A DNA stretch of 36,933 nt. Source: an uncultured Clostridia bacterium (GTDB taxonomy: Bacteria > Bacillota > Clostridia > Lachnospirales > CAG-274). A program made the translations under genes and the position numbers. Shown here in pieces: positions 1-36,933 of the stretch. The stretch covers positions 1-36,933 of the forward strand of contig CAMOYW010000001.1 in the NCBI GenBank assembly GCA_946630405.1, in the 5' to 3' direction. Numbering within the stretch: position 1 is the first letter of the stretch; every line of letters starts with the position of its first letter. The notes below the pieces were generated by a model. It did not search any database and was not told the DNA's origin. It was given only the letters and a program-made list of their open reading frames with translations.

Positions 1-547
1 ACCAAGCGTATGCGATAGCCCCTGAAGATGCTTCGTCAAACTTGCCGTTCTTCGAGCACAACGCACGGAAGGTGTATACATAAACATAATGGGGGGGGGT
101 AGGCTTAAATAACGCATCGTAGCGTGTCTTGCCTTCCAGGAAGGTCAATTTTAAGAACATAGCTACACGATGCCCGTCGCCTATGATAGACAACGCCTTA
201 TTCACAAACTCCGTAGCGTACTTATACGGCGGGTTGGTGATAATATCGTAATCGAGATCCCCGTTACCTTCCTGCTTCAGAAAGTCTACATCGGGTATTC
301 CAAAGCCCCTATCTATCAAGTCGGTAGAGAATACATTGTAACCGGCTTCTTCGAGCTTCTTACTGATGTGTCCTTCGCCACAAGCACATTCCCAAATGTT
401 ATTGGAAAAACTCTCTTTTGATAATAAGTCGTCAACGCATTTAGGATCGGTAGCATAATAGTCGTTTACTTCACGAACTGAATCAGAATGGTTATTAGCT
501 CCGATACAGGCATAGGCACTTTTCAAGCCCCCCGTCCAATCCTTCAT
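1..547 (-). CDS. DNA N6-adenine methyltransferase (3' end runs off the left window edge)
   Basis: Absent from the ORF track because there is no stop inside the window. Reverse translation starts at the ATG at 547, with GAGGT 6 nt upstream. It gives MKDWTGGLKSAYACIGANN...NIWECACGEGHISKKLEEAGYNVFSTDLIDRG...DYDIITNPPYKYATEFVNKAL...SSGAIAYAW. The AdoMet motif-I-like CACGEG and the catalytic NPPY are in the same frame (547-235 is divisible by 3). Confidence 0.8.
   Translation of the reverse strand, partial: MKDWTGGLKSAYACIGANNHSDSVREVNDYYATDPKCVDDLLSKESFSNNIWECACGEGHISKKLEEAGYNVFSTDLIDRGFGIPDVDFLKQEGNGDLDYDIITNPPYKYATEFVNKALSIIGDGHRVAMFLKLTFLEGKTRYDALFKPTPPHYVYVYTFRALCSKNGKFDEASSGAIAYAW
101..109. 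repeat. G9/C9 homopolymer inside the methyltransferase coding frame
   Basis: The plus strand reads ggggggggg at 101-109. On the coding strand this is CCT ACC CCC CCC CAT (PTPPH). Confidence 0.9.
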
Positions 548-555
548 GTTATACC

Positions 556-1332
556 TCATACCTTGTACTTCAAAGAACTCTTGATTATCGCTAACACTTC
601 TCCGTCAGGTAACGGCGGTTTACACACCTTCTGATTAAGGCGTAGCATTTCCTTCTTTAGTGCATCACCCTTCAGCCCTCTTACCCGTAATTGAGAACAT
701 ATCGAAAGCAACGATACATTCCTGCAACCCTGGTTTATTTCGGGATAGATAACGCACACCTTGCCGTTGGAAAGCTCGTACTTACACGAATAAATCTTCT
801 GATGCTCCGATACCTTGCTATCTCTTATCGTTTCGGGAAAATACTTCTCCACTACATAATCAATAGCTTCTTGATTTGTTATCAGCATCGAGTGATTTTC
901 GAGAACATTACCCGTGCAAATGAAAAACCGCCCGTTCTTGTAAATCTCACAACCTGCTCCGTTATTCTTGCCGTTAAACGGTAAATCGCCTTTAACGAGA
1001 ATATGGAAACCTCTACCGCTCTTTGATAACTCCGTGTAGGAATTACAAGCTTGTATTACATCTTCTGCGAGATCCGTAAGCAAATAATCTTCGTCAAAAC
1101 CCTTATCTATGTCTATCCCGACAATACCCGAATCGCTAAAAACATAGCCTGCATAGTCGTAGACACCTTCGTTTACCGCTTCAACGGCACTATCGAAGCT
1201 ATCCCAGGTGTTAGGATTAGATGCACTTGCAGCTTTAAGCTCGTAAGCTCGCATCGGTACTTTGCTATCTCTGTTAGCACACACCCAATTAGGCATAGCC
1301 TTCAGCTCGTCAGGTATTGCCGAATAGTTCAT
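556..1332 (-). CDS. Bifunctional primase-polymerase (AEP prim-pol) with PriCT-like C-terminal domain
   Basis: 258 aa. AEP motifs are present: GIDIDKG (DxD) and SGRGFHILV (sGxGxH). The C-terminal NVSLLSICSQLRVRGL...PPLPDGEVLAIIKSSLKY resembles a primase C-terminal (PriCT) domain. Confidence 0.8.
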   Translation of the reverse strand: MNYSAIPDELKAMPNWVCANRDSKVPMRAYELKAASASNPNTWDSFDSAVEAVNEGVYDYAGYVFSDSGIVGIDIDKGFDEDYLLTDLAEDVIQACNSYTELSKSGRGFHILVKGDLPFNGKNNGAGCEIYKNGRFFICTGNVLENHSMLITNQEAIDYVVEKYFPETIRDSKVSEHQKIYSCKYELSNGKVCVIYPEINQGCRNVSLLSICSQLRVRGLKGDALKKEMLRLNQKVCKPPLPDGEVLAIIKSSLKYKV

Positions 1333-1335
1333 AGA

Positions 1336-1581
1336 TTACTTACCCTTCTTTGTAAAACCGGAAGCCTTCTTCGGTGTTTCAACCTTGCCTGCAAAGAAGC
1401 TACCGTCGATCTCGATGCCGAATCCCTCAAACTTATCGGAAGCGATAACGGTCTTTGCTGATGCCAAAGCCTTCGCCTTCGCAATAGGCATAGTACCCTT
1501 GCCGAATGAACTTCCTGCGGGATAGATGTACTCTACAAGGTCTTTGTCAGCCTTATACGGTGTGAACTTTACATCTGCCAT
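1336..1581 (-). CDS. Hypothetical protein (81 aa), replication module
   Basis: ORF packed tightly between the prim-pol and the SSB-like gene, with 4-nt gaps. No family recognised. Confidence 0.6.
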   Translation of the reverse strand: MADVKFTPYKADKDLVEYIYPAGSSFGKGTMPIAKAKALASAKTVIASDKFEGFGIEIDGSFFAGKVETPKKASGFTKKGK

Positions 1582-1585
1582 ACTC

Positions 1586-2107
1586 TTACTCCTCTCCGTT
1601 CAAAAAACTGTCTATATCAAAGTCCTCGTCATTCTTGACGGGTGCTTCGTTCTGTTCCACTTGTGCAACCTTTGGGGCATGAATAATACCCTTACCGCCG
1701 ATAATACCTCTCGCCTTATCGTTCATAGGTCTATCAAACGCATCTGCTGCATCGTAGTCCTTGATATGAGCGTATGTACGCTCCTTGCCGTCGTTACCCG
1801 TATACTGTTCGTGATATACGGTGCAAGCTACATAGTGTCCTGCAAGGGATTTAGGATCTATTTCTTCTACGGAAGGATCATTAAGAATTGTACGAGCAAT
1901 CCAGGAAAATGCGTTCAACGCAGGCTCGTTCAAGTCGCCATTATCCTTGTAAATCTTATAACGCTCCGAGTGCTTACTACCGTCAGCGTTGATAAAGTGA
2001 ATCTCGATCTTTCCCCACTTCTCGTCGTAGTCTACTCCCGTAACATAAAGGACGGTTTCACCTTCCGGCAATACGGAAAAGCCATTCGATAATTTCAGCA
2101 TACCCAT
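1586..2107 (-). CDS. Putative ssDNA-binding protein (DUF669/SSB-like)
   Basis: 173 aa. The acidic tail NDEDFDIDSFLNGEE resembles an SSB C-terminal protein-interaction tip. It sits between the exonuclease and the primase. The functional call is tentative. Confidence 0.5.
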   Translation of the reverse strand: MGMLKLSNGFSVLPEGETVLYVTGVDYDEKWGKIEIHFINADGSKHSERYKIYKDNGDLNEPALNAFSWIARTILNDPSVEEIDPKSLAGHYVACTVYHEQYTGNDGKERTYAHIKDYDAADAFDRPMNDKARGIIGGKGIIHAPKVAQVEQNEAPVKNDEDFDIDSFLNGEE

Positions 2108-2109
2108 TC

Positions 2110-3144
2110 TTATTTTTCCTCCTTGTATTTAAGTGTGTCTATCGGTTTGCCTACCGTTGAATACTTATCTAACAACCCGTCAGCTTCCAAAGCCTTTTCG
2201 TTGTACTTCCTGCGTCCAGGGGTGCGTGTAACATACCACTTACCGTAAACGGCGTGATTATCGCTCTCTGTCAGATTACTTACTAATTTTTCCTTGATTG
2301 CCACCTTCAAAGCATCTAACCTTTTCACATCTGCACCGATCTTTTCTTCGAGTTCCATTTGTGAAACGGATATTTTAAGAATAAGCTCGTCGGCTTCTTT
2401 TGTCAACGCTTCAAGGTCAACATCGTCGGAAATGTAATTAGTCCGTAACTCTTTGATAATGTCCTTATCAGCATCGGTGTAATCCGGTGAGATACCCTTT
2501 AACACCTGCTCATTCCAAAAACGGGTAGCATCTGCAAGCATACCGTCAAAGTCAGGGTAACGCTCATGTACCTTGAATTCCACCGTAACCGTATTCTCTG
2601 CGGAAGGTACGAACTTGTCAGGGTGAGAATAGTCGCTCTCTTTAAGGAACGAGCATACCATAATGACATTCTCCGTACCGAGCAGGTAGGCATATAACGC
2701 CGCCTGAAGTGCGTAGTATTCGGGAACATCATTCTTCCAATCTTCCGCACGCTTTGTGGTCTTGAACTCCAATACAGTTTCGGGCTTCTCGTTATCGTCT
2801 ACGAGAATACTATCCCACATACCGCCGAATATCGGATTGCTCTTGAAGAAGTCGCCGTGTGTCTTATTGAAGAAGTCCTCACCGAATACATCAGTAGGTG
2901 TACGCAGGTTATCCATAACATACATTTCCTTCATATACTCAATCTGCTTCGGCTCGATTGTCTTACCTGCGATAGTGTAAATGGAATCCTCGAACGGTTC
3001 TTCGTAAACCTTCGTCATTTCACACCACACCTTAAAGGGTGTATTCCACCTATTCATTCCGAGCACCGCCCCGAATCTCGTACCCGTCAGCTTCTTTGTA
3101 CGCTTCGGGGGATCTACCTCTATGTGATTATCTACAAACTTCAT
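2110..3144 (-). CDS. YqaJ/lambda-Exo-like PD-(D/E)XK recombination exonuclease with C-terminal coiled-coil extension
   Basis: 344 aa. The N-terminus LTGTRFGAVLGMNRWNTPFKVW is typical of YqaJ-type nucleases. The LEFKTTKR motif (ExK) is present. It overlaps the upstream pol-ERF gene by 4 nt. Confidence 0.75.
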   Translation of the reverse strand: MKFVDNHIEVDPPKRTKKLTGTRFGAVLGMNRWNTPFKVWCEMTKVYEEPFEDSIYTIAGKTIEPKQIEYMKEMYVMDNLRTPTDVFGEDFFNKTHGDFFKSNPIFGGMWDSILVDDNEKPETVLEFKTTKRAEDWKNDVPEYYALQAALYAYLLGTENVIMVCSFLKESDYSHPDKFVPSAENTVTVEFKVHERYPDFDGMLADATRFWNEQVLKGISPDYTDADKDIIKELRTNYISDDVDLEALTKEADELILKISVSQMELEEKIGADVKRLDALKVAIKEKLVSNLTESDNHAVYGKWYVTRTPGRRKYNEKALEADGLLDKYSTVGKPIDTLKYKEEK

Positions 3145-5711
3145 GCGTCTACCTCCGACGGCATATTAGCCTTCTCCCACTCGTCGTAAGCCTTATTGCA
3201 AAGCTTAATGTACTTCTCGCAACCTGCCTTCGTTATATTAGTTAGGTTAGTAGTTTCCGTACCGATCTTTGCGATAACCTTTCTCAACTTCGTATCTTCG
3301 GTTTTGCCAAGCTTCTTCATAAGCTTCTTCAGCCCGCTAATCTGTAACTCGCTCGCATGCTCGTCAGCACCTACGATTTCTTTTGCCGTTTCTGCCCTCT
3401 CATTTGCCGTTAGAGGGGCTTTCGGTACGGAAACGGTAGTAGATACCTTTTCGTTGTTAGGAACGGTTGTAGGCTCAATCTCGTCGATTACACACAAGTC
3501 TAATGCGAGGTAGTAAAGATACCTACGAAGATAAGTGTGTGATGCACCCAAACTCTGCACCGGATTGATAGCTCTGTTCTCCGTCGGGTAACGCATCGGT
3601 GATGTAAACGATACATTTTCTTCAGGGTTATCCGTGTTGACAATGGTAAGCACCGCCAAATCTTCAGTAAATCTTACTACGCTGATAAGCCCGTACTCGT
3701 TGAACAGTTTAGTAACACGGGGTACGAAGTCCGAAAGCTCGAAGTATTCATACTGAATTGACGAATTCTTACCGCTCTGCTTCACGCTGCCGTCAAGGAT
3801 CTCCGCTCTAACCTTGTTAAGCTTCTGATATACATTCAGCTTCGAGTAGTCAGGGGCTTTCTTGACTTCGGGTGCAGGGGCTTCATTCTTGACCGTAGCC
3901 TTCTTTGTGGGAACGGCCTTCTTTTCTGCTTCCTTAATAGCGTCCATAATGGTTTCCTCCTTCTTAAACGCTTGTATTTTCTTATTTGCCATAGCAATAT
4001 AGAACGATTTATCTACATCACTTATTGCACAATGGTTATCATTGTCGATTACACAATGGTCGGGTATCGACGGTATCTTTATTCTCTGCTCGCCCTTCGT
4101 CTTGTAGAGTGTTCCGCAGGTCATATCACTTGTGGCATAGACACGGTTACACTTCTGTACCTGGATTTCTGCTCCGTCCTTGATATAAACCGCTCCGTCA
4201 AACTTCGAGCTTGCCCTTGCGATAAACTGAAATTTCTTTATGTCGTCGCAAGCGTTGATGTATTCAGCAGGATCTACACCGTGTACTAAATTCTCGACAA
4301 TAGCTTCTGCTACGACTACCGCATCGTTGTTTACCTTGAACTGTCCTACGGTAGATATACCCCTTACGAGATCGCCACCCTTCGTCTTAATGCTTCCGTC
4401 CGGCTCTACCCAAATGTAGTTATTCACATCTTTTTGGTGAAGCTCTTTGATGTTATCGACTTCGAGGGTGAAGCCCGTTCTCTCCTGCCACTCTTTGAGG
4501 ATTGCATCTACGGCTTCCTTCTGCTCCGCATCTATCTCGTACATAACACCGTCGGTATTAAGCTGCACGATAACAAGTCCTGGAATGTCCTTGTAAAGAT
4601 GCTCTGCAAGCTCCAAAAGGTATAATTGTCCGTCCATACATACCGAATGTGCCATGAGGGGATCGTAAAGGTCATTAAACGGTGCTCCTGATGCTCCGTA
4701 TGTCGTATTGACAATCAGCTTCAAAGCATTAGCCGTAGCCTTATCTCCTGCCTTCTTCGCCTTCATACGAGTTTCTAATATGTCCTCGAATATCTTGTAA
4801 GACGGGATATTCCTTGAAAGATGCTTCTTCAATGACATATCGTGAGGGTAAAAGCTTCCCACATCAGCATCAAACAAAAGCCTTCCGTTACCTTCCTTGA
4901 ACTCGTATTGAGGGATAGCGGCATGAATACCGCCCCACGCTACTTTGACCGGACAATCTCCGATAAAGAAGTCATAGCACTTCTCTTTAGGATCGTAGGT
5001 TTCCGCATTGTCGATAGCTTCCTGAAAGAAGTCTACTACACCCTGCGGTATGTACTCGTAAATAACATCGGAAGGGAATGTAAGGCAAAACTCGTCGTTA
5101 TGCTCCGCTCCGTTTGCTTTAAGCATCTTTGCCGTCAACTGTGCGTTAGTCAAAGCGGAAGCATCTAACTTCTCCATACCTGCAAGGTCGCCTACCTTTA
5201 CCTTGTTAGCAAAGTAATCTGTACGCAGGTCGTAGATAGCAAGGGCTGCATCTACATCGTGCCTGCAATACTTGATCGTTTCCTTAATCTGCTTCTTCGT
5301 CAGCTTCTTCGGATAATCGAACGGTATTGAACTCTCTACGATGTTCATATACAGATGCCCTTCAAGCCCCTTCAACGAAGTCGGGTAAGCATCGAGGTAA
5401 ACATCTATGTTATTCAGCTTAAAGCCGCCAGGTGCGAAGTCAGGGTACTTCCAAGCCGGATTACCTGCGATAATCCAATCATTCAACGCCTTCAATTCTT
5501 CAGGTGAGAAGCCCTCGATTACACCACGCATAATCCACTTATCGTAGGAATTAGTGTTGTAGCCGATAAATACATTCTCCTTATCGTCAAACAGTTCCTT
5601 GACCGCATCGTTATCGTTGACTATATCAAGCCACTTACCCGTTGCCTTATTCTTAAAGCACACAAGCCAATCGTGTGCAAAAACTTCAAAATCATAACCC
5701 CAAAGCCTCAT
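3141..5711 (-). CDS. Family-B-like DNA polymerase (3'-5' exo + pol) fused to an ERF-type single-strand annealing domain
   Basis: A single 856-aa frame. Exonuclease motifs: ExoI YDFE, ExoII YNTNSYD, ExoIII YCRHDVD. Polymerase motifs: A DADVGSFYP, B KLIVNTTYG, C QLNTDG. Residues ~623-745 are ERF-like: KQSGKNSSIQYEYFELSDF and LGASHTYLRRYLYYLALDL, compared from memory with P22 Erf FGKYKYRSCEDI and GATSSYARKYCL. Confidence 0.8.
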   Translation of the reverse strand: MRLWGYDFEVFAHDWLVCFKNKATGKWLDIVNDNDAVKELFDDKENVFIGYNTNSYDKWIMRGVIEGFSPEELKALNDWIIAGNPAWKYPDFAPGGFKLNNIDVYLDAYPTSLKGLEGHLYMNIVESSIPFDYPKKLTKKQIKETIKYCRHDVDAALAIYDLRTDYFANKVKVGDLAGMEKLDASALTNAQLTAKMLKANGAEHNDEFCLTFPSDVIYEYIPQGVVDFFQEAIDNAETYDPKEKCYDFFIGDCPVKVAWGGIHAAIPQYEFKEGNGRLLFDADVGSFYPHDMSLKKHLSRNIPSYKIFEDILETRMKAKKAGDKATANALKLIVNTTYGASGAPFNDLYDPLMAHSVCMDGQLYLLELAEHLYKDIPGLVIVQLNTDGVMYEIDAEQKEAVDAILKEWQERTGFTLEVDNIKELHQKDVNNYIWVEPDGSIKTKGGDLVRGISTVGQFKVNNDAVVVAEAIVENLVHGVDPAEYINACDDIKKFQFIARASSKFDGAVYIKDGAEIQVQKCNRVYATSDMTCGTLYKTKGEQRIKIPSIPDHCVIDNDNHCAISDVDKSFYIAMANKKIQAFKKEETIMDAIKEAEKKAVPTKKATVKNEAPAPEVKKAPDYSKLNVYQKLNKVRAEILDGSVKQSGKNSSIQYEYFELSDFVPRVTKLFNEYGLISVVRFTEDLAVLTIVNTDNPEENVSFTSPMRYPTENRAINPVQSLGASHTYLRRYLYYLALDLCVIDEIEPTTVPNNEKVSTTVSVPKAPLTANERAETAKEIVGADEHASELQISGLKKLMKKLGKTEDTKLRKVIAKIGTETTNLTNITKAGCEKYIKLCNKAYDEWEKANMPSEVDA

Positions 5712-5724
5712 TGTAATCCTCCAA

Positions 5725-7092
5725 TCATGTATAAATTTCGCAGCCTATCTTCCGATAGATCCTCAATCGCCGTTTGAAGCACTTTTGAGCGTATATAGTG
5801 TTATCCACAAAGTCATAACACCTTGCATCGGTCTTTTCTTCGTGAACTCTCGCTATCCTTCCGATAGCCTGCTCAATCACGGCTGAATCTCGATGTGGTG
5901 TCAGCATATACAACCTGGATAGTCGTGGTATGTCTAATCCCTCTTTTGCGAGATTGTAGGAAGCAAAAAGAATGTTAGCTCTGCCTTCCCTCATATCTTC
6001 GAGTGACGCCTGCCGTACTTCTCGCTTTGTCTTTCCGGTTATCACCCTTGCATCTTCTCTACCTATCATTTTGAATAAGGCTTCCGATTGAGATAACCTA
6101 TCCGTCAGCACTAATGTCGGGTGCGTTTCGTATGCGAGCATACTTGCAGCTATGTTATTTCGATGCACATTTTCAGCAAGGTAAGTGATGTACTTTGTGT
6201 AAACCATAGTGCCGTCAGCATCAAGAAAACAATCGTTGTAGCCTACATTCGTATAGATCGCTTCCACGCTCACGGGCATTACCTGATGCTCTATATCTTC
6301 AAACGGTACTTCGTAGGTTACATTACCCAAAATAGCGAATGTAGCACCTATCATACCGTCTGCACGATGTACCGTAGCGGATAACCCGTACTTGTATGGA
6401 GCTGCAAGGGTGTTTACTACTTTGTAGAACATACCAACCGATGTAGCCGAAGTGCATACACGGTGGCACTCGTCCACGATAACTATGTCGAAGTAGTTTT
6501 TGTAGCGTTCAAGCCCTGCAAAGTTAGCCATAGTCTGTACGGTAGCAAAAGTGATACCGTTGCCTATCTTCACTCTACCTTCGGTGCTCACCGTCAGCAG
6601 GCTCTTATCGAGATACTTCTTCGCCTGCGTATAAGCCTGGTCTACGAGATCCTTCGTATGAGCAAGCCACAAGGCTTTTCTCCCTCGCCTTGCTATCATA
6701 GCAATACCCATTATTGTCTTACCTGAAGCCGGACGGCTCTGTAAGATGCCGTAAGGGTGTCGAAGCATATTTGTTACCGCTTTCTCCTGATACCCTCGAA
6801 GCTCTAATGTGGATTTATAGTCAACCCTGGGCTGAAATTTCAGCCACGAATAACAGTTATCCTTCCGCATGAAGCCTTGAAGTGCGTACATATAACCGAA
6901 CGGTACATATACATAATCGTCGCCTTCTTCACGATACAAGCAAATCTCACGGGGTACATTACCCGTCCACTTACCCATACGCTTACGGTTTACATAATCA
7001 GGGTTAGCAAAAGTCAGATCCCGCTTAATTGCCTTGAGCACTTCAGGTGTCGGATATGAGATTTTGATTTCATTGTCTATTGTAAAGAACAT
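5725..7092 (-). CDS. Superfamily-2 DNA helicase (DEAD/DEAH-like, DECH box)
   Basis: 455 aa. It has LRGYQEKAV, Walker A RPASGKT and motif II IVIVDECH, plus a C-terminal helicase lobe (LFASYNLAKEGLDIP, QAIGRIAR). Confidence 0.85.
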   Translation of the reverse strand: MFFTIDNEIKISYPTPEVLKAIKRDLTFANPDYVNRKRMGKWTGNVPREICLYREEGDDYVYVPFGYMYALQGFMRKDNCYSWLKFQPRVDYKSTLELRGYQEKAVTNMLRHPYGILQSRPASGKTIMGIAMIARRGRKALWLAHTKDLVDQAYTQAKKYLDKSLLTVSTEGRVKIGNGITFATVQTMANFAGLERYKNYFDIVIVDECHRVCTSATSVGMFYKVVNTLAAPYKYGLSATVHRADGMIGATFAILGNVTYEVPFEDIEHQVMPVSVEAIYTNVGYNDCFLDADGTMVYTKYITYLAENVHRNNIAASMLAYETHPTLVLTDRLSQSEALFKMIGREDARVITGKTKREVRQASLEDMREGRANILFASYNLAKEGLDIPRLSRLYMLTPHRDSAVIEQAIGRIARVHEEKTDARCYDFVDNTIYAQKCFKRRLRIYRKIGCEIYT

Positions 7093-7496
7093 TAGAATAT
7101 CTCCCTAAATGTGAATGAACACTCTTTGATAGCTTCCGAATTCAGACTACGAACATTGTTATCAAGGCAATTACAGATAGTCTTAAACGGTATGAAGTAA
7201 ACTTCTTCTTCGTCCGGTAACTGAAGTGCAAAGAACGCTTCGTGTTGTGTTCTTTCAAGCCACCTGCTCATGGATAAGAACTGATTTTCTTCAACTCTCG
7301 TAAGCGGAAAACGGCCTGATTTGCAATCCTTTGCATCTATGATAAAAGCATCTACGCCTTTAACGGCTATCAGGTCGCACGGCTGCCCCGCCTGATTCTG
7401 CTGAAACAGATGTACCCAATATCCGTTCTCGTAAAACAAGTCCTTCAGCTTGACTTCAAACTCCGTACCTTCATTCTTATTACTGTTCGCTCGCAT
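7092..7496 (-). CDS. RecU-like Holliday junction resolvase
   Basis: The ORF track starts at 7673, but that N-terminus overlaps the upstream Cys-rich ORF. The internal ATG at 7496 (MRANSNKNEGTEFE...) is the likely start. The RecU-like pattern is GTEFE...CDLIAVKGVDAFIIDAKDCKSGRFPLTRVEENQ. Confidence 0.6.
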   Translation of the reverse strand: MRANSNKNEGTEFEVKLKDLFYENGYWVHLFQQNQAGQPCDLIAVKGVDAFIIDAKDCKSGRFPLTRVEENQFLSMSRWLERTQHEAFFALQLPDEEEVYFIPFKTICNCLDNNVRSLNSEAIKECSFTFREIF

Positions 7497-7695
7497 CGTG
7501 ATCTCCGTACTGTATGTAGTGGCTTTTGAATGGATAAGCCCTCTTATTCTGTTCAAACTGTTCTTCCGTAACCCTAAACGGGCAATCCTCATAGCTTGCC
7601 GGAAACGGCTTTGCTTCGGGTTTAAGGCATACGCACTCGTCTTTGTAGCCCTTAAAGTGGCAAGGCTTGTCAAATCTACAAATAAACATCTGCAT
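7480..7695 (-). CDS. Small Cys-rich protein
   Basis: MQMFICRFDKPCHFKGYKDECVCLKPE...CPF. Its ATG at 7695 overlaps the TGA of the upstream gene by 1 nt (TGATG). Confidence 0.5.
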   Translation of the reverse strand: MQMFICRFDKPCHFKGYKDECVCLKPEAKPFPASYEDCPFRVTEEQFEQNKRAYPFKSHYIQYGDHDASEQ

Positions 7696-7943
7696 CACCC
7701 CTTCGGAAAGTCCAAATCTTCGTTTGCTTGAGTAGTAACCTCTACCTTTACCGTACCCTTCTCCTGCATCTGCTTAATCAAGGCTTTCTGCTGCTCGATA
7801 GTCCGCTCTCTCGTTTTCAGCTCTTTAACGACAACCCTTGTATACAGATTTCTCGCTATACAGGTGGCTATCAGCATACCCGCCAGGAAGCCGTTAGTGC
7901 ATAGCAGGATTACCATTAAGCTATTCAGTAAAATCATATTCAT
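7695..7943 (-). CDS. Small membrane-anchored protein
   Basis: MNMILLNSLMVILLCTNGFLAGMLIATCIA forms an N-terminal TM helix, followed by a charged helix. The track start at 7949 is a TTG. The ATG at 7943 has AGGGGG upstream. Confidence 0.55.
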   Translation of the reverse strand: MNMILLNSLMVILLCTNGFLAGMLIATCIARNLYTRVVVKELKTRERTIEQQKALIKQMQEKGTVKVEVTTQANEDLDFPKG

Positions 7944-8079
7944 TGTCAACTAACCCCCTATCGTCAAGGCAAGCAAAGCACAACCGCTCGCCATTCATAT
8001 CCCATGTGTCTACCTTCATACCGCAAGCTTCACACGGGCAAGTGGTGAAGTCAGCAGCTTCATTCTTCAGTTTCTTCAT
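7921..8079 (-). CDS. 52-aa zinc-ribbon protein (below the ORF-track cutoff)
   Basis: Hand translation gives MKKLKNEAADFTTCPCEACGMKVDTWDMNGERLCFACLDDRGLVDNEYDFTE. It has CxC..C and CxxC pairs, and GGGAGAG lies just upstream of the ATG at 8079. Confidence 0.45.
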   Translation of the reverse strand: MKKLKNEAADFTTCPCEACGMKVDTWDMNGERLCFACLDDRGLVDNEYDFTE

Positions 8080-8194
8080 ACTCTCTCCCTTCAAGGTCGT
8101 TATTCTTTGATACCGCTAACAACGCAAGGCAAAACATACCCATTACCATTCCTACGGCTAAACCTACAAATAATCCGACAATAAATTCATTCAT
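8060..8194 (-). CDS. Small hydrophobic membrane protein
   Basis: MNEFIVGLFVGLAVGMVMGMFCLALLAVSKNNDLEGREYEETEE. Its ATG at 8194 overlaps the lipoprotein stop (ATGAATGA), which suggests translational coupling. Confidence 0.5.
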   Translation of the reverse strand: MNEFIVGLFVGLAVGMVMGMFCLALLAVSKNNDLEGREYEETEE

Positions 8195-8732
8195 AAACGA
8201 TAAATACCTCATGCTTCTGTGATCCGTATTCATTCGCTGCATCGTGGCTCTCGAAGTACAAATCTACGATTTTTCCCTTGACCGCACTTCCCGTATCTTC
8301 GCAGCGATAATATTGCCCGTCGATGTAAAGTAAAGTGCCAAGTGGTATTACGGAAGGATCTACGGCACAAGTGGTTTCTCCGTCTTTGTCGTAGTGAACT
8401 TTCGTGCCTGATGCCGTGATACCTTCAGCGTTAGCTCCACAACACTTCGTGCAAGCACAATATCCGGTGCAAGTGAATGTACCTAACGATTCCATAGCAG
8501 GTGTAGGCGTGGGGGAAGGTGTCGGTGTAGGCGACGGTGTAGGTGTTGGTGTCGGGGTTGCCGTAGGCGTGGGCGTAGCGGTAGGCGTAGGTGTTACTAT
8601 CTCCTGCGGTACTATCTCGCTCTCCGTTTCATTTGTGGAACACGCCGACAAAAATAAAAACCCCGATACGGCTATACCCAGGATAGCTACGATATTGAAG
8701 ATGCCCATAAGCTTAAACAATCTGTCAAACAT
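8187..8732 (-). CDS. Secreted lipoprotein with Pro/Thr linker and C-terminal 3D (RlpA/MltA-like double-psi beta-barrel) domain
   Basis: 181 aa. The signal peptide carries a lipobox (FLFLSAC). It is followed by a (TP/SP)n linker and a 3D-domain-like core: FTCTGYCACTKCCG...GITASGTK...CAVDPSVIPLGT...YRCEDTGSAVKGKIVDLYF. Confidence 0.75.
   Translation of the reverse strand: MFDRLFKLMGIFNIVAILGIAVSGFLFLSACSTNETESEIVPQEIVTPTPTATPTPTATPTPTPTPSPTPTPSPTPTPAMESLGTFTCTGYCACTKCCGANAEGITASGTKVHYDKDGETTCAVDPSVIPLGTLLYIDGQYYRCEDTGSAVKGKIVDLYFESHDAANEYGSQKHEVFIVYE
8500..8595. repeat. Low-complexity GGTGTAGGC-type repeat encoding the PT/PS linker
   Basis: The plus strand shows ggtgtaggcgt/ggtgtcggtgt-type iterations. 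These translate on the minus strand to TPTPTATPTPTATPTPTPTPSPTPTPSPTPTP. Confidence 0.85.
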
Positions 8733-9123
8733 AGCCTTTTCTCCCTACAATATAACCGCCCTTGAAATAGCTTGTCCTTTTCAAGTCGAATTCCCATGCG
8801 GTGTTTTCTTCAAGGTAACTGATTAAATTCTCATTACCTACAATCGCTATACGATCTTTGCTTACGAAGGCGTTGTAAGGCTCGATGCGTACCTGCTTTA
8901 AGACACGCTGCAAAAATTCTTCCTTCGGGCTATTCCAAATGTATTTGATGTAGTCCGAACTTCTGTCTTTGATTTCAAGCCCACAATCCTCGCACTTCGC
9001 CAGGAATTCCATACTTTGTGCTTTACCCGTAACAAACATCTGTCTGTTCTCTGAATTGCAACGAGGGCAATTATGAAGGTAGATGTACCCCTTGTACTTT
9101 CGCATCTTTGCTTCTTTTGGCAT
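8725..9123 (-). CDS. Zinc-ribbon protein with Lar-like (restriction alleviation) N-terminal domain
   Basis: 132 aa. The pattern CPRC-x20-CEDCG-x13-WN matches the Lar-family layout CPFCG...CxxCG...WN. AAGGAGAG lies upstream of the ATG at 9123. Confidence 0.45.
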   Translation of the reverse strand: MPKEAKMRKYKGYIYLHNCPRCNSENRQMFVTGKAQSMEFLAKCEDCGLEIKDRSSDYIKYIWNSPKEEFLQRVLKQVRIEPYNAFVSKDRIAIVGNENLISYLEENTAWEFDLKRTSYFKGGYIVGRKGYV

Positions 9124-9370
9124 TGTTATCTCTCCTTATATGAGCTTTCTCTATTGCTTCCCCTCTCTGCTTCGGTGTAAACAACCGCTTTGCAGGTATC
9201 GTAGAATATCTCGCAAGCATATCCTGCTCTCGAAGGGTGAAGCCCTTACCACCTAACGCCCTATGAACATAAGCCAAACTCCGGTTGATAACATCTGCTA
9301 TCTCTTGTGCGTTCGCAAAGTGAACATAAAGCATCGGGTATTCGTTATGTCCTGGTCGATATGATCTCAT
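9071..9370 (-). CDS. Putative small DNA-binding (HTH-like) protein
   Basis: 99 aa. NAQEIADVINRSLAYVHRALGG looks like an HTH, and the C-terminus is basic. GGGGG lies 6 nt upstream of the ATG at 9370. Its 3' end overlaps the next gene by 53 nt. Confidence 0.5.
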   Translation of the reverse strand: MRSYRPGHNEYPMLYVHFANAQEIADVINRSLAYVHRALGGKGFTLREQDMLARYSTIPAKRLFTPKQRGEAIEKAHIRRDNNAKRSKDAKVQGVHLPS

Positions 9371-9569
9371 TTATTGCCCCCGACACATAACCAAAATCTT
9401 CCATGACATAGTGCTGAACAAAATCAATCACGATTACCGTGTTCCATTCGGGTTTTTCTTCAGGATCTTCCGTATCAACGGGATAGAAATACTGAATCTG
9501 ATTGATATTGAAGCTACACGGGTGAGTATATCCACCAAACTCCTCATACTGTGTTAGTGTGATAAACAT
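9345..9569 (-). CDS. Hypothetical protein (74 aa)
   Basis: An ORF in the early operon directly after the cro-like gene. No family recognised. Confidence 0.55.
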   Translation of the reverse strand: MFITLTQYEEFGGYTHPCSFNINQIQYFYPVDTEDPEEKPEWNTVIVIDFVQHYVMEDFGYVSGAINEIISTRT

Positions 9570-9572
9570 ATC

Positions 9573-9812
9573 TTATCCTTTCACTTGTGAAACATAAGGC
9601 ACAAAAAAATACTTATTGATCTCGTAGTCCTTGATGCCTAACGCTCTCCTGATTACCTCAATCTTATCCGAAGATATAGGTGTCTTGTTAGATAAATAAT
9701 TGCAAACCGTGTTGTAAGATATACCTACCTGCTTTGCGAACATCTCATTAGTCTTGTAGACTTCCTTAATCTTCTGCTGAAGCAAACTGTAATCGTGCTT
9801 ATAGCGTACCAA
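9573..9812 (-). CDS. Cro-like XRE-family HTH regulator
   Basis: The HTH is NEMFAKQVGISYNTVCNYLSNKTPISSDKIEVIRRALGI. The track start at 9833 is a GTG upstream of the SD. GGAGG lies at 9826-9822, which favours the TTG at 9812 (9-nt spacing); the TTG at 9818 is also possible. Confidence 0.75.
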   Translation of the reverse strand: MVRYKHDYSLLQQKIKEVYKTNEMFAKQVGISYNTVCNYLSNKTPISSDKIEVIRRALGIKDYEINKYFFVPYVSQVKG

Positions 9813-9830
9813 ACTCAATTTCCTCCTTTT

Positions 9831-9844
9831 CACAATATTTTGTG
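9831..9844. promoter_or_regulatory. Operator-like palindrome CACAATATTTTGTG
   Basis: A perfect CACAA-N4-TTGTG inverted repeat. It lies between the -10 of the early promoter and the SD of the cro-like gene. Confidence 0.6.
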
Positions 9845-9862
9845 TCTTGCGACTATGTACTC

Positions 9863-9891
9863 ATAATAATCTTTGTGTTTCATTAAGTCAA
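9863..9891 (-). promoter_or_regulatory. Early (cro-side) promoter TTGACT-17-TATTAT
   Basis: The minus strand reads TTGACT (9891-9886), a 17-nt spacer, then TATTAT (9868-9863). It points into the cro-like gene. Confidence 0.6.
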
Positions 9892-9903
9892 CCCTGTTTT
9901 ACC

Positions 9904-9917
9904 CACAATTTTTTGTG
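9904..9917. promoter_or_regulatory. Operator-like palindrome CACAATTTTTTGTG
   Basis: A second CACAA-N4-TTGTG copy, 73 bp from the first, on the cI-like side of the divergent region. Confidence 0.6.
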
Positions 9918-9961
9918 TATCATTAAAGTAACAATTCTGTAATATTAAAGGGGGTGATTAA

Positions 9962-10303
9962 ATGATTAAGAAGGTCGACACATTAGCAAATAGGCTATCT
10001 TACGCTATGAAGATGCAAAATGTAGGTGTTTGCGAATTGGAACGATCAAGCGGTGTAGCGAAGGGTTTAATATCAAGGTACATCAACGGTCTAAAATTTC
10101 CAAAAGACAATAACATCAACCGCCTATCCAAAGCCCTTCATGTGAACCCTGAATGGCTAAAAGGCTACGATGTACCGATTGCAGCTACACCCGTCAGCGT
10201 TACCACCGACGAAGAACGGTTGCTCGCCTACTATCGTGCCTTAACCGCTATTCAGAAAGAAGCTTTGCTCGATAAACTTACGGGGGATAACGAAGATGCC
10301 TAA
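9962..10303 (+). CDS. cI-like XRE-family repressor (no S24 peptidase domain)
   Basis: 113 aa. The HTH is MQNVGVCELERSSGVAKGLISRYINGLKFPKDNNINRLSKALHVNPEWL. It is divergent from the cro-like gene, with AAGGGGGTG upstream. Confidence 0.8.
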   Translation: MIKKVDTLANRLSYAMKMQNVGVCELERSSGVAKGLISRYINGLKFPKDNNINRLSKALHVNPEWLKGYDVPIAATPVSVTTDEERLLAYYRALTAIQKEALLDKLTGDNEDA

Positions 10304-11393
10304 AGCTTATTATGACGATGCACGGAAGCGGTGGGTTATTGATGGTCAAAAGGACGGTGTGAGAAAAATCTTCACATCTACGAAGAAGGGATTATCAGGA
10401 AAGCGAGAAGTCATATCCAAGTACGAAGCGTGGCGTGATTATGGCGGTGATAACCCTGCTCCTATCACCGTAGAAAAGGCCGTAGAGCTTTTCCTTGAAG
10501 ATGTATGTACCCGATATGGTAAAGATAGCGAAAGCTATCGTGGAGCGGAAATATACACCCGTGTATACATACTCCCTGCCTTTAGACACAAAGCAATAGC
10601 AAGTGTGAAGCTATCTGATTGGCAATCGCTTATAAACCACGCTAAACCGCACTCTAACCAAACAGAAGTGCTATCGAAGAAAACCCTTAAAAATCTCCGA
10701 TCCGTAATCAATCGACTTCAGAAGTATTGCTATAACAATTACTATACTGAAGCGTGGCGTGGTGAACTCTACATACCCGAAGGACACCCGACAATCGGTA
10801 AGGAAATTCTGCAACCTGCGGATATTCAGCGACTATTTGAACCGTCTAACCTATGGTATCACCCTTGCTTCCTTGTAATGATGCTATGTGGGCTTCGCCC
10901 AGGTGAATGTTTAGGCTTGCAAGTGGACGATATAAAAGACGGCATAATCCATGTCAGACGGGCTATAAACGATTCTAACCAAATAACTCACGGTAAGAAC
11001 CGGAACGCTATTCGTGATATACCTGCTCCGAAGCAGGCATTAGAGATTATCAATAAAACGATTGAGCGTAACAAATCTTGCGGATTGCAAACCAAGTGGA
11101 TATTCTGCGGATATTCGGGTGAACACGGTAATCAATCCACCTTGCGTACACAATGGTACATCTTGAAGCGTGAACGGGATCTCCCAGGTTGCCCGTATGC
11201 ACTCCGTCATACATTCGTATCTATCGTATCTGCTCAATCCCACATATCGGAAGGTAATCTGAAGATGCTATTAGGACACTCGAAGTCTATGGATACTTAC
11301 GGTGTCTACAATCATAGCGTAGACGGTGAATTGCAGAAAACGGCTGCCGTGATTGATACAACCTTCGAGAAAATAAGAAAAGCCGCACCGTGA
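10296..11393 (+). CDS. int: Tyrosine site-specific integrase
   Basis: 365 aa. Catalytic-region signatures are present: GLRPGECLGL (Arg I), YALRHTFVS (HxxR) and LLGHSKSMDTYGVYNH (His and Tyr). Its start overlaps the cI-like stop by 8 nt. Confidence 0.92.
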   Translation: MPKAYYDDARKRWVIDGQKDGVRKIFTSTKKGLSGKREVISKYEAWRDYGGDNPAPITVEKAVELFLEDVCTRYGKDSESYRGAEIYTRVYILPAFRHKAIASVKLSDWQSLINHAKPHSNQTEVLSKKTLKNLRSVINRLQKYCYNNYYTEAWRGELYIPEGHPTIGKEILQPADIQRLFEPSNLWYHPCFLVMMLCGLRPGECLGLQVDDIKDGIIHVRRAINDSNQITHGKNRNAIRDIPAPKQALEIINKTIERNKSCGLQTKWIFCGYSGEHGNQSTLRTQWYILKRERDLPGCPYALRHTFVSIVSAQSHISEGNLKMLLGHSKSMDTYGVYNHSVDGELQKTAAVIDTTFEKIRKAAP

Positions 11394-11541
11394 AGAACTA
11401 TGAAGGTATCGTGAAAAAGGAACGGTGCGGCCTGATTGTGCATGGCGGTACATAAGACAGGTGTAAATGGAAAACGAAAGAAACCAACCGCCACTTATAT
11501 TATAGGTACACCGTTCTCTTTGTGCAACGAAAATCAGCATC

Positions 11542-11560
11542 AGGACGGGATTTAGGACGG
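11542..11560 (+). repeat. Candidate integrase arm-type site (AGGACGGGATTTAGGACGG)
   Basis: Identical at 17 of 19 positions to 11737-11755. The pair brackets the tRNA-like core, and each copy contains GGACGG twice. Confidence 0.45.
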
Positions 11561-11668
11561 AAGTAGTGTATTTCAGGTGAGGACAATGGTATTTCGGGGA
11601 ACGGAAAAAGCCTTATTTTTCGGGGTGTTTACTTTGTGTAACTATCTCCTGATACGGACAAACGAGAT

Positions 11669-11691
11669 TTCGATTCCCACCATTGGCTCCA
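11669..11691 (+). other. attP core candidate: 3' fragment of a tRNA gene
   Basis: TTCGATT CCCAC CATTGGC T CCA parses exactly as T-loop (7), 3' T-stem (5), 3' acceptor strand (7), discriminator and CCA. No matching 5' half (GCCAATG or GTGGG) lies upstream, so it is a fragment rather than a gene. Confidence 0.5.
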
Positions 11692-11696
11692 CGAAA

Positions 11697-11726
11697 AGCC
11701 CCGCCAACATTGAGTTAGCGGGGTTT
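11697..11726 (+). terminator. Hairpin terminator immediately 3' of the tRNA-like fragment
   Basis: AGCCCCGC - 13-nt loop - GCGGGGTT, followed by TATGATTTT. In reverse orientation it is followed by CTTTTCG, so it could also end the lysis operon, whose stop is at 11790. Confidence 0.5.
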
Positions 11727-11736
11727 ATGATTTTCG

Positions 11737-11755
11737 AGGACGGGACTTTGGACGG
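11737..11755 (+). repeat. Candidate integrase arm-type site (AGGACGGGACTTTGGACGG)
   Basis: Partner of 11542-11560, on the other side of the core. Confidence 0.45.
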
Positions 11756-11789
11756 TACTAAAGAAAATTTTAGCGTTGCCCGAAGGTAA

Positions 11790-12614
11790 CTATTTCTTGT
11801 ATTCCCTCGCTGCAAGCTGCGACTTCTTACCCCACAATCCGTCTGTCTTTACACCAAGAACTGATTGACATACTTTGACGGCATTATATGTTTCGTTGCC
11901 GTACTCGCTATCAGCACCAAAGCGAGGTAAGCACCCAGGGCTAATCCACAAAAGAAGATTCTGCAATTTGCGTACTTCTTTGCCCTTATCACCCTTCTTG
12001 AAGTAACCCCTTGAAGGAAGTGTCGGGAATTCACCAGTGTAACCATGCTTTTCGGGTGTAGGCGTAGGCGGTGTAGGTGCTACTTCGTCAGCAAACTTCG
12101 GTGTGATAAAACCCCTGATGTACTGTCCGTTGAACTGTACTGTTCTATTACCAACCTGATAGATGCCGTTTACCTTCTTATTACCTTCAGTAACAACGAA
12201 GGAATTAGCACCGACACTTGTTATGATACCCGTATGATCGTGTCCGGTTATATCTTCAGGGGGATTACCTTTATCCTTCCAATCGTAGATAATCACATCA
12301 CCCGTTCTCGGAATGTAAGAATCGGATTCAACCCAAATGCCCGCCTTTTTAGCCTTCGCCATAAGGGAATGGTCGCCCGTACCACATGAGCAATCACAAG
12401 GTACGCCGATACCGTCTTTGAGTATATTATCCGTTTCATAAGCACACGCACCTACGAAGTCTGCACACCACGGATCGTTTATACTGTTCTTACGCCCTGC
12501 ATCACAACCCTTGTTATAGTCTGCGATTATCTGCTTATGTCCTGAAGAACCCTTCTTTGTGCCAAGCCAACTAACGGCTTTAGCAACGAACTCGCTTCTC
12601 TTACCCATACTCAT
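11790..12614 (-). CDS. Endolysin: CHAP amidase/peptidase + PG_binding_1 domain
   Basis: 274 aa. The CHAP domain shows Cys (DPWCADFVG) and His (GHDHTGIITSV...VTEGN). After a PTPPTPTP linker, the C-terminus is GDKGKEVRKLQNLL...DSEYGNETYNAVKVCQSVLGVKTDGLWG. Confidence 0.85.
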   Translation of the reverse strand: MSMGKRSEFVAKAVSWLGTKKGSSGHKQIIADYNKGCDAGRKNSINDPWCADFVGACAYETDNILKDGIGVPCDCSCGTGDHSLMAKAKKAGIWVESDSYIPRTGDVIIYDWKDKGNPPEDITGHDHTGIITSVGANSFVVTEGNKKVNGIYQVGNRTVQFNGQYIRGFITPKFADEVAPTPPTPTPEKHGYTGEFPTLPSRGYFKKGDKGKEVRKLQNLLLWISPGCLPRFGADSEYGNETYNAVKVCQSVLGVKTDGLWGKKSQLAAREYKK

Positions 12615-12877
12615 TTCTCCTTAATCTGCTTGTAAATCTGATTGATACCCGTAGCGGAAAAACCGCTTACAATGCCGATAGCAACCGCTACCGCCCAATT
12701 TTCAGCAGGTATGAAGTTAGGAATAGATGCGTAGATAACAACACCTAAAATTGCACCGATAACACCGCAAATAACGGGAATGAACTTATCAAGTGTCTTG
12801 TTACCGATAGTCTTACAAATTGCTCCTGCAAGATAGCACATAACTACTATTGCCGGAAATGCTACGAATTCTGTCAT
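12611..12877 (-). CDS. Holin (phi-LC3/Hol44-like)
   Basis: The internal ATG at 12877 is preceded by GGGAGG. The product is 88 aa with TM helices and a GFSATGINQIYKQIKEK tail. The track N-terminus (12952) overlaps the upstream gene. Confidence 0.75.
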   Translation of the reverse strand: MTEFVAFPAIVVMCYLAGAICKTIGNKTLDKFIPVICGVIGAILGVVIYASIPNFIPAENWAVAVAIGIVSGFSATGINQIYKQIKEK

Positions 12878-12878
12878 T

Positions 12879-13175
12879 TTAAGCCTCCCTCTTAATATCG
12901 TTGCGTAGCTCGTCAATCCTAACGAAAGCCGTTTCAACATCACGCTCCACAACCGCTACACGCTCGATTAGCTTGTTATAATTCTCGATACGAGCGGATA
13001 ACTCCTGGATTCGTTCTTCTGAATGTTTAGCGTTCTCCGTGATCTTCGCATCGAGATTTTTAAGCCGTTCGTCAGCAACCTTGTCGTGTGCGTTATTTGA
13101 AACGATAGTAGCAATAATGGACGGCACGGCTACGCTCAATCCCGTTACTATTGCCACTATAATTGTGTTATCCAT
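12879..13175 (-). CDS. Membrane-anchored coiled-coil protein of the lysis cassette (XhlA-like role?)
   Basis: 98 aa. It has an N-terminal TM helix (IIVAIVTGLSVAVPSIIATIV) followed by a heptad-rich helix. It sits directly upstream of the holin. Confidence 0.5.
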   Translation of the reverse strand: MDNTIIVAIVTGLSVAVPSIIATIVSNNAHDKVADERLKNLDAKITENAKHSEERIQELSARIENYNKLIERVAVVERDVETAFVRIDELRNDIKREA

Positions 13176-13193
13176 TTTCTGTACCTCGTAAGC

Positions 13194-13209
13194 GTTCCAT
13201 TAGTGGAAC
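13194..13209. promoter_or_regulatory. Palindrome GTTCCA-N4-TGGAAC
   Basis: gttccattagtggaac lies 19 nt upstream of the ATG at 13175. The same half-sites recur at 25343-25358. Confidence 0.45.
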
Positions 13210-13291
13210 ATAACTTGATTATAGAACACACTAATTCATAACACAAAGAATTAGGTTTTAGTGTTATCGTTTCATATATCGAACATAATTC

Positions 13292-13426
13292 CTATTTTGG
13301 TGAATTGCGTAAAAGGTATTGTAAATCAATTTTCATTCGTTCAAGTAATGATAGAATTCTAATCTTTATCCGTTGCTTTCGTGGCATTTCAGATAATATC
13401 TCGTTCCATAACTCGTTGAATGTCAT
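13292..13426 (-). CDS. 44-aa basic helical protein (below the ORF-track cutoff)
   Basis: Hand translation gives MTFNELWNEILSEMPRKQRIKIRILSLLERMKIDLQYLLRNSPK. Its ATG overlaps the upstream TGA (ATGA), and AAAGGTGAT lies upstream. Confidence 0.4.
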   Translation of the reverse strand: MTFNELWNEILSEMPRKQRIKIRILSLLERMKIDLQYLLRNSPK

Positions 13427-13530
13427 TTACTATCACCTTTCTTTTTTGCATCTAACCACTTGAAAAATATATGAGATGAAATAAAAGCGGTTATAAAAAC
13501 TATAATTGTTGAAATTATTAGCCAAGCCAT
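13423..13530 (-). CDS. 35-aa hydrophobic peptide with charged tail (below the ORF-track cutoff)
   Basis: Hand translation gives MAWLIISTIIVFITAFISSHIFFKWLDAKKKGDSK. AAAGGTGG lies 8 nt upstream of the ATG at 13530. Confidence 0.4.
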   Translation of the reverse strand: MAWLIISTIIVFITAFISSHIFFKWLDAKKKGDSK

Positions 13531-13551
13531 TCTCGTTACCACCTTTCAAAC

Positions 13552-13572
13552 TTATCAACAGAAAATCTGTTT
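13552..13572. promoter_or_regulatory. Operator repeat copy 1 (TTATCAACAGAAAATCTGTTT)
   Basis: A 21-nt exact direct repeat of 13666-13686. It contains the perfect palindrome AACAGA-AAA-TCTGTT (13557-13571). Confidence 0.6.
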
Positions 13573-13624
13573 TTAACTTGCTGTTCTAATCATAAAAACG
13601 TCCAAATTCACTTGTAACCCTTTA

Positions 13625-13653
13625 ATTATAGGTATTTGCTAACTTGCTTACAA
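13625..13653 (-). promoter_or_regulatory. Promoter TTGTAA-17-TATAAT
   Basis: The minus strand reads TTGTAA (13653-13648), a 17-nt spacer, then a consensus TATAAT (13630-13625). It points toward the small ORFs and the lysis genes. Confidence 0.55.
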
Positions 13654-13665
13654 TTTGCAAGTAAT

Positions 13666-13686
13666 TTATCAACAGAAAATCTGTTT
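13666..13686. promoter_or_regulatory. Operator repeat copy 2 (TTATCAACAGAAAATCTGTTT)
   Basis: Identical to 13552-13572. The palindrome lies at 13671-13685, and the two centres are 114 bp apart. Confidence 0.6.
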
Positions 13687-13799
13687 ATAATCCGACTATC
13701 ACGGTTACCCAAAGGTGGATAGTTATGACTTCCGCATTTTCAAAACCTCCGAAATATTTTGAAATAAGCCTTGAAAATTTTGAAACTTATTTCAATTTG

Positions 13800-14768
13800 T
13801 TACTGACTATCAATATAGTCTTTCAAACTACAAGCATACACAACACTCGTATCGCCGTTCGTGTCCGTGAATACATTGTTAGTTCCCACGATTGCACTAA
13901 TCTGTGTCGGTGTGAGTTGGTAGATCTGTGGCTGTGCTAATTCATAGACTAACTGTACGCCCGACATAGCGGTTTTGAATGCGGCGGGACTTGTTATCGA
14001 ATTATATCTGACATAAACGGCTTCATTATACACGCCCAAGCATTTATCGTTTGCCGTTCCGTTTGGTTGTATCACCGCTATGCCAAGTGACGAACAAACC
14101 AAGCCGACTTGATTCCACCCACTAACAACTTTCATACTTGTGAGACGTGAATCGAACCGATTATTGTAATAACCCCAATTCAGCGTTCCCAAATCAACCA
14201 TCACTCTATCCACCGTCAGCAATCCCGTAGTTACATCAAGCAAACCACCGTAAACTGTGCCTGCCTCGGATTGCCAAGATATTGCGGTTACATTGTCTAT
14301 AATATGCGGAATTTCATTATCTGCTACATGGATATTCGCCCCCGTAAACCCTGTTATCTGTCTTACATTATCGGGCGAAGGTGTGCCTGTTCCTTCCTGC
14401 ACCGCATTTATATCAATCGTGCAGTCCTGCAAGGGTAATGCAAGTGAAGTGTCAAAAGTTGCTATTGCACCGCTTGCCGTGTTACCGTAGACGGGGTTTA
14501 ATTTACTTGTGGCTATAACATCGTTTATAGCATCAACAAGGCTTGTTAGTGATTCAGCAACGGTTATCTGCGTCCAATTAGTAGGATCAAACGGGCTTAC
14601 AGATGTGTGAGAAGTGTTACATACATACAATACATGATTGTTTATGACATAACTCTTATCCTTTACATACCTCTGTCCTGCCGCCCACGCTTCAGCGACT
14701 ATATCCTCATTACCTACGATGTGGATTGTGCCACCGCTTCCTATCTTCAAATTCTCAATCTCTGCCAT
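13800..14768 (-). CDS. Tail fibre / receptor-binding protein with CBM5/12-like N-terminal module
   Basis: 322 aa. AEAWAAGQRYVKDKSYVINNHVLYVCNTSHTSVSPFDPTNWTQI resembles a chitin/carbohydrate-binding (ChiA1_BD-like) motif. It is the last gene of the tail module. Confidence 0.65.
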   Translation of the reverse strand: MAEIENLKIGSGGTIHIVGNEDIVAEAWAAGQRYVKDKSYVINNHVLYVCNTSHTSVSPFDPTNWTQITVAESLTSLVDAINDVIATSKLNPVYGNTASGAIATFDTSLALPLQDCTIDINAVQEGTGTPSPDNVRQITGFTGANIHVADNEIPHIIDNVTAISWQSEAGTVYGGLLDVTTGLLTVDRVMVDLGTLNWGYYNNRFDSRLTSMKVVSGWNQVGLVCSSLGIAVIQPNGTANDKCLGVYNEAVYVRYNSITSPAAFKTAMSGVQLVYELAQPQIYQLTPTQISAIVGTNNVFTDTNGDTSVVYACSLKDYIDSQ

Positions 14769-14783
14769 AGTGCATTTCCTCCT

Positions 14784-15263
14784 TTATGGTCTTTCGGGTA
14801 TTATCAGCGTGTTATCGTCGATGCTAACGCCGTATGTATTTGCAATTGTGATAGTATTGCCGGATATAGTAGCCCAGGTTGCAGGAAATATGATTGTATT
14901 CCCAATGACAACGGGATAATCGAATAAGTATAAGAACTCCAAACACATATTCTCGATGTTATTCAATTCGGCACTCGTCCACGGCATCGAATACTCGTCT
15001 TTATTGATTAACGGATCGTGTGCAAAAGAAGCTCCCGAAGTATTGTAAAGATACATCAAAGCATCGTGTACCTCGTTGTAGCCCGTATCAAATAAATAAT
15101 CAGATGCGGTTTTTGTGGTAAAGTTATAAGGTTTATCGATATACCCGACATTAGTGTTATAAGCATCGTAAAGGTGATCTATGTTTCCCGTAATGCGGTT
15201 GTAATCCGCATAAGTGAAAAACTCACCCGAAGCCCAATTTGTTTTAGGTGTAATCCAAGCCAT
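14784..15263 (-). CDS. Tail fibre-associated / baseplate protein
   Basis: 159 aa. The N-terminus MAWITPKTNWASGEFFTYADYNRITGNIDHLYD is a motif common in Firmicute phage tail-fibre proteins. The call also rests on position. Confidence 0.5.
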   Translation of the reverse strand: MAWITPKTNWASGEFFTYADYNRITGNIDHLYDAYNTNVGYIDKPYNFTTKTASDYLFDTGYNEVHDALMYLYNTSGASFAHDPLINKDEYSMPWTSAELNNIENMCLEFLYLFDYPVVIGNTIIFPATWATISGNTITIANTYGVSIDDNTLIIPERP

Positions 15264-15264
15264 A

Positions 15265-17478
15265 TCAAACCCCCAATGTTACTGTATAACCCTGCTCTAA
15301 ATATGCCTGCTTTATCAGGTGACGAGCTGCTTGCTCAACATTTGCGAATGTACCAAGATACATACACTCGTCAGTAGTCCACTCTCCAGGTATCGAATGA
15401 TCTGCTATATCGGTATGCCAAGTAAGATAAGCACTATCCTTGATTGTGATAACATTACCGTTTACCCTTGTGTCGTAACCCAAATCGGGAACTTGAATTC
15501 TTGCGGAATTAGTACCGTTTGAAGGTGTTACTAACACAACATCGGTACGCCCACTCGTAGTATGGAAATAACCGACTAATGAAAAATCTACCGCACCTAT
15601 GTACTCTATGTTATTCAAATGAGCAAATCTCGCAAGCCTTGTAGAATAATTACTTGCCGATAAGCTGAATCTGCGATTACCCGTGATAGTACAAGTACCA
15701 CCGGGTATCTTATACTTAATGCCCGTAACCAAGAGTGGCACTTTCTTCTCATAAGGCGTGTCTATTTCTATCCAATCGCATACATCTATACGATAATCAG
15801 CTATCGCATCGAAAGTATAATAATCTCGGCTATTTGACACTTGTTTTACCCAATTACTACAAGATTCTAACAACGAGCTATTCGTAATAAACGGGTTGTC
15901 GATTATCATATTCTCACCCTCGGTATTGACGCTTTCCGTAACATCATTAGTAGCCTGCCTTACATGATATAACCCTAATGTATAGCGTGTAGTGCCTGAA
16001 CCGCTATAACTCGCACAATAAATCCAAAACTGAAGCTTTGCAGCTCCCGTGTCGGGATCTGTGGTATTAAGAAAAGCCCACGCCATATTCGTAGCACCGG
16101 ATAACGAGATTTCGTCAATTCTACAAATATCAGAAGTGTCGGCATTTACTTCGATCACCATACGGAAAGGTCTTGCATCTGTTGTACTCCAACGCTCATA
16201 CTTCGAGTTAGGAGCACTACCGCTTACAGTTTCCTGATAGGTTGTAGGTATAGTGTTAGTGTACTGTTTGATAGTAAGTGCTTTCAGCACGGGTTTTCTA
16301 TCAATCTTAATGCTATTCTTTTCAACTATCTCATAATTCGTAAATGTCTTTAATTCAGAAGTAGCCCTATAAACGGCTCGTGGTAAATTCCACTCCATAG
16401 GTGAAAACACAAAACCATTACCATAAATACTAACAATAATCTGATTCATTTCTTCCTTTGTAAGCAAGGATTCAAAACCACTACTATCTATACGAACTAA
16501 TCCGTTTCTTGTAGTATAAGTTTTATTTGCTACGGGATCTCCAGGATTACCCGATATTGTAGGTAAGGTATCTATATACTTGTTATCAGCACTCTTTGTG
16601 TTAGTGAAATTAAGTGTGATTTCGTGGTTTTCATATCGAGGTGTATCATTCAGATATAACACCTCGTCAAACGGAGCTTCAAAGAAGCCGTTTACATCAT
16701 AGCCCACAAGCATACGCACACTATAATCCTGCACGAACTTCGAGAATTCGCCCTGCGGATTGATAGGATCGTACTTACCTTCAGCATCGTATATCTTTGC
16801 CACTACATTAAATCTCGGCAATTCCTGCGAGTACAAATCAACAAATTCTTCAATATCTACCGACACGATGTTACTATTATCAAAGATAGCAACGGGATCT
16901 TCATTATTTTTCGATAACGGATAGTACGATATACGGCAAGCTTCCGACACATTAAACGCTAACAGATACATATTGTTATTAGCCGTAAACTCTACGGTTA
17001 TAAAATCTGTCATTGTCGTACCGTCAATCATTACTTTCTGCGGTGTTTCAGCAAAACCGCCCTGGTGATCGGTTACACCAAACATGATAGTAAGCCTATC
17101 ACAATGTATCGGGGCTACCTTCAGATAAACTTTGCCTGCATATGTATTTATACTGACATTATCCTGAATAGCCACATCTACATTAGGCGTAAGCGGTTTG
17201 GTAATAAAACAGTTATTACCCGTAGCCGATTCATAACCCGCACAAGCGTACGAAGCATCGTCTACCTTCCAACCGAATGTATCAAGCGTTGCAAATCGCC
17301 TATAATTAGGAGCGGAAGGTGCTTCAAACCCCCTCATAAGTGCGGTATCTACATTGTTAGGTGAACCCAACGAAAAATAGCCCTCGTCTATCGCTTCACG
17401 GAAGCGTACTTGTGTAGCAGGTTTTAAGGCTCTCTGCATTAAAGCCTTATACTGTAAACTTGCTTTACGCACTATCAA
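15265..17478 (-). CDS. Large tail-tip/baseplate protein (Tal position)
   Basis: A 737-aa ORF two genes downstream of the tape measure. The call rests on synteny only. Confidence 0.5.
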   Translation of the reverse strand: MIVRKASLQYKALMQRALKPATQVRFREAIDEGYFSLGSPNNVDTALMRGFEAPSAPNYRRFATLDTFGWKVDDASYACAGYESATGNNCFITKPLTPNVDVAIQDNVSINTYAGKVYLKVAPIHCDRLTIMFGVTDHQGGFAETPQKVMIDGTTMTDFITVEFTANNNMYLLAFNVSEACRISYYPLSKNNEDPVAIFDNSNIVSVDIEEFVDLYSQELPRFNVVAKIYDAEGKYDPINPQGEFSKFVQDYSVRMLVGYDVNGFFEAPFDEVLYLNDTPRYENHEITLNFTNTKSADNKYIDTLPTISGNPGDPVANKTYTTRNGLVRIDSSGFESLLTKEEMNQIIVSIYGNGFVFSPMEWNLPRAVYRATSELKTFTNYEIVEKNSIKIDRKPVLKALTIKQYTNTIPTTYQETVSGSAPNSKYERWSTTDARPFRMVIEVNADTSDICRIDEISLSGATNMAWAFLNTTDPDTGAAKLQFWIYCASYSGSGTTRYTLGLYHVRQATNDVTESVNTEGENMIIDNPFITNSSLLESCSNWVKQVSNSRDYYTFDAIADYRIDVCDWIEIDTPYEKKVPLLVTGIKYKIPGGTCTITGNRRFSLSASNYSTRLARFAHLNNIEYIGAVDFSLVGYFHTTSGRTDVVLVTPSNGTNSARIQVPDLGYDTRVNGNVITIKDSAYLTWHTDIADHSIPGEWTTDECMYLGTFANVEQAARHLIKQAYLEQGYTVTLGV

Positions 17479-17882
17479 TCACCCCCTACACCGATTACAT
17501 TTGCCTGGCAATCAAGCCAATACTTCGGTACGCCCGTATCGGGATCTACGAGAAACGGTTGAGCACTCCTATCGCCTACATAAAATGTCCTCGTAGAAAA
17601 GTTACCCGTAACCATATCGTAATACTCGCACGAAAAGGTGAAGTGCTTATCGAAGAACGCACACAATGCACTCCAAGTAGCAGGTGTAAGCACTCGCCAC
17701 TTCAGCTCTACCTTCGCTACCGTGCCTATTACCTCGCCCCTCATAACACCGTCAGCCGTTCGTGCCTGATTTACCATTGTACTCTGTATCTGCTTGCCTG
17801 AAGCATTAGACGGGTACGGTAGTGTGATGCTATCGTTGCCTGCGGTAAGCTTAATAAACTTTCCATTCTTTTCTACGCCCAT
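17475..17882 (-). CDS. Distal tail protein candidate (Dit position, short)
   Basis: 135 aa, immediately after the tape measure, with a 4-nt overlap with the next gene. Confidence 0.45.
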   Translation of the reverse strand: MGVEKNGKFIKLTAGNDSITLPYPSNASGKQIQSTMVNQARTADGVMRGEVIGTVAKVELKWRVLTPATWSALCAFFDKHFTFSCEYYDMVTGNFSTRTFYVGDRSAQPFLVDPDTGVPKYWLDCQANVIGVGGD

Positions 17883-17887
17883 AGTAT

Positions 17888-20755
17888 TTAACCTCCGAAC
17901 CCGTTATTGCTCATTTGATAGCCCCTTGCTCTACCTTCAGCCTGCATCGAAGAATAAAGCTCTCTACCGTCAAGCATGATCTTGAATTCGTGTGTCCTAT
18001 CCTCGCTACTCAAAGCATTAGCAACCGCTTCGTAGATACCTACGGCCATATTACCGAACGAACTATCAGCCGTTGCTTGTACGGAAGCGGAAACTTCCTG
18101 ATTGATAGCCGGAAGCGAGAAGTTACCAGGATTGAGGGCTATGTTAGATACGCTATCCGTAACCGTTCTCGCCCAATTATCCATTACCTTCAGCGTTTCG
18201 CTTTCTTCGCTCGTTATACCGATATTGAAACCCTCGATTACAAAAGAACCCATTTCTTCAGCCCACTTTGAAGGTGAATGTATCTGAAATATGTTCTTTA
18301 AGGTGTCTTTAACGGTATTAGATGCTTCTCGTACCGAATCCTTCAAGTGGTTAAACGATGCAGGGCTATGTATGCCTTCTGCCATACCATTAGTGATGTG
18401 CTCACCGATAGCGTGGAATGTACTGTAATTACCGTTATTACTTGCACCGCTTGCAGCGTTGTTATACAGATTTGCACCTGCACTACGAGCTTCACCGCCA
18501 CGGTCAAAGATACCCTGATTAAACGAATATCCTATCCAATGTCCTACATTAGTGAACTCGTTGTAGTGTCCGTTATTGCTTATACCGTTTACGGCGGTGT
18601 TATATATGTCGTGGCAAGCGACTTCAACCTCGTTGTGCATACCACGAATTCCGTTCCTAAACGATACGACTACCTGATGCCCTATCGTACTAAAATGTCC
18701 GTACTCTCCGTTATTGCTTATACCGTGAAGCACCACATCGTGAAGCTCTACCGATGCGTTGTGAAGATCACCCCTTCTCGCTAAAAGGCCGTTGTGAATA
18801 AAAAGGCTTACGCTATTACCAATCTTCTCAAAGCCTGGCATATCAGATGTGAACGGTGATGTAATAGCACTCTTAATGTCCGTGATAGCATCGTCAAACT
18901 TCGGCTTTGTAGAATGTAATGCTTCTGCAAAAGCGTGTCCTACTTCTTCACCATGAACGCCTATCTTTGCGGTATCTACTAACTCGTCAAGGGCTTCGTT
19001 AAACTTGTTAGTCTGCGACTTCATACCGGATATGAAGCCACTAAACCACTTCTTACCTGCGTTAGCACTACCGCCACCGCCACTATGAGGGCCGAACGGA
19101 TTTTTATTATCCGTTTCAAACGGTGCAAACCAAGAACCGACGGTGCTATTTTTAAAAGCCGCTAATGCCGTCGGGCCGTATTCTTCGGCTTTTTTGCCAA
19201 CTTCCTGAAAACCAAGCCCAAACCACTTGAATACCAACTCGCCCCAAGACTTGTCGGCATCGCCGTTAGCTACGATAGCTGCACCTAATTCTTCAGGTGA
19301 TGCACCAAAGACACCTTCCCAAAACTTTGAGCCTAATGTCATTCCACCACGAATCATAATATCCCAAATGGAATGATCTTTGAAAACCTTTTCGAGATTT
19401 TCCTTAATCTCCTTCGCCTGATTTTTAATACCCTCACCGAAGAAGTCATATCCAGGAAGATTGAAACTTAAACCCGAAGAATAAGCCTTATCAAGCCCAC
19501 TACCTCTACCGCTTGTACCGTCGTCAGGATTGAGTACATTAAGCTCGTCTATACCTATCAGGTAATCTTTGAGCTTCTTTGCACTACCTGCCGCACTACC
19601 CATGTCGTCGGCAATATTGTCGTAAGCATCGGTTACATCACTATCAATCCACGCTCTATCGCTCATATCGGGTAATTCGTACCCTGCAAGTGCTGCAAGA
19701 TAGTTTAACCACTCTTTGAGCATCATAGCACCTGCTTGCAGATACGGAAGAACCTGATTGAGTACGGGAATGAATACATTACCCAATGCTCTTGAAGTCT
19801 GTACTAACTGTGCTTTGAATATACGAAGCTGATTTGCAGGATCGTTAAGTGAACGAGCAAGGTCTTGCTGCGTCCACGGAACTTGCTTCATAAGTGCAAT
19901 ATAACGAAGCTGCACCTTTTCAGCCTGCGTCATATCGTTGTAGTTTGCTATTACCGCATTACTGTTACTCTCGTAAGCTTCCGTGTTAGCTTCAATAGCT
20001 CCCGTCTGCTCGTTTATCGAGTAAGTCATTGTAGCGTAGTTAGAGGGATCTTGTGCCATTTGTGTAAGACGGCTCTGTGATAAGTCATAACCTACTCGTC
20101 TTACCGGCTCTAACTCGCCTGCAATAGCACTATTCAGCTTCTGCATAGCTTCTTCGATAGTGATGTTATCGAGTGAAGCCATATCGTAAGCCAACTGTGT
20201 TACATTTTGGCTCATATAAGCGGCTGCATCTGCACCGACACCAAAACCCTTGATAACGGTGTTGAACATAGCCTGATTACGCATGAATTCTGCAGGATCT
20301 ATACCAAGTGCCTCACCTGCATACTCTGCGTACTTCTTTGCATTATCGGCATACTCACCCATAGATACGGTAAACAGATTGAGTGTTTCCGTATAGTTCA
20401 TGCTCTCTAATATGCCGTTGCTGATAAGGGTTGCAAACTTACGAAGTCCTACTAAAAGTGCCGTCAGCTTGATAGCCGTTGTGCCTACCTTCGTAGCCAT
20501 TTTATCGAAGCCTTTTGCGGATTTTTCAGCAGCTTCACCCGACTTTCTGATTTTTACATCTATGTCGGTGCTCCCCTTACCTACCTCTTTCAAGGTAGCT
20601 TTGAGATTTTTCAGTTCGGAAGTCAATTCTCTAACATTCCCTGCTCCCGTTTTCAGCGACTTCAGGGATCTAACAAGTTTATCTAAACCTTTTGTATCTA
20701 CATTTGACGATACATTCAGCTTGATAGCATCTATATTCTGTTCGCTCATAATCAA
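17888..20755 (-). CDS. Tail tape measure protein
   Basis: 955 aa, helical and Ala/Gly-rich, with a hydrophobic segment (TTAIKLTALLVGL). It follows the chaperone pair and has C-terminal internal repeats. Confidence 0.9.
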   Translation of the reverse strand: MIMSEQNIDAIKLNVSSNVDTKGLDKLVRSLKSLKTGAGNVRELTSELKNLKATLKEVGKGSTDIDVKIRKSGEAAEKSAKGFDKMATKVGTTAIKLTALLVGLRKFATLISNGILESMNYTETLNLFTVSMGEYADNAKKYAEYAGEALGIDPAEFMRNQAMFNTVIKGFGVGADAAAYMSQNVTQLAYDMASLDNITIEEAMQKLNSAIAGELEPVRRVGYDLSQSRLTQMAQDPSNYATMTYSINEQTGAIEANTEAYESNSNAVIANYNDMTQAEKVQLRYIALMKQVPWTQQDLARSLNDPANQLRIFKAQLVQTSRALGNVFIPVLNQVLPYLQAGAMMLKEWLNYLAALAGYELPDMSDRAWIDSDVTDAYDNIADDMGSAAGSAKKLKDYLIGIDELNVLNPDDGTSGRGSGLDKAYSSGLSFNLPGYDFFGEGIKNQAKEIKENLEKVFKDHSIWDIMIRGGMTLGSKFWEGVFGASPEELGAAIVANGDADKSWGELVFKWFGLGFQEVGKKAEEYGPTALAAFKNSTVGSWFAPFETDNKNPFGPHSGGGGSANAGKKWFSGFISGMKSQTNKFNEALDELVDTAKIGVHGEEVGHAFAEALHSTKPKFDDAITDIKSAITSPFTSDMPGFEKIGNSVSLFIHNGLLARRGDLHNASVELHDVVLHGISNNGEYGHFSTIGHQVVVSFRNGIRGMHNEVEVACHDIYNTAVNGISNNGHYNEFTNVGHWIGYSFNQGIFDRGGEARSAGANLYNNAASGASNNGNYSTFHAIGEHITNGMAEGIHSPASFNHLKDSVREASNTVKDTLKNIFQIHSPSKWAEEMGSFVIEGFNIGITSEESETLKVMDNWARTVTDSVSNIALNPGNFSLPAINQEVSASVQATADSSFGNMAVGIYEAVANALSSEDRTHEFKIMLDGRELYSSMQAEGRARGYQMSNNGFGG
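18350..18770 (-). repeat. Three ~46-aa (~138-nt) tandem repeats in the tape-measure C-terminal region
   Basis: The repeats are GISNNGEYGHFSTIGH, GISNNGHYNEFTNVGH and GASNNGNYSTFHAIGE. Their DNA cores lie near 18701-18735, 18566-18595 and 18425-18455. Confidence 0.8.
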
Positions 20756-21198
20756 CCTCCGAAGCGGTTATTTATCAAAGTCATTAAGCCCCTCATGTGG
20801 TCTAATGCTGCTTCCGTTCCGGCTTTATCTTTCTTACTCTCCGTACCCTCTTTCTCACCGCTTATGTCATACGGCTCTTTGAGATAAGGTACGACTTTAG
20901 GCTTCTTCGCAAACGGCTGCATTAGCGGTGTTAGCCTGCTTATTGCATCGTAGATGTATGCTCCTTGTAGCCACATCTCCATATTGCGATTTTCTAACTT
21001 CGTCTTATATGCCTTACGATATGCTCTTACCAGGTTAGGATCGCCGTTGTAAAACTCGTCATAGGTCATTCCCATAACAAGGTAATCGGCAAAGTATTCT
21101 TCAAACATATCTCGGTAGGAAGCGAAGGCTTTGATGTTATCGCCACCCCCGCCCATTACCGAATAGGACGGTAGCGAAGTTATGTTTTCACCGTCCAC
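20752..21198 (-). CDS. Tail assembly chaperone -1 frameshift extension (gpT-like)
   Basis: This frame is -1 relative to 21180-21500. It has no convincing independent start (the track start is a GTG). It overlaps the tape measure start by 4 nt. Confidence 0.65.
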   Translation of the reverse strand: MDGENITSLPSYSVMGGGGDNIKAFASYRDMFEEYFADYLVMGMTYDEFYNGDPNLVRAYRKAYKTKLENRNMEMWLQGAYIYDAISRLTPLMQPFAKKPKVVPYLKEPYDISGEKEGTESKKDKAGTEAALDHMRGLMTLINNRFGG

Positions 21199-21500
21199 TT
21201 TATTGCGTTTTTTGAGTGTTCCTCATTCTCGATAAGGGGCTTAATAGCGTCCATGTAAAGCCTGCCTAATGCGGTAAGCAATCCGTCTTTGTCGATGTTA
21301 GTAAGGATCTCGTCAACTTCTGCAATAGTAAGTGTACGGTGATGTGCAAGGAAAGCACCCCTAAACAGTAAGGTAAGTGATGTAACGGGGGCTGAATCAA
21401 TCTTATCCATATCAAAGCCCATACGCTCCGTTTCCATTACTGTATTACGGGTGAATTCCAGGGTATATTCGTTGTCCTTGTAAGTAAAAATAAGTGCCAT
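21180..21500 (-). CDS. Tail assembly chaperone (gpG-like)
   Basis: 106 aa, between the major tail and tape measure genes. A slippery heptamer lies near its 3' end. Confidence 0.7.
   Translation of the reverse strand: MALIFTYKDNEYTLEFTRNTVMETERMGFDMDKIDSAPVTSLTLLFRGAFLAHHRTLTIAEVDEILTNIDKDGLLTALGRLYMDAIKPLIENEEHSKNAIKWTVKT
21207..21213 (-). promoter_or_regulatory. Programmed -1 frameshift slippery site A_AAA_AAC
   Basis: The minus strand reads CAC TCA AAA AAC GCA in the zero frame (a codon starts at 21212). Shifting -1 gives KKRNKVDGENITS..., which enters the 20752-21198 frame. Confidence 0.65.
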
Positions 21501-21533
21501 GATTAGTTACCGTCCTATTCGATAATAATGTCT

Positions 21534-21965
21534 TTAAGATGCTGCAAATGTGATAGGTGTGGAAGGAATGATACCTACGGTCATATCCTGAACCTCGTCT
21601 GTACCTGCACCGTTCTTTGTAGCATAAGCGTAGCCCTTGAATGAGAACTTACCCTTGCTTCCGTCGGGTGCGAGCGGCGTACCGGAAGCTCCAATCCATA
21701 CCGCATAATACTTCTCAACACCTTCGAGTGCTTCAACGGCTGCGAAGTCTGCGGCGGTGTAGTTAGCACCGAATTCGAGTGCATCTCCAGGATCTTTAAG
21801 TCCAGGAATGTAAGTCTTCATCTCATCTGAGAGCGTCGTCGTTTCTAAATTATTGGGCCCCTGCATCAGATCTGGAAAGCTCTTAATCGGCAGCAGGTTA
21901 GTATAGGTGCTACCGTCGTCAGAGGTCATAAGATAAGTCTGATAAGTATTGATTGCCATAATCAA
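21534..21965 (-). CDS. Major tail protein
   Basis: 143 aa, TP901-1-like in size and position, directly upstream of the chaperone pair. Confidence 0.7.
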   Translation of the reverse strand: MIMAINTYQTYLMTSDDGSTYTNLLPIKSFPDLMQGPNNLETTTLSDEMKTYIPGLKDPGDALEFGANYTAADFAAVEALEGVEKYYAVWIGASGTPLAPDGSKGKFSFKGYAYATKNGAGTDEVQDMTVGIIPSTPITFAAS

Positions 21966-21970
21966 TTACC

Positions 21971-22387
21971 TCACTTTCTGAAATAAATGTTTTTATTGCT
22001 ATCCACCGTTGCGGTGAATTCTGCCGTTATTCTGTAAACCGTAGCGTTATTTATATCGCTCGTAGGTCTACATGAAACTTGACGGAAATTGTGCGAAAGA
22101 AGTGCTCCACGAACGATGTTCATTATGCCTTCTGCTTCGGCCTGCTTTCCGTTTACCTGATTACTCCAAACATCTACCCTTAAAGTAATGTCGTGAAAAT
22201 TATCCTCGCCGGAACTATCACGCATACTTTGAGTAGTGCCGTTGTCAGATAAGACAACTCCCAAACAAGGGAACTTTGAAGGTGCGGCTATCGTTGCATT
22301 AGTGATAGTGCAATCCGTATACACCGCACGCACGGCGGTAAATGTCATGGTCTGTATTTCCTGCTCGATTGCAAAAATGTCTATCAT
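21971..22387 (-). CDS. Tail terminator / neck protein
   Basis: 138 aa, between the gp10-like protein and the major tail protein. Its start forms an ATGA overlap with the upstream gene. The call rests on synteny. Confidence 0.5.
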   Translation of the reverse strand: MIDIFAIEQEIQTMTFTAVRAVYTDCTITNATIAAPSKFPCLGVVLSDNGTTQSMRDSSGEDNFHDITLRVDVWSNQVNGKQAEAEGIMNIVRGALLSHNFRQVSCRPTSDINNATVYRITAEFTATVDSNKNIYFRK

Positions 22388-22941
22388 ACCGTTTCAAATA
22401 CCTCTCGTACTATGTTCGGGATCTCTCCCTTCAACATCTCCAATCCGTGATAGATAGCATTACTTTCGGGTGTACCCGTTGACGAATACCCCGAAGCAAA
22501 AAACCACCTATCGTTTAAGCCCAACCCTTTACCGAATGAACCTCGCATCGTGGAGATGTTAAGTCCTAAAGGGTTACTACCGCTTGCGTATCGTCCTGCT
22601 CCGAATTCCACAAATGCTATATCAGGTTGCATAGCACCCGTTTTCGGGTTAGACGAATAACTTGATACCGATACAACGGAAGCGTCGCCCATAGGCGTTA
22701 CCGTTACGCTTATCGAAGAAGATACATTTACCTTCTCGTAAGTGCCTTTACCGATATACTTTTCTACCTGATCGTGCTTCGCTATTATCAAGTTAGCCCT
22801 AATCAGTACCGCAAGCCGTTCGGTTATCTTATCTTGTACTTCTTTAACAAGTGTAGGTACGAGTGCGGTGTAGGCTTCAATCTCACGAATTGCAGCATCT
22901 AATGATTTCTCTGATAAAAAATCAATAGATATTTCCTTCAC
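22384..22941 (-). CDS. HK97 gp10-like neck/tail-completion protein
   Basis: 185 aa. It has a FVEFGAG motif and a helical N-terminus, as in gp10-family proteins. Confidence 0.5.
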   Translation of the reverse strand: MKEISIDFLSEKSLDAAIREIEAYTALVPTLVKEVQDKITERLAVLIRANLIIAKHDQVEKYIGKGTYEKVNVSSSISVTVTPMGDASVVSVSSYSSNPKTGAMQPDIAFVEFGAGRYASGSNPLGLNISTMRGSFGKGLGLNDRWFFASGYSSTGTPESNAIYHGLEMLKGEIPNIVREVFETV

Positions 22942-23315
22942 GATACATCAACCTTCCTTATCGCTACTACTACGAACCCCGTAAGCGACTTGCCAACCTT
23001 CGTTACCACATAGTCATAAGGTGTGTCTGTACTCTCGTCCGGTTTGATTTCAGGGAGCGTGTCTACCCAAAGAACCGAACCGACTTCGAGATAATCTTCA
23101 CCTGGGTTAAGGGTAACTACCTTGTCGTATCGCTCGTCAGCACCGAATAACTGTGTTTCAGCTTCGCCGTTAGCTGCCGTGATAACGCCCTCTTTTTTAG
23201 TTGGATTATCGTATTCATAGGTAAGCTCCGTATACATATCACCACTTGTACCCATATCAGCAGATACAAGGGAAGCGTAGTAAAAGGATTGCCTATTACG
23301 AAGCATCGTTCTCAT
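22938..23315 (-). CDS. Head closure / head-tail adaptor protein
   Basis: The start is set at the ATG at 23315, with GGAGG 6 nt upstream. The track start at 23342 lacks an SD. The call rests on synteny. Confidence 0.5.
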   Translation of the reverse strand: MRTMLRNRQSFYYASLVSADMGTSGDMYTELTYEYDNPTKKEGVITAANGEAETQLFGADERYDKVVTLNPGEDYLEVGSVLWVDTLPEIKPDESTDTPYDYVVTKVGKSLTGFVVVAIRKVDVS

Positions 23316-23649
23316 TATCAGCCTCCACGCCAAAACCACCAACCTTCGGTGTGATCCTGCACTTTAAGCTCGTAGGAATATCCCCACTCTCGAATACACG
23401 GTTTATACCGCCTTCTGAATGTGATGTTTCACCTTCTGCTCCACGCTTGTTAAGGAAATAAGCGGCAATCTCAATCTGCTCGTAGTCGTACTTTGACGGT
23501 AGCACTTCGCTACCGTCGCCGTACGGGAAAGCCAACTGTATGATTGCCTTTTCAGCAGCCGTAAGATAAGTGTTATAAATGTCGTCCGATGTGGTATCGG
23601 TAGAATCAAGCATCTGTCTTAATTTTGCCAACTTTTCAGCGTCCGTCAT
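23296..23649 (-). CDS. gp6-like head-tail connector protein
   Basis: 117 aa. The N-terminus MTDAEKLAKLRQMLDSTDTTSDDIYNTYLTAAEKAII is typical of the phage gp6-like connector family. Confidence 0.65.
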   Translation of the reverse strand: MTDAEKLAKLRQMLDSTDTTSDDIYNTYLTAAEKAIIQLAFPYGDGSEVLPSKYDYEQIEIAAYFLNKRGAEGETSHSEGGINRVFESGDIPTSLKCRITPKVGGFGVEADNENDAS

Positions 23650-23666
23650 AGTAACACTCCTTCTTC

Positions 23667-23801
23667 TTACGCTTCAGGCTTTTCAGCCTTCTTTGTCTTT
23701 GTAGCCTTCTTCTCGACTTCAGGCTTTACTACGGGTGTAACATCGGCAAGCTTCGTTACCTTCTTGCCACCCAAATCGTGTCTGCGAACAAGCATACCCA
23801 T
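23667..23801 (-). CDS. Possible 44-aa Lys-rich protein after the capsid gene
   Basis: Hand translation gives MGMLVRRHDLGGKKVTKLADVTPVVKPEVEKKATKTKKAEKPEA. The SD is weak, so this is low confidence. Confidence 0.3.
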   Translation of the reverse strand: MGMLVRRHDLGGKKVTKLADVTPVVKPEVEKKATKTKKAEKPEA

Positions 23802-23813
23802 AAGCGTTACCTA

Positions 23814-24653
23814 TCACTTAACAACGATCTTGATAGCCTTTGAACTATCGTAGAGATAAGGTGCGAAGTGCTTATCAGCCGTAATAACTGTAGACTTGTT
23901 GATAATATCTCTTTCGCTCTCTACGAGAGTATTACGCTTTGTGAAGATACGAAGTGCTCCAGGCTTAACGATGTAAGCGTTCTCCTTGCTTGAAGCTTCC
24001 TTCAGCTTGTTAGAGATAACAACCTGGCAACCCTGTACCATACCGACAACGCCCCTGATAGCAATATCTGCGGCAACATCGGAAGCAGGAAGCCAAGCGG
24101 CACTCTTACGAAGTGTGGTGTACTGTTTAGGTGAGATAAGAAGTACCTTAACTCCACCCTCGTCAATGTCCTCACCAAAGAGTTCAAGGGCATCTGCTAT
24201 ATCTGCAAAAGCGAGTGTGCCTGCGGTAGCTGCGGTGTGTACCATAGGTGATGTGATACCCGAAAGTACATTAAGTGTGAGATTATCTACCTCGGAAGCG
24301 ATAGAAAGTGAAAGCTGCTTTGCTGCTTCGCCCATAGGATCGCCGTAACCGGAAAGAACCGCCTCGTCTGTAATCTGAACACCATTACCAACCTTGAAGA
24401 TTGTTACGGGTGTTGCGGAACTCGTAAGCTGCTGAATCGGAATGTCTGCACCTTCGGCTACGATTGATGCGTCTGTAATGTAAGTATAGCTCGGAAGCGA
24501 TATCTGCGAGCCGGCTCTACCTTCAAGAGTAGTGTCGATAGTAGCGAGGGGTGCGAATCTCATAAAATCGACAAGCTTCTTGTCGATCATGTCTGCCATT
24601 ACCTGCGGATTTACCAGGTTAGTAAGCATTGTAGCGTTAGGATCAAGTGCCAT
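23814..24653 (-). CDS. Major capsid protein (HK97 fold)
   Basis: 279 aa, directly after the scaffolding gene, with AAAGGAGAAATG upstream. The N-terminus MALDPNATMLTNLVNPQVMADMIDKKL is typical of Firmicute siphovirus major capsid proteins. Confidence 0.8.
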   Translation of the reverse strand: MALDPNATMLTNLVNPQVMADMIDKKLVDFMRFAPLATIDTTLEGRAGSQISLPSYTYITDASIVAEGADIPIQQLTSSATPVTIFKVGNGVQITDEAVLSGYGDPMGEAAKQLSLSIASEVDNLTLNVLSGITSPMVHTAATAGTLAFADIADALELFGEDIDEGGVKVLLISPKQYTTLRKSAAWLPASDVAADIAIRGVVGMVQGCQVVISNKLKEASSKENAYIVKPGALRIFTKRNTLVESERDIINKSTVITADKHFAPYLYDSSKAIKIVVK

Positions 24654-24667
24654 TTTTCATTTCTCCT

Positions 24668-25249
24668 TTATTCTGATAGTGTTTTATACAATTCGGGGTT
24701 TTCCGTATAAAGCTTGTTACGCTCCGTGTAGGTCATACCCTCAAACTGTGCTTTGGTGATTGTTTCCGTACCCTTGCCCGCATCGGGTGTAGGTGTGGAG
24801 GCCATAGCTTCACCTTTTGCCTTTTTCTGAATCGAAGCCATTACGGTCTGCTGATTCTTAATGACGGTAGCAAGGTCTTTCTCGATCATAGCCGTAGCCG
24901 TTTCTTCGGCTAACTTCTCGTCGTAACCTATTGCTATGAGCTTTGCCTTGTTATCGGCAATCTCCGTCTTTTTAAGAAGCTCGTCGTACTTGCTCTGCAA
25001 GTCAGCCTGAAGCTTCTGCTGCTCTGCGATAGCAGCTTCCTGCTCCGCTTTTGCAACTTCTTCAGCACTCATTCGGGCCTTGAGATCCTTCTTACTTGCG
25101 GCAAGCTGCGAAGCAACCTCGTCAAAACGGTCTTTCTTCACATAGCCCGTATAATCAGGATCGGGAATGGTAAACGCTTCAAGGGCCTTTACCTTTTCTT
25201 CAGCCGTCATGTTCTCGTAGCCTTCGATCTTTGAAATGTCAATGTTCAT
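24668..25249 (-). CDS. Scaffolding protein
   Basis: 193 aa, highly helical and rich in Glu/Lys/Ala (AEQQKLQADLQSKYDELLKK). It lies immediately upstream of the capsid gene. Confidence 0.8.
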   Translation of the reverse strand: MNIDISKIEGYENMTAEEKVKALEAFTIPDPDYTGYVKKDRFDEVASQLAASKKDLKARMSAEEVAKAEQEAAIAEQQKLQADLQSKYDELLKKTEIADNKAKLIAIGYDEKLAEETATAMIEKDLATVIKNQQTVMASIQKKAKGEAMASTPTPDAGKGTETITKAQFEGMTYTERNKLYTENPELYKTLSE

Positions 25250-25293
25250 AATGTTCTCCTTGCGTTTTTAGGTTTTCTCTAACCGTTAGTATT

Positions 25294-25346
25294 GTGATTT
25301 CTCGCTTCTCTGCGTTTTCGTGATTTACGGCTTCTCTGCCGTGTTC
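25294..25346. repeat. Imperfect tandem repeat (26/27 nt x2) in the head-operon leader
   Basis: gtgatttctcgcttctctgcgttttc followed by gtgatttacggcttctctgccgtgttc. Confidence 0.6.
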
Positions 25347-25358
25347 CACAAGTGGAAC
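25343..25358. promoter_or_regulatory. Palindrome GTTCCA-N4-TGGAAC
   Basis: gttccacaagtggaac lies in the 128-nt gap between the gp7-like gene and the scaffold gene. It has the same half-sites as 13194-13209. Confidence 0.45.
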
Positions 25359-25377
25359 AAAGTGTTTATAATAAAAG

Positions 25378-26052
25378 TCATTCCGGCCTCTTATTATCAG
25401 GTTTTTCTATCGGCTCTATCCAACATCGGCAATTATAATGTGGTTTTGGGGGTATTTCGGTTATCTTATATATCTTCTCGTCCATATCCTCACATATTCC
25501 GCACACCTTATCGTCATGCTCACTTTGCCACTTTACATACTTAATGCCGTTCGCCTTGAAGGTATCACCCCTGAAGGTATCGACTATCGTATCGCCGTAC
25601 TGTTTAGTCTGCGTGTGCCAAAGATGTGCAAATTTCCGTAACTGATAGTGGTATTTCTCCCTGCTATCTAACATCAAAGCTACAATCAGGGCTTCCGATA
25701 ACCTACTTCTCTTACGGTCTGCTTCGGGATAGTAAAGGTAGTCCGTAACCGGATTGTATGCTTTAAGCACCTTATCTACTTCTTTGCTACCCGTCGGTAT
25801 CTCTTTAGCCTTGCCGGTAGTGCCGTATAGATTGTCAAGATCCTCGACGGCTTCCTTCATAGCAGCATACGCTATCGCTTTGAAGGCGGCGGCATTTGCT
25901 TTAAGCAAACGCTCTACCATTTCTTCCGTCTTGCTCTTTATTGTCATAGCGTTCAACTCGTCAAACCCTATAACATCGAGCCTATTTATTTCTCGTCTTA
26001 ATTCAGCATCTAACTTCTTTTGAAGCTCGTCTGCTAAATCATATCGTGCCAT
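25378..26052 (-). CDS. Head morphogenesis protein (SPP1 gp7 / Mu F-like)
   Basis: 224 aa. The C-terminal signature is WQSEHDDKVCGICEDMDEKIY...PPKPHYNCRCWIEPI. Confidence 0.8.
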   Translation of the reverse strand: MARYDLADELQKKLDAELRREINRLDVIGFDELNAMTIKSKTEEMVERLLKANAAAFKAIAYAAMKEAVEDLDNLYGTTGKAKEIPTGSKEVDKVLKAYNPVTDYLYYPEADRKRSRLSEALIVALMLDSREKYHYQLRKFAHLWHTQTKQYGDTIVDTFRGDTFKANGIKYVKWQSEHDDKVCGICEDMDEKIYKITEIPPKPHYNCRCWIEPIEKPDNKRPE

Positions 26053-27481
26053 TTACTCCGTCCTCGTCAGGTATAGTTTCAATCTCCCACTTCTCCTGCT
26101 GCTCTGCGTAGTAAGATTCGCTCATTGTGTATGCCGTTTCAGGATCACTAAACATACCACTATGCTCAAACGCAAGCTTCGGGTGAATGTGAGGATTATT
26201 AAGCATCTCGCAAAGTACCTGGGCTTTAGTCTGAATATCATCGTAATTACGGCGGGTGAACTTCGGCTCAATATCCATAGAACGAAGATGCAGGTCGTTA
26301 TCGCCTACATACTTACAGATGTGAAGAATAAGCTTTAGCATCTCGTTTTCGGAAGCCTTGAACATAGCTTCTGAAGCTGCCGCCCTCTTTTCCACCTGCT
26401 CCCAACCGTGTGCTACGATAGATGCTCCGTTATTAGCGGATATACCCGAATTGCCGTTGTTTACGGTAGGAAGTCCGCAAATCTTAACTACGGCTGCATA
26501 CAAATCTTCCTTCGACACTTGTGCATCGGCCTGCGAGAAGTCTGTTTTTACAAGCTCTACATCAGCAGCGAGGGAAGAATCAACCGACTTCAGCTTGATT
26601 GCTCCGTATTCAGCCAGGTTATCAAGATCGTTCGTATCTACATCACAATTCACAAACTTCAAGAAGCTCTGAATCTGCTGCTCTACACCGTCAAGACGGT
26701 TACTTTCAAGCCTATTGATAGCATCAAGAAGCGGAAGAACTATCTCAAACGCACCAAGACGGGCATTGTTAGCCGGATATTCAAATATCGGGATAGTACC
26801 AAGCATATTCGGTGTTACCTTAACACCCGAACCGTCTGAAGGTGCTTCCACAAGGCAACCGTCAGGGAACTTGAATACATACTTATCAGAATATGCCGTG
26901 AAGTGCTTTACCCCATACTCGTCTACTATGTAGTTAACACCAAGCAGGCGCTTGTTACCGATAGCTGAAGAATAGATTACGAAGGTGTTACGAGGATCAA
27001 GTGTGAAAATCTCGAACGGTGCATCGTCTACTTCGGTAGGCTCGTCGGCCTTTACGAAGCGGTATGCCGTACCGCAAATCGTATTCCACTCGATTATTTC
27101 TTCGTCCTTCTTTGCCTTGTTCTCTGAATACATAAAGTCATTCAGCTTCGAGATAGCTGCACTATCTACCTTTTCCGAATGTCCTACATACTGTACGGGA
27201 TCTCCGATAAGGTACGAGGTCTTGAAGGTAACAATCTCGAAAGCGTGGTTTACCACGATCTTATTGTTTATGTCCTCACGAACCTTTTTGACACGGTTTA
27301 ATATCGGCTGATTGCCCTTATAGTAATTGTAGAGATAGTTTATGTCAGTAGAATTGATAGTATGAGCGGTGATAGCATCGTTTACTATCTTGCCAACATT
27401 ATTGACGGTAACTTCTTCCGCATCGGAAAAAATCACCTTCCTGCCAAATGTAACCTTTTCTATCGCACTTACACTACTCAT
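26039..27481 (-). CDS. Portal protein (SPP1 gp6-like)
   Basis: About 480 aa, with YYKGNQPILNRVK...INNKIVVNHAFEIV. The start is set at the ATG at 27481 (MSSVSAIEK), with GAGGT upstream. The track start at 27514 lies inside a palindrome. Confidence 0.88.
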   Translation of the reverse strand: MSSVSAIEKVTFGRKVIFSDAEEVTVNNVGKIVNDAITAHTINSTDINYLYNYYKGNQPILNRVKKVREDINNKIVVNHAFEIVTFKTSYLIGDPVQYVGHSEKVDSAAISKLNDFMYSENKAKKDEEIIEWNTICGTAYRFVKADEPTEVDDAPFEIFTLDPRNTFVIYSSAIGNKRLLGVNYIVDEYGVKHFTAYSDKYVFKFPDGCLVEAPSDGSGVKVTPNMLGTIPIFEYPANNARLGAFEIVLPLLDAINRLESNRLDGVEQQIQSFLKFVNCDVDTNDLDNLAEYGAIKLKSVDSSLAADVELVKTDFSQADAQVSKEDLYAAVVKICGLPTVNNGNSGISANNGASIVAHGWEQVEKRAAASEAMFKASENEMLKLILHICKYVGDNDLHLRSMDIEPKFTRRNYDDIQTKAQVLCEMLNNPHIHPKLAFEHSGMFSDPETAYTMSESYYAEQQEKWEIETIPDEDGVNGTI

Positions 27482-27494
27482 ATCTCTACCTCGC

Positions 27495-27517
27495 AATTTG
27501 CAAACCGTTTGCAAATT
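27495..27517. promoter_or_regulatory. Perfect 11-1-11 palindrome AATTTGCAAAC-C-GTTTGCAAATT
   Basis: It ends 14 nt upstream of the portal start codon, immediately before the SD. Confidence 0.55.
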
Positions 27518-27574
27518 CTTTAATTACATAAATGACACATAATTAAACGGTTGTCAATTTTTTCGAGCAAAGTT

Positions 27575-27604
27575 AAACCCCGTAGATGCCTGACTACGGG
27601 GTTT
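27575..27604. terminator. GC-rich hairpin AAACCCCGTAG-N8-CTACGGGGTTT
   Basis: An 11-bp perfect stem flanked by A and T runs, so it is shaped like a bidirectional terminator. It lies in the terL-portal gap. Confidence 0.55.
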
Positions 27605-27685
27605 AGGAGAGATAACTCACAAAAGAATACAAAGTGATCGTCTACCTACTTGAAGTATAGCATTATCGTTTCATTCGGGCAACTA

Positions 27686-27718
27686 AATAAAAACCCGTGA
27701 TGCTAAATACATCACGGG
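27686..27718 (-). terminator. Rho-independent terminator downstream of terL
   Basis: The minus strand reads CCCGTGATG-tatttag-CATCACGGG followed by TTTTTATTT. It begins 55 nt after the terL stop. Confidence 0.6.
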
Positions 27719-27772
27719 GAAACATGGGAAGATTACAAAGCGAAAGGGGGGCTTCCGCTTCATACCTCGATG

Positions 27773-29437
27773 TTACCACGGGCGTTTCATAAATTCAACA
27801 CGGTTAGTAACCGGACGCTCGACAAAATCTGCTGCCATAGCAAGGCTATCGGGTGCGTCGTCATGCTTGTTACCGCCTACGATCTTGAATGAGAATGTAT
27901 TGAGGATAAACGCCTGATAGGTCTTACTCCGCTTGTTATCTTCCAGGAAATAGAACCCTCGTATCGTAGCGGCCTTATCCATAATACGAGCTTCCTTCGC
28001 CTGATTATTCGGGGCGGCTTTTGTCATAAGATTTATCTTCAGCCCTTTAGCCTTCAAAGCCGTTTCTACTTCTTCCTTATAACTCATAGTCATTTTGTTA
28101 CACTCGAAGCGTACCGCCGTAACACCGTACTTCTGAATAGCATCTACTATCATAGCCTGCGTACGCCCCTTTTCTTCATTAGAGTAGACACAATCCACAA
28201 TATAACATGAGCCGTCGGTATACTGAAATACAACCGGAGCAGCCGTGTAGTCGCCACCACCAAAAGCAGGATCTACCGCCATGAACTTCCTTACAAGCAT
28301 ATCGTCCGGCGGTAACTCACCGTTGTAGTAAAGCATTTCAGCAGGCTCGAACAGACTACCGCTACGCTCGATAGGCTCTTGCATATATTGAGCTTCCCAC
28401 GATGCAAGGTCGTTGTTATGCTCAAACGATGCCATTCTCGACTTATAGTAATTAGTGTCGAATCCTACACCGTAATCGTAATTGAAATTACTCTCCCCGT
28501 TCTCATTCAAAGCAGGAAGGGTGATAATCCTTACTCGGTGATTAGCAAACTCTTTAGATGTGGTTACTAACTCCCTGCGAAGCCCGATAGGATCTGATAA
28601 GCTCCACCTTGTACCGCACCAAAGTATTTTAGCCGTCTGCTTCGCACGGGGAAGCAGGTTGTTATCGACTTTAAGCCACACATTCACAAGCCTATCCTTG
28701 TTCATAGCTTCTTCGATAGAACCTATAAGGTCGTCTGCTATCAGAAACCCGTTGCAATCCGTAGCACCATTTAGCGTTCCGTATAATGATCTTGCCGTCA
28801 TGCTTGCATAACGCTTCTTACGGTCTATATTGAAGTATTCTTCTTTAGCATTAGTGTCGGCTACTACCTTGCCTGGGAATATATCACTCCACCTATAAGT
28901 AACCTTATCGCCTATGATCTCAAGGCAACCCGTGTAGAACGCATTAGTGATGTAGTCCGAATAAGCAGAATACAGATTACTTGCTTCCGGATTGCGGCCT
29001 ACAAGCCATGTAATTGCGAACATCAAGAGAGATGTTTTTCCAACGCGGGGCGGCATCGACAAAAACAACTCGTCTAACTTATCGTCTGCTAAATCCTGAA
29101 TAGCATCTGCAAGCGGTTTAAGTGTGCTCCTTCTCGGCAAGTAAAACCTATCCCTCGGCTCTCTGTTCCACTCTAAAGCTATCATATAAGAATCGAAGTC
29201 ATACGGTGCTACCTTCGTGAACACCCTTTTGAGCAGGTCGTCGAACTGTTCCGCAAAATCTACATCGCACTCCTGCAACTCACGATTGAGCATAGATGCT
29301 ATCCACTTCAGCGTGTTTACATTCTCGCTCGGTGCATCGTAGACTAACCCGAATAAGTCCTCGTAGTTTTGGTATTCATGCGGATTGCTCCTTATCTCGT
29401 AGATAATCTGATTTACAAGCTCTACACCGCTACTCAT
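27773..29437 (-). CDS. terL: Terminase large subunit
   Basis: 554 aa. It has Walker A SMPPRVGKTS and Walker B-like GFLIADDLIGS, plus a C-terminal RNaseH-like nuclease region (MAVDPAFGGGDY...DDAPDSL). Confidence 0.9.
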   Translation of the reverse strand: MSSGVELVNQIIYEIRSNPHEYQNYEDLFGLVYDAPSENVNTLKWIASMLNRELQECDVDFAEQFDDLLKRVFTKVAPYDFDSYMIALEWNREPRDRFYLPRRSTLKPLADAIQDLADDKLDELFLSMPPRVGKTSLLMFAITWLVGRNPEASNLYSAYSDYITNAFYTGCLEIIGDKVTYRWSDIFPGKVVADTNAKEEYFNIDRKKRYASMTARSLYGTLNGATDCNGFLIADDLIGSIEEAMNKDRLVNVWLKVDNNLLPRAKQTAKILWCGTRWSLSDPIGLRRELVTTSKEFANHRVRIITLPALNENGESNFNYDYGVGFDTNYYKSRMASFEHNNDLASWEAQYMQEPIERSGSLFEPAEMLYYNGELPPDDMLVRKFMAVDPAFGGGDYTAAPVVFQYTDGSCYIVDCVYSNEEKGRTQAMIVDAIQKYGVTAVRFECNKMTMSYKEEVETALKAKGLKINLMTKAAPNNQAKEARIMDKAATIRGFYFLEDNKRSKTYQAFILNTFSFKIVGGNKHDDAPDSLAMAADFVERPVTNRVEFMKRPW

Positions 29438-30075
29438 ACGACACCACCTTCTTCGGGCGGGGTAATATCCTTAAAGGTATGCCTACGCCTGATTGCTTCC
29501 TTATCGTATTGAACATCAGGAACGGTAACTGAAGTGTCTACATTTATCTTATCAGCAAAGCCGTGGAGATTTTTAAGCTGAAAGATTACCGATACCGTAT
29601 CAGCGTTGCCGTAAAGCGAAGCATTAGTGAGAACATCGGCTATCAGATCCCGTACTCGTTCAAGGTAATCCGTAACCTCGTTCTTATGAGTATTCATGTA
29701 GTTATTCAGCTTACTACGGCTAATCCCTAACCCGATTGAGGTATAAGTCAGCATAGACGGAAAGTGTTGTGCTGCCGCACACGATGCAAAGTATTCTTCC
29801 GTCTTATCTATTACCTCGTTGAGATCGTCCAGGTTTACCGCCTTGATGTTACGAAGCTGCTTTCTCGACACGGCATTACTCACCTGCATAAGATTGTCGG
29901 CAAGCATAGCTCCCTTATGTGCATCTGCCGTGGCCTTGTAGGTAGGTGATTGACCGTCAAGCCTACCCCTTTCTTCATTTTGTATTTTGAGCTGCTTATC
30001 TTTCGCAAGCAACGCAGGCATATTACTCGACTTCACGAACTCGGTACGCTGATAGCGTTTCTTCTCGTTATCCAT
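29434..30075 (-). CDS. terS: Terminase small subunit
   Basis: 213 aa with a 4-nt overlap with terL. It has an HTH-like segment PSMLTYTSIGLGISRSKLNNY and an IFQLKNLHG motif. Confidence 0.7.
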   Translation of the reverse strand: MDNEKKRYQRTEFVKSSNMPALLAKDKQLKIQNEERGRLDGQSPTYKATADAHKGAMLADNLMQVSNAVSRKQLRNIKAVNLDDLNEVIDKTEEYFASCAAAQHFPSMLTYTSIGLGISRSKLNNYMNTHKNEVTDYLERVRDLIADVLTNASLYGNADTVSVIFQLKNLHGFADKINVDTSVTVPDVQYDKEAIRRRHTFKDITPPEEGGVV

Positions 30076-30154
30076 ATTCCTTGCCTTCCTTATAACATAT
30101 CTATATGATGTAGATATAAATAAAAAAGCCTTTTTCTACTTTCGGCGATTTTTT

Positions 30155-30184
30155 CGCACCCTTCCGGTTGAGGGTGCGTTTTTT
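30155..30184 (+). terminator. Hairpin CGCACCCT-N8-AGGGTGCG with a T-run only on the plus strand
   Basis: On the plus strand it reads TTTTTT-stem-loop-stem-TTTTTTG. It lies between two minus-strand genes, so as an intrinsic terminator it points antisense to them. Confidence 0.45.
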
Positions 30185-30185
30185 G

Positions 30186-30503
30186 TTATAAGGGATCGTT
30201 CTCTGAATAAAGCGAGTATATCTTTTCGGGATTATGAAGATCCTGCACTAAAAGTGAATACCCCATACAATCCAACAGATAAAGCAGGAAGGGAAGCTGA
30301 ATATCCTTACCGCTTCTCGGCTTCACCTTTTGGTGGAATGTGGAATACTTCATGTTCTCGATGCTACGATCTACTATCTCACCGTCAACGATGTTTTCTT
30401 CCTTAATATCCAAAAACAACTTGTGCATATTAGTATTACGGTTATACATAGCCGTTTCTAATAGCTCCTGCGGTGTTACGGGTGTCGGGTTAAAACCTTC
30501 CAT
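30186..30503 (-). CDS. Hypothetical protein (105 aa), possible degenerate HTH
   Basis: A strong SD (AAAGGAGG) is present. The C-terminal LPFLLYLLDCMGYSLLVQ resembles the recognition-helix/strand segment of the two upstream genes. Confidence 0.6.
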   Translation of the reverse strand: MEGFNPTPVTPQELLETAMYNRNTNMHKLFLDIKEENIVDGEIVDRSIENMKYSTFHQKVKPRSGKDIQLPFLLYLLDCMGYSLLVQDLHNPEKIYSLYSENDPL

Positions 30504-30507
30504 ATAG

Positions 30508-30810
30508 TTATTCCTCCTTTATCTTACCTTTAAGCCAGGTATCTAAATCCCTATCCATTTCTTCAAACGGAACATCAAATTGCTTCACTCCGTCAATAGG
30601 GTAGTCCTTGCCCTCGTACTGAAATACCAATCTACCGCCCATGTGCTTCGCCAGGTTGCAAAGCCGCAGCTCCGTATCTGAATAGGTAAAATCGTATATA
30701 TGCTTCTTAAAATACCGTCCTGCACTTCCCTTAAATATCGGATCAGGCTCAAATGAGCGTATTCCCTTCTCATATAACCGTTCAAATATAACTTCCTTCA
30801 GCCTTGCCAT
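30508..30810 (-). CDS. Hypothetical protein (100 aa), possible degenerate HTH
   Basis: An ORF with an SD. The segment TELRLCNLAKHMGGRLVFQ parallels VATLYKVAKYFGYIIVV in the upstream gene. Confidence 0.6.
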   Translation of the reverse strand: MARLKEVIFERLYEKGIRSFEPDPIFKGSAGRYFKKHIYDFTYSDTELRLCNLAKHMGGRLVFQYEGKDYPIDGVKQFDVPFEEMDRDLDTWLKGKIKEE

Positions 30811-30814
30811 ACCT

Positions 30815-31192
30815 TCACTTCCTTTTCTTCAACTGTCCGGTATACGGATCTTTGTAAACGGCGTTCTTCACTCTCCTGCCTTTTCGATACCCTTGCTTCG
30901 GCCTGCCCCTCGGTTTCTTATCAGTAGTCCTGCTCACTTCAAACGGTAACGGCTCGTCCTCTTGTGTGATAACCATATCTGAATTCCCCGTGTCGTCAGC
31001 AGGATTCATAACAACTATGATGTACCCAAAATACTTCGCTACCTTGTATAGCGTAGCAACGGTAACATCGTTCTTCTCCGTAAGGCCCGTTAAACTTGCA
31101 GCGTACTTATAACCGCATTTATTAGCTACATCTATAAGCGGTGTTTCTCCCCTTAATGTCAGCAGGCGTTCAATTACATTCGTTCCCCTCAT
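30815..31192 (-). CDS. HTH DNA-binding protein with AT-hook-like basic tail
   Basis: The start is set at the ATG at 31192, with AGGAGG 8 nt upstream. The HTH-like segment is LIDVANKCGYKYAASLTGLTEKNDVTVATLYKVAKYFG. The tail is KKPRGRPKQGYRKGRRVKN, containing an RGRP AT-hook core. Confidence 0.65.
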   Translation of the reverse strand: MRGTNVIERLLTLRGETPLIDVANKCGYKYAASLTGLTEKNDVTVATLYKVAKYFGYIIVVMNPADDTGNSDMVITQEDEPLPFEVSRTTDKKPRGRPKQGYRKGRRVKNAVYKDPYTGQLKKRK

Positions 31193-31227
31193 GAAACATT
31201 CCTCCTTTTCAGCCTTCATATGTCGTC

Positions 31228-31256
31228 ATAATAACTCACAATTTTGTGTTTCACAA
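31228..31256 (-). promoter_or_regulatory. Promoter TTGTGA-17-TATTAT with embedded operator CACAATTTTGTG
   Basis: The minus strand reads TTGTGA (31256-31251), a 17-nt spacer, then TATTAT (31233-31228). The palindrome at 31237-31248 lies in the spacer. It shares the blocks tcataataa and tttgtgtttca with the cro promoter at 9861-9883. Confidence 0.55.
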
Positions 31257-31425
31257 GTGCATCAACCCGAAAATTTGTAGCCTTTTGAATTTTTGCTTAA
31301 AAATTAAACAAAAGAATTTGAGGAAAATAGGGGGTGCAATTTTTCTTTACTATTTCAAAGAATTCTAATCAGATAAAATTCACTCTTAACGGCTGAATCA
31401 GGATCAGGGCAAATTCGCAGAATTT

Positions 31426-31439
31426 CACAAAATTTTGGG
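31426..31439. promoter_or_regulatory. Operator-like near-palindrome CACAAAATTTTGGG
   Basis: One mismatch from CACAA-N4-TTGTG, about 180 bp upstream of the 31228-31256 promoter. Confidence 0.35.
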
Positions 31440-31878
31440 TATTTTAAGTGAAAAGTGAGTTTTTTGAACGATTTTTCCTATAAGTTCTCCCTATATAGGT
31501 AGGTTGGCTTTGTATTTGAGAAACTTATAGAAAATATCGTCGAATAACAACTATAAAACTAAAAGAATTTTTAACATATTAAACGAGGTTCGTATCTGTT
31601 TTTCTACGATATATCTGCAACTTATTGTGAATTTGTATCGTAAAAAGAACGATATTCTTGTAAGAAAAACGAACTGAAGATTTGCTGATCGTCGGTGGGT
31701 GGAGAATGGTGGAAAGGGTTGATAAAAAAGGCTTTTAAGGGCTTCGGGTGATTTCACGCCCACCCCCGCCCCCTCTCCGATGCCTGGCAGCCCCTGGGGG
31801 TGTCCGGTCAAGTGTACGCCATACACGGACAATTACACCGAATTATAAAACGGGTGTATGTATCAAGTATAGATAACG

Positions 31879-31907
31879 CTCAAACCCTTTATTTTCAAGG
31901 GTTTGAG
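31879..31907. repeat. 11-bp perfect hairpin CTCAAACCCTT-N7-AAGGGTTTGAG
   Basis: Seen directly. Its 3' arm extends as GGTTTGAGGGT (31900-31910), whose reverse complement recurs at 32052-32062. Confidence 0.7.
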
Positions 31908-31992
31908 GGTGCTATACGAATTTGGAAATTCGGCAAAATTATTCTTTTGTGGAATTAGAACGGGTGTATCAATGAAATTTTACAGTTAGGAC

Positions 31993-32011
31993 TGCGCAAC
32001 TTTTGCGCAAC
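31993..32011. repeat. TGCGCAAC x2, 11-bp phased
   Basis: tgcgcaac-ttt-tgcgcaac. Each unit contains the palindromic core TTGCGCAA or TGCGCA. Confidence 0.7.
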
Positions 32012-32016
32012 AAATG

Positions 32017-32043
32017 ATTTTCATTTCACTTTCAAATGAAAAT
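32017..32043. repeat. 10-bp perfect AT-rich hairpin ATTTTCATTT-N7-AAATGAAAAT
   Basis: Seen directly. The 13-nt GATTTTCATTTCA (32016-32028) is repeated exactly at 32086-32098. Confidence 0.7.
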
Positions 32044-32126
32044 ATAATAAAACCCTCAAACCTATACCCGACAAGGCTTTCAGCCGATTTTCATTTCAAA
32101 ATTCAAATGTAACCAAATTATGAATT

Positions 32127-32155
32127 TGCGCAACTTTTGCAATTTGTTGCGCAAC
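32127..32155. repeat. TGCGCAAC x2, 21-bp phased, second copy inside the perfect palindrome GTTGCGCAAC
   Basis: tgcgcaacttttgcaatttgttgcgcaac. It shares TGCGCAACTTTTGC with 31993-32006. Confidence 0.7.
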
Positions 32156-32320
32156 TCATGTAGTATAATTCCATACCATTATATTATACTCAATTATAAA
32201 CGGCTTTAATTGATTGTAGATTGCCTTGTATGCTCTTTGCTTTAGTGAATGAATATAAATATATACCCGTATAGCTAACAAGGCAATACGGGCTAAATTT
32301 GAGGGGTTTGTTATTCCGGT

Positions 32321-32338
32321 GTTATTACCTGGAATTAT
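32321..32338 (+). repeat. 18-bp direct repeat GTTATTACCTGGAATTAT (left copy)
   Basis: An exact match to 35529-35546. Degenerate copies of CCTG(G)AAT(T)A lie at 32351-32359 and 35490-35498. Confidence 0.85.
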
Positions 32339-32373
32339 GTTATTGTCGATCCTGAATTATAGCAGCAATAATA

Positions 32374-32397
32374 ACACCCGCCTATTATAGCGGGTGT
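32374..32397. terminator. Hairpin ACACCCGC-N8-GCGGGTGT at the end of the cassette operon
   Basis: An 8-bp perfect stem 6 nt downstream of the 23-aa ORF stop. On the minus strand it is followed by TATTATTG. Confidence 0.5.
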
Positions 32398-32402
32398 ATA
32401 TA

Positions 32403-32474
32403 TCATTTTGACTTTTTAACAATATCTGAAATTATCCAAAAGGGAAACAATAGCAGTAATAACAATTCAATCAT
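32403..32474 (-). CDS. 23-aa hydrophobic peptide (below the ORF-track cutoff)
   Basis: Hand translation gives MIELLLLLLFPFWIISDIVKKSK. AGGAGG lies 7 nt upstream, and it overlaps the upstream ORF by 8 nt. Confidence 0.4.
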   Translation of the reverse strand: MIELLLLLLFPFWIISDIVKKSK

Positions 32475-32601
32475 GTTTTGCTCCTCCTACCTGGTATAAT
32501 TCACCGTTGATTATTACTTCTACATTATAGCCGGCGGTGATAGCATCTTCTATTACTCGCGTGATTTCTTCGACGGTGTAAACCTTGTTATTATATATCA
32601 T
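32467..32601 (-). CDS. 44-aa protein (below the ORF-track cutoff)
   Basis: Hand translation gives MIYNNKVYTVEEITRVIEDAITAGYNVEVIINGELYQVGGAKHD. Its ATG overlaps the clamp-like gene's TGA (ATGA). Confidence 0.45.
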   Translation of the reverse strand: MIYNNKVYTVEEITRVIEDAITAGYNVEVIINGELYQVGGAKHD

Positions 32602-34010
32602 GCGGTAATACCTCCATTTTGAATTGTATACACGGCGGCTATCAACTCGACACCTGAATTATAAATGTGCCCGCGTGCTTTTTGCATCTGATTTATCATA
32701 TCTTTGTGCTCGCGTGCGTATGCTTCCGAGTAATCAACGGCGGCGGGTGTCGGTGTATAATTGCGCTTTTTAAGTGCTACTATCATGCACGCGGTTTTGT
32801 ATACTGCATTATATATCGCTTCAGGGATAGCAGGCGCGGCGGGTGTATTGCCGGCGGTATCTTCTACCGCTTCAGGCGTGCTCGTATCGGGTGCAGTGTC
32901 CGGTGTAGGATCTTCAGCAGCAACGGGCGCGGGTGCTTCCGTGATGTTATCGGGCGCGGTATCTTCTACCGGTGCGGGTGCGTCCTGGATTACTTCAGCA
33001 GGTGCGGCGGGCTTTACCTTGTTAATAATATCTTCTACCTCGTACGGAGTAAACCTAATAGGCAATACAAGCGAATTATAGCCGGTGGCGGTGCTATCTG
33101 TAAAAATGATAGGAGCGGCCGTTTTATTATCTTCAAAATTGATTGTATCAGCGCCGCCTTTTAAGGCCGTGTATACATATTCCGGATTTAGTGCAACGGT
33201 AAAAATATACTCGTTATCGTTACCGGTGATGTTAAACTCTTTGTAACCGCCTACCGTGCTACTATCGAAGGCAACGATTAAACGATTGCCGGATAGCTTA
33301 AACAGGAGCGGCGCGGGCCTATATTTGTTATCAGGATCTTTAAGGCCGCGCATAGCATCAACGAATGATAGCAGCTCCTTGTTATCGAATGTTATACCGC
33401 GGCGGGTGCTATTAGTATTATAAATTGCTTCAAGGTTTATAAAATTGCCCGCGAGTAATCGCGCATAAAATACCGCGCCGGTGTCCGATGTGATACGGGC
33501 GTACTTTTCACCCGCTTCGATTGTTACGGCCTTTTTAAGCCCTCCAAACGCAAGCACGGCCGCCGGTATATTTATACTAACATCGCGCGCGGTGTCGATC
33601 TGGTAACGAGTAGCGCGAAAACCGTCGCACGCTTCAATATAACCGCCGCCAATATGTAAACCGGTTAAAATAGGGCGGGTGGTGTCTTTGCTCGCATAGT
33701 TTGCAATATGCTTTAGGATAGATACATCAACAGTACAAACGGGCGCGAACTCGTCAACGGGTAAATCATAGCAATCTGTATTAGTGGCAATCTCACCGCC
33801 GGCAAAAATGCCTGATTTACTTGTATAATCCAAGGCGGCGGGGGTGTATGTTTTGCCGGTATCCTGTAAAGCTGCTTCTACTTCAGCGGTGAAAAGTATT
33901 GATGCGTCGTCATTAAATGCGACTATAGCACCGGCGGGCGTAATGTATGCCGGTATCATGCTCTTCTTTGTGATCTTCTTAGCGATCTTTGCAACTTCTG
34001 TATTTTTCAT
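32598..34010 (-). CDS. DnaN-like sliding-clamp homologue with Pro/Ala/Thr-rich linker and extra C-terminal helical domain
   Basis: 470 aa. Clamp-like landmarks appear in the correct order and spacing: TTRPILTGLHI...ACDGFRAT (cf. ATDGHRLA), LLAGNFINLEAIY (cf. GxFPDY), ALNPEYVYTALKG (cf. FNxxYLxDxL) and SLVLPIRF (cf. VVMPMRL). Then comes PAAPAEVIQDAPAPVEDTAPD... and a ~70-aa tail. Confidence 0.6.
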   Translation of the reverse strand: MKNTEVAKIAKKITKKSMIPAYITPAGAIVAFNDDASILFTAEVEAALQDTGKTYTPAALDYTSKSGIFAGGEIATNTDCYDLPVDEFAPVCTVDVSILKHIANYASKDTTRPILTGLHIGGGYIEACDGFRATRYQIDTARDVSINIPAAVLAFGGLKKAVTIEAGEKYARITSDTGAVFYARLLAGNFINLEAIYNTNSTRRGITFDNKELLSFVDAMRGLKDPDNKYRPAPLLFKLSGNRLIVAFDSSTVGGYKEFNITGNDNEYIFTVALNPEYVYTALKGGADTINFEDNKTAAPIIFTDSTATGYNSLVLPIRFTPYEVEDIINKVKPAAPAEVIQDAPAPVEDTAPDNITEAPAPVAAEDPTPDTAPDTSTPEAVEDTAGNTPAAPAIPEAIYNAVYKTACMIVALKKRNYTPTPAAVDYSEAYAREHKDMINQMQKARGHIYNSGVELIAAVYTIQNGGITA

Positions 34011-34013
34011 GGT

Positions 34014-34184
34014 TTAAGCCTCCTTATTAATAATGTTTTCGAGTGTTTCCAGAATCTTCTTAAAATCCTCTGTTATAAAATGCGGGTATTTTTGCGCTAT
34101 TTCTTCAACGGTGTGATGCGAGTAATAGCATAAAGTATCTTCTATTGTTTCCAATTCTTCAGGGGTTATAGTGTATTTTTTCAT
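34014..34184 (-). CDS. 56-aa acidic protein (below the ORF-track cutoff)
   Basis: Hand translation gives MKKYTITPEELETIEDTLCYYSHHTVEEIAQKYPHFITEDFKKILETLENIINKEA. AGGAGG lies upstream, and its stop is 3 nt before the clamp-like ATG. Confidence 0.5.
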   Translation of the reverse strand: MKKYTITPEELETIEDTLCYYSHHTVEEIAQKYPHFITEDFKKILETLENIINKEA

Positions 34185-34202
34185 TGTCGAATACCTCCTA
34201 TT

Positions 34203-34859
34203 TTATCCGGTAATTTTTCCGGTTACTAAATCGACTTCGCAGGAATTACCAACGGCAAAATGTCCGTTATTATCGCGGGCGTACTTTGTAACCCTTACTA
34301 TTTTGTGATCCTCATTCCAGGTATCACCAACTTCATAGAAGCAATCACCGTAATTTAAGGCGGTAACATTTCCAACTATATCGCGCTCGCGGTAGCCGCC
34401 TTCCTTTTGAATGATATTTAATGCTGCTTCTTTTACTAATACAACGCCGGTATACTTTGCGCCGATCTTATAACGGTTTACCACCGTTAAAATATTTTCG
34501 CGGGTGTATTCCAGGTGCATATTATAAAATTCACGCTCAAAGGTAGAATTTCTATAACTTGATGTTATCGGCGTGCCGTCCTTGCAATATGAATGTATAA
34601 CATCATACTGTGTATCAAGATACATACCATTTTCTAAATCTACAGTATAAATGGGCTTTTTGAGCGGTGCGCCGGTGCGCTTGTTTTCCGTTCTATAATG
34701 CCAATGTCTACCCTGTAAAAACTCGAAAAACATATTGTATGTTTTGCCGTCATACATAATATCTATGTTTTCGAGTACGCGCACACGGTGATTTTTAATA
34801 TCCGTGCTGATATTAGCATCTTTACAACCCATTTCTAATAAATACAAATTGTTTTTCAT
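34203..34859 (-). CDS. Hypothetical protein (218 aa), first gene of the cassette operon
   Basis: An ORF with AAAGGAGG upstream. No family recognised by eye. Confidence 0.65.
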   Translation of the reverse strand: MKNNLYLLEMGCKDANISTDIKNHRVRVLENIDIMYDGKTYNMFFEFLQGRHWHYRTENKRTGAPLKKPIYTVDLENGMYLDTQYDVIHSYCKDGTPITSSYRNSTFEREFYNMHLEYTRENILTVVNRYKIGAKYTGVVLVKEAALNIIQKEGGYRERDIVGNVTALNYGDCFYEVGDTWNEDHKIVRVTKYARDNNGHFAVGNSCEVDLVTGKITG

Positions 34860-34913
34860 TTTGTTTACCTCCTTTTATTATGCCGTTATCGGCGGGTTGT
34901 TTTACTTGCCTTA

Positions 34914-34942
34914 ATTGTACTTTGTATGGTACGCAATTACAA
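34914..34942 (-). promoter_or_regulatory. Promoter TTGTAA-17-TACAAT for the cassette operon
   Basis: The minus strand reads TTGTAA (34942-34937), a 17-nt spacer, then TACAAT (34919-34914). The -35 lies inside the repeated motif TGGTACGCAATTACA. Confidence 0.5.
34927..34941. repeat. 15-nt motif TGGTACGCAATTACA (copy 1)
   Basis: Repeated exactly at 34999-35013. A 12/15 copy, TGGTATACAATTACG, lies at 35841-35855. Confidence 0.7.
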
Positions 34943-34976
34943 CTATACATAATAACTAATTCCGTACCTTCTAAAT

Positions 34977-34991
34977 TATGCAATTTGCATA
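34977..34991. promoter_or_regulatory. Perfect 7-1-7 palindrome TATGCAA-T-TTGCATA
   Basis: Located in the divergent intergenic region between the 218-aa and 129-aa genes. Confidence 0.5.
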
Positions 34992-34998
34992 CTTTTAG

Positions 34999-35013
34999 TG
35001 GTACGCAATTACA
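34999..35013. repeat. 15-nt motif TGGTACGCAATTACA (copy 2)
   Basis: An exact repeat, 72 nt from copy 1 and just upstream of TATATAAT (35014-35021). Confidence 0.7.
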
Positions 35014-35066
35014 TATATAATAAAAGCAGGTTATAAACCAATAATTAAATTTTGGAGGTATTAGAT

Positions 35067-35441
35067 ATGAAAAATTTTTCAAACCTTGAATTAAAGGCAA
35101 TCTATGACGGTTTAAACAACGGCTTGGAGTATAGCCTTGTTACAATGGAGCACGGCGGTTATATACACGGCCGTATTTATAAATCCGGTGATTATATTCA
35201 TTATCAGGTTCACGGAAGCAGCACAATTAGTAACACCGTTGAAGATCTGAAATGGTTATTAACGGTATTATTCAAGGGCTTTGATGATGTAACGCCGTCG
35301 GTATACTCTTATGAGATATTCAATTCTGTAGATTTAACCGGCCGGTATCATTCTATTGATGTTAGCCGTTATCATGACGAAATACCCGAAACGATATATA
35401 ACGGTGAATTCTATTATAAGATAGCAAACGGTAAAGCATAA
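35067..35441 (+). CDS. Hypothetical protein (124 aa from the ATG)
   Basis: GGAGG lies 8 nt upstream of the ATG at 35067; the track start at 35052 is a TTG. A strong terminator follows. No family recognised. Confidence 0.65.
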   Translation: MKNFSNLELKAIYDGLNNGLEYSLVTMEHGGYIHGRIYKSGDYIHYQVHGSSTISNTVEDLKWLLTVLFKGFDDVTPSVYSYEIFNSVDLTGRYHSIDVSRYHDEIPETIYNGEFYYKIANGKA

Positions 35442-35461
35442 CACATAAACGCACCAATAAC

Positions 35462-35486
35462 GCCCGCCCGCCGGCGGGCTTTTTTA
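35462..35486 (+). terminator. Rho-independent terminator GCCCGCC-cgcc-GGCGGGC-TTTTTT
   Basis: A perfect 7-bp GC stem with a T6 run, 21 nt after the stop at 35441. Confidence 0.8.
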
Positions 35487-35528
35487 TTGCCTGGAATACA
35501 TCACGCGCCGCCGCTCGTAGCAGGGGCG

Positions 35529-35546
35529 GTTATTACCTGGAATTAT
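35529..35546 (+). repeat. 18-bp direct repeat GTTATTACCTGGAATTAT (right copy)
   Basis: An exact match to 32321-32338. Confidence 0.85.
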
Positions 35547-35750
35547 CAGCAACGGCCGCCGGTGATATAATGTCGATATTATGCGAGTATTGCCGGCTCG
35601 CGATCCCGTGGAGCTGCTACCACCCGCCCCAATTTGTTATACTTTTGTAATATTATCAAAGCGTAACACCGCCCACCGAAGATCTCATTTTTACATATTT
35701 GTAAATTCCATTTTCCATTCCACCCGCCCGCTCGCCTGCGTGTGCGTGCA

Positions 35751-35796
35751 AAAGTCGAAAGTCGAAAGTCGAAAGTCGAAAGTCGAAAGTCGAAAA
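35751..35796 (+). repeat. Tandem heptamer (AAAGTCG)x6 + AAAA
   Basis: GTCG starts at 35754, 61, 68, 75, 82 and 89. Dispersed copies are AAAGTCGAAAGTCGAAGG at 36141-36158, AAAGTCGAAGG at 36538-36548 and AAAGTCG at 36593-36599. Confidence 0.9.
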
Positions 35797-35822
35797 TGCG
35801 TTCCACAAATTGTACTTTAATA

Positions 35823-35851
35823 TTGAGTTCGGACTTCTTGTGGTATACAAT
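35823..35851 (+). promoter_or_regulatory. Promoter TTGAGT-17-TACAAT for the HTH operon
   Basis: TTGAGT (35823-35828), a 17-nt spacer, then TACAAT (35846-35851). The -10 lies inside the TGGTATACAATTACG motif. GGAGG at 35861-35865 precedes the ATG at 35875. Confidence 0.5.
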
Positions 35852-35874
35852 TACGCTAATGGAGGTACAATACT

Positions 35875-36177
35875 ATGTCAGATCGAATTGTAGAAGTCGG
35901 AAACTATGTAACGCTTGAAGAATATGCAAAGCGTCATGGCATCACCGTCGGAGCGGTAAGACAGAAGATTAAGCGTGGCTATCTTCCGTGTAAGCGATTA
36001 GGCACGGGTAGGCGGTGCATGATCCTGATACGAGCTAACGAGCCGTGGGAAGCACACAAGCCAGGTGTGAAGAAGGGAAGCAAAGTCGCACATCGTCGTA
36101 CGAAGGCTGAAATGGAAGAATACCGTAAGCAGCAGGCCGAAAAGTCGAAAGTCGAAGGTGGTGAAAATGACGCTTAA
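35875..36177 (+). CDS. Excisionase/MerR-type (HTH_17-like) DNA-binding protein with basic tail
   Basis: 100 aa. VTLEEYAKRHGITVGAVRQKIKRGYLPCKRLGTGRRCMILI fits the Xis/AlpA-type winged-helix pattern. Confidence 0.6.
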   Translation: MSDRIVEVGNYVTLEEYAKRHGITVGAVRQKIKRGYLPCKRLGTGRRCMILIRANEPWEAHKPGVKKGSKVAHRRTKAEMEEYRKQQAEKSKVEGGENDA

Positions 36178-36385
36178 AGAATTCTTATATTGTGCTACAA
36201 GCACCGTTCAGATAGTCGAAGGGCCTGACGAAAACTACGCAACTGTTTTAATAGTTCCGTCGGAAGGGATTGACGAATGGAATGACAATATAGCACCCGA
36301 ATTCTTGAATCGTAAGGTGTGCTTGTTTAGTGCAAAAGCTGAAGATGTTATAAAAGTTTATCTTGAAAAGGAAGGTGCGGTATGA
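36167..36385 (+). CDS. Hypothetical protein (72 aa)
   Basis: The ATG at 36167 has GAAGGTGG upstream and overlaps the upstream gene by 11 nt. The track start at 36158 is a GTG. Confidence 0.55.
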   Translation: MTLKEFLYCATSTVQIVEGPDENYATVLIVPSEGIDEWNDNIAPEFLNRKVCLFSAKAEDVIKVYLEKEGAV

Positions 36386-36552
36386 CACAAACTACCTGGA
36401 TTGCCGATACTTGCCCGAAGTGCGGTGTGAGCAAATATAACTTCTTCACGGTGATTAAAGGTGCTAACGGTGAACGCACCAAGCCGTTAGGAACATGGAA
36501 TTATTGTCCGGCGTGTGGTGCTGATTTACGGGGTAAGAAAGTCGAAGGATAG
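36382..36552 (+). CDS. 56-aa zinc-ribbon protein (below the ORF-track cutoff)
   Basis: Hand translation gives MTQTTWIADTCPKCGVSKYNFFTVIKGANGERTKPLGTWNYCPACGADLRGKKVEG. It has CPKC...CPAC, and its start forms an ATGA overlap with the upstream gene. Confidence 0.5.
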   Translation: MTQTTWIADTCPKCGVSKYNFFTVIKGANGERTKPLGTWNYCPACGADLRGKKVEG

Positions 36553-36559
36553 AATGATT

Positions 36560-36583
36560 AAAGGGTGATGTTACTCACCCTTT
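36560..36583. terminator. Bidirectional hairpin AAAGGGTGA-N6-TCACCCTTT between convergent operons
   Basis: A 9-bp stem with A/T-rich flanks on both sides. It lies between the plus-strand stop (36552) and the end of the minus-strand gene at 36571. Confidence 0.6.
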
Positions 36584-36744
36584 ATCTTTGCCAAAGTCGC
36601 ACCTTCAATATGTATCTCTACTTCTCTGCCGTCAGGCTTCCTGCACTTACCCTCGTACTTCCAAATACGAGTACGCTTATCCCATGTACCCTTCAGATGC
36701 ACGATGCTTAATTCTTCTCGTTTGAGATAGTCGTGAATGTTCAT
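36571..36744 (-). CDS. 57-aa protein (below the ORF-track cutoff)
   Basis: Hand translation gives MNIHDYLKREELSIVHLKGTWDKRTRIWKYEGKCRKPDGREVEIHIEGATLAKIKGE. Its ATG overlaps the upstream TGA (ATGA). Confidence 0.45.
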   Translation of the reverse strand: MNIHDYLKREELSIVHLKGTWDKRTRIWKYEGKCRKPDGREVEIHIEGATLAKIKGE

Positions 36745-36926
36745 GTCTGTTCACCTTCCGCATTATCAGGTGTGATAAACTCGTTGATGTTGTACCTAAT
36801 TTCGCTAACCTCACCCCTTGCTATCTTGATCGTGATAGTCGCATAGTCGATATAATCTGTATTATCCAAAACGCTCTTTAGCTTGTTTACGATAGCATCT
36901 TTACTATGATTTGCATTTATACTCAT
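36741..36926 (-). CDS. Hypothetical protein (61 aa)
   Basis: A track ORF whose start is 7 nt from the right window edge. It would follow the methyltransferase if the sequence is circular. Confidence 0.55.
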   Translation of the reverse strand: MSINANHSKDAIVNKLKSVLDNTDYIDYATITIKIARGEVSEIRYNINEFITPDNAEGEQT

Positions 36927-36933
36927 TCTTCTT

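Follow-up and report, generated by a model that had tools for sequence, protein, structure and literature searches.

Background

It is debated how phage annealases (Erf, Redβ, RecT, Sak) tie in with DNA synthesis, including whether they act at replication forks, during recombination-dependent replication and when the genome is circularised, and which polymerase extends the annealed ends. In the Exo+SSAP recombinases that serve as model systems (lambda Redα/Redβ, RecE/RecT and SPP1 G34.1P/G35P), the polymerase is a separate and usually a host enzyme. Annealing or ssDNA-binding proteins are physically linked to the viral replicative polymerase in the case of T7 gp2.5 with gp5 and of HSV-1 ICP8 with UL30/UL42. 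Furthermore, T7 gene 4 (4A/4B) and E. coli dnaX (tau/gamma) are nested in-frame genes from which the larger and the smaller subunit of an oligomer are made, dnaX by frameshifting and with no internal start. Known members of the ERF family are stand-alone proteins of approximately 200-270 aa; P22 Erf forms rings and its homologue Gp77 of SECΦ27 (PDB 9y6u) is a 24-mer (PMC13017515). In Firmicute phages an SSAP together with an SSB is needed for replication (PMC5499656). The endolysins CTP1L and LysIME-EF1 of Clostridium and Enterococcus phages are each expressed from one gene as the full-length protein and its C-terminal domain, which co-assemble (PMC4777826, PMC7098653). Here we describe a phage locus in which an ERF-type annealase and a DNA polymerase are encoded by one frame.

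Results and Discussion

Within the window, i.e. the whole stretch of 36,933 nucleotides that was analysed, a single unbroken ATG-initiated frame of 856 codons occupies positions 3141-5711 of the minus strand, on which all features given below are located. The encoded protein, Pol-ERF, consists of a family-B polymerase (aa 1-585), a disordered linker and a complete ERF-type annealase. Full-length homologues sharing 46-99% identity with it fall into more than 120 protein clusters, every one of 820-856 aa, with dozens of further representatives at 50% clustering, and the homologue alignments show no change in the catalytic residues of either half. The unbroken pol-erf fusion was found in 82 of 163 related loci, derived from independent metagenomes and from cultured isolates (Criibacterium, Catenibacterium, Dorea, Lacrimispora, Adlercreutzia and Peptostreptococcus), with fused prophages in cultured Clostridia and Coriobacteriia. 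Pol-ERF is a genuine conserved phage gene. The reading that two genes are merged here through an error in sequencing or assembly, or in a decaying pseudogene, is effectively refuted, as the same in-frame junction recurs in the 82 loci and every catalytic residue is intact, and we give it practically no credence; nothing in its favour was found. Frameshifts do occur in a few related MAG loci (L047, L059, L077, L104, L109 and L137) and lie elsewhere in pol. The databases label Pol-ERF proteins only as “DNA polymerase” or “hypothetical protein”, which is an annotation gap, and no published description of the architecture was found in the searchable literature, in line with an earlier note on this DNA that had not recognised it as a described one.

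The polymerase half matched the PHROG 1252 family “DNA polymerase” over aa 2-587 (E=2.5e-145), and AF2 modelled aa 1-585 with confidence (pLDDT ~90). The 3'-5' proofreading exonuclease domain (approximately aa 1-200; 5112-5711; pLDDT >90) was scored against the templates DxE, Nx3(F/Y)D and Yx3D for Exo I, II and III, and the corresponding residues D7/E9, N52/Y56/D57 and Y148/D152 are invariant across 73 homologues. The family-B palm, fingers and thumb (approximately aa 201-585; 3957-5111) were compared with the templates DxxSLYP, Kx3NSxYG and DTDS; motif A reads D283-V-G-S-F-Y-P, motif B reads K331-L-I-V-N-T-T-Y-G and aligns to E. coli Pol II, and motif C is a variant, N385-T-D387-G, in which the second, metal-binding Asp is retained and the first is Asn throughout the family. 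All three motifs are invariant in 73 homologues, and a K444-G-G motif is also present. Foldseek matched aa 1-585 to archaeal family-B polymerases (5mdn, KOD, 9°N) with E~1e-16 and probability 1.0. Pfam DNA_pol_B_2 scored 17 bits on Pol-ERF, below its cutoff of 25.8, and the NCBIfam Pol II models matched the motif-B region only, far under their cutoffs. The Pol-ERF polymerase is a divergent family-B subfamily and, to judge from the motifs and the model, its polymerase half appears to be an intact replicative proofreading enzyme.

The linker (aa 586-626; 3834-3956) comprises about 40 residues, is rich in Lys, Ala and Pro and is predicted to be disordered (AF2 pLDDT <50 at aa 587-619); in the alignment both its length and its sequence differ between homologues. 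It leads into the ERF annealase core (aa 627-739; 3495-3833), which carries the motif G722-x3-T-Y-x-R-R-Y-L-Y and which Pfam ERF (PF04404) matched at 30.0 bits against a gathering cutoff of 25 (E=6e-7). Moreover, aa 576-841 matched PHROG 155 “Erf-like ssDNA annealing protein” (E=4e-22), and the ERF part also matched PHROG 2324 (E=8e-10), “Essential recombination function protein” entries of BFVD (E~1e-8) and, by profile, the solved homologue Gp77 (E=0.004). A PDB fold search with the ERF module alone gave nothing significant, the top match being Mgm101 (E=0.23). In the AF2 model the core has a predicted alpha-beta-beta-beta-alpha topology, with helices at 627-642, 662-672 and 717-736 and three strands at 675-705, which fits a Rad52-like core, in which a helix crosses a three-stranded sheet. 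The helical C-terminal domain (aa 769-849; 3165-3407; AF2 pLDDT ~80-87), kept in fused and split ERFs according to a “tail” HMM, is presumed by analogy to be partner-binding, and ring formation and ssDNA annealing are predicted for the ERF part from its family.

Immediately downstream lies the gene for a YqaJ/lambda-Exo/RecE-like 5'-3' exonuclease (2110-3144; Pfam YqaJ 37 bits against a cutoff of 22, E=3.9e-9; PHROG 434, E=2e-30; TIGR03033), to which Pol-ERF is coupled by the overlap of its stop with the exonuclease ATG as ATGA (3141-3144). The next gene (1586-2107) encodes an SSB-like protein (173 aa) whose C-terminal tail is acidic (DEDFDIDSFLNGEE) and whose identity as an SSB is weaker than that of the exonuclease (PHROG 378, E=3e-4; no Pfam match). 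Of the 82 fused loci, 76 have the exonuclease downstream and 71 the SSB-like gene; of the 54 split loci, 49 and 46 do, respectively. The two genes are found with erf at about 90% of the loci, fused or split, but at only about 20% of the pol-only loci. Further genes of the operon encode a conserved protein of 81 aa found in close relatives (1336-1581; no family match in Pfam or PHROG) and a primase with an archaeo-eukaryotic-type N-terminal domain and PriCT-1 (556-1332; PHROG 1829, E=1.8e-42; Pfam PriCT_1, E=1.8e-5). Directly upstream of Pol-ERF, and in the same operon, is an SF2 helicase (5725-7092; ResIII/Helicase_C by Pfam and PHROG), conserved in 60 of the 82 fused loci. The operon also includes a RecU-like Holliday-junction resolvase (7092-7673; Pfam RecU, E=6e-8; PHROG 843, E=3e-15). 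The three-part architecture proposed in the earlier note is thus borne out by the PHROG and Pfam matches and the AF2 model, its coordinates being correct to within a few codons; the ERF-family match of the C-terminal part is significant, the suggested Exo+SSAP pair is confirmed by the YqaJ and PHROG 434 matches beside ERF, and the SSB-like neighbour holds on a weak match.

In a sister clade of 54 loci, pol and erf are separate, adjacent and translationally coupled genes, and the pol stop sits between the SD and the ATG of erf, e.g. TTGGAGGTATAAAT followed by ATG. This position points to stop-codon loss, by which the fusion would have been derived from an adjacent pair of pol and erf. Within the fused frame of the window, an internal Shine-Dalgarno AAGGAGG (3956-3962), which encodes Lys-Glu-Glu, is followed after 8 nt by an in-frame ATG (3945-3947; Met589), so that the signal spans 3962-3945 at the domain boundary. 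This predicted start opens a nested ERF frame of 268 aa (3141-3947), the counterpart of the separate erf in split relatives, whose free-standing ERFs begin at a Met homologous to Met589. SD cores were scored at a spacing of 5-11 nt from the ATG, with the other in-frame ATGs of the same ORFs as the control. Of the 73 distinct fused junctions, 60 had a core of at least 5 nt, against 25 of 1281 control ATGs (2%), statistics that overstate the significance since related loci are not independent samples; 51 of the 73 junctions hold the full AGGAGG and 71 an in-frame boundary ATG. Each of the three codon phases is represented among the motifs (Arg-Arg, Gly-Gly, Lys-Glu-x), a sign that it is the RNA and not the peptide that is selected, and SD and ATG are also retained within the clade of the window's own gene. 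In addition, the mRNA is less structured around the boundary ATG (median z=+1.47), although the purine-rich linker could account for this. Judged by this sequence conservation, the SD and ATG of erf look to be under selection inside the fused frame.

The earlier note had seen the annealase as tethered to the polymerase. The fusion is real, but since the ribosome-binding site and start codon of erf are kept inside the ORF, free ERF is very probably also made, and the locus probably yields both Pol-ERF and free ERF. The obligate single fusion implied by the earlier note, with the 856-aa protein as the only product, a polymerase on every ERF subunit and the internal SD and ATG as a relic or a pause site, would agree with the unbroken, conserved frame and with the 13 of 73 junctions in which the SD is weak or absent (a 4-nt core only, or no boundary ATG). 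We nevertheless consider it quite improbable: a relic would decay, whereas the SD hexamer and the ATG are kept at canonical spacing in a hypervariable linker, whatever the codon phase, and a ring with a 68-kDa polymerase on each subunit would be sterically demanding, to judge from the P22 Erf rings and the Gp77 24-mer.

As to whether relatives are fused or split, both hold, with 82 loci fused and the same genes unfused in 54. Close relatives carry both genes unfused; the fusion is one of two interchangeable states and not an obligatory design, and at least six changes between these states are required on the pol tree. Split forms are plentiful and as successful as fused ones, thus the covalent tether is not needed for the function of the module. 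Furthermore, in other lineages PHROG 1252-type polymerases are fused to different downstream neighbours (Toprim, VapE primase-helicase), and in one locus (L124) an unrelated upstream ORF continues into erf, which is compatible with run-on fusions being tolerated and not selected. On such an account the pol stop was lost in tightly packed coupled genes, free ERF, made from the SD and ATG that erf retains, does all the annealing, and the polymerase functions as usual while trailing an ERF domain, the covalent link having no function of its own. This account deserves more weight than an obligate fusion, yet we still regard it as unlikely. The frame is open in more than 80 independent loci, isolates included, and across a clade whose members drop to approximately 35-50% identity with the window protein, although about 6% of single-base changes in the pre-ATG linker of some 16 codons would give a stop; the main fused clade contains only one split leaf; and repeated fusion to neighbours is a classical sign of physical interaction, not of indifference. 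The sequence comparisons also show the fusion to be old.

The explanation that we favour, and hold as a whole to be moderately probable, combines a stop-loss fusion, two products, mixed ERF rings and coupled annealing and synthesis. Translation of one mRNA would yield the 856-aa Pol-ERF and, from Met589, a free ERF of 268 aa. Since large homo-oligomeric rings are typical of the ERF family, these products may co-assemble into rings built mostly of free ERF with one or a few polymerase-bearing subunits. The YqaJ exonuclease would resect DNA ends, ERF, aided by the SSB-like protein, would then anneal the 3' tails to complementary single strands, perhaps the terminally redundant ends of a headful-packaged genome or ssDNA at a fork, and the tethered polymerase would extend or gap-fill the annealed 3' end in place. 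Annealing would in this way be coupled to synthesis for genome circularisation and recombination-dependent concatemer replication. That recombination and DNA synthesis are physically linked is probable from the fused frame, and a physical coupling of annealing to synthesis may reasonably be inferred from the fusion. More tentatively, the single gene could encode a self-assembling “annealing-primed replisome”, in which internal initiation would determine how much free ERF is made per Pol-ERF, and each annealase ring, bearing one or a few replicative polymerases, would pass the annealed 3' end straight to a polymerase. If so, recombination-dependent replication and genome circularisation would have a machine of their own, and the fusion would count as natural “Rosetta-stone” evidence that SSAPs work in a physical complex with the replicative polymerase.

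The polymerase-annealase fusion is conserved over hundreds of gut-Firmicute phages and prophages. Together with the split sister clade, the conserved covalent fusion provides natural evidence suggesting that the two proteins work as a complex, and the fused and unfused versions offer a matched pair of natural systems for comparison. Moreover, the conserved internal start is a testable case of stoichiometry control by a nested gene in a replication protein. Gut anaerobes are hard to engineer, and the self-contained Pol-ERF/Exo/SSB cassette from prophages of Clostridia, Erysipelotrichaceae and Coriobacteriia might also serve as a basis for developing recombineering tools for them.

Comparison with known systems

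Pol-ERF resembles the ERF family in its above-threshold Pfam ERF domain, the shared G-x3-T-Y-x-R-R-Y core motif and a predicted Rad52-like core that is followed by a separate C-terminal domain. Its gene, moreover, adjoins an SSB-like gene in a phage whose P22-type small terminase implies headful packaging. Unlike the stand-alone ERFs, its frame runs upstream without a stop into a DNA polymerase of 588 residues. With the Exo+SSAP recombinases the locus shares an adjacent, co-oriented YqaJ/lambda-Exo-type nuclease and annealase, but the annealase is of the ERF family and not Redβ/RecT, the gene order is SSAP followed by Exo, and the SSAP forms one polypeptide with the replicative polymerase of the phage. 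As in the SPP1 genes for recombination-dependent replication, an SSB, a Holliday-junction resolvase and a helicase are found in the same module (PMC3485210).

Known counterparts of the polymerase half are the stand-alone PHROG 1252 family-B polymerases of Firmicute siphoviruses (Enterococcus Efquatrovirus-type phages, Bacillus phage BMBtp15, Paenibacillus phage Wanderer), which have approximately 560-590 aa, show 31-37% identity over aa 2-587, carry the same motifs and have a primase gene nearby. None of the 1158 matching INPHARED records extends over the ERF part, and, in contrast to the present locus, in most of these phages no erf-exo-ssb cassette follows pol. The contacts of T7 gp2.5 with gp5 and of HSV-1 ICP8 with UL30/UL42 differ from Pol-ERF in being non-covalent and in involving unrelated protein families. 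With the nested endolysin genes the locus shares an internal SD and ATG at a domain boundary within a longer ORF and a short product that is a self-associating C-terminal module, such that mixed oligomers would bear fewer N-terminal enzymes; for Pol-ERF, however, both products are predictions, and they pair a DNA polymerase as the enzyme with an annealase as the module that would oligomerise.

The polymerase-ERF gene lies in the replication operon of a temperate phage

The polymerase-ERF protein (Pol-ERF) is encoded by a single ATG-initiated open reading frame of 856 codons on the minus strand (3141-5711), in agreement with the uninterrupted frame claimed in the earlier note, which had been made from the sequence alone. 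The neighbours named there were likewise recovered: a YqaJ/lambda-Exo-type exonuclease gene (exo, 2110-3144) adjoins Pol-ERF, its ATG overlapping the Pol-ERF stop codon (ATGA), and a 173-aa SSB-like protein with an acidic, aromatic C-terminal tail is encoded at 1586-2107. The surrounding leftward operon is tightly packed and further encodes, on the minus strand, a RecU-like resolvase (7092-7673), an SF2 helicase (5725-7092), a primase with a PriCT-1 domain (556-1332) and, between the SSB-like and primase genes, an 81-aa protein with no assigned function. Outside this operon, the window is the genome of a temperate phage of siphovirus type, with genes for an integrase, endolysin, tape measure, major head protein, portal, large terminase and P22-type small terminase. 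The window has no terminal repeat and no gene across its ends, it lacks the D5-like helicase known in the related locus L164, megablast against phage genomes gave zero matches, and neither the Rfam scan nor the tRNA scan of the window returned a hit.

The tyrosine integrase (10296-11393, plus strand) is the main plus-strand gene and lies mid-window in an otherwise leftward genome. Pointing away from it is a promoter-like site, TTGACT-17-TATTAT (9891-9863, minus strand), which could be a candidate driver of the entire early/replication operon; promoter-like sites overall were no commoner than in shuffled sequence. Also encoded in the early operon is a 181-aa protein (8187-8732, minus strand) that has a hydrophobic segment at its N terminus and a 3D domain (Pfam PF06725) at its C terminus, with a long low-complexity (Thr/Ser-Pro)n linker between them. 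This layout suggests that the protein acts on peptidoglycan, and it is kept in close relatives. A 470-aa protein (32598-34010, minus strand) is similar to bacterial DnaN, the beta sliding clamp, over domains II-III of the latter, and carries an additional C-terminal extension of about 150 aa. Its matches (TIGR00663, E=4e-8, under the cutoff of that model; PDB 2avt, E=0.009; PHROG 947 'processivity factor') indicate that it could be a processivity factor for the phage PolB. As a conserved partner, the clamp-like gene was rejected, since it was not found in the sequence flanking the related loci, whether fused or split.

A divergent family B polymerase is joined to an ERF annealing module

The polymerase assignment of the N-terminal part was borne out by a match of aa 2-587 to PHROG 1252 'DNA polymerase' (E=2.5e-145). 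In the AlphaFold2 model of Pol-ERF (mean pLDDT 81) aa 1-585 are confident, and Foldseek placed the polymerase model with archaeal family-B polymerases (E~1e-16). Since curated Pfam and NCBIfam polymerase models scored under their thresholds while PHROG 1252 and the fold matched, we regard the protein as a member of a divergent PolB subfamily. Among 73 full-length homologues no variation is seen in the three motifs of the proofreading exonuclease or in polymerase motifs A, B and C, and motif B aligns with that of E. coli Pol II. Motif C (residues 385-388; 4548-4559, minus strand) has N-T-D-G in place of the canonical D-T-D-S, so that the first acidic residue is replaced by Asn, and this form is invariant family-wide among the fused proteins. 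In several relatives inserts of 0.04-0.95 kb break the polymerase gene in the neighbourhood of motif A, at about residues 285-300 (L101:2692-3189, L130:3782-4733 and L131:7873-8282; also L085, L132 and L136). ORFs of 141-259 aa are present in some of the inserts, which may represent introns, mobile insertions of another kind or, in MAGs, assembly errors.

The linker is predicted to be disordered (aa 587-619, AlphaFold2). Beyond it, the proposed ERF domain was recognised by Pfam ERF (aa 627-739, 30 bits against a gathering score of 25) and by PHROG 155 'Erf-like ssDNA annealing protein' (aa 576-841, E=4e-22), and a profile of the module found the solved ERF homologue Gp77 of phage SECΦ27 (PDB 9y6u, E=0.004). 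Structural support for the ERF part is mixed: a BFVD search returned 'Essential recombination function protein' entries (E~1e-8). The predicted order of helix, helix, three strands and long helix is that expected of the Rad52/ERF core; the AlphaFold2 model of the module, built on a 20-sequence alignment, had a pLDDT of only 69. Because the ERF module by itself drew no significant match in a fold search of the PDB (best hit the Rad52 homologue Mgm101, E=0.23), ERF membership rests on the profile hits, BFVD and Gp77. A word-indexed protein search with the ERF part alone gave only 20 matches, mainly fragments, and is uninformative on free-standing relatives. The helical tail described from the sequence was also predicted, as a C-terminal helical bundle (aa 769-849, AlphaFold2) that comes after a second disordered stretch. 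By profile HMM this C-terminal domain is kept in fused and split forms, and, judging from other SSAPs, it probably binds the exonuclease or SSB.

The fusion is widespread among uncultured and isolate genomes

To classify the architecture, we took 160 related loci from IMG/VR and one-genome-per-species GTDB contigs, added the window and two phage records, and sorted them by polymerase and ERF profile HMMs into 82 fused loci, 54 split loci, in which pol and erf are adjacent but distinct ORFs, and 27 with pol only. The open junction shared by 82 loci, isolate genomes included, rules out an assembly artefact or a pseudogene; the possibility of an indel in the linker, for which the earlier note had proposed read support, was thus settled by comparative data. 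Cultured isolates with the fusion include Criibacterium bergeronii, Catenibacterium mitsuokai DSM 15897, Dorea ammoniilytica, Lacrimispora defluvii, L. saccharolytica, Adlercreutzia mucosicola DSM 19490 and Peptostreptococcus spp. A large protein search yielded at least 120 clusters of 46-99% identity, all 820-856 aa long with 97-100% query coverage, and an exhaustive search of a 50%-clustered set found 6,533 relatives, among them dozens of representatives that contain the whole fusion. In cultured phages the polymerase occurs only as a stand-alone protein (31-37% identity), and none of the 1,158 matching records of the deposited-phage collection covers the ERF part. In public databases the protein is named 'DNA polymerase' (DAZ01028.1; UniProt A0A8S5V6E6) or 'hypothetical protein', and no NCBIfam model names the architecture.

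Ten loci with this Firmicute-type phage module (L090, L097, L099, L103, L104, L110, L114, L122, L126, L131) lie on contigs binned to Bacteroidaceae, Parabacteroides, Prevotella, Treponemataceae, Kiritimatiellae or Succinivibrionaceae MAGs. These contigs are mostly 10-61 kb, although L103 lies on a 628-kb Prevotella contig, and the shortness of most suggests that phage contigs were binned wrongly and that the host range is not really so wide.

A conserved, probable translation start lies inside the fused gene

On the minus strand of the window, the Shine-Dalgarno (SD) sequence AAGGAGG (3962-3956) stands 8 nt before an in-frame ATG (3947-3945, Met589), exactly where the polymerase match stops and the ERF match starts; the peptide IQAFKKEETIMDAIK is an example spanning this junction. 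We compared 73 non-identical fused junctions, 71 of them with an in-frame boundary ATG, with 1,281 other in-frame ATGs of the same ORFs. An SD core of at least 5 nt at a spacing of 5-11 nt was present at 60 of the 73 boundaries and at 25 of the 1,281 other ATGs, and the full AGGAGG at 51 and 4, respectively. In the window's own clade, outside the fetched loci, the motif is AGGAGG in L164, AAGGAG in L165 and L166 and a weaker GGGAG in L163. Across the fused junctions the motif is found in each of the three codon phases, where it is translated as Arg-Arg, Gly-Gly or Lys-Glu-x, and the neighbouring linker residues vary freely, as selection on an RNA signal and not on the peptide would give. Predicted mRNA structure is weaker at the boundary ATG than elsewhere in the same ORFs (median z +1.47); this ATG falls in the least-structured decile in 62% of loci, to which the purine-rich linker composition could contribute. 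Free-standing ERF products start at the homologous Met ('MATTTK…'). The sequence evidence thus indicates that a free ERF of 268 aa is very probably translated from inside the fused ORF, in addition to the fusion of 856 aa. A single product, the fusion, as the earlier note had implied, fits poorly with the conserved initiation signal and appears quite improbable. The architecture described in the note is confirmed, and its interpretation is supported in part and extended. An internal promoter for erf was also rejected, as no promoter-like site was found upstream of Met589 and the overall frequency of such sites was no higher than in shuffled sequence.

In one locus (L124:4305-6047) an unrelated upstream ORF, whose S-Y-G-K-D-S motif recalls PAPS-reductase-like proteins yet which has no Pfam hit, enters erf in frame through a KEETQM junction (AAGGAGG…ATG), so the erf start can sit within more than one kind of upstream gene.

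Fused and split genes differ by a stop codon

In split loci, pol ends a few bases ahead of the erf ATG, its stop lying between the SD and the start of erf (in L048, TTGGAGGTATAAAT followed by ATG), and in L033, L039, L041 and L098 one in-frame stop parts the two genes; the fused genes are therefore the same gene pair minus the stop. A neighbour-joining tree of the polymerase domain placed the pol-only loci as outgroup to one large fused group and one large split group, and is compatible with change in either direction. It contains at least 6 state changes overall, so that fusion or fission took place a few times and each state is stable in the long term. Exo is present in 76/82 fused and 49/54 split loci and in only 6/27 pol-only loci; the erf-exo-ssb cassette travels with the polymerase. 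Programmed −1 frameshifting restoring the fusion in split relatives was rejected: ERF is often in the −1 frame, yet no overlap has an in-phase slippery heptamer. Also rejected was a 274-aa gene between pol and exo of Eggerthella phage EL753P1 as an unfused ERF (no detectable similarity, no family hit). Ten split loci (L074, L075, L080, L102, L105, L107, L125, L126, L139, L148) have inserts of 0.3-1.1 kb between pol and erf, most with ORFs of 129-346 aa; a Pfam scan of seven ORFs, six from these inserts and that of L124, gave no significant hit.

Whether the covalent link itself matters is a separate question. The success of split relatives, the unrelated ORF running into erf in L124 across the same kind of SD and ATG, and other fusions of the same polymerase family (pol-DUF3991-Toprim, 1055 aa; pol-primase/VapE helicase, 1239 aa; cytosine-C5 methylase-pol-ERF with the methylase N-terminal, 1154-1158 aa; P0182, P0232, P0122 and UniProt A0A8S5V6E6) show that run-on fusions are at least easily tolerated. 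A functionally neutral run-on is the serious remaining rival, although we consider it rather unlikely, since the fused state persists among members down to about 35-50% identity with the window protein and the main fused group contains only one split leaf. The linker before the ATG has a mean of 16 codons, in which about 6% of single-base changes would give a stop and thereby recreate the split arrangement; by this rough argument, the persistence of the fused state suggests that the open frame is under selection.

Proposed mechanism and comparison with known systems

ERF-family proteins form large rings, such as the 24-mer of Gp77 and the rings of P22 Erf (PMC13017515). If the ring-forming core is shared, Pol-ERF and free ERF should therefore co-assemble, and we propose rings mainly of free ERF in which a few polymerases would be tethered on linkers of about 40 residues. 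The exonuclease would resect ends, ERF and the SSB-like protein would anneal complementary strands, and the tethered polymerase would extend or gap-fill the annealed 3' end. A small terminase of the P22 type implies that the genome is packaged by the headful mechanism and is terminally redundant, so circularisation by annealing, which has been proposed for P22 Erf, would be one obvious use. Recombination-dependent concatemer replication may be a second, a reading prompted by the co-operonic resolvase, helicase and primase and by the need for SSAP and SSB in staphylococcal phage replication (PMC5499656).

As far as we found, no polymerase-ERF fusion has been described, our coverage of the literature being incomplete and an earlier mention possible. 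An AlphaFold survey of 10,280 SSAPs never uses the words 'polymerase', 'fusion' or 'fused' (PMC11783212), and the fusion is absent also from a polyvalent-protein survey, the RAZR/Gp77 paper (PMC13017515) and the Sak/Sak4 paper (PMC5499656). Thus a widespread architecture of known parts has gone unremarked, and the two-product mechanism that we infer for it from sequence is specific and testable. It parallels endolysins of Firmicute phages, in which an internal start yields extra C-terminal domains for co-assembly with the full-length enzyme (PMC4777826, PMC7098653). Both domains and the principle of a nested gene are known, and their combination is, as far as can be told, new.

Follow-up and report, generated by a model that had tools for sequence, protein, structure and literature searches.

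The window, the whole 36,933-nt stretch of DNA that was analysed, contains a 3.2-kb segment enclosed by exact 18-bp direct repeats, and the question this locus raises is whether the segment is a recent arrival or a long-standing part of its genome. A sequence-only reading had described it as a recently acquired, excisable cassette of foreign-looking composition, with the repeats as recombination or insertion scars. The segment is instead a resident, syntenic module of an uncultured family of temperate tailed phages of the gut, whose host is probably a Ruminococcus-like Firmicute. The best explanation overall, and a reasonably probable one, is a resident conserved clamp module with cis-element repeats and a distinct compositional compartment.

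The module is an independent transcription unit, with the early regulator block on one side and the packaging genes on the other. Its leftward part, on the minus strand, comprises genes of 218, 56, 470, 44, and 23 aa in that order (a variable first gene, a small protein, a clamp homologue, and two tiny ORFs), with gaps of 18 nt and 3 nt followed by overlaps of 4 nt and 8 nt. The 218-aa protein (34203–34859), which occupies a swappable first slot, has no family matches in profile and family searches. The conserved small protein of 56 aa (34014–34184) has 73 aa in most relatives and is 52% identical to a 56-aa protein of the distant L024. Downstream of the clamp gene, whose stop it overlaps by the 4 nt, the 44-aa ORF (32467–32601) has homologues in relatives (47% identity in the distant L025), and the last ORF, encoding the hydrophobic 23-aa peptide FPFWIISDIVKKSK (32403–32474), is conserved across the aligned relatives and in L023. 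The operon ends in a hairpin terminator (32374–32397; −17.9 kcal/mol, z = −3.4) whose sequence is symmetrical enough for both strands. The rightward part is a plus-strand gene (35067–35441) of 124 aa from the ATG at 35067, or 129 aa from the TTG at 35052; it is found in most relatives, is missing from L019 and L023, and has its own terminator, a GC-rich hairpin with a T-run (35462–35479; −17.7 kcal/mol). Predicted promoters for both parts lie in a divergent promoter/operator region (34860–35066) with two GGTACGCAATTACA repeats (34928–34941 and 35000–35013), to which repeats in L013 (TGTAATTNCRCA) are related. This arrangement of a promoter region, a five-gene operon closed by a hairpin, and an opposing gene with a terminator confirms the self-contained layout of the sequence-only reading.

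Further signals flank the module. A plus-strand promoter-like site at 35543–35571 (TTATCA, a 17-nt spacer, and a TG-extended TATAAT) reads towards a Cox-like gene, and is conserved in the window lineage and deleted in L013; it has 10 of 12 consensus matches plus the TG, and promoter calls here are consensus matches only, with 20 found in the region versus 17.5 expected by chance. The long conserved non-coding region from the operon to the packaging genes (31220–32320) corresponds to a gap of 1.1–1.5 kb in all relatives, L024 and L025 included. On the other side lies a plus-strand tandem array, (AAAGTCG)x6.4 (35751–35795), with 6–9 copies in relatives and the same heptamer at 11-nt spacing in the distant L024.

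The central gene (32598–34010, minus strand) encodes a 470-aa beta-sliding-clamp homologue. Its product had been called clamp-like, and this is borne out by matches to PHROG 947 (DNA polymerase processivity factor; E = 9e-23), to beta clamps in the PDB (E = 3e-11), and, for its AlphaFold model, in Foldseek (E = 6e-14, probability 1.0). Profile and predicted fold both place two clamp domains at residues ~85–335, the part that is like DnaN and PHROG 947 clamps. Unlike DnaN clamps, the protein has an N-terminal 84 aa that is not recognisable as the first clamp domain, and an added Pro/Ala-rich linker precedes a conserved helical C-terminal domain (~397–466). The protein has no Pfam match and scores far under the TIGR00663 cut-off; a search of 1.84 billion proteins yielded few full-length relatives, 7 representatives with E up to 1e-30.

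The operon recurs in roughly 20 related contigs at an unchanged position upstream of the packaging genes, with clamp identities from 96% to 54% and two more distant groups at ~33%. The module was always seen in this genomic context, and a search of the relatives for an empty site found none. Clamp operon and flanks have diverged together (dS 0.11–0.38 for the clamp versus 0.12–0.26 for core genes), L013 being the exception (1.74 versus 0.25–0.7 in flanks). Between lineages synonymous sites are saturated (dS ~1–1.4); because the odd composition is nevertheless common to all lineages, it is maintained rather than a relic of recent import, and a recent foreign origin of the module is unlikely.

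Variation within the module takes the form of loss or swapping of the first gene, the 124-aa gene, or the right-hand repeat motif, at breakpoints that differ from the 18-mers. The first slot holds at least five mutually unrelated genes (218, 229/230, 128, 242, and 275 aa) directly behind the promoter in otherwise near-identical phages; L009 and L024, whose clamps are distant from each other, have 128-aa alleles with 69% identity. In phage genomes, a fixed promoter can be followed by a slot in which accessory or anti-defence genes vary. The slot described here is alike in having unrelated genes at one post-promoter position and one allele common to distant phages, and unlike in that its alleles match no known defence or anti-defence family in PADLOC, Pfam, PHROGs, or NCBIfam. 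Morons (‘more DNA’) of temperate phages likewise form separate transcription units, each with a promoter and a terminator of its own and with a deviant GC content (PMC3594210); they are present in some relatives and absent from others, and are taken as recent horizontal additions. The module shares with morons its own promoter region and terminators, a position between two functional modules, and a composition unlike that of its neighbours. In contrast to morons, it is found in every relative, distant ones too, carries a replication-type gene, and keeps its composition across saturated divergence; only the first slot and the 124-aa gene behave in a moron-like manner.

The impression of foreign composition holds for dinucleotides, CGCG/GCGC content, and codon usage, but not for plain GC, which is ordinary (0.416 versus 0.437 ± 0.015). 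The dinucleotide distance of the segment is 0.173 versus 0.052 ± 0.0135 (control maximum 0.087), stated as 9 SD above any control window, and rho(CG) is 1.56 versus 1.15. CGCG, GCGC, CCGG, and GGCC together reach 23.2 per kb versus 2.1 per kb, CGCG plus GCGC ~13 per kb inside versus ~0.4 per kb outside, and 33–60% of Arg codons are CGC. The maximal-scoring segment under island versus core Markov models (31813–35753; log-likelihood ratio 163) defines a compositional island that reaches beyond both 18-mers. Neighbouring S/W bases are correlated at 0.18–0.25 in the island and at no more than 0.09 elsewhere; clustering of G/C and of A/T bases extends over all codon phases and over non-coding DNA, with CG, GC, AT, and TA steps enriched and AG/GA/CT/TC steps depleted. 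The signature lies at the DNA level and is independent of codon phase. It is conserved in L006, L013, L015, L024, and L025, and the non-coding region at 31220–32320 shares part of it along with relaxed palindrome avoidance. The module and its adjacent non-coding DNA form a compositional compartment that persists through the whole family.

Phage genomes avoid palindromic restriction sites, and here this avoidance is weaker in the compartment than in the core. Outside the segment, CGCG is observed once versus 50 expected and GCGC 5 times versus 48, whereas inside it the counts are 24 versus 22.6 and 20 versus 21.7; the core also avoids ACGT (2 versus 162) and CTAG (0 versus 86). Observed/expected ratios of 6-mer palindromes in core and island are 0.40 and 0.80 in the window, 0.35 and 0.66 in L015, 0.44 and 0.65 in L013, 0.44 and 0.75 in L006, 0.42 and 0.84 in L024, and 0.36 and 0.71 in L025. 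The 1.46-kb clamp alignment of 5 genomes contains 20 private CGCG and GCGC sites, some of which could have come in with unsampled alleles instead of arising by mutation in situ; the core alignments, 6.9 kb with 4 genomes each, contain 2. For control GC-rich 4-mers the gain is equal in island and core, and ~2.6% of synonymous changes would create a CGCG/GCGC site in either compartment. In the window lineage, CGCG and GCGC are now neutral in the island, and the core is being cleared of them. Pooled islands still avoid CCGCGG (1 observed/14 expected), GGCGCC (1/12.3), GGATCC (0/7.4), TTCGAA (1/10.9), TCATGA (1/8.5), ACGT (0/32), and CTAG (1/21). The avoidance of ACGT and CTAG, which is old and common to both lineages, thus extends to the island, and the lineage-specific CGCG/GCGC purge does not; in L025, 4-mer avoidance is equal in island and core. 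In phage T5, EcoRI sites are uneven, the first-step-transfer DNA being free of sites and the rest protected. Avoidance here is similarly uneven along one genome and is extreme in the core. Unlike in T5, sites are avoided over ~90% of the genome, the exception being a 4-kb internal module; simple protection does not explain this module, in which several 6-mers are still avoided. With modest confidence, the compartment is ascribed to a region-specific DNA-level constraint or mutational regime plus frequent allele exchange in a hot spot.

An unlikely alternative regards the compartment as one of gene flow, in which hot-spot alleles circulate among phages in hosts with different restriction systems. 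The enzymes of any one host would never act on the island for long enough to purge it, and island composition would therefore mirror the shared pool. The unrelated first-slot genes, the 128-aa allele common to distant phages, the divergent L013 clamp allele, and the chimeric appearance of P0015 in alignment are consistent with such circulation, as are the arrival of the old but not the lineage-specific avoidance in the island and the equal 4-mer avoidance in L025. However, clamp dS in the window lineage tracks core dS, which suggests vertical descent while the core stayed purged. No donor genome that is island-like throughout was seen, and the module context is constant; moreover, an imported allele with ~40 sites should itself face counter-selection, and the phase-independent S/W clustering is not accounted for.

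It is doubtful that the region is a restriction-tolerant domain, in which breaks or sites are less harmful and selection against sites is weak, whether through terminal redundancy, late entry, or rescue by RecE/Erf recombination (possibly aided by the flanking repeats or by strand-biased GCGGGTG motifs). Relaxed palindrome avoidance in the islands of 6/6 lineages tested and the neutrality of CGCG/GCGC beside a core under selection agree with this proposal. The gene products of the phage include a RecE-like exonuclease and an Erf-like annealing domain, and the zone adjoins the packaging genes. GCGGGTG, a possible Chi-like motif, has 8 of 9 contig copies at 32390–34500 on one strand, with opposite-strand copies at 35621 and 35721, yet half of the copies lie in Pro/Ala linker codons. 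The several 6-mers and the ACGT and CTAG avoided in pooled islands indicate that the island is exposed to restriction selection, and in L025 the purge of 4-mers is as strong in the island as in the core. Headful packaging that would run away from the island is also suggested by the terS (GP3_package), portal, and Mu-F set.

The repeat itself, GTTATTACCTGGAATTAT, is present exactly twice on the plus strand (32321–32338 and 35529–35546), as first reported, with degenerate core copies just inside both boundaries (CCTGAATTAT at 32351–32360 and CCTGGAAT at 35490–35497, plus strand) and no third copy in the window at up to 3 mismatches. By chance such a pair is expected in ~1% of windows: none of 100 shuffles gave two matches, and only 3 of 300 Markov-1 simulated windows had any non-tandem exact direct repeat of at least 18 nt, of which the window has only three. 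A recently acquired excisable cassette, with the repeats as att-like or target-site-duplication scars, is very improbable and largely refuted. Besides the exact repeats, the foreign-looking composition, and the module's own promoters (consensus matches) and terminators, one NCBI contig of 3,249 bp covers nearly exactly the unit (a candidate, from its record only). Against this, the unit is present in all relatives, the empty site was not found among them, the exact left copy is found in two genomes only, the compositional boundaries fall outside the repeats, and the signature survives dS >1. Family and profile searches detected no recombinase among the encoded proteins, in agreement with the earlier reading; the sole integrase of the phage lies 21 kb away, and on direct reading the direct repeats enclose no inverted repeats.

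The 18-mers belong to a family of short cis-elements, TTATTNCCTGGAAT, with copies immediately beyond the two terminators that face outward. Of a conserved motif pair beside the terminator and the promoter-like site, the right copy is the distal one and abuts the −35 hexamer of that site; its TTACCTGGAATT is invariant in 6 aligned relatives, L013 included. The proximal member, TTATTGCCTGGAAT (35485–35497, plus strand), overlaps the T-tail of the 124-aa gene terminator; every relative with that gene keeps this member at −56 from the gene's stop codon. The pair is retained as far as L013, and the right motif is absent altogether in L023. The left copy lies 36 nt outside the clamp operon terminator and is exact in two cases only, the window and L009, the relative closest to it; elsewhere among the relatives the copies here are degenerate and of CCTGGAAT type, and motif copies recur independently at this site in L006 and L010. 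Folding predicts no RNA structure at the 18-mers. Because the exact left copy is so confined and the right pair is conserved beside terminator and promoter, the repeats are copies of a cis-element: an old pair on the right and, on the left, an exact copy that arose recently by duplication or conversion in the window/L009 sub-lineage. A meaningless coincidence is scarcely credible, for although short repeats are abundant locally (23 direct-repeat families in 5.6 kb) and four exact 18-mer copies in IMG/VR are unrelated chance matches, the low chance probability, the conservation of the right pair, and the independent recurrence at the left site all oppose it.

Phage regulators such as P2 Cox use operator or ‘box’ repeats, and the motif copies are likewise short direct repeats beside promoters and terminators, next to a Cox-like helix-turn-helix gene. 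In contrast to Cox boxes, these putative sites are separated by 3.2 kb and form no tight array; the tight array nearby has a different sequence, (AAAGTCG)n. The motif copies would be bound by a sequence-specific protein, which would adjust transcription at the module edges or insulate it, with the right copy placed at the −35 hexamer of the predicted promoter reading into the Cox-like regulator gene; L013, which keeps the motif and lacks the adjacent promoter, and L023, which has lost the right motif, count against this role. Within the module, the clamp homologue would serve the phage's own polymerase, and the first slot would carry exchangeable accessory genes, possibly anti-defence.

A temperate tailed phage makes up the 41,890-nt metagenomic scaffold from which the window is taken; the window covers its opening 36,933 nt, and the coordinates of the two are identical. 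Genes for a PriCT primase, a RecE-like exonuclease, a DNA polymerase with a fused Erf-like domain, and a helicase occupy the minus strand at 556-9370, followed by a repressor and an integrase on the plus strand (9962-11393) and by minus-strand lysis, tail, head, portal, and terminase genes up to 31219. A non-coding stretch of 1.1 kb lies between 31219 and the flagged unit (32321-35546), after which a plus-strand block opens with a Cox-like helix-turn-helix gene (35875-36177); further early genes on the minus strand, including a D5-type primase, lie beyond the window. The 856-aa ORF at 3141-5711 (minus strand) appears to be a polymerase-recombinase fusion, with DNA polymerase (PHROG 1252) at residues 2-587 and an Erf-like single-strand annealing domain (PHROG 155) at residues 576-841. 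The last 121 nt of the scaffold (41770-41890) match window positions 546-666 at 96%, and positions 1-547 (minus strand) encode residues 1-182 of a methyltransferase that is 207 aa long, carries an NPPY motif, and shares 98% identity with its counterpart in the closest relative (contig L009). Probably the genome is ~41.2 kb long and either circular or permuted, and variants carrying and lacking the NPPY methyltransferase gene seem to have been merged in the assembly. In some relatives a C5-cytosine methyltransferase is located between the primase and the NPPY methyltransferase (L006:747-3274; L009:56-613); it is interrupted in L006 by an inserted HNH endonuclease and is missing from the scaffold of the window. 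The terL of L013 (L013:12812-15490) contains a large insertion (892 aa vs 554 aa), and a NUMOD4-type endonuclease gene of L025 (L025:12757-13338) sits between the Mu-F-like and scaffold genes. Homing-type insertions seem to be common in this phage family.

A distant family member carries the source label Ruminococcus sp., and both the predicted sigma-70-like promoters and the GGAGG ribosome-binding sites are compatible with a Firmicute; a Ruminococcus-like one is the probable host. Megablast and tblastn searches of 50,697 phage records with the region and the clamp found no match, and no cultured phage in that collection has the clamp gene; the best terL match there is Clostridium phage Maintenon, at 40% identity. 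Scans of GTDB genomes with the integrase and the clamp alignment as queries found no relative, and an IMG/VR scan with the clamp gave a single match, weak and partial. Searches for tRNAs and Rfam families returned nothing beyond a lone sub-threshold SAM/SAH match within a coding region.

The flagged unit had been described as a self-contained set of translationally coupled minus-strand ORFs (218, 56, 470, 44, and 23 aa) facing one opposing gene, now called at 124 aa (35067-35441, plus strand), and both the ORF layout with its coupling and terminators and the self-contained character are upheld: putative promoters lie in 34860-35066, and hairpin terminators at both ends. As had also been claimed, no recombinase match exists among the products in Pfam, PHROGs, NCBIfam, or PADLOC. 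The 470-aa product (32598-34010, minus strand), previously termed clamp-like, is assigned a clamp fold by its AlphaFold model, whose Foldseek matches are beta clamps only: more than 400 PDB clamp chains, with a best E = 6e-14 and a probability of 1.0. Its sequence matches PHROG 947 ("DNA polymerase processivity factor") at E = 9e-23, and the family profile matches solved PDB beta clamps over residues 94-322 (E = 3e-11); the score against TIGR00663 is 32.5 bits (cut-off 137.65), and Pfam gives no match. The model, built with 15 family members, is confident at ~85-335 and 397-466; within 85-335, block pLDDT is mostly 50-89 and is highest over 200-330. Of the three clamp domains of a DnaN subunit, the matches cover only II and III, the N-terminal 84 residues being modelled at pLDDT ~30-38; a Pro/Ala linker that is variable and a helical C-terminal domain that is conserved are additions. 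For the remaining products of the unit, Pfam, PHROGs, NCBIfam, and PADLOC give no family match. Among relatives, the first slot of the operon (34203-34859 in the window) is filled by at least five genes unrelated to one another (218, 229/230, 128, 242, and 275 aa); L009 and the distant L024 share the 128-aa allele at 69% identity. A single-sequence AlphaFold model of the 218-aa protein is unusable (pLDDT 37). The divergent promoter region contains GGTACGCAATTACA twice (34928-34941 and 35000-35013), and L013:7091-7183 contains related TGTAATTNCRCAAAAC repeats in three copies plus two outliers; both are probably operators of a regulator.

Relatives of the clamp protein number 21 at cluster level (54-96% identity), and an exhaustive profile search found only seven representatives with E up to 1e-30. 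All the relatives' contigs examined (L006-L013 and L015-L023) share one gene order: early genes, Cox-like block, 117-124-aa gene (missing from two variants), divergent promoter region, first gene, 56-73-aa gene, clamp, 41-47-aa gene, a non-coding gap of ~1.2 kb, three small genes, and then terS, terL, and portal. The distant groups L024 and L025/L026, with clamps ~33% identical to that of the window, have the same architecture and a 1.5-kb non-coding gap before the packaging genes. The short contigs L011, L016, L019, L022, and L023 end near the island, each at a different place, and are therefore not evidence for physical genome ends. Contig P0012 of GCA_016648615.1 (3,249 nt) is nearly coextensive with the flagged unit, running from 34 nt past the 124-aa gene to 161 nt past the 47-aa gene.

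The non-coding region at 31220-32320, which in every family member extends 1.1-1.5 kb ahead of the packaging genes, includes an invariant block, AAAAGGCTTTTAAGGGCTTCGGGTGATTTCACGCCCACCCCCGCCCCC, at ~31722-31800, a strong hairpin at 31879-31907 (-18.5 kcal/mol, z = -6.8), and four copies of TGCGCAAC (31993, 32004, 32127, and 32148). It has no Rfam match, and could hold a pac/cos site, an origin, or an RNA. On the opposite side of the unit, a perfect tandem array, (AAAGTCG)x6.4, lies at 35751-35795, ~30 nt upstream of the promoter of the Cox-like gene; relatives have 6-9 copies, the same heptamer also occurs at 36141-36156 in the window, and in the distant L024 it recurs at 11-nt spacing (L024:1520-1653). 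Phages of the phi29 type sense sporulation through the Spo0A "0A box" TGTCGAA (PMC2731898), which is one base off the AGTCGAA reading of the window array. The array may bind host Spo0A or the Cox-like protein.

The 18-mer GTTATTACCTGGAATTAT does occur exactly twice on the plus strand (32321-32338 and 35529-35546), as first reported, and the window holds no third copy even at three mismatches. Two such matches arose in 0 of 100 dinucleotide-preserving shuffles. Non-tandem exact direct repeats of at least 18 nt number only three in the window, and any at all appeared in 3 of 300 Markov-1 simulated windows. The other two are a 21-nt repeat in an AT-rich stretch (13552-13572 and 13666-13686, spacing 114 nt) and a 20-nt repeat inside a 955-aa ORF (18569-18588 and 18707-18726, spacing 138 nt). 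The degenerate copies just inside the boundaries are likewise present (CCTGAATTAT at 32351-32360 and CCTGGAAT at 35490-35497), and both 18-mers belong to a motif family represented by TTATTNCCTGGAAT copies. On the right side, two copies stand 56 and 102 nt past the stop of the 124-aa gene: the proximal one, TTATTGCCTGGAAT, overlaps the T-tail of that gene's terminator, and the distal one is the 18-mer, which abuts the -35 hexamer of a promoter-like site (35543-35571; TG-extended -10) reading toward the Cox-like gene. This right pair is kept throughout the window lineage and L013, with TTACCTGGAATT and TTATTGCCTGGA invariant in the alignment; it is retained in L019, where the 124-aa gene is missing, is reduced to a degenerate proximal copy in L015 and L017, and is replaced, together with the 124-aa gene, by 218 nt of other sequence in L023. 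The exact left 18-mer is found only in the window and L009, whose clamps are 96% identical. At the left site, two different CCTGGAAT-type copies are present in L006 and a single weak copy in each of L010 and L011; L013 has none, and L015 is likewise without the exact 18-mer. Folding detected no significant RNA structure at the 18-mers (z = 0 and +1.2), and an exact 18-mer scan of IMG/VR gave four matches, all in unrelated genes. We infer that each 18-mer is one copy of a short element bound by a protein, candidates being the Cox-like protein and the small proteins encoded at 30186-31219, and conclude that the exact left copy is recent and arose by duplication or conversion. The compositional island, a maximal-scoring segment of island vs core Markov models (the core being the rest of the phage genome), spans 31813-35753, and therefore both 18-mers lie inside it.

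The sequence-only reading of these features as a recently acquired, excisable cassette with the repeats as its scars does not hold. The whole unit is present in all relatives, every related contig carries it and none has an empty site, and a bridging-pattern scan for the empty site in JGI metagenomes returned eight contigs, all unrelated soil DNA. Within the unit, variation is confined to the 124-aa gene and the first gene of the operon. Comparison of relatives places the divergence breakpoints at ~34,150 and ~34,900, around the first gene and not at the 18-mers, and the island extends past both repeats. A transposon or IS insertion with target-site duplication would account for the short flanking direct repeats (the exact 18-mers at 32321 and 35529); the other hallmarks are absent, with no transposase or recombinase match in the four databases, no empty sites in the related genomes, and no terminal inverted repeats, the inside-left sequence GTTATTGTCGATCC... 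sharing nothing with the reverse complement of the inside-right CGCCCCTGCTACGAGC... An island mobilised by the integrase is rejected as well, the sole integrase being at 10296-11393, 21 kb off beside the repressor, and so are attL/attR sites: a core repeat is not at both ends in all carriers, L013 and L015 being without the left copy and L023 without the right. The unit resembles a moron, defined as a unit with its own promoter and terminator and deviant composition that is present in some close relatives only (PMC3594210), in its putative consensus promoter-like sites and hairpin terminators and in a composition unlike that of the surrounding genes; it differs in being present in all relatives, with only the first gene and the 124-aa gene varying. 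The earlier finding stands as an observation and fails as an account of a mobile cassette; the best description of the unit is an ancient, self-contained clamp operon that has one slot for exchangeable accessory genes and copies of a regulatory motif at its edges.

The deviant composition that had been noted is borne out. The GC content of 32321-35546 is unremarkable (0.416 vs 0.437 +/- 0.015); dinucleotide distance to the genome is 0.173 vs 0.052 +/- 0.0135 (control windows at most 0.087), rho(CG) is 1.56 vs 1.15, and the all-G/C palindromic 4-mers CGCG, GCGC, CCGG, and GGCC occur at 23.2 per kb inside vs 2.1 in the preceding 32 kb. Codon usage differs as well, with Arg CGC at 47% in the island vs 8% in the core, Leu TTA at 45% vs 19%, and third-position C/G at 0.29/0.17 vs 0.20/0.27. 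The codon-usage contrast is also found in L006, L013, and L015, and in the distant L024 and L025 (CGC 33-36% vs 6-10%). Synonymous sites have reached saturation between the window and L015 in both island and core (dS 1.36 for the clamp, 0.96 for terL, and 1.03 for portal), and a foreign relic should therefore have faded. The signature consists of G/C clustering with G/C and A/T with A/T: the lag-1 correlation reaches 0.18-0.25 between 32 and 36 kb and nowhere else exceeds 0.09, with island steps of 1.5-1.56 for CG and GC, 1.2 for AT and TA, and 0.68 for AG and GA. At codon positions 1-2, 2-3, and 3-next-1, island clustering is 0.18, 0.23, and 0.22, vs 0.08, -0.03, and 0.05 in the core, and the non-coding parts of the island show it too (0.14-0.25). 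Because clustering is equally strong in all codon phases, across codon boundaries, and in non-coding DNA, translational codon selection is rejected as its cause. No 10-11-bp helical periodicity of G/C vs A/T was found. All seven lineages have islands in which GC-rich oligomers are 20- to 200-fold enriched, and the enrichment is strand-biased (CCCGCCG, 37 forward vs 6 reverse; CCGCCG, 89 observed and 2.5 expected). The composition is a maintained, DNA-level regime. Deviant phage composition is routinely read as recent horizontal acquisition; that inference fails here because the sharply bounded island is old, syntenic, and actively maintained.

The word GCGGGTG has nine copies in the 41.9-kb contig, eight of the nine on the plus strand inside the island (32390-34500); the opposite orientation occurs at 32375, 33509, 35621, and 35721. 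About half of the copies are Thr-Pro-Ala-Ala codons of the clamp linker. The word resembles the lactococcal Chi sequence GCGCGTG.

Restriction-site avoidance is strong in the core and only weak in the island. Core counts (observed/expected) are 2/162 for ACGT, 0/86 for CTAG, 1/50 for CGCG, 5/48 for GCGC, 45/137 for CCGG, and 23/68 for GGCC; relative to Markov expectation, core 6-mer palindromes stand at 0.21-0.54 and 4-mers at 0.55-0.65, with non-palindromic words at 1.00-1.01, whereas island windows reach 0.71-0.77 and 0.80-0.91. Genome-wide word avoidance is extreme, and many 6-mer palindromes are absent or rare in the pooled cores (CTTAAG 0/34, GATATC 2/41, TTCGAA 0/23, and CTCGAG 0/18). 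The palindrome contrast holds in every lineage tested, with core/island 6-mer values of 0.44/0.75 in L006, 0.44/0.65 in L013, 0.35/0.66 in L015, 0.42/0.84 in L024, and 0.36/0.71 in L025. Densities of CGCG plus GCGC per kb (island/outside) are 13.3/0.44 in the window, 14.1/0.21 in L006, 12.2/0.12 in L009, 14.1/0.77 in L010, 9.1/0.99 in L013, and 16.6/0.41 in L019. The core of the L015-L017 lineage is not purged (3.8-5.0 per kb), and in L025 and L026 island and core are both purged; the core purge of the window lineage is therefore lineage-specific.

This purge is still ongoing. In either compartment, ~2.6% of possible synonymous changes would make a CGCG or GCGC site, and private sites of these words number 20 in the 1.46-kb clamp alignment of five relatives vs 2 in 6.9 kb of core (four alignments of four genomes each), a ~20- to 40-fold suppression of new core sites relative to the island on the same recent branches. 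For control GC-rich 4-mers, the private occurrences number 6-25 (core) and 7-21 (island), and the comparison rejects a purge that is only historical. Sites in terL of L015 were lost in the window lineage by G>C, G>A, and C>T, and these mixed substitutions exclude deamination of 5-methylcytosine as the cause. Within the island, CGCG/GCGC sites turn over at the background rate (positional conservation 18/30 vs 0.66), and individual sites are therefore not functional elements. The pooled islands leave GCCGGC (59/60.7) and CGGCCG (41/41.7) untouched; they strongly avoid CCGCGG (1/14), GGCGCC (1/12.3), GGATCC (0/7.4), TTCGAA (1/10.9), and TCATGA (1/8.5), as well as the 4-mers ACGT (0/32) and CTAG (1/21), and a general physical shelter from restriction is therefore excluded.

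Among the explanations for the island, a region-specific DNA-level constraint or mutational regime that would keep regenerating G/C blocks, combined with frequent allele exchange in a hot spot that would dilute host-specific avoidance, is favored with modest confidence. Below this combination ranks the suggestion that breaks in this segment might be less harmful through redundancy or recombinational rescue, for which the phage-encoded RecE- and Erf-like functions and the concentration of GCGGGTG on one island strand speak. We consider it rather unlikely that the clamp operon, together with the long stretch of non-coding DNA next to it, forms a functional DNA domain, conserved family-wide, with its own constraint or mutational process (such as an origin, packaging, or break-repair state), within which host restriction would be partly or selectively without consequence, dozens of HhaI-/BstUI-type sites being tolerated while the other 38 kb are kept free in this lineage.

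The persistent compositional compartment and the core-only selection against CGCG/GCGC are the parts worth follow-up. In phages of gut Firmicutes, the exchangeable first gene and the unusual clamp homologue are both candidate sources of new accessory or anti-defence functions, and island and core in the same genomes offer a natural within-genome control. If the DNA-domain reading were true, the solution to restriction would be a regional rather than a genome-wide one. A mechanical cause (DNA state, entry, or repair) would show how part of a phage chromosome escapes restriction pressure, and a population-genetic cause (hot-spot exchange) would measure the dilution of host-specific adaptation by recombination.

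Follow-up and report, generated by a model that had tools for sequence, protein, structure and literature searches.

Few hubs of DNA metabolism are as conserved as the sliding clamps. In the 36,933-nucleotide stretch of DNA analysed here (the window), an earlier note had recognised landmarks of the beta clamp, DnaN, in an open reading frame encoding 470 aa that is otherwise unlike a DnaN gene: its product was described as having an atypically short N-terminus, a low-complexity linker and an extra helical domain at its C-terminus. Is this protein a genuine relative of DnaN, which parts of a clamp has it kept, and what might it do for the phage that encodes it?

The carrier is a temperate siphophage, probably of gut Bacillota, with the host predicted from TerL, which is 40% identical to that of a [Clostridium] innocuum phage, and from the nearest clamps. 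For replication it has PolB-Erf, SSB, an AEP primase and two helicases, one of the D5 and one of the SNF2 type, whereas the 41.9-kb contig lacks a gene for a clamp loader. A weak Pfam match suggests that the PolB is of the DNA_pol_B_2 type; protein-primed polymerases of this type need no clamp. The clamp-like protein has about 25 relatives, all of them metagenomic: there are none in GTDB genomes and IMG/VR, and INPHARED phages contain no BLAST-detectable relative. Three of the relatives share the four-part architecture at ~30% identity, and it is likewise found in a second subfamily (29-33% identity). For comparisons of gene order we used eight related loci, L001-L008 (L001 being JAMQYI012382327.1 and L007 scaffold_281 of ERZ28573719).

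Domains II and III of DnaN in a phage protein

The landmarks proved to reflect real homology, and profile searches and structural comparison both returned a beta-clamp fold, located as DnaN domains II and III within residues ~82-322. The best family-level match was PHROG 947 ('DNA polymerase processivity factor'), whose phage clamps, like the BFVD entries annotated as DnaN or beta clamp (345-395 aa), share the DnaN-type fold: residues 93-319 aligned to positions 129-364 of 368 (E 8.8e-23), that is, to part of a profile that describes a full three-domain clamp. The dnaN profile TIGR00663 matched over nearly the same residues (98-319, to positions 137-366 of 367; E 4e-8), with a score of 32.5 bits that is far under the curated family cut-off of 137.65. 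The C. difficile clamp 7YBD matched the profile of the family (E 2.6e-11; residues 94-322 to 133-366), hhalign against a DnaN profile gave a probability of 97% (residues 82-320 to 125-377), and all of the top 50 Foldseek matches in PDB were beta clamps. Against the single E. coli sequence, both hhalign and HMMER produced matches too weak for use, and none of the Pfam families DNA_pol3_beta, _2 and _3 matched the protein even at E <= 1.

Domains II and III are alike in profile and fold to those of DnaN from C. difficile (7YBD), E. rectale (3T0P), B. subtilis (4TR6) and E. coli (1MMI), with an RMSD of 3.5-4.5 A over ~260-280 columns, and the inter-domain connector can also be aligned (YDLPVDEF to EYPHLPQIEE). 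Unlike DnaN, however, the protein is encoded by a phage gene that lies beside neither dnaA nor an origin, has no recognisable domain I, and carries ~150 additional residues, comprising the linker and a four-helix domain, at its C-terminus (Table 1).

Table 1. Positions in the window of the clamp-like gene, the parts of its product and the other elements of its operon
Feature	Residues	Position	Strand	Basis or remarks
Clamp-like open reading frame, 470 aa	1-470	32598..34010	-	ATG start, GGAGG ribosome-binding site
Family-specific N-terminal region, basic first helix (K8, K11, K12, K15, K16)	1-92	33735..34010	-	Alignments and AF2 model
DnaN domains II/III with conserved cleft for clamp-binding motifs	93-322	33045..33734	-	PHROG, TIGRFAM, Foldseek, hhalign
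Helix (322-332), then acidic, disordered Pro/Ala/Thr/Asp/Glu linker	323-394	32829..33044	-	Alignment and AF2 model
Orphan four-helix C-terminal domain, kept in both subfamilies	395-470	32601..32828	-	Alignment and AF2 model
Promoter-like site TTGTAA-17-TACAAT, upstream of the operon		34914..34942	-	Consensus match only
218-aa protein, first gene of the operon, variable slot		34203..34859	-	Open reading frame
56-aa acidic protein, 53-73-aa versions kept in the main family		34014..34184	-	Open reading frame and alignment
44-aa peptide, motif VIINGELYQV		32467..32601	-	Open reading frame; ATGA overlap with the clamp-like gene
23-aa hydrophobic peptide (LLLLLFPFWIISDIVKKSK)		32403..32474	-	Kept in L001, L002 and L006
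Intrinsic-terminator-like hairpin ACACCCGC-TATAAT-AGGCGGGTGT and T-rich tail, end of the operon		32374..32397	-	Kept in L006 and L001

Conservation of the partner-binding cleft

Mapping the pocket residues of the E. coli clamp onto the clamp-like protein via bridging Firmicute sequences, and counting invariance over 25 sequences that span ~30% identity, we found 13 of the 23 pocket positions to be invariant, compared with 13 of 207 other positions in the core (Fisher p = 1.2e-8). At 17 of the 23, the E. coli residue is identical or conservatively replaced. The cleft is formed by R112, L115, C128-A133, I191, N275, Y278 and L314-R319, and the invariant blocks are I125-R135 (IEACDGFRAxR) and the LxLPIR motif that closes domain III. 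Judged from sequence, the protein appears to possess two marks of DnaN, a hydrophobic cleft where domains II and III adjoin and, as part of it, the (M/L)P(M/V/I)R motif at the C-terminal end of the clamp. Such strong conservation of the cleft is compatible alike with each of the roles that the earlier note had entertained, namely a processivity factor for PolB-Erf, a decoy and a scaffold. A motif scan, which has low power, found no clamp-binding motif at a terminus of PolB-Erf or of the other phage proteins; its only three matches were all internal and unconvincing.

The surfaces that close the ring are less canonical: the position equivalent to the E. coli interface residue I272 is non-hydrophobic, being occupied by Gly, Thr, Arg or Ala in the family. 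Because of this substitution, together with an undetectable domain I and a poorly modelled N-terminus, a canonical head-to-tail ring is not assured. Conserved Lys and Arg residues (K100, K159, R221/K224 and K284) lie in or beside the core helices of the AF2 model and, along with the basic N-terminal helix, would fit the needs of a DNA-facing ring surface. The core as a whole is about neutral in charge and the linker is strongly acidic.

Regions flanking the clamp core

The N-terminus is as short as had been noticed: 92 residues precede domain II, against ~125-135 in DnaN, which makes this region ~30-40 residues too short for domain I. Neither HMMER, local hhalign nor Foldseek detected homology between residues 1-81 and domain I of DnaN, a PDB profile search returned no match for the N-terminus as domain I, comparison with the protein's own domains II and III disclosed no likeness, and AF2 pLDDT was below 50 across residues 1-85. 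A forced global alignment with domain I does pair helix 1, an 'IP' motif and two strands. With the PDB profile search, the self-comparison and local hhalign all failing, the identity of the N-terminus as domain I is not demonstrable, and of the three tandem domains of DnaN (I, II and III, each ~110-125 aa) only II and III are recognisable in the protein. Among relatives the N-terminus is strongly conserved, with K11 and K16 invariant; it may represent a partial domain I, as in the 'two-and-a-bit-domain clamp' proposed earlier, or something new.

Both of the C-terminal additions described in the earlier note are borne out. Residues 335-394 of the linker include 16 Ala, 12 Pro, 8 Thr, 7 Asp and 6 Glu, with a net charge of -13 and a pLDDT of ~30; linker length and sequence differ between relatives, yet the linker is always acidic and rich in Pro, Ala and Thr. 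Its DNA contains no tandem repeats, and the one 12-nt repeat is confined to the N-terminal helix region. In the model from the deeper alignment, the C-terminal domain (76 aa) has a pLDDT of 80-89. Few parts of the protein are better conserved, and the domain is still present where overall identity has fallen to ~30%. When 1.84e9 representative proteins were searched exhaustively with HMMER, the only matches were to its own family, and searches against Pfam, PHROGs, NCBIfam and PDB profiles gave no match.

A conserved operon at the border of the late region

The clamp-like gene belongs to a separate operon, bounded by a promoter-like site and a terminator, that divides the early from the late region of the phage. 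As the earlier note had it, the gene stands outside the replication module; it follows a slot of variable gene content and adjoins the late region. The placement of the operon is shared by all eight related loci, and in all relatives it lies immediately upstream of a conserved, structured leader of ~1.1 kb and the late (TerS-TerL-portal) operon. The neighbourhood is thus conserved elsewhere, and its description as a foreign-looking cassette does not hold: a foreign insertion is contradicted by the synteny in eight loci and by the GC content of the clamp-like gene, which equals that of the genome (0.46). 

The divergent intergenic region contains a 30-nt direct repeat (34918-34947 and 34990-35019), one copy of which encloses the promoter-like site, and the count of such sites in the region equals the expectation from shuffled sequence. 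The first gene of the operon encodes the 218-aa protein, which has no match in Pfam, PHROG or NCBIfam and is 89% identical to its counterpart in L001. Elsewhere this slot is filled by unrelated proteins of 229-231 aa (L002, L004, L005, L006 and L007) or 242 aa (L003), and with three unrelated proteins in the slot, a fixed link between the 218-aa protein and the clamp is not supported. The distant subfamily shares the 229-231-aa type of slot (L002 vs L005, 38% identity), not the 218-aa type, and one variable-slot protein matches PRTase-associated defence domains weakly but concordantly in both Pfam (E 0.005) and PADLOC (E 0.003).

All genes of the operon have a GGAGG ribosome-binding site and are tightly coupled, though not throughout by the ATGA-type overlaps described earlier: such an overlap joins the clamp-like gene to that of the 44-aa peptide, whereas the 44-aa and 23-aa genes overlap by 8 nt (ATGATTGA) and the stop of the 56-aa gene is 3 nt ahead of the clamp ATG, with no overlap; a gap of 18 nt separates the 218-aa and 56-aa genes. 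The 44-aa peptide occurs in the window, L001, L006 and L007; in L005 it is found as the start of a 134-aa protein, and it is absent from L002. PADLOC gave no match for the clamp-like, 218-aa, 56-aa or 44-aa proteins, neither the operon neighbours nor the late-leader genes matched a sigma, Mor/C or other activator family, and Rfam had no match over 30-36.9 kb.

Comparison with other processivity factors

The likeness to two-domain phage factors (from Bacillus phage vB_BcM_Sam46, 217 aa; Escherichia phage Seurat, 246 aa; and Xanthomonas phage Suba, 222 aa), to PCNA and to T4 gp45 lies in the two-domain clamp unit: the confidently modelled two-domain core superposes on phage proteins of 211-251 aa with target-normalised TM-scores of 0.65-0.74. 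Clamps of this class are marked by exactly two domains per subunit and a trimeric ring. The two-domain phage factors end there, whereas the clamp-like protein adds conserved N- and C-terminal parts. The herpesvirus proteins UL42 and UL44 have a processivity fold that needs no clamp loader. A cleft in each receives the tail of the polymerase, their own C-termini are long and disordered, and UL42 has a strongly basic DNA-binding face. Neither was a sequence match or a top-ranked structural match to the clamp-like protein, with its near-neutral core and acidic linker.

Phage use of clamps beyond replication is known from recent work on Mu, whose C protein acts with host DnaN; the same work describes an analogous mechanism in T4 (PMC12867686). 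In T4, gp45 works with gp33 and gp55. In both phages, the clamp is a mobile hub. The clamp-like gene recalls these systems of late transcription in its location, ahead of the late operon where the early region gives way to the late one. The likeness is conceptual only: we found no phage partner that bears a clamp-binding motif or has a fold like that of sigma or Mor.

Possible functions of the clamp-like protein

Our tentative interpretation, to which we assign a probability of about 40%, is that of a phage-specific, neofunctionalised beta-clamp paralogue that recruits partners as a hub, with replication of the phage DNA as its likeliest setting. Such a protein would have kept domains II and III of DnaN, above all the hydrophobic cleft for clamp-binding motifs, while its domain I was remodelled and shortened and its C-terminus gained an acidic, flexible tether of ~60 residues bearing a private four-helix domain. 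The C-terminus of a clamp sits on the partner-binding face. The clamp part may engage DNA and/or a motif-bearing polymerase or repair protein via the canonical cleft, and the tethered domain would recruit a second, phage-specific partner, so that the phage would replicate or recombine its DNA with a 'tool-belt' hub built in. In favour are the homology and fold of the core, the invariant cleft, the conserved basic residues, the architecture kept by the second subfamily, the synteny of the operon and the phage's own replication module. The interpretation is weakened by the undetectable domain I and the non-canonical I272 equivalent, by the lack of a clamp loader and of terminal clamp-binding motifs, by the location of the gene outside the replication module and by a PolB of a type that may need no clamp. 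The analysis establishes the fold and homology of the protein, its architecture, the constraint on its cleft and the layout and synteny of its operon; DNA encirclement, oligomeric state, partners and timing are inferred.

The protein could also be a ring-incompetent decoy or hijacker, whose cleft captures host clamp-binding proteins (PolC, DnaE, clamp-loader delta, MutL, YabA and others) and either shuts down host replication and repair or passes the captured proteins to the phage machinery via the C-terminal domain. No part of the protein is more constrained than the cleft, domain I and the I272 equivalent are non-canonical, the phage has its own polymerase with the clamp-like gene in a separate operon, and there is precedent for phage proteins directed at the host clamp, Mu C titrating it (PMC12867686). 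We nevertheless regard this reading as doubtful, in that continued contact with DNA is suggested both by conserved basic residues on the core helices of the model and by the basic helix at the N-terminus, and mere loss of function would not explain so strongly conserved an N-terminus. At the other extreme, the protein could be an ordinary replicative clamp, its domain I diverged beyond recognition and its C-terminal extension functionally unimportant. Phage beta clamps are common and diverse, with extended versions of 440-594 aa in BFVD, and the forced alignment with domain I could be read in this way, but the strong conservation of the C-terminal domain, still present at ~30% overall identity, the short N-terminus, the sub-threshold TIGR00663 score and the failure of the Pfam clamp families all make it improbable.

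The setting of the operon invites readings of another kind. A DNA-tracking clamp whose C-terminal domain contacts RNA polymerase, a late activator or the terminase could couple replication to late expression or packaging, by analogy with the clamp-dependent late transcription of Mu and the corresponding mechanism in T4 (PMC12867686); the placement of the operon directly before the structured leader and late operon in all relatives is consistent with this. That evidence is one of position, no sigma-like, Mor/C-like or other activator was identified among the neighbours, and location is not diagnostic, since the T4 clamp gene sits among replication genes, leaving such coupling unlikely. A related and likewise unlikely reading, which we rate a shade lower, is that the protein is not a self-sufficient ring but an adaptor, with domain I completed or regulated in trans by co-translated peptides and the orphan domain linking replicating phage DNA to a second machinery, for example RNA polymerase at the structured late leader or the terminase. 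The 44-aa beta-alpha-beta-beta peptide contains a hairpin (VEVIINGELYQVGG) that resembles one apparently missing from domain I; its absence from L002 weakens its candidacy as a universal trans-complement. The operon might instead be a moron-like accessory cassette that the prophage expresses, for instance to exclude superinfecting phages or to counter defences, and in which the clamp-like protein is a sensor or scaffold. It is a self-contained unit with a promoter-like site and a terminator, its first slot is variable and in one case has the defence-associated matches noted above, and a tiny membrane peptide closes it. However, neither the clamp-like protein nor its neighbours matched PADLOC, and the clamp-like gene is never swapped out, is co-oriented with the lytic genes and has a genome-like GC content, so that we consider an accessory cassette as improbable as an ordinary clamp.

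Implications

With 470 aa and clear domain boundaries, the clamp-like protein is a tractable target, and its conserved cleft offers a natural probe for the clamp-binding proteins of gut Bacillota. In this phage lineage, only the partner-binding half of the bacterial clamp has been kept under strict constraint, the ring-closing domain appears to have been rebuilt and a tethered, private domain has been added. Were the protein an adaptor completed in trans, it would represent a new mode of clamp use in temperate phages of Gram-positive bacteria. Identification of its partners would reveal how a phage that brings its own polymerase connects to the clamp-binding network of its host or obstructs it, or else a new form of coupling between replication and the late genes.

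Clamp homology and domain architecture

Profile searches indicate that the beta-clamp landmarks that the earlier note had read in the 470-aa clamp-like protein are real homology, limited to DnaN domains II and III. The protein matched PHROG 947, the phage DNA polymerase processivity factor (E 8.8e-23, residues 93-319 against profile positions 129-364 of 368), and TIGR00663 (E 4e-8, residues 98-319 against 137-366 of 367, at a score far under the equivalog cut-off); a Pfam search reported no clamp domain. A family profile matched the C. difficile clamp 7YBD (E 2.6e-11, 94-322 to 133-366), and profile-profile comparison with an alignment of Bacillaceae and E. coli DnaN gave a probability of 97% (E 3.7e-11, 82-320 to 125-377), the alignment beginning exactly at the inter-domain connector (YDLPVDEF to EYPHLPQIEE). 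An AlphaFold2 model built with 25 family sequences had pLDDT values of 80-93 in the core, 80-89 in the four helices of the C-terminal domain, ~30 in the linker and below 50 in residues 1-85. The best 50 Foldseek matches in the PDB were all bacterial beta clamps, the fold that had been proposed, with RMSDs of 3.5-4.5 Å over ~260-280 aligned columns, or 7-8 Å once the N-terminus was drawn in. The short N-terminus, long low-complexity linker and extra helical C-terminal domain described in the earlier note were likewise recovered, the linker (residues 335-394) being rich in Ala, Pro, Thr, Asp and Glu with a net charge of -13.

Well conserved inside the family, the N-terminus falls short of a clamp domain by ~30-40 residues. 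Its identity as domain I cannot be demonstrated: a forced global alignment, of negligible confidence, pairs only helix 1 along with its 'IP' motif and two strands, and an N-terminal profile found no match in the PDB. From its sequence pattern, this region apparently lacks the second half-domain's beta-hairpin. Two lysines, K11 and K16, are invariant in the strongly basic N-terminal helix, and a 12-nt tandem repeat underlies this helix (AKIAKKITKK); conserved Lys and Arg residues fall in or beside core helices at their positions in the AlphaFold2 model. A C-terminal-domain profile, which was built from the main family only, was run exhaustively with HMMER against 1.84 billion representatives and returned that family alone, not even recovering the distant subfamily; a PDB profile search with this domain matched nothing.

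Conservation of the partner-binding cleft

The E. coli and B. subtilis DnaN sequences that we used are 100% identical to 1MMI and 4TR6, and the E. coli clamp-binding-motif pocket was mapped onto the family via bridging Firmicute sequences. Pocket residues R152, L155, T172, G174, H175 and R176 correspond to family R112, L115, C128, G130, F131 and R132; P242 to I191 (as in C. difficile); V247, N320 and Y323 to I196, N275 and Y278; S346 to P300 (as in Firmicutes); and V360, M362, P363, M364 and R365 to L314, L316, P317, I318 and R319. No variation occurs across the 25 sequences at 13 of the 23 pocket positions, compared with 13 of the remaining 207 core positions (Fisher p = 1.2e-8), which marks the cleft, by its conservation, as the most constrained surface of the protein. 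The equivalent of dimer-interface residue I272 is Gly, Thr, Arg or Ala in the family.

Distribution of the family

Word-indexed searches of 5.8 billion protein clusters yielded a main family of 21 full-length relatives at 54-96% identity, three fragments (P0022, P0023 and P0027) and the distant relatives P0024-P0026 (29-33% identity, 483-504 aa). All are unannotated proteins from metagenome assemblies; GTDB representative genomes, IMG/VR and GenBank phages contained no relative. The distant relatives have the same four-part architecture, consisting of an N-terminus of 105-107 aa, a DnaN II+III core, an acidic Pro/Ala/Thr/Glu linker and a helical C-terminal domain of ~75 aa that shares the pattern IPxE...L...N..P......G..Y.....AA. 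Fragment P0023 (58 aa) is an in-frame chimera of the N-terminus of a small upstream protein of 71-73 aa (MKKYxGFEYNEAG...) and the final ~46 residues of the clamp-like protein (YAREHK...), and is either a natural deletion variant that has lost almost all of the clamp gene or an artefact of assembly.

By these comparisons, the clamp-like protein is a descendant of the bacterial beta clamp and is predicted to work like one. Unlike DnaN proper, it lacks a recognisable domain I, scores under the cut-offs and carries added domains. BFVD contains phage beta clamps of 345-395 aa, two-domain beta-like factors of 211-251 aa and a small number of uncharacterised extended forms of 440-594 aa. A literature search found no paper describing this clamp architecture.

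Genomic setting

Features of the window
Feature	Position	Strand	Remarks
PolB-Erf fusion	3141-5711	-	856 aa
CI-like repressor and integrase	9962-11393	+	
Replication/recombination module			minus strand; RecU-like resolvase, SNF2/ResIII helicase, PolB-Erf fusion, YqaJ exonuclease, SSB-like protein, AEP primase
Gene-free region	31220-32370	-	~1.1 kb; especially ~31700-31990
21-nt repeat TAnAnCGGGTGTATnnATCA	31846, 31956, 32386		three copies
Palindrome TTGCGCAA	31993-32016, 32126-32161		four copies in two pairs
Intrinsic terminator	32397-32374		ends clamp operon
Clamp-like protein	32598-34010	-	ATG start
12-nt tandem repeat	33962-33989		2.3 copies
218-aa protein	34203-34859		
Divergent intergenic region	34860-35066		two 30-nt direct repeats (TACTTTnnnTGGTACGCAATTACAnnTATA)
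Promoter-like site	34942-34914		inside 30-nt direct repeat
Opposite-strand operon	35052-36552	+	conserved 129-aa protein, Cox-like excisionase/repressor HTH protein (PHROG 575, E 2.5e-9), 75-aa protein, 56-aa zinc-ribbon protein

The clamp operon comprises, in order, the 218-aa, 56-aa, clamp-like, 44-aa and 23-aa genes, all of them preceded by a GGAGG ribosome-binding site. The ATGA-type overlaps reported previously hold at the clamp/44-aa junction only: the 44-aa gene shares 8 nt with the 23-aa gene, and the 56-aa ORF stops 3 nt before the clamp ATG. On one flank lies the short opposite-strand operon with the Cox-like protein, and on the other the gene-free region, three small genes and TerS-TerL-portal. 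As far as visible, this layout recurs in the related phage loci L001, L002, L003, L006, L007 and L008. The cassette, which the earlier note had called foreign-looking, is therefore integral to and old in the phage lineage, recurrence in six loci ruling out a foreign insertion. The divergent intergenic region and adjoining operon may form a second regulatory switch besides the CI/integrase module at ~10 kb.

Co-occurrence with the clamp gene extends to the 56-aa gene, present throughout the main family, and fails for the 218-aa gene, which recurs in L001 only. Three unrelated proteins occupy this upstream slot of ~220-240 aa among phages that are close relatives: one of 229-230 aa, unrelated to the 218-aa protein, fills it in L002, L004, L006 and L007, with a 231-aa version (38% identity) beside the distant subfamily in L005, and L003 has a third, of 242 aa, whose matches to defence models (PRTase-associated wHTH / PRTase_III-A; Pfam E 0.005, PADLOC E 0.003) are weak but concordant. 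The slot is possibly an accessory-gene hotspot. Most lineages have the 44-aa IINGELY peptide, which forms the N-terminus of a 134-aa protein in L005 and is missing in L002; the tiny hydrophobic peptide (23 aa in the window) is kept in L001, L002 and L006. Searches of Pfam, PHROG, NCBIfam and PADLOC gave no family match for the clamp-gene neighbours.

Conservation of the gene-free region, which separates the operon terminator from the late genes, extends to L001, L002 and L006, certain blocks being better conserved than the flanking proteins. RNAalifold on the four sequences gave a multi-stem consensus (a long-range CCGAATT/AATTCGG stem around a hairpin, a TTGTCC/GGACAA hairpin and a G-rich 3' hairpin) with compensatory changes in three pairs; Rfam held no match. 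The region may encode a structured leader RNA or ncRNA, or may be a pac/cos/ori site. Conservation of the TTGCGCAA sites does not extend to L006, L001 or L002.

The window covers most of a 41.9-kb contig and represents a temperate tailed phage, with a D5-type helicase gene of the replication and recombination module just beyond it and genes for a CHAP endolysin, tape measure, portal, TerL and TerS within. Because TerL is nearest to those of a [Clostridium] innocuum phage (40% identity) and human faecal phage contigs, we infer a gut member of Bacillota as host. TerL in L001 (12812-15490) is 892 aa long, compared with 554 aa in other relatives and the window, which suggests an insertion of intein or homing-endonuclease type. 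PolB-Erf is an unusual polymerase-recombinase fusion, with a family-B-type DNA polymerase (residues 2-587, PHROG 1252, E 2.5e-145) joined to an ERF single-strand annealing protein (residues ~576-841, PHROG 155 / Pfam ERF).

Possible functions

The protein combines a DnaN-derived two-domain core and a strictly conserved partner-binding cleft with a remodelled N-terminus, a flexible acidic tether and a private C-terminal domain, and this architecture and its fixed genomic position are conserved across deep divergence. Our preferred, still tentative reading (probability about 0.4) is a neofunctionalised clamp that serves as a hub: its cleft would engage a polymerase or repair protein carrying a clamp-binding motif, and the tethered domain would bring in a second, phage-specific partner, most probably in phage DNA replication or recombination. 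The earlier note's more specific proposal, a processivity factor for PolB-Erf, may hold but gains no support here. A scan of the phage proteins, PolB-Erf included, found no clamp-binding motif at a terminus. A weak Pfam match of the polymerase part suggests a PolB type with protein-primed members, which need no clamp; the relatives' contigs end before the PolB-Erf region.

The same facts about the protein would also fit a ring-incompetent decoy that captures host clamp-binding proteins, which we find doubtful, and a prophage accessory cassette, the least probable of the readings. Slightly less improbable than the latter, though still unlikely, is a protein that links replication to late transcription or packaging, a reading suggested only by gene position and the precedent of Mu for clamp-linked late transcription, described together with an analogous T4 mechanism (PMC12867686). 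Whether hub or otherwise, with its function so far only predicted, the clamp-like protein is a clear, tractable and unexplored case.
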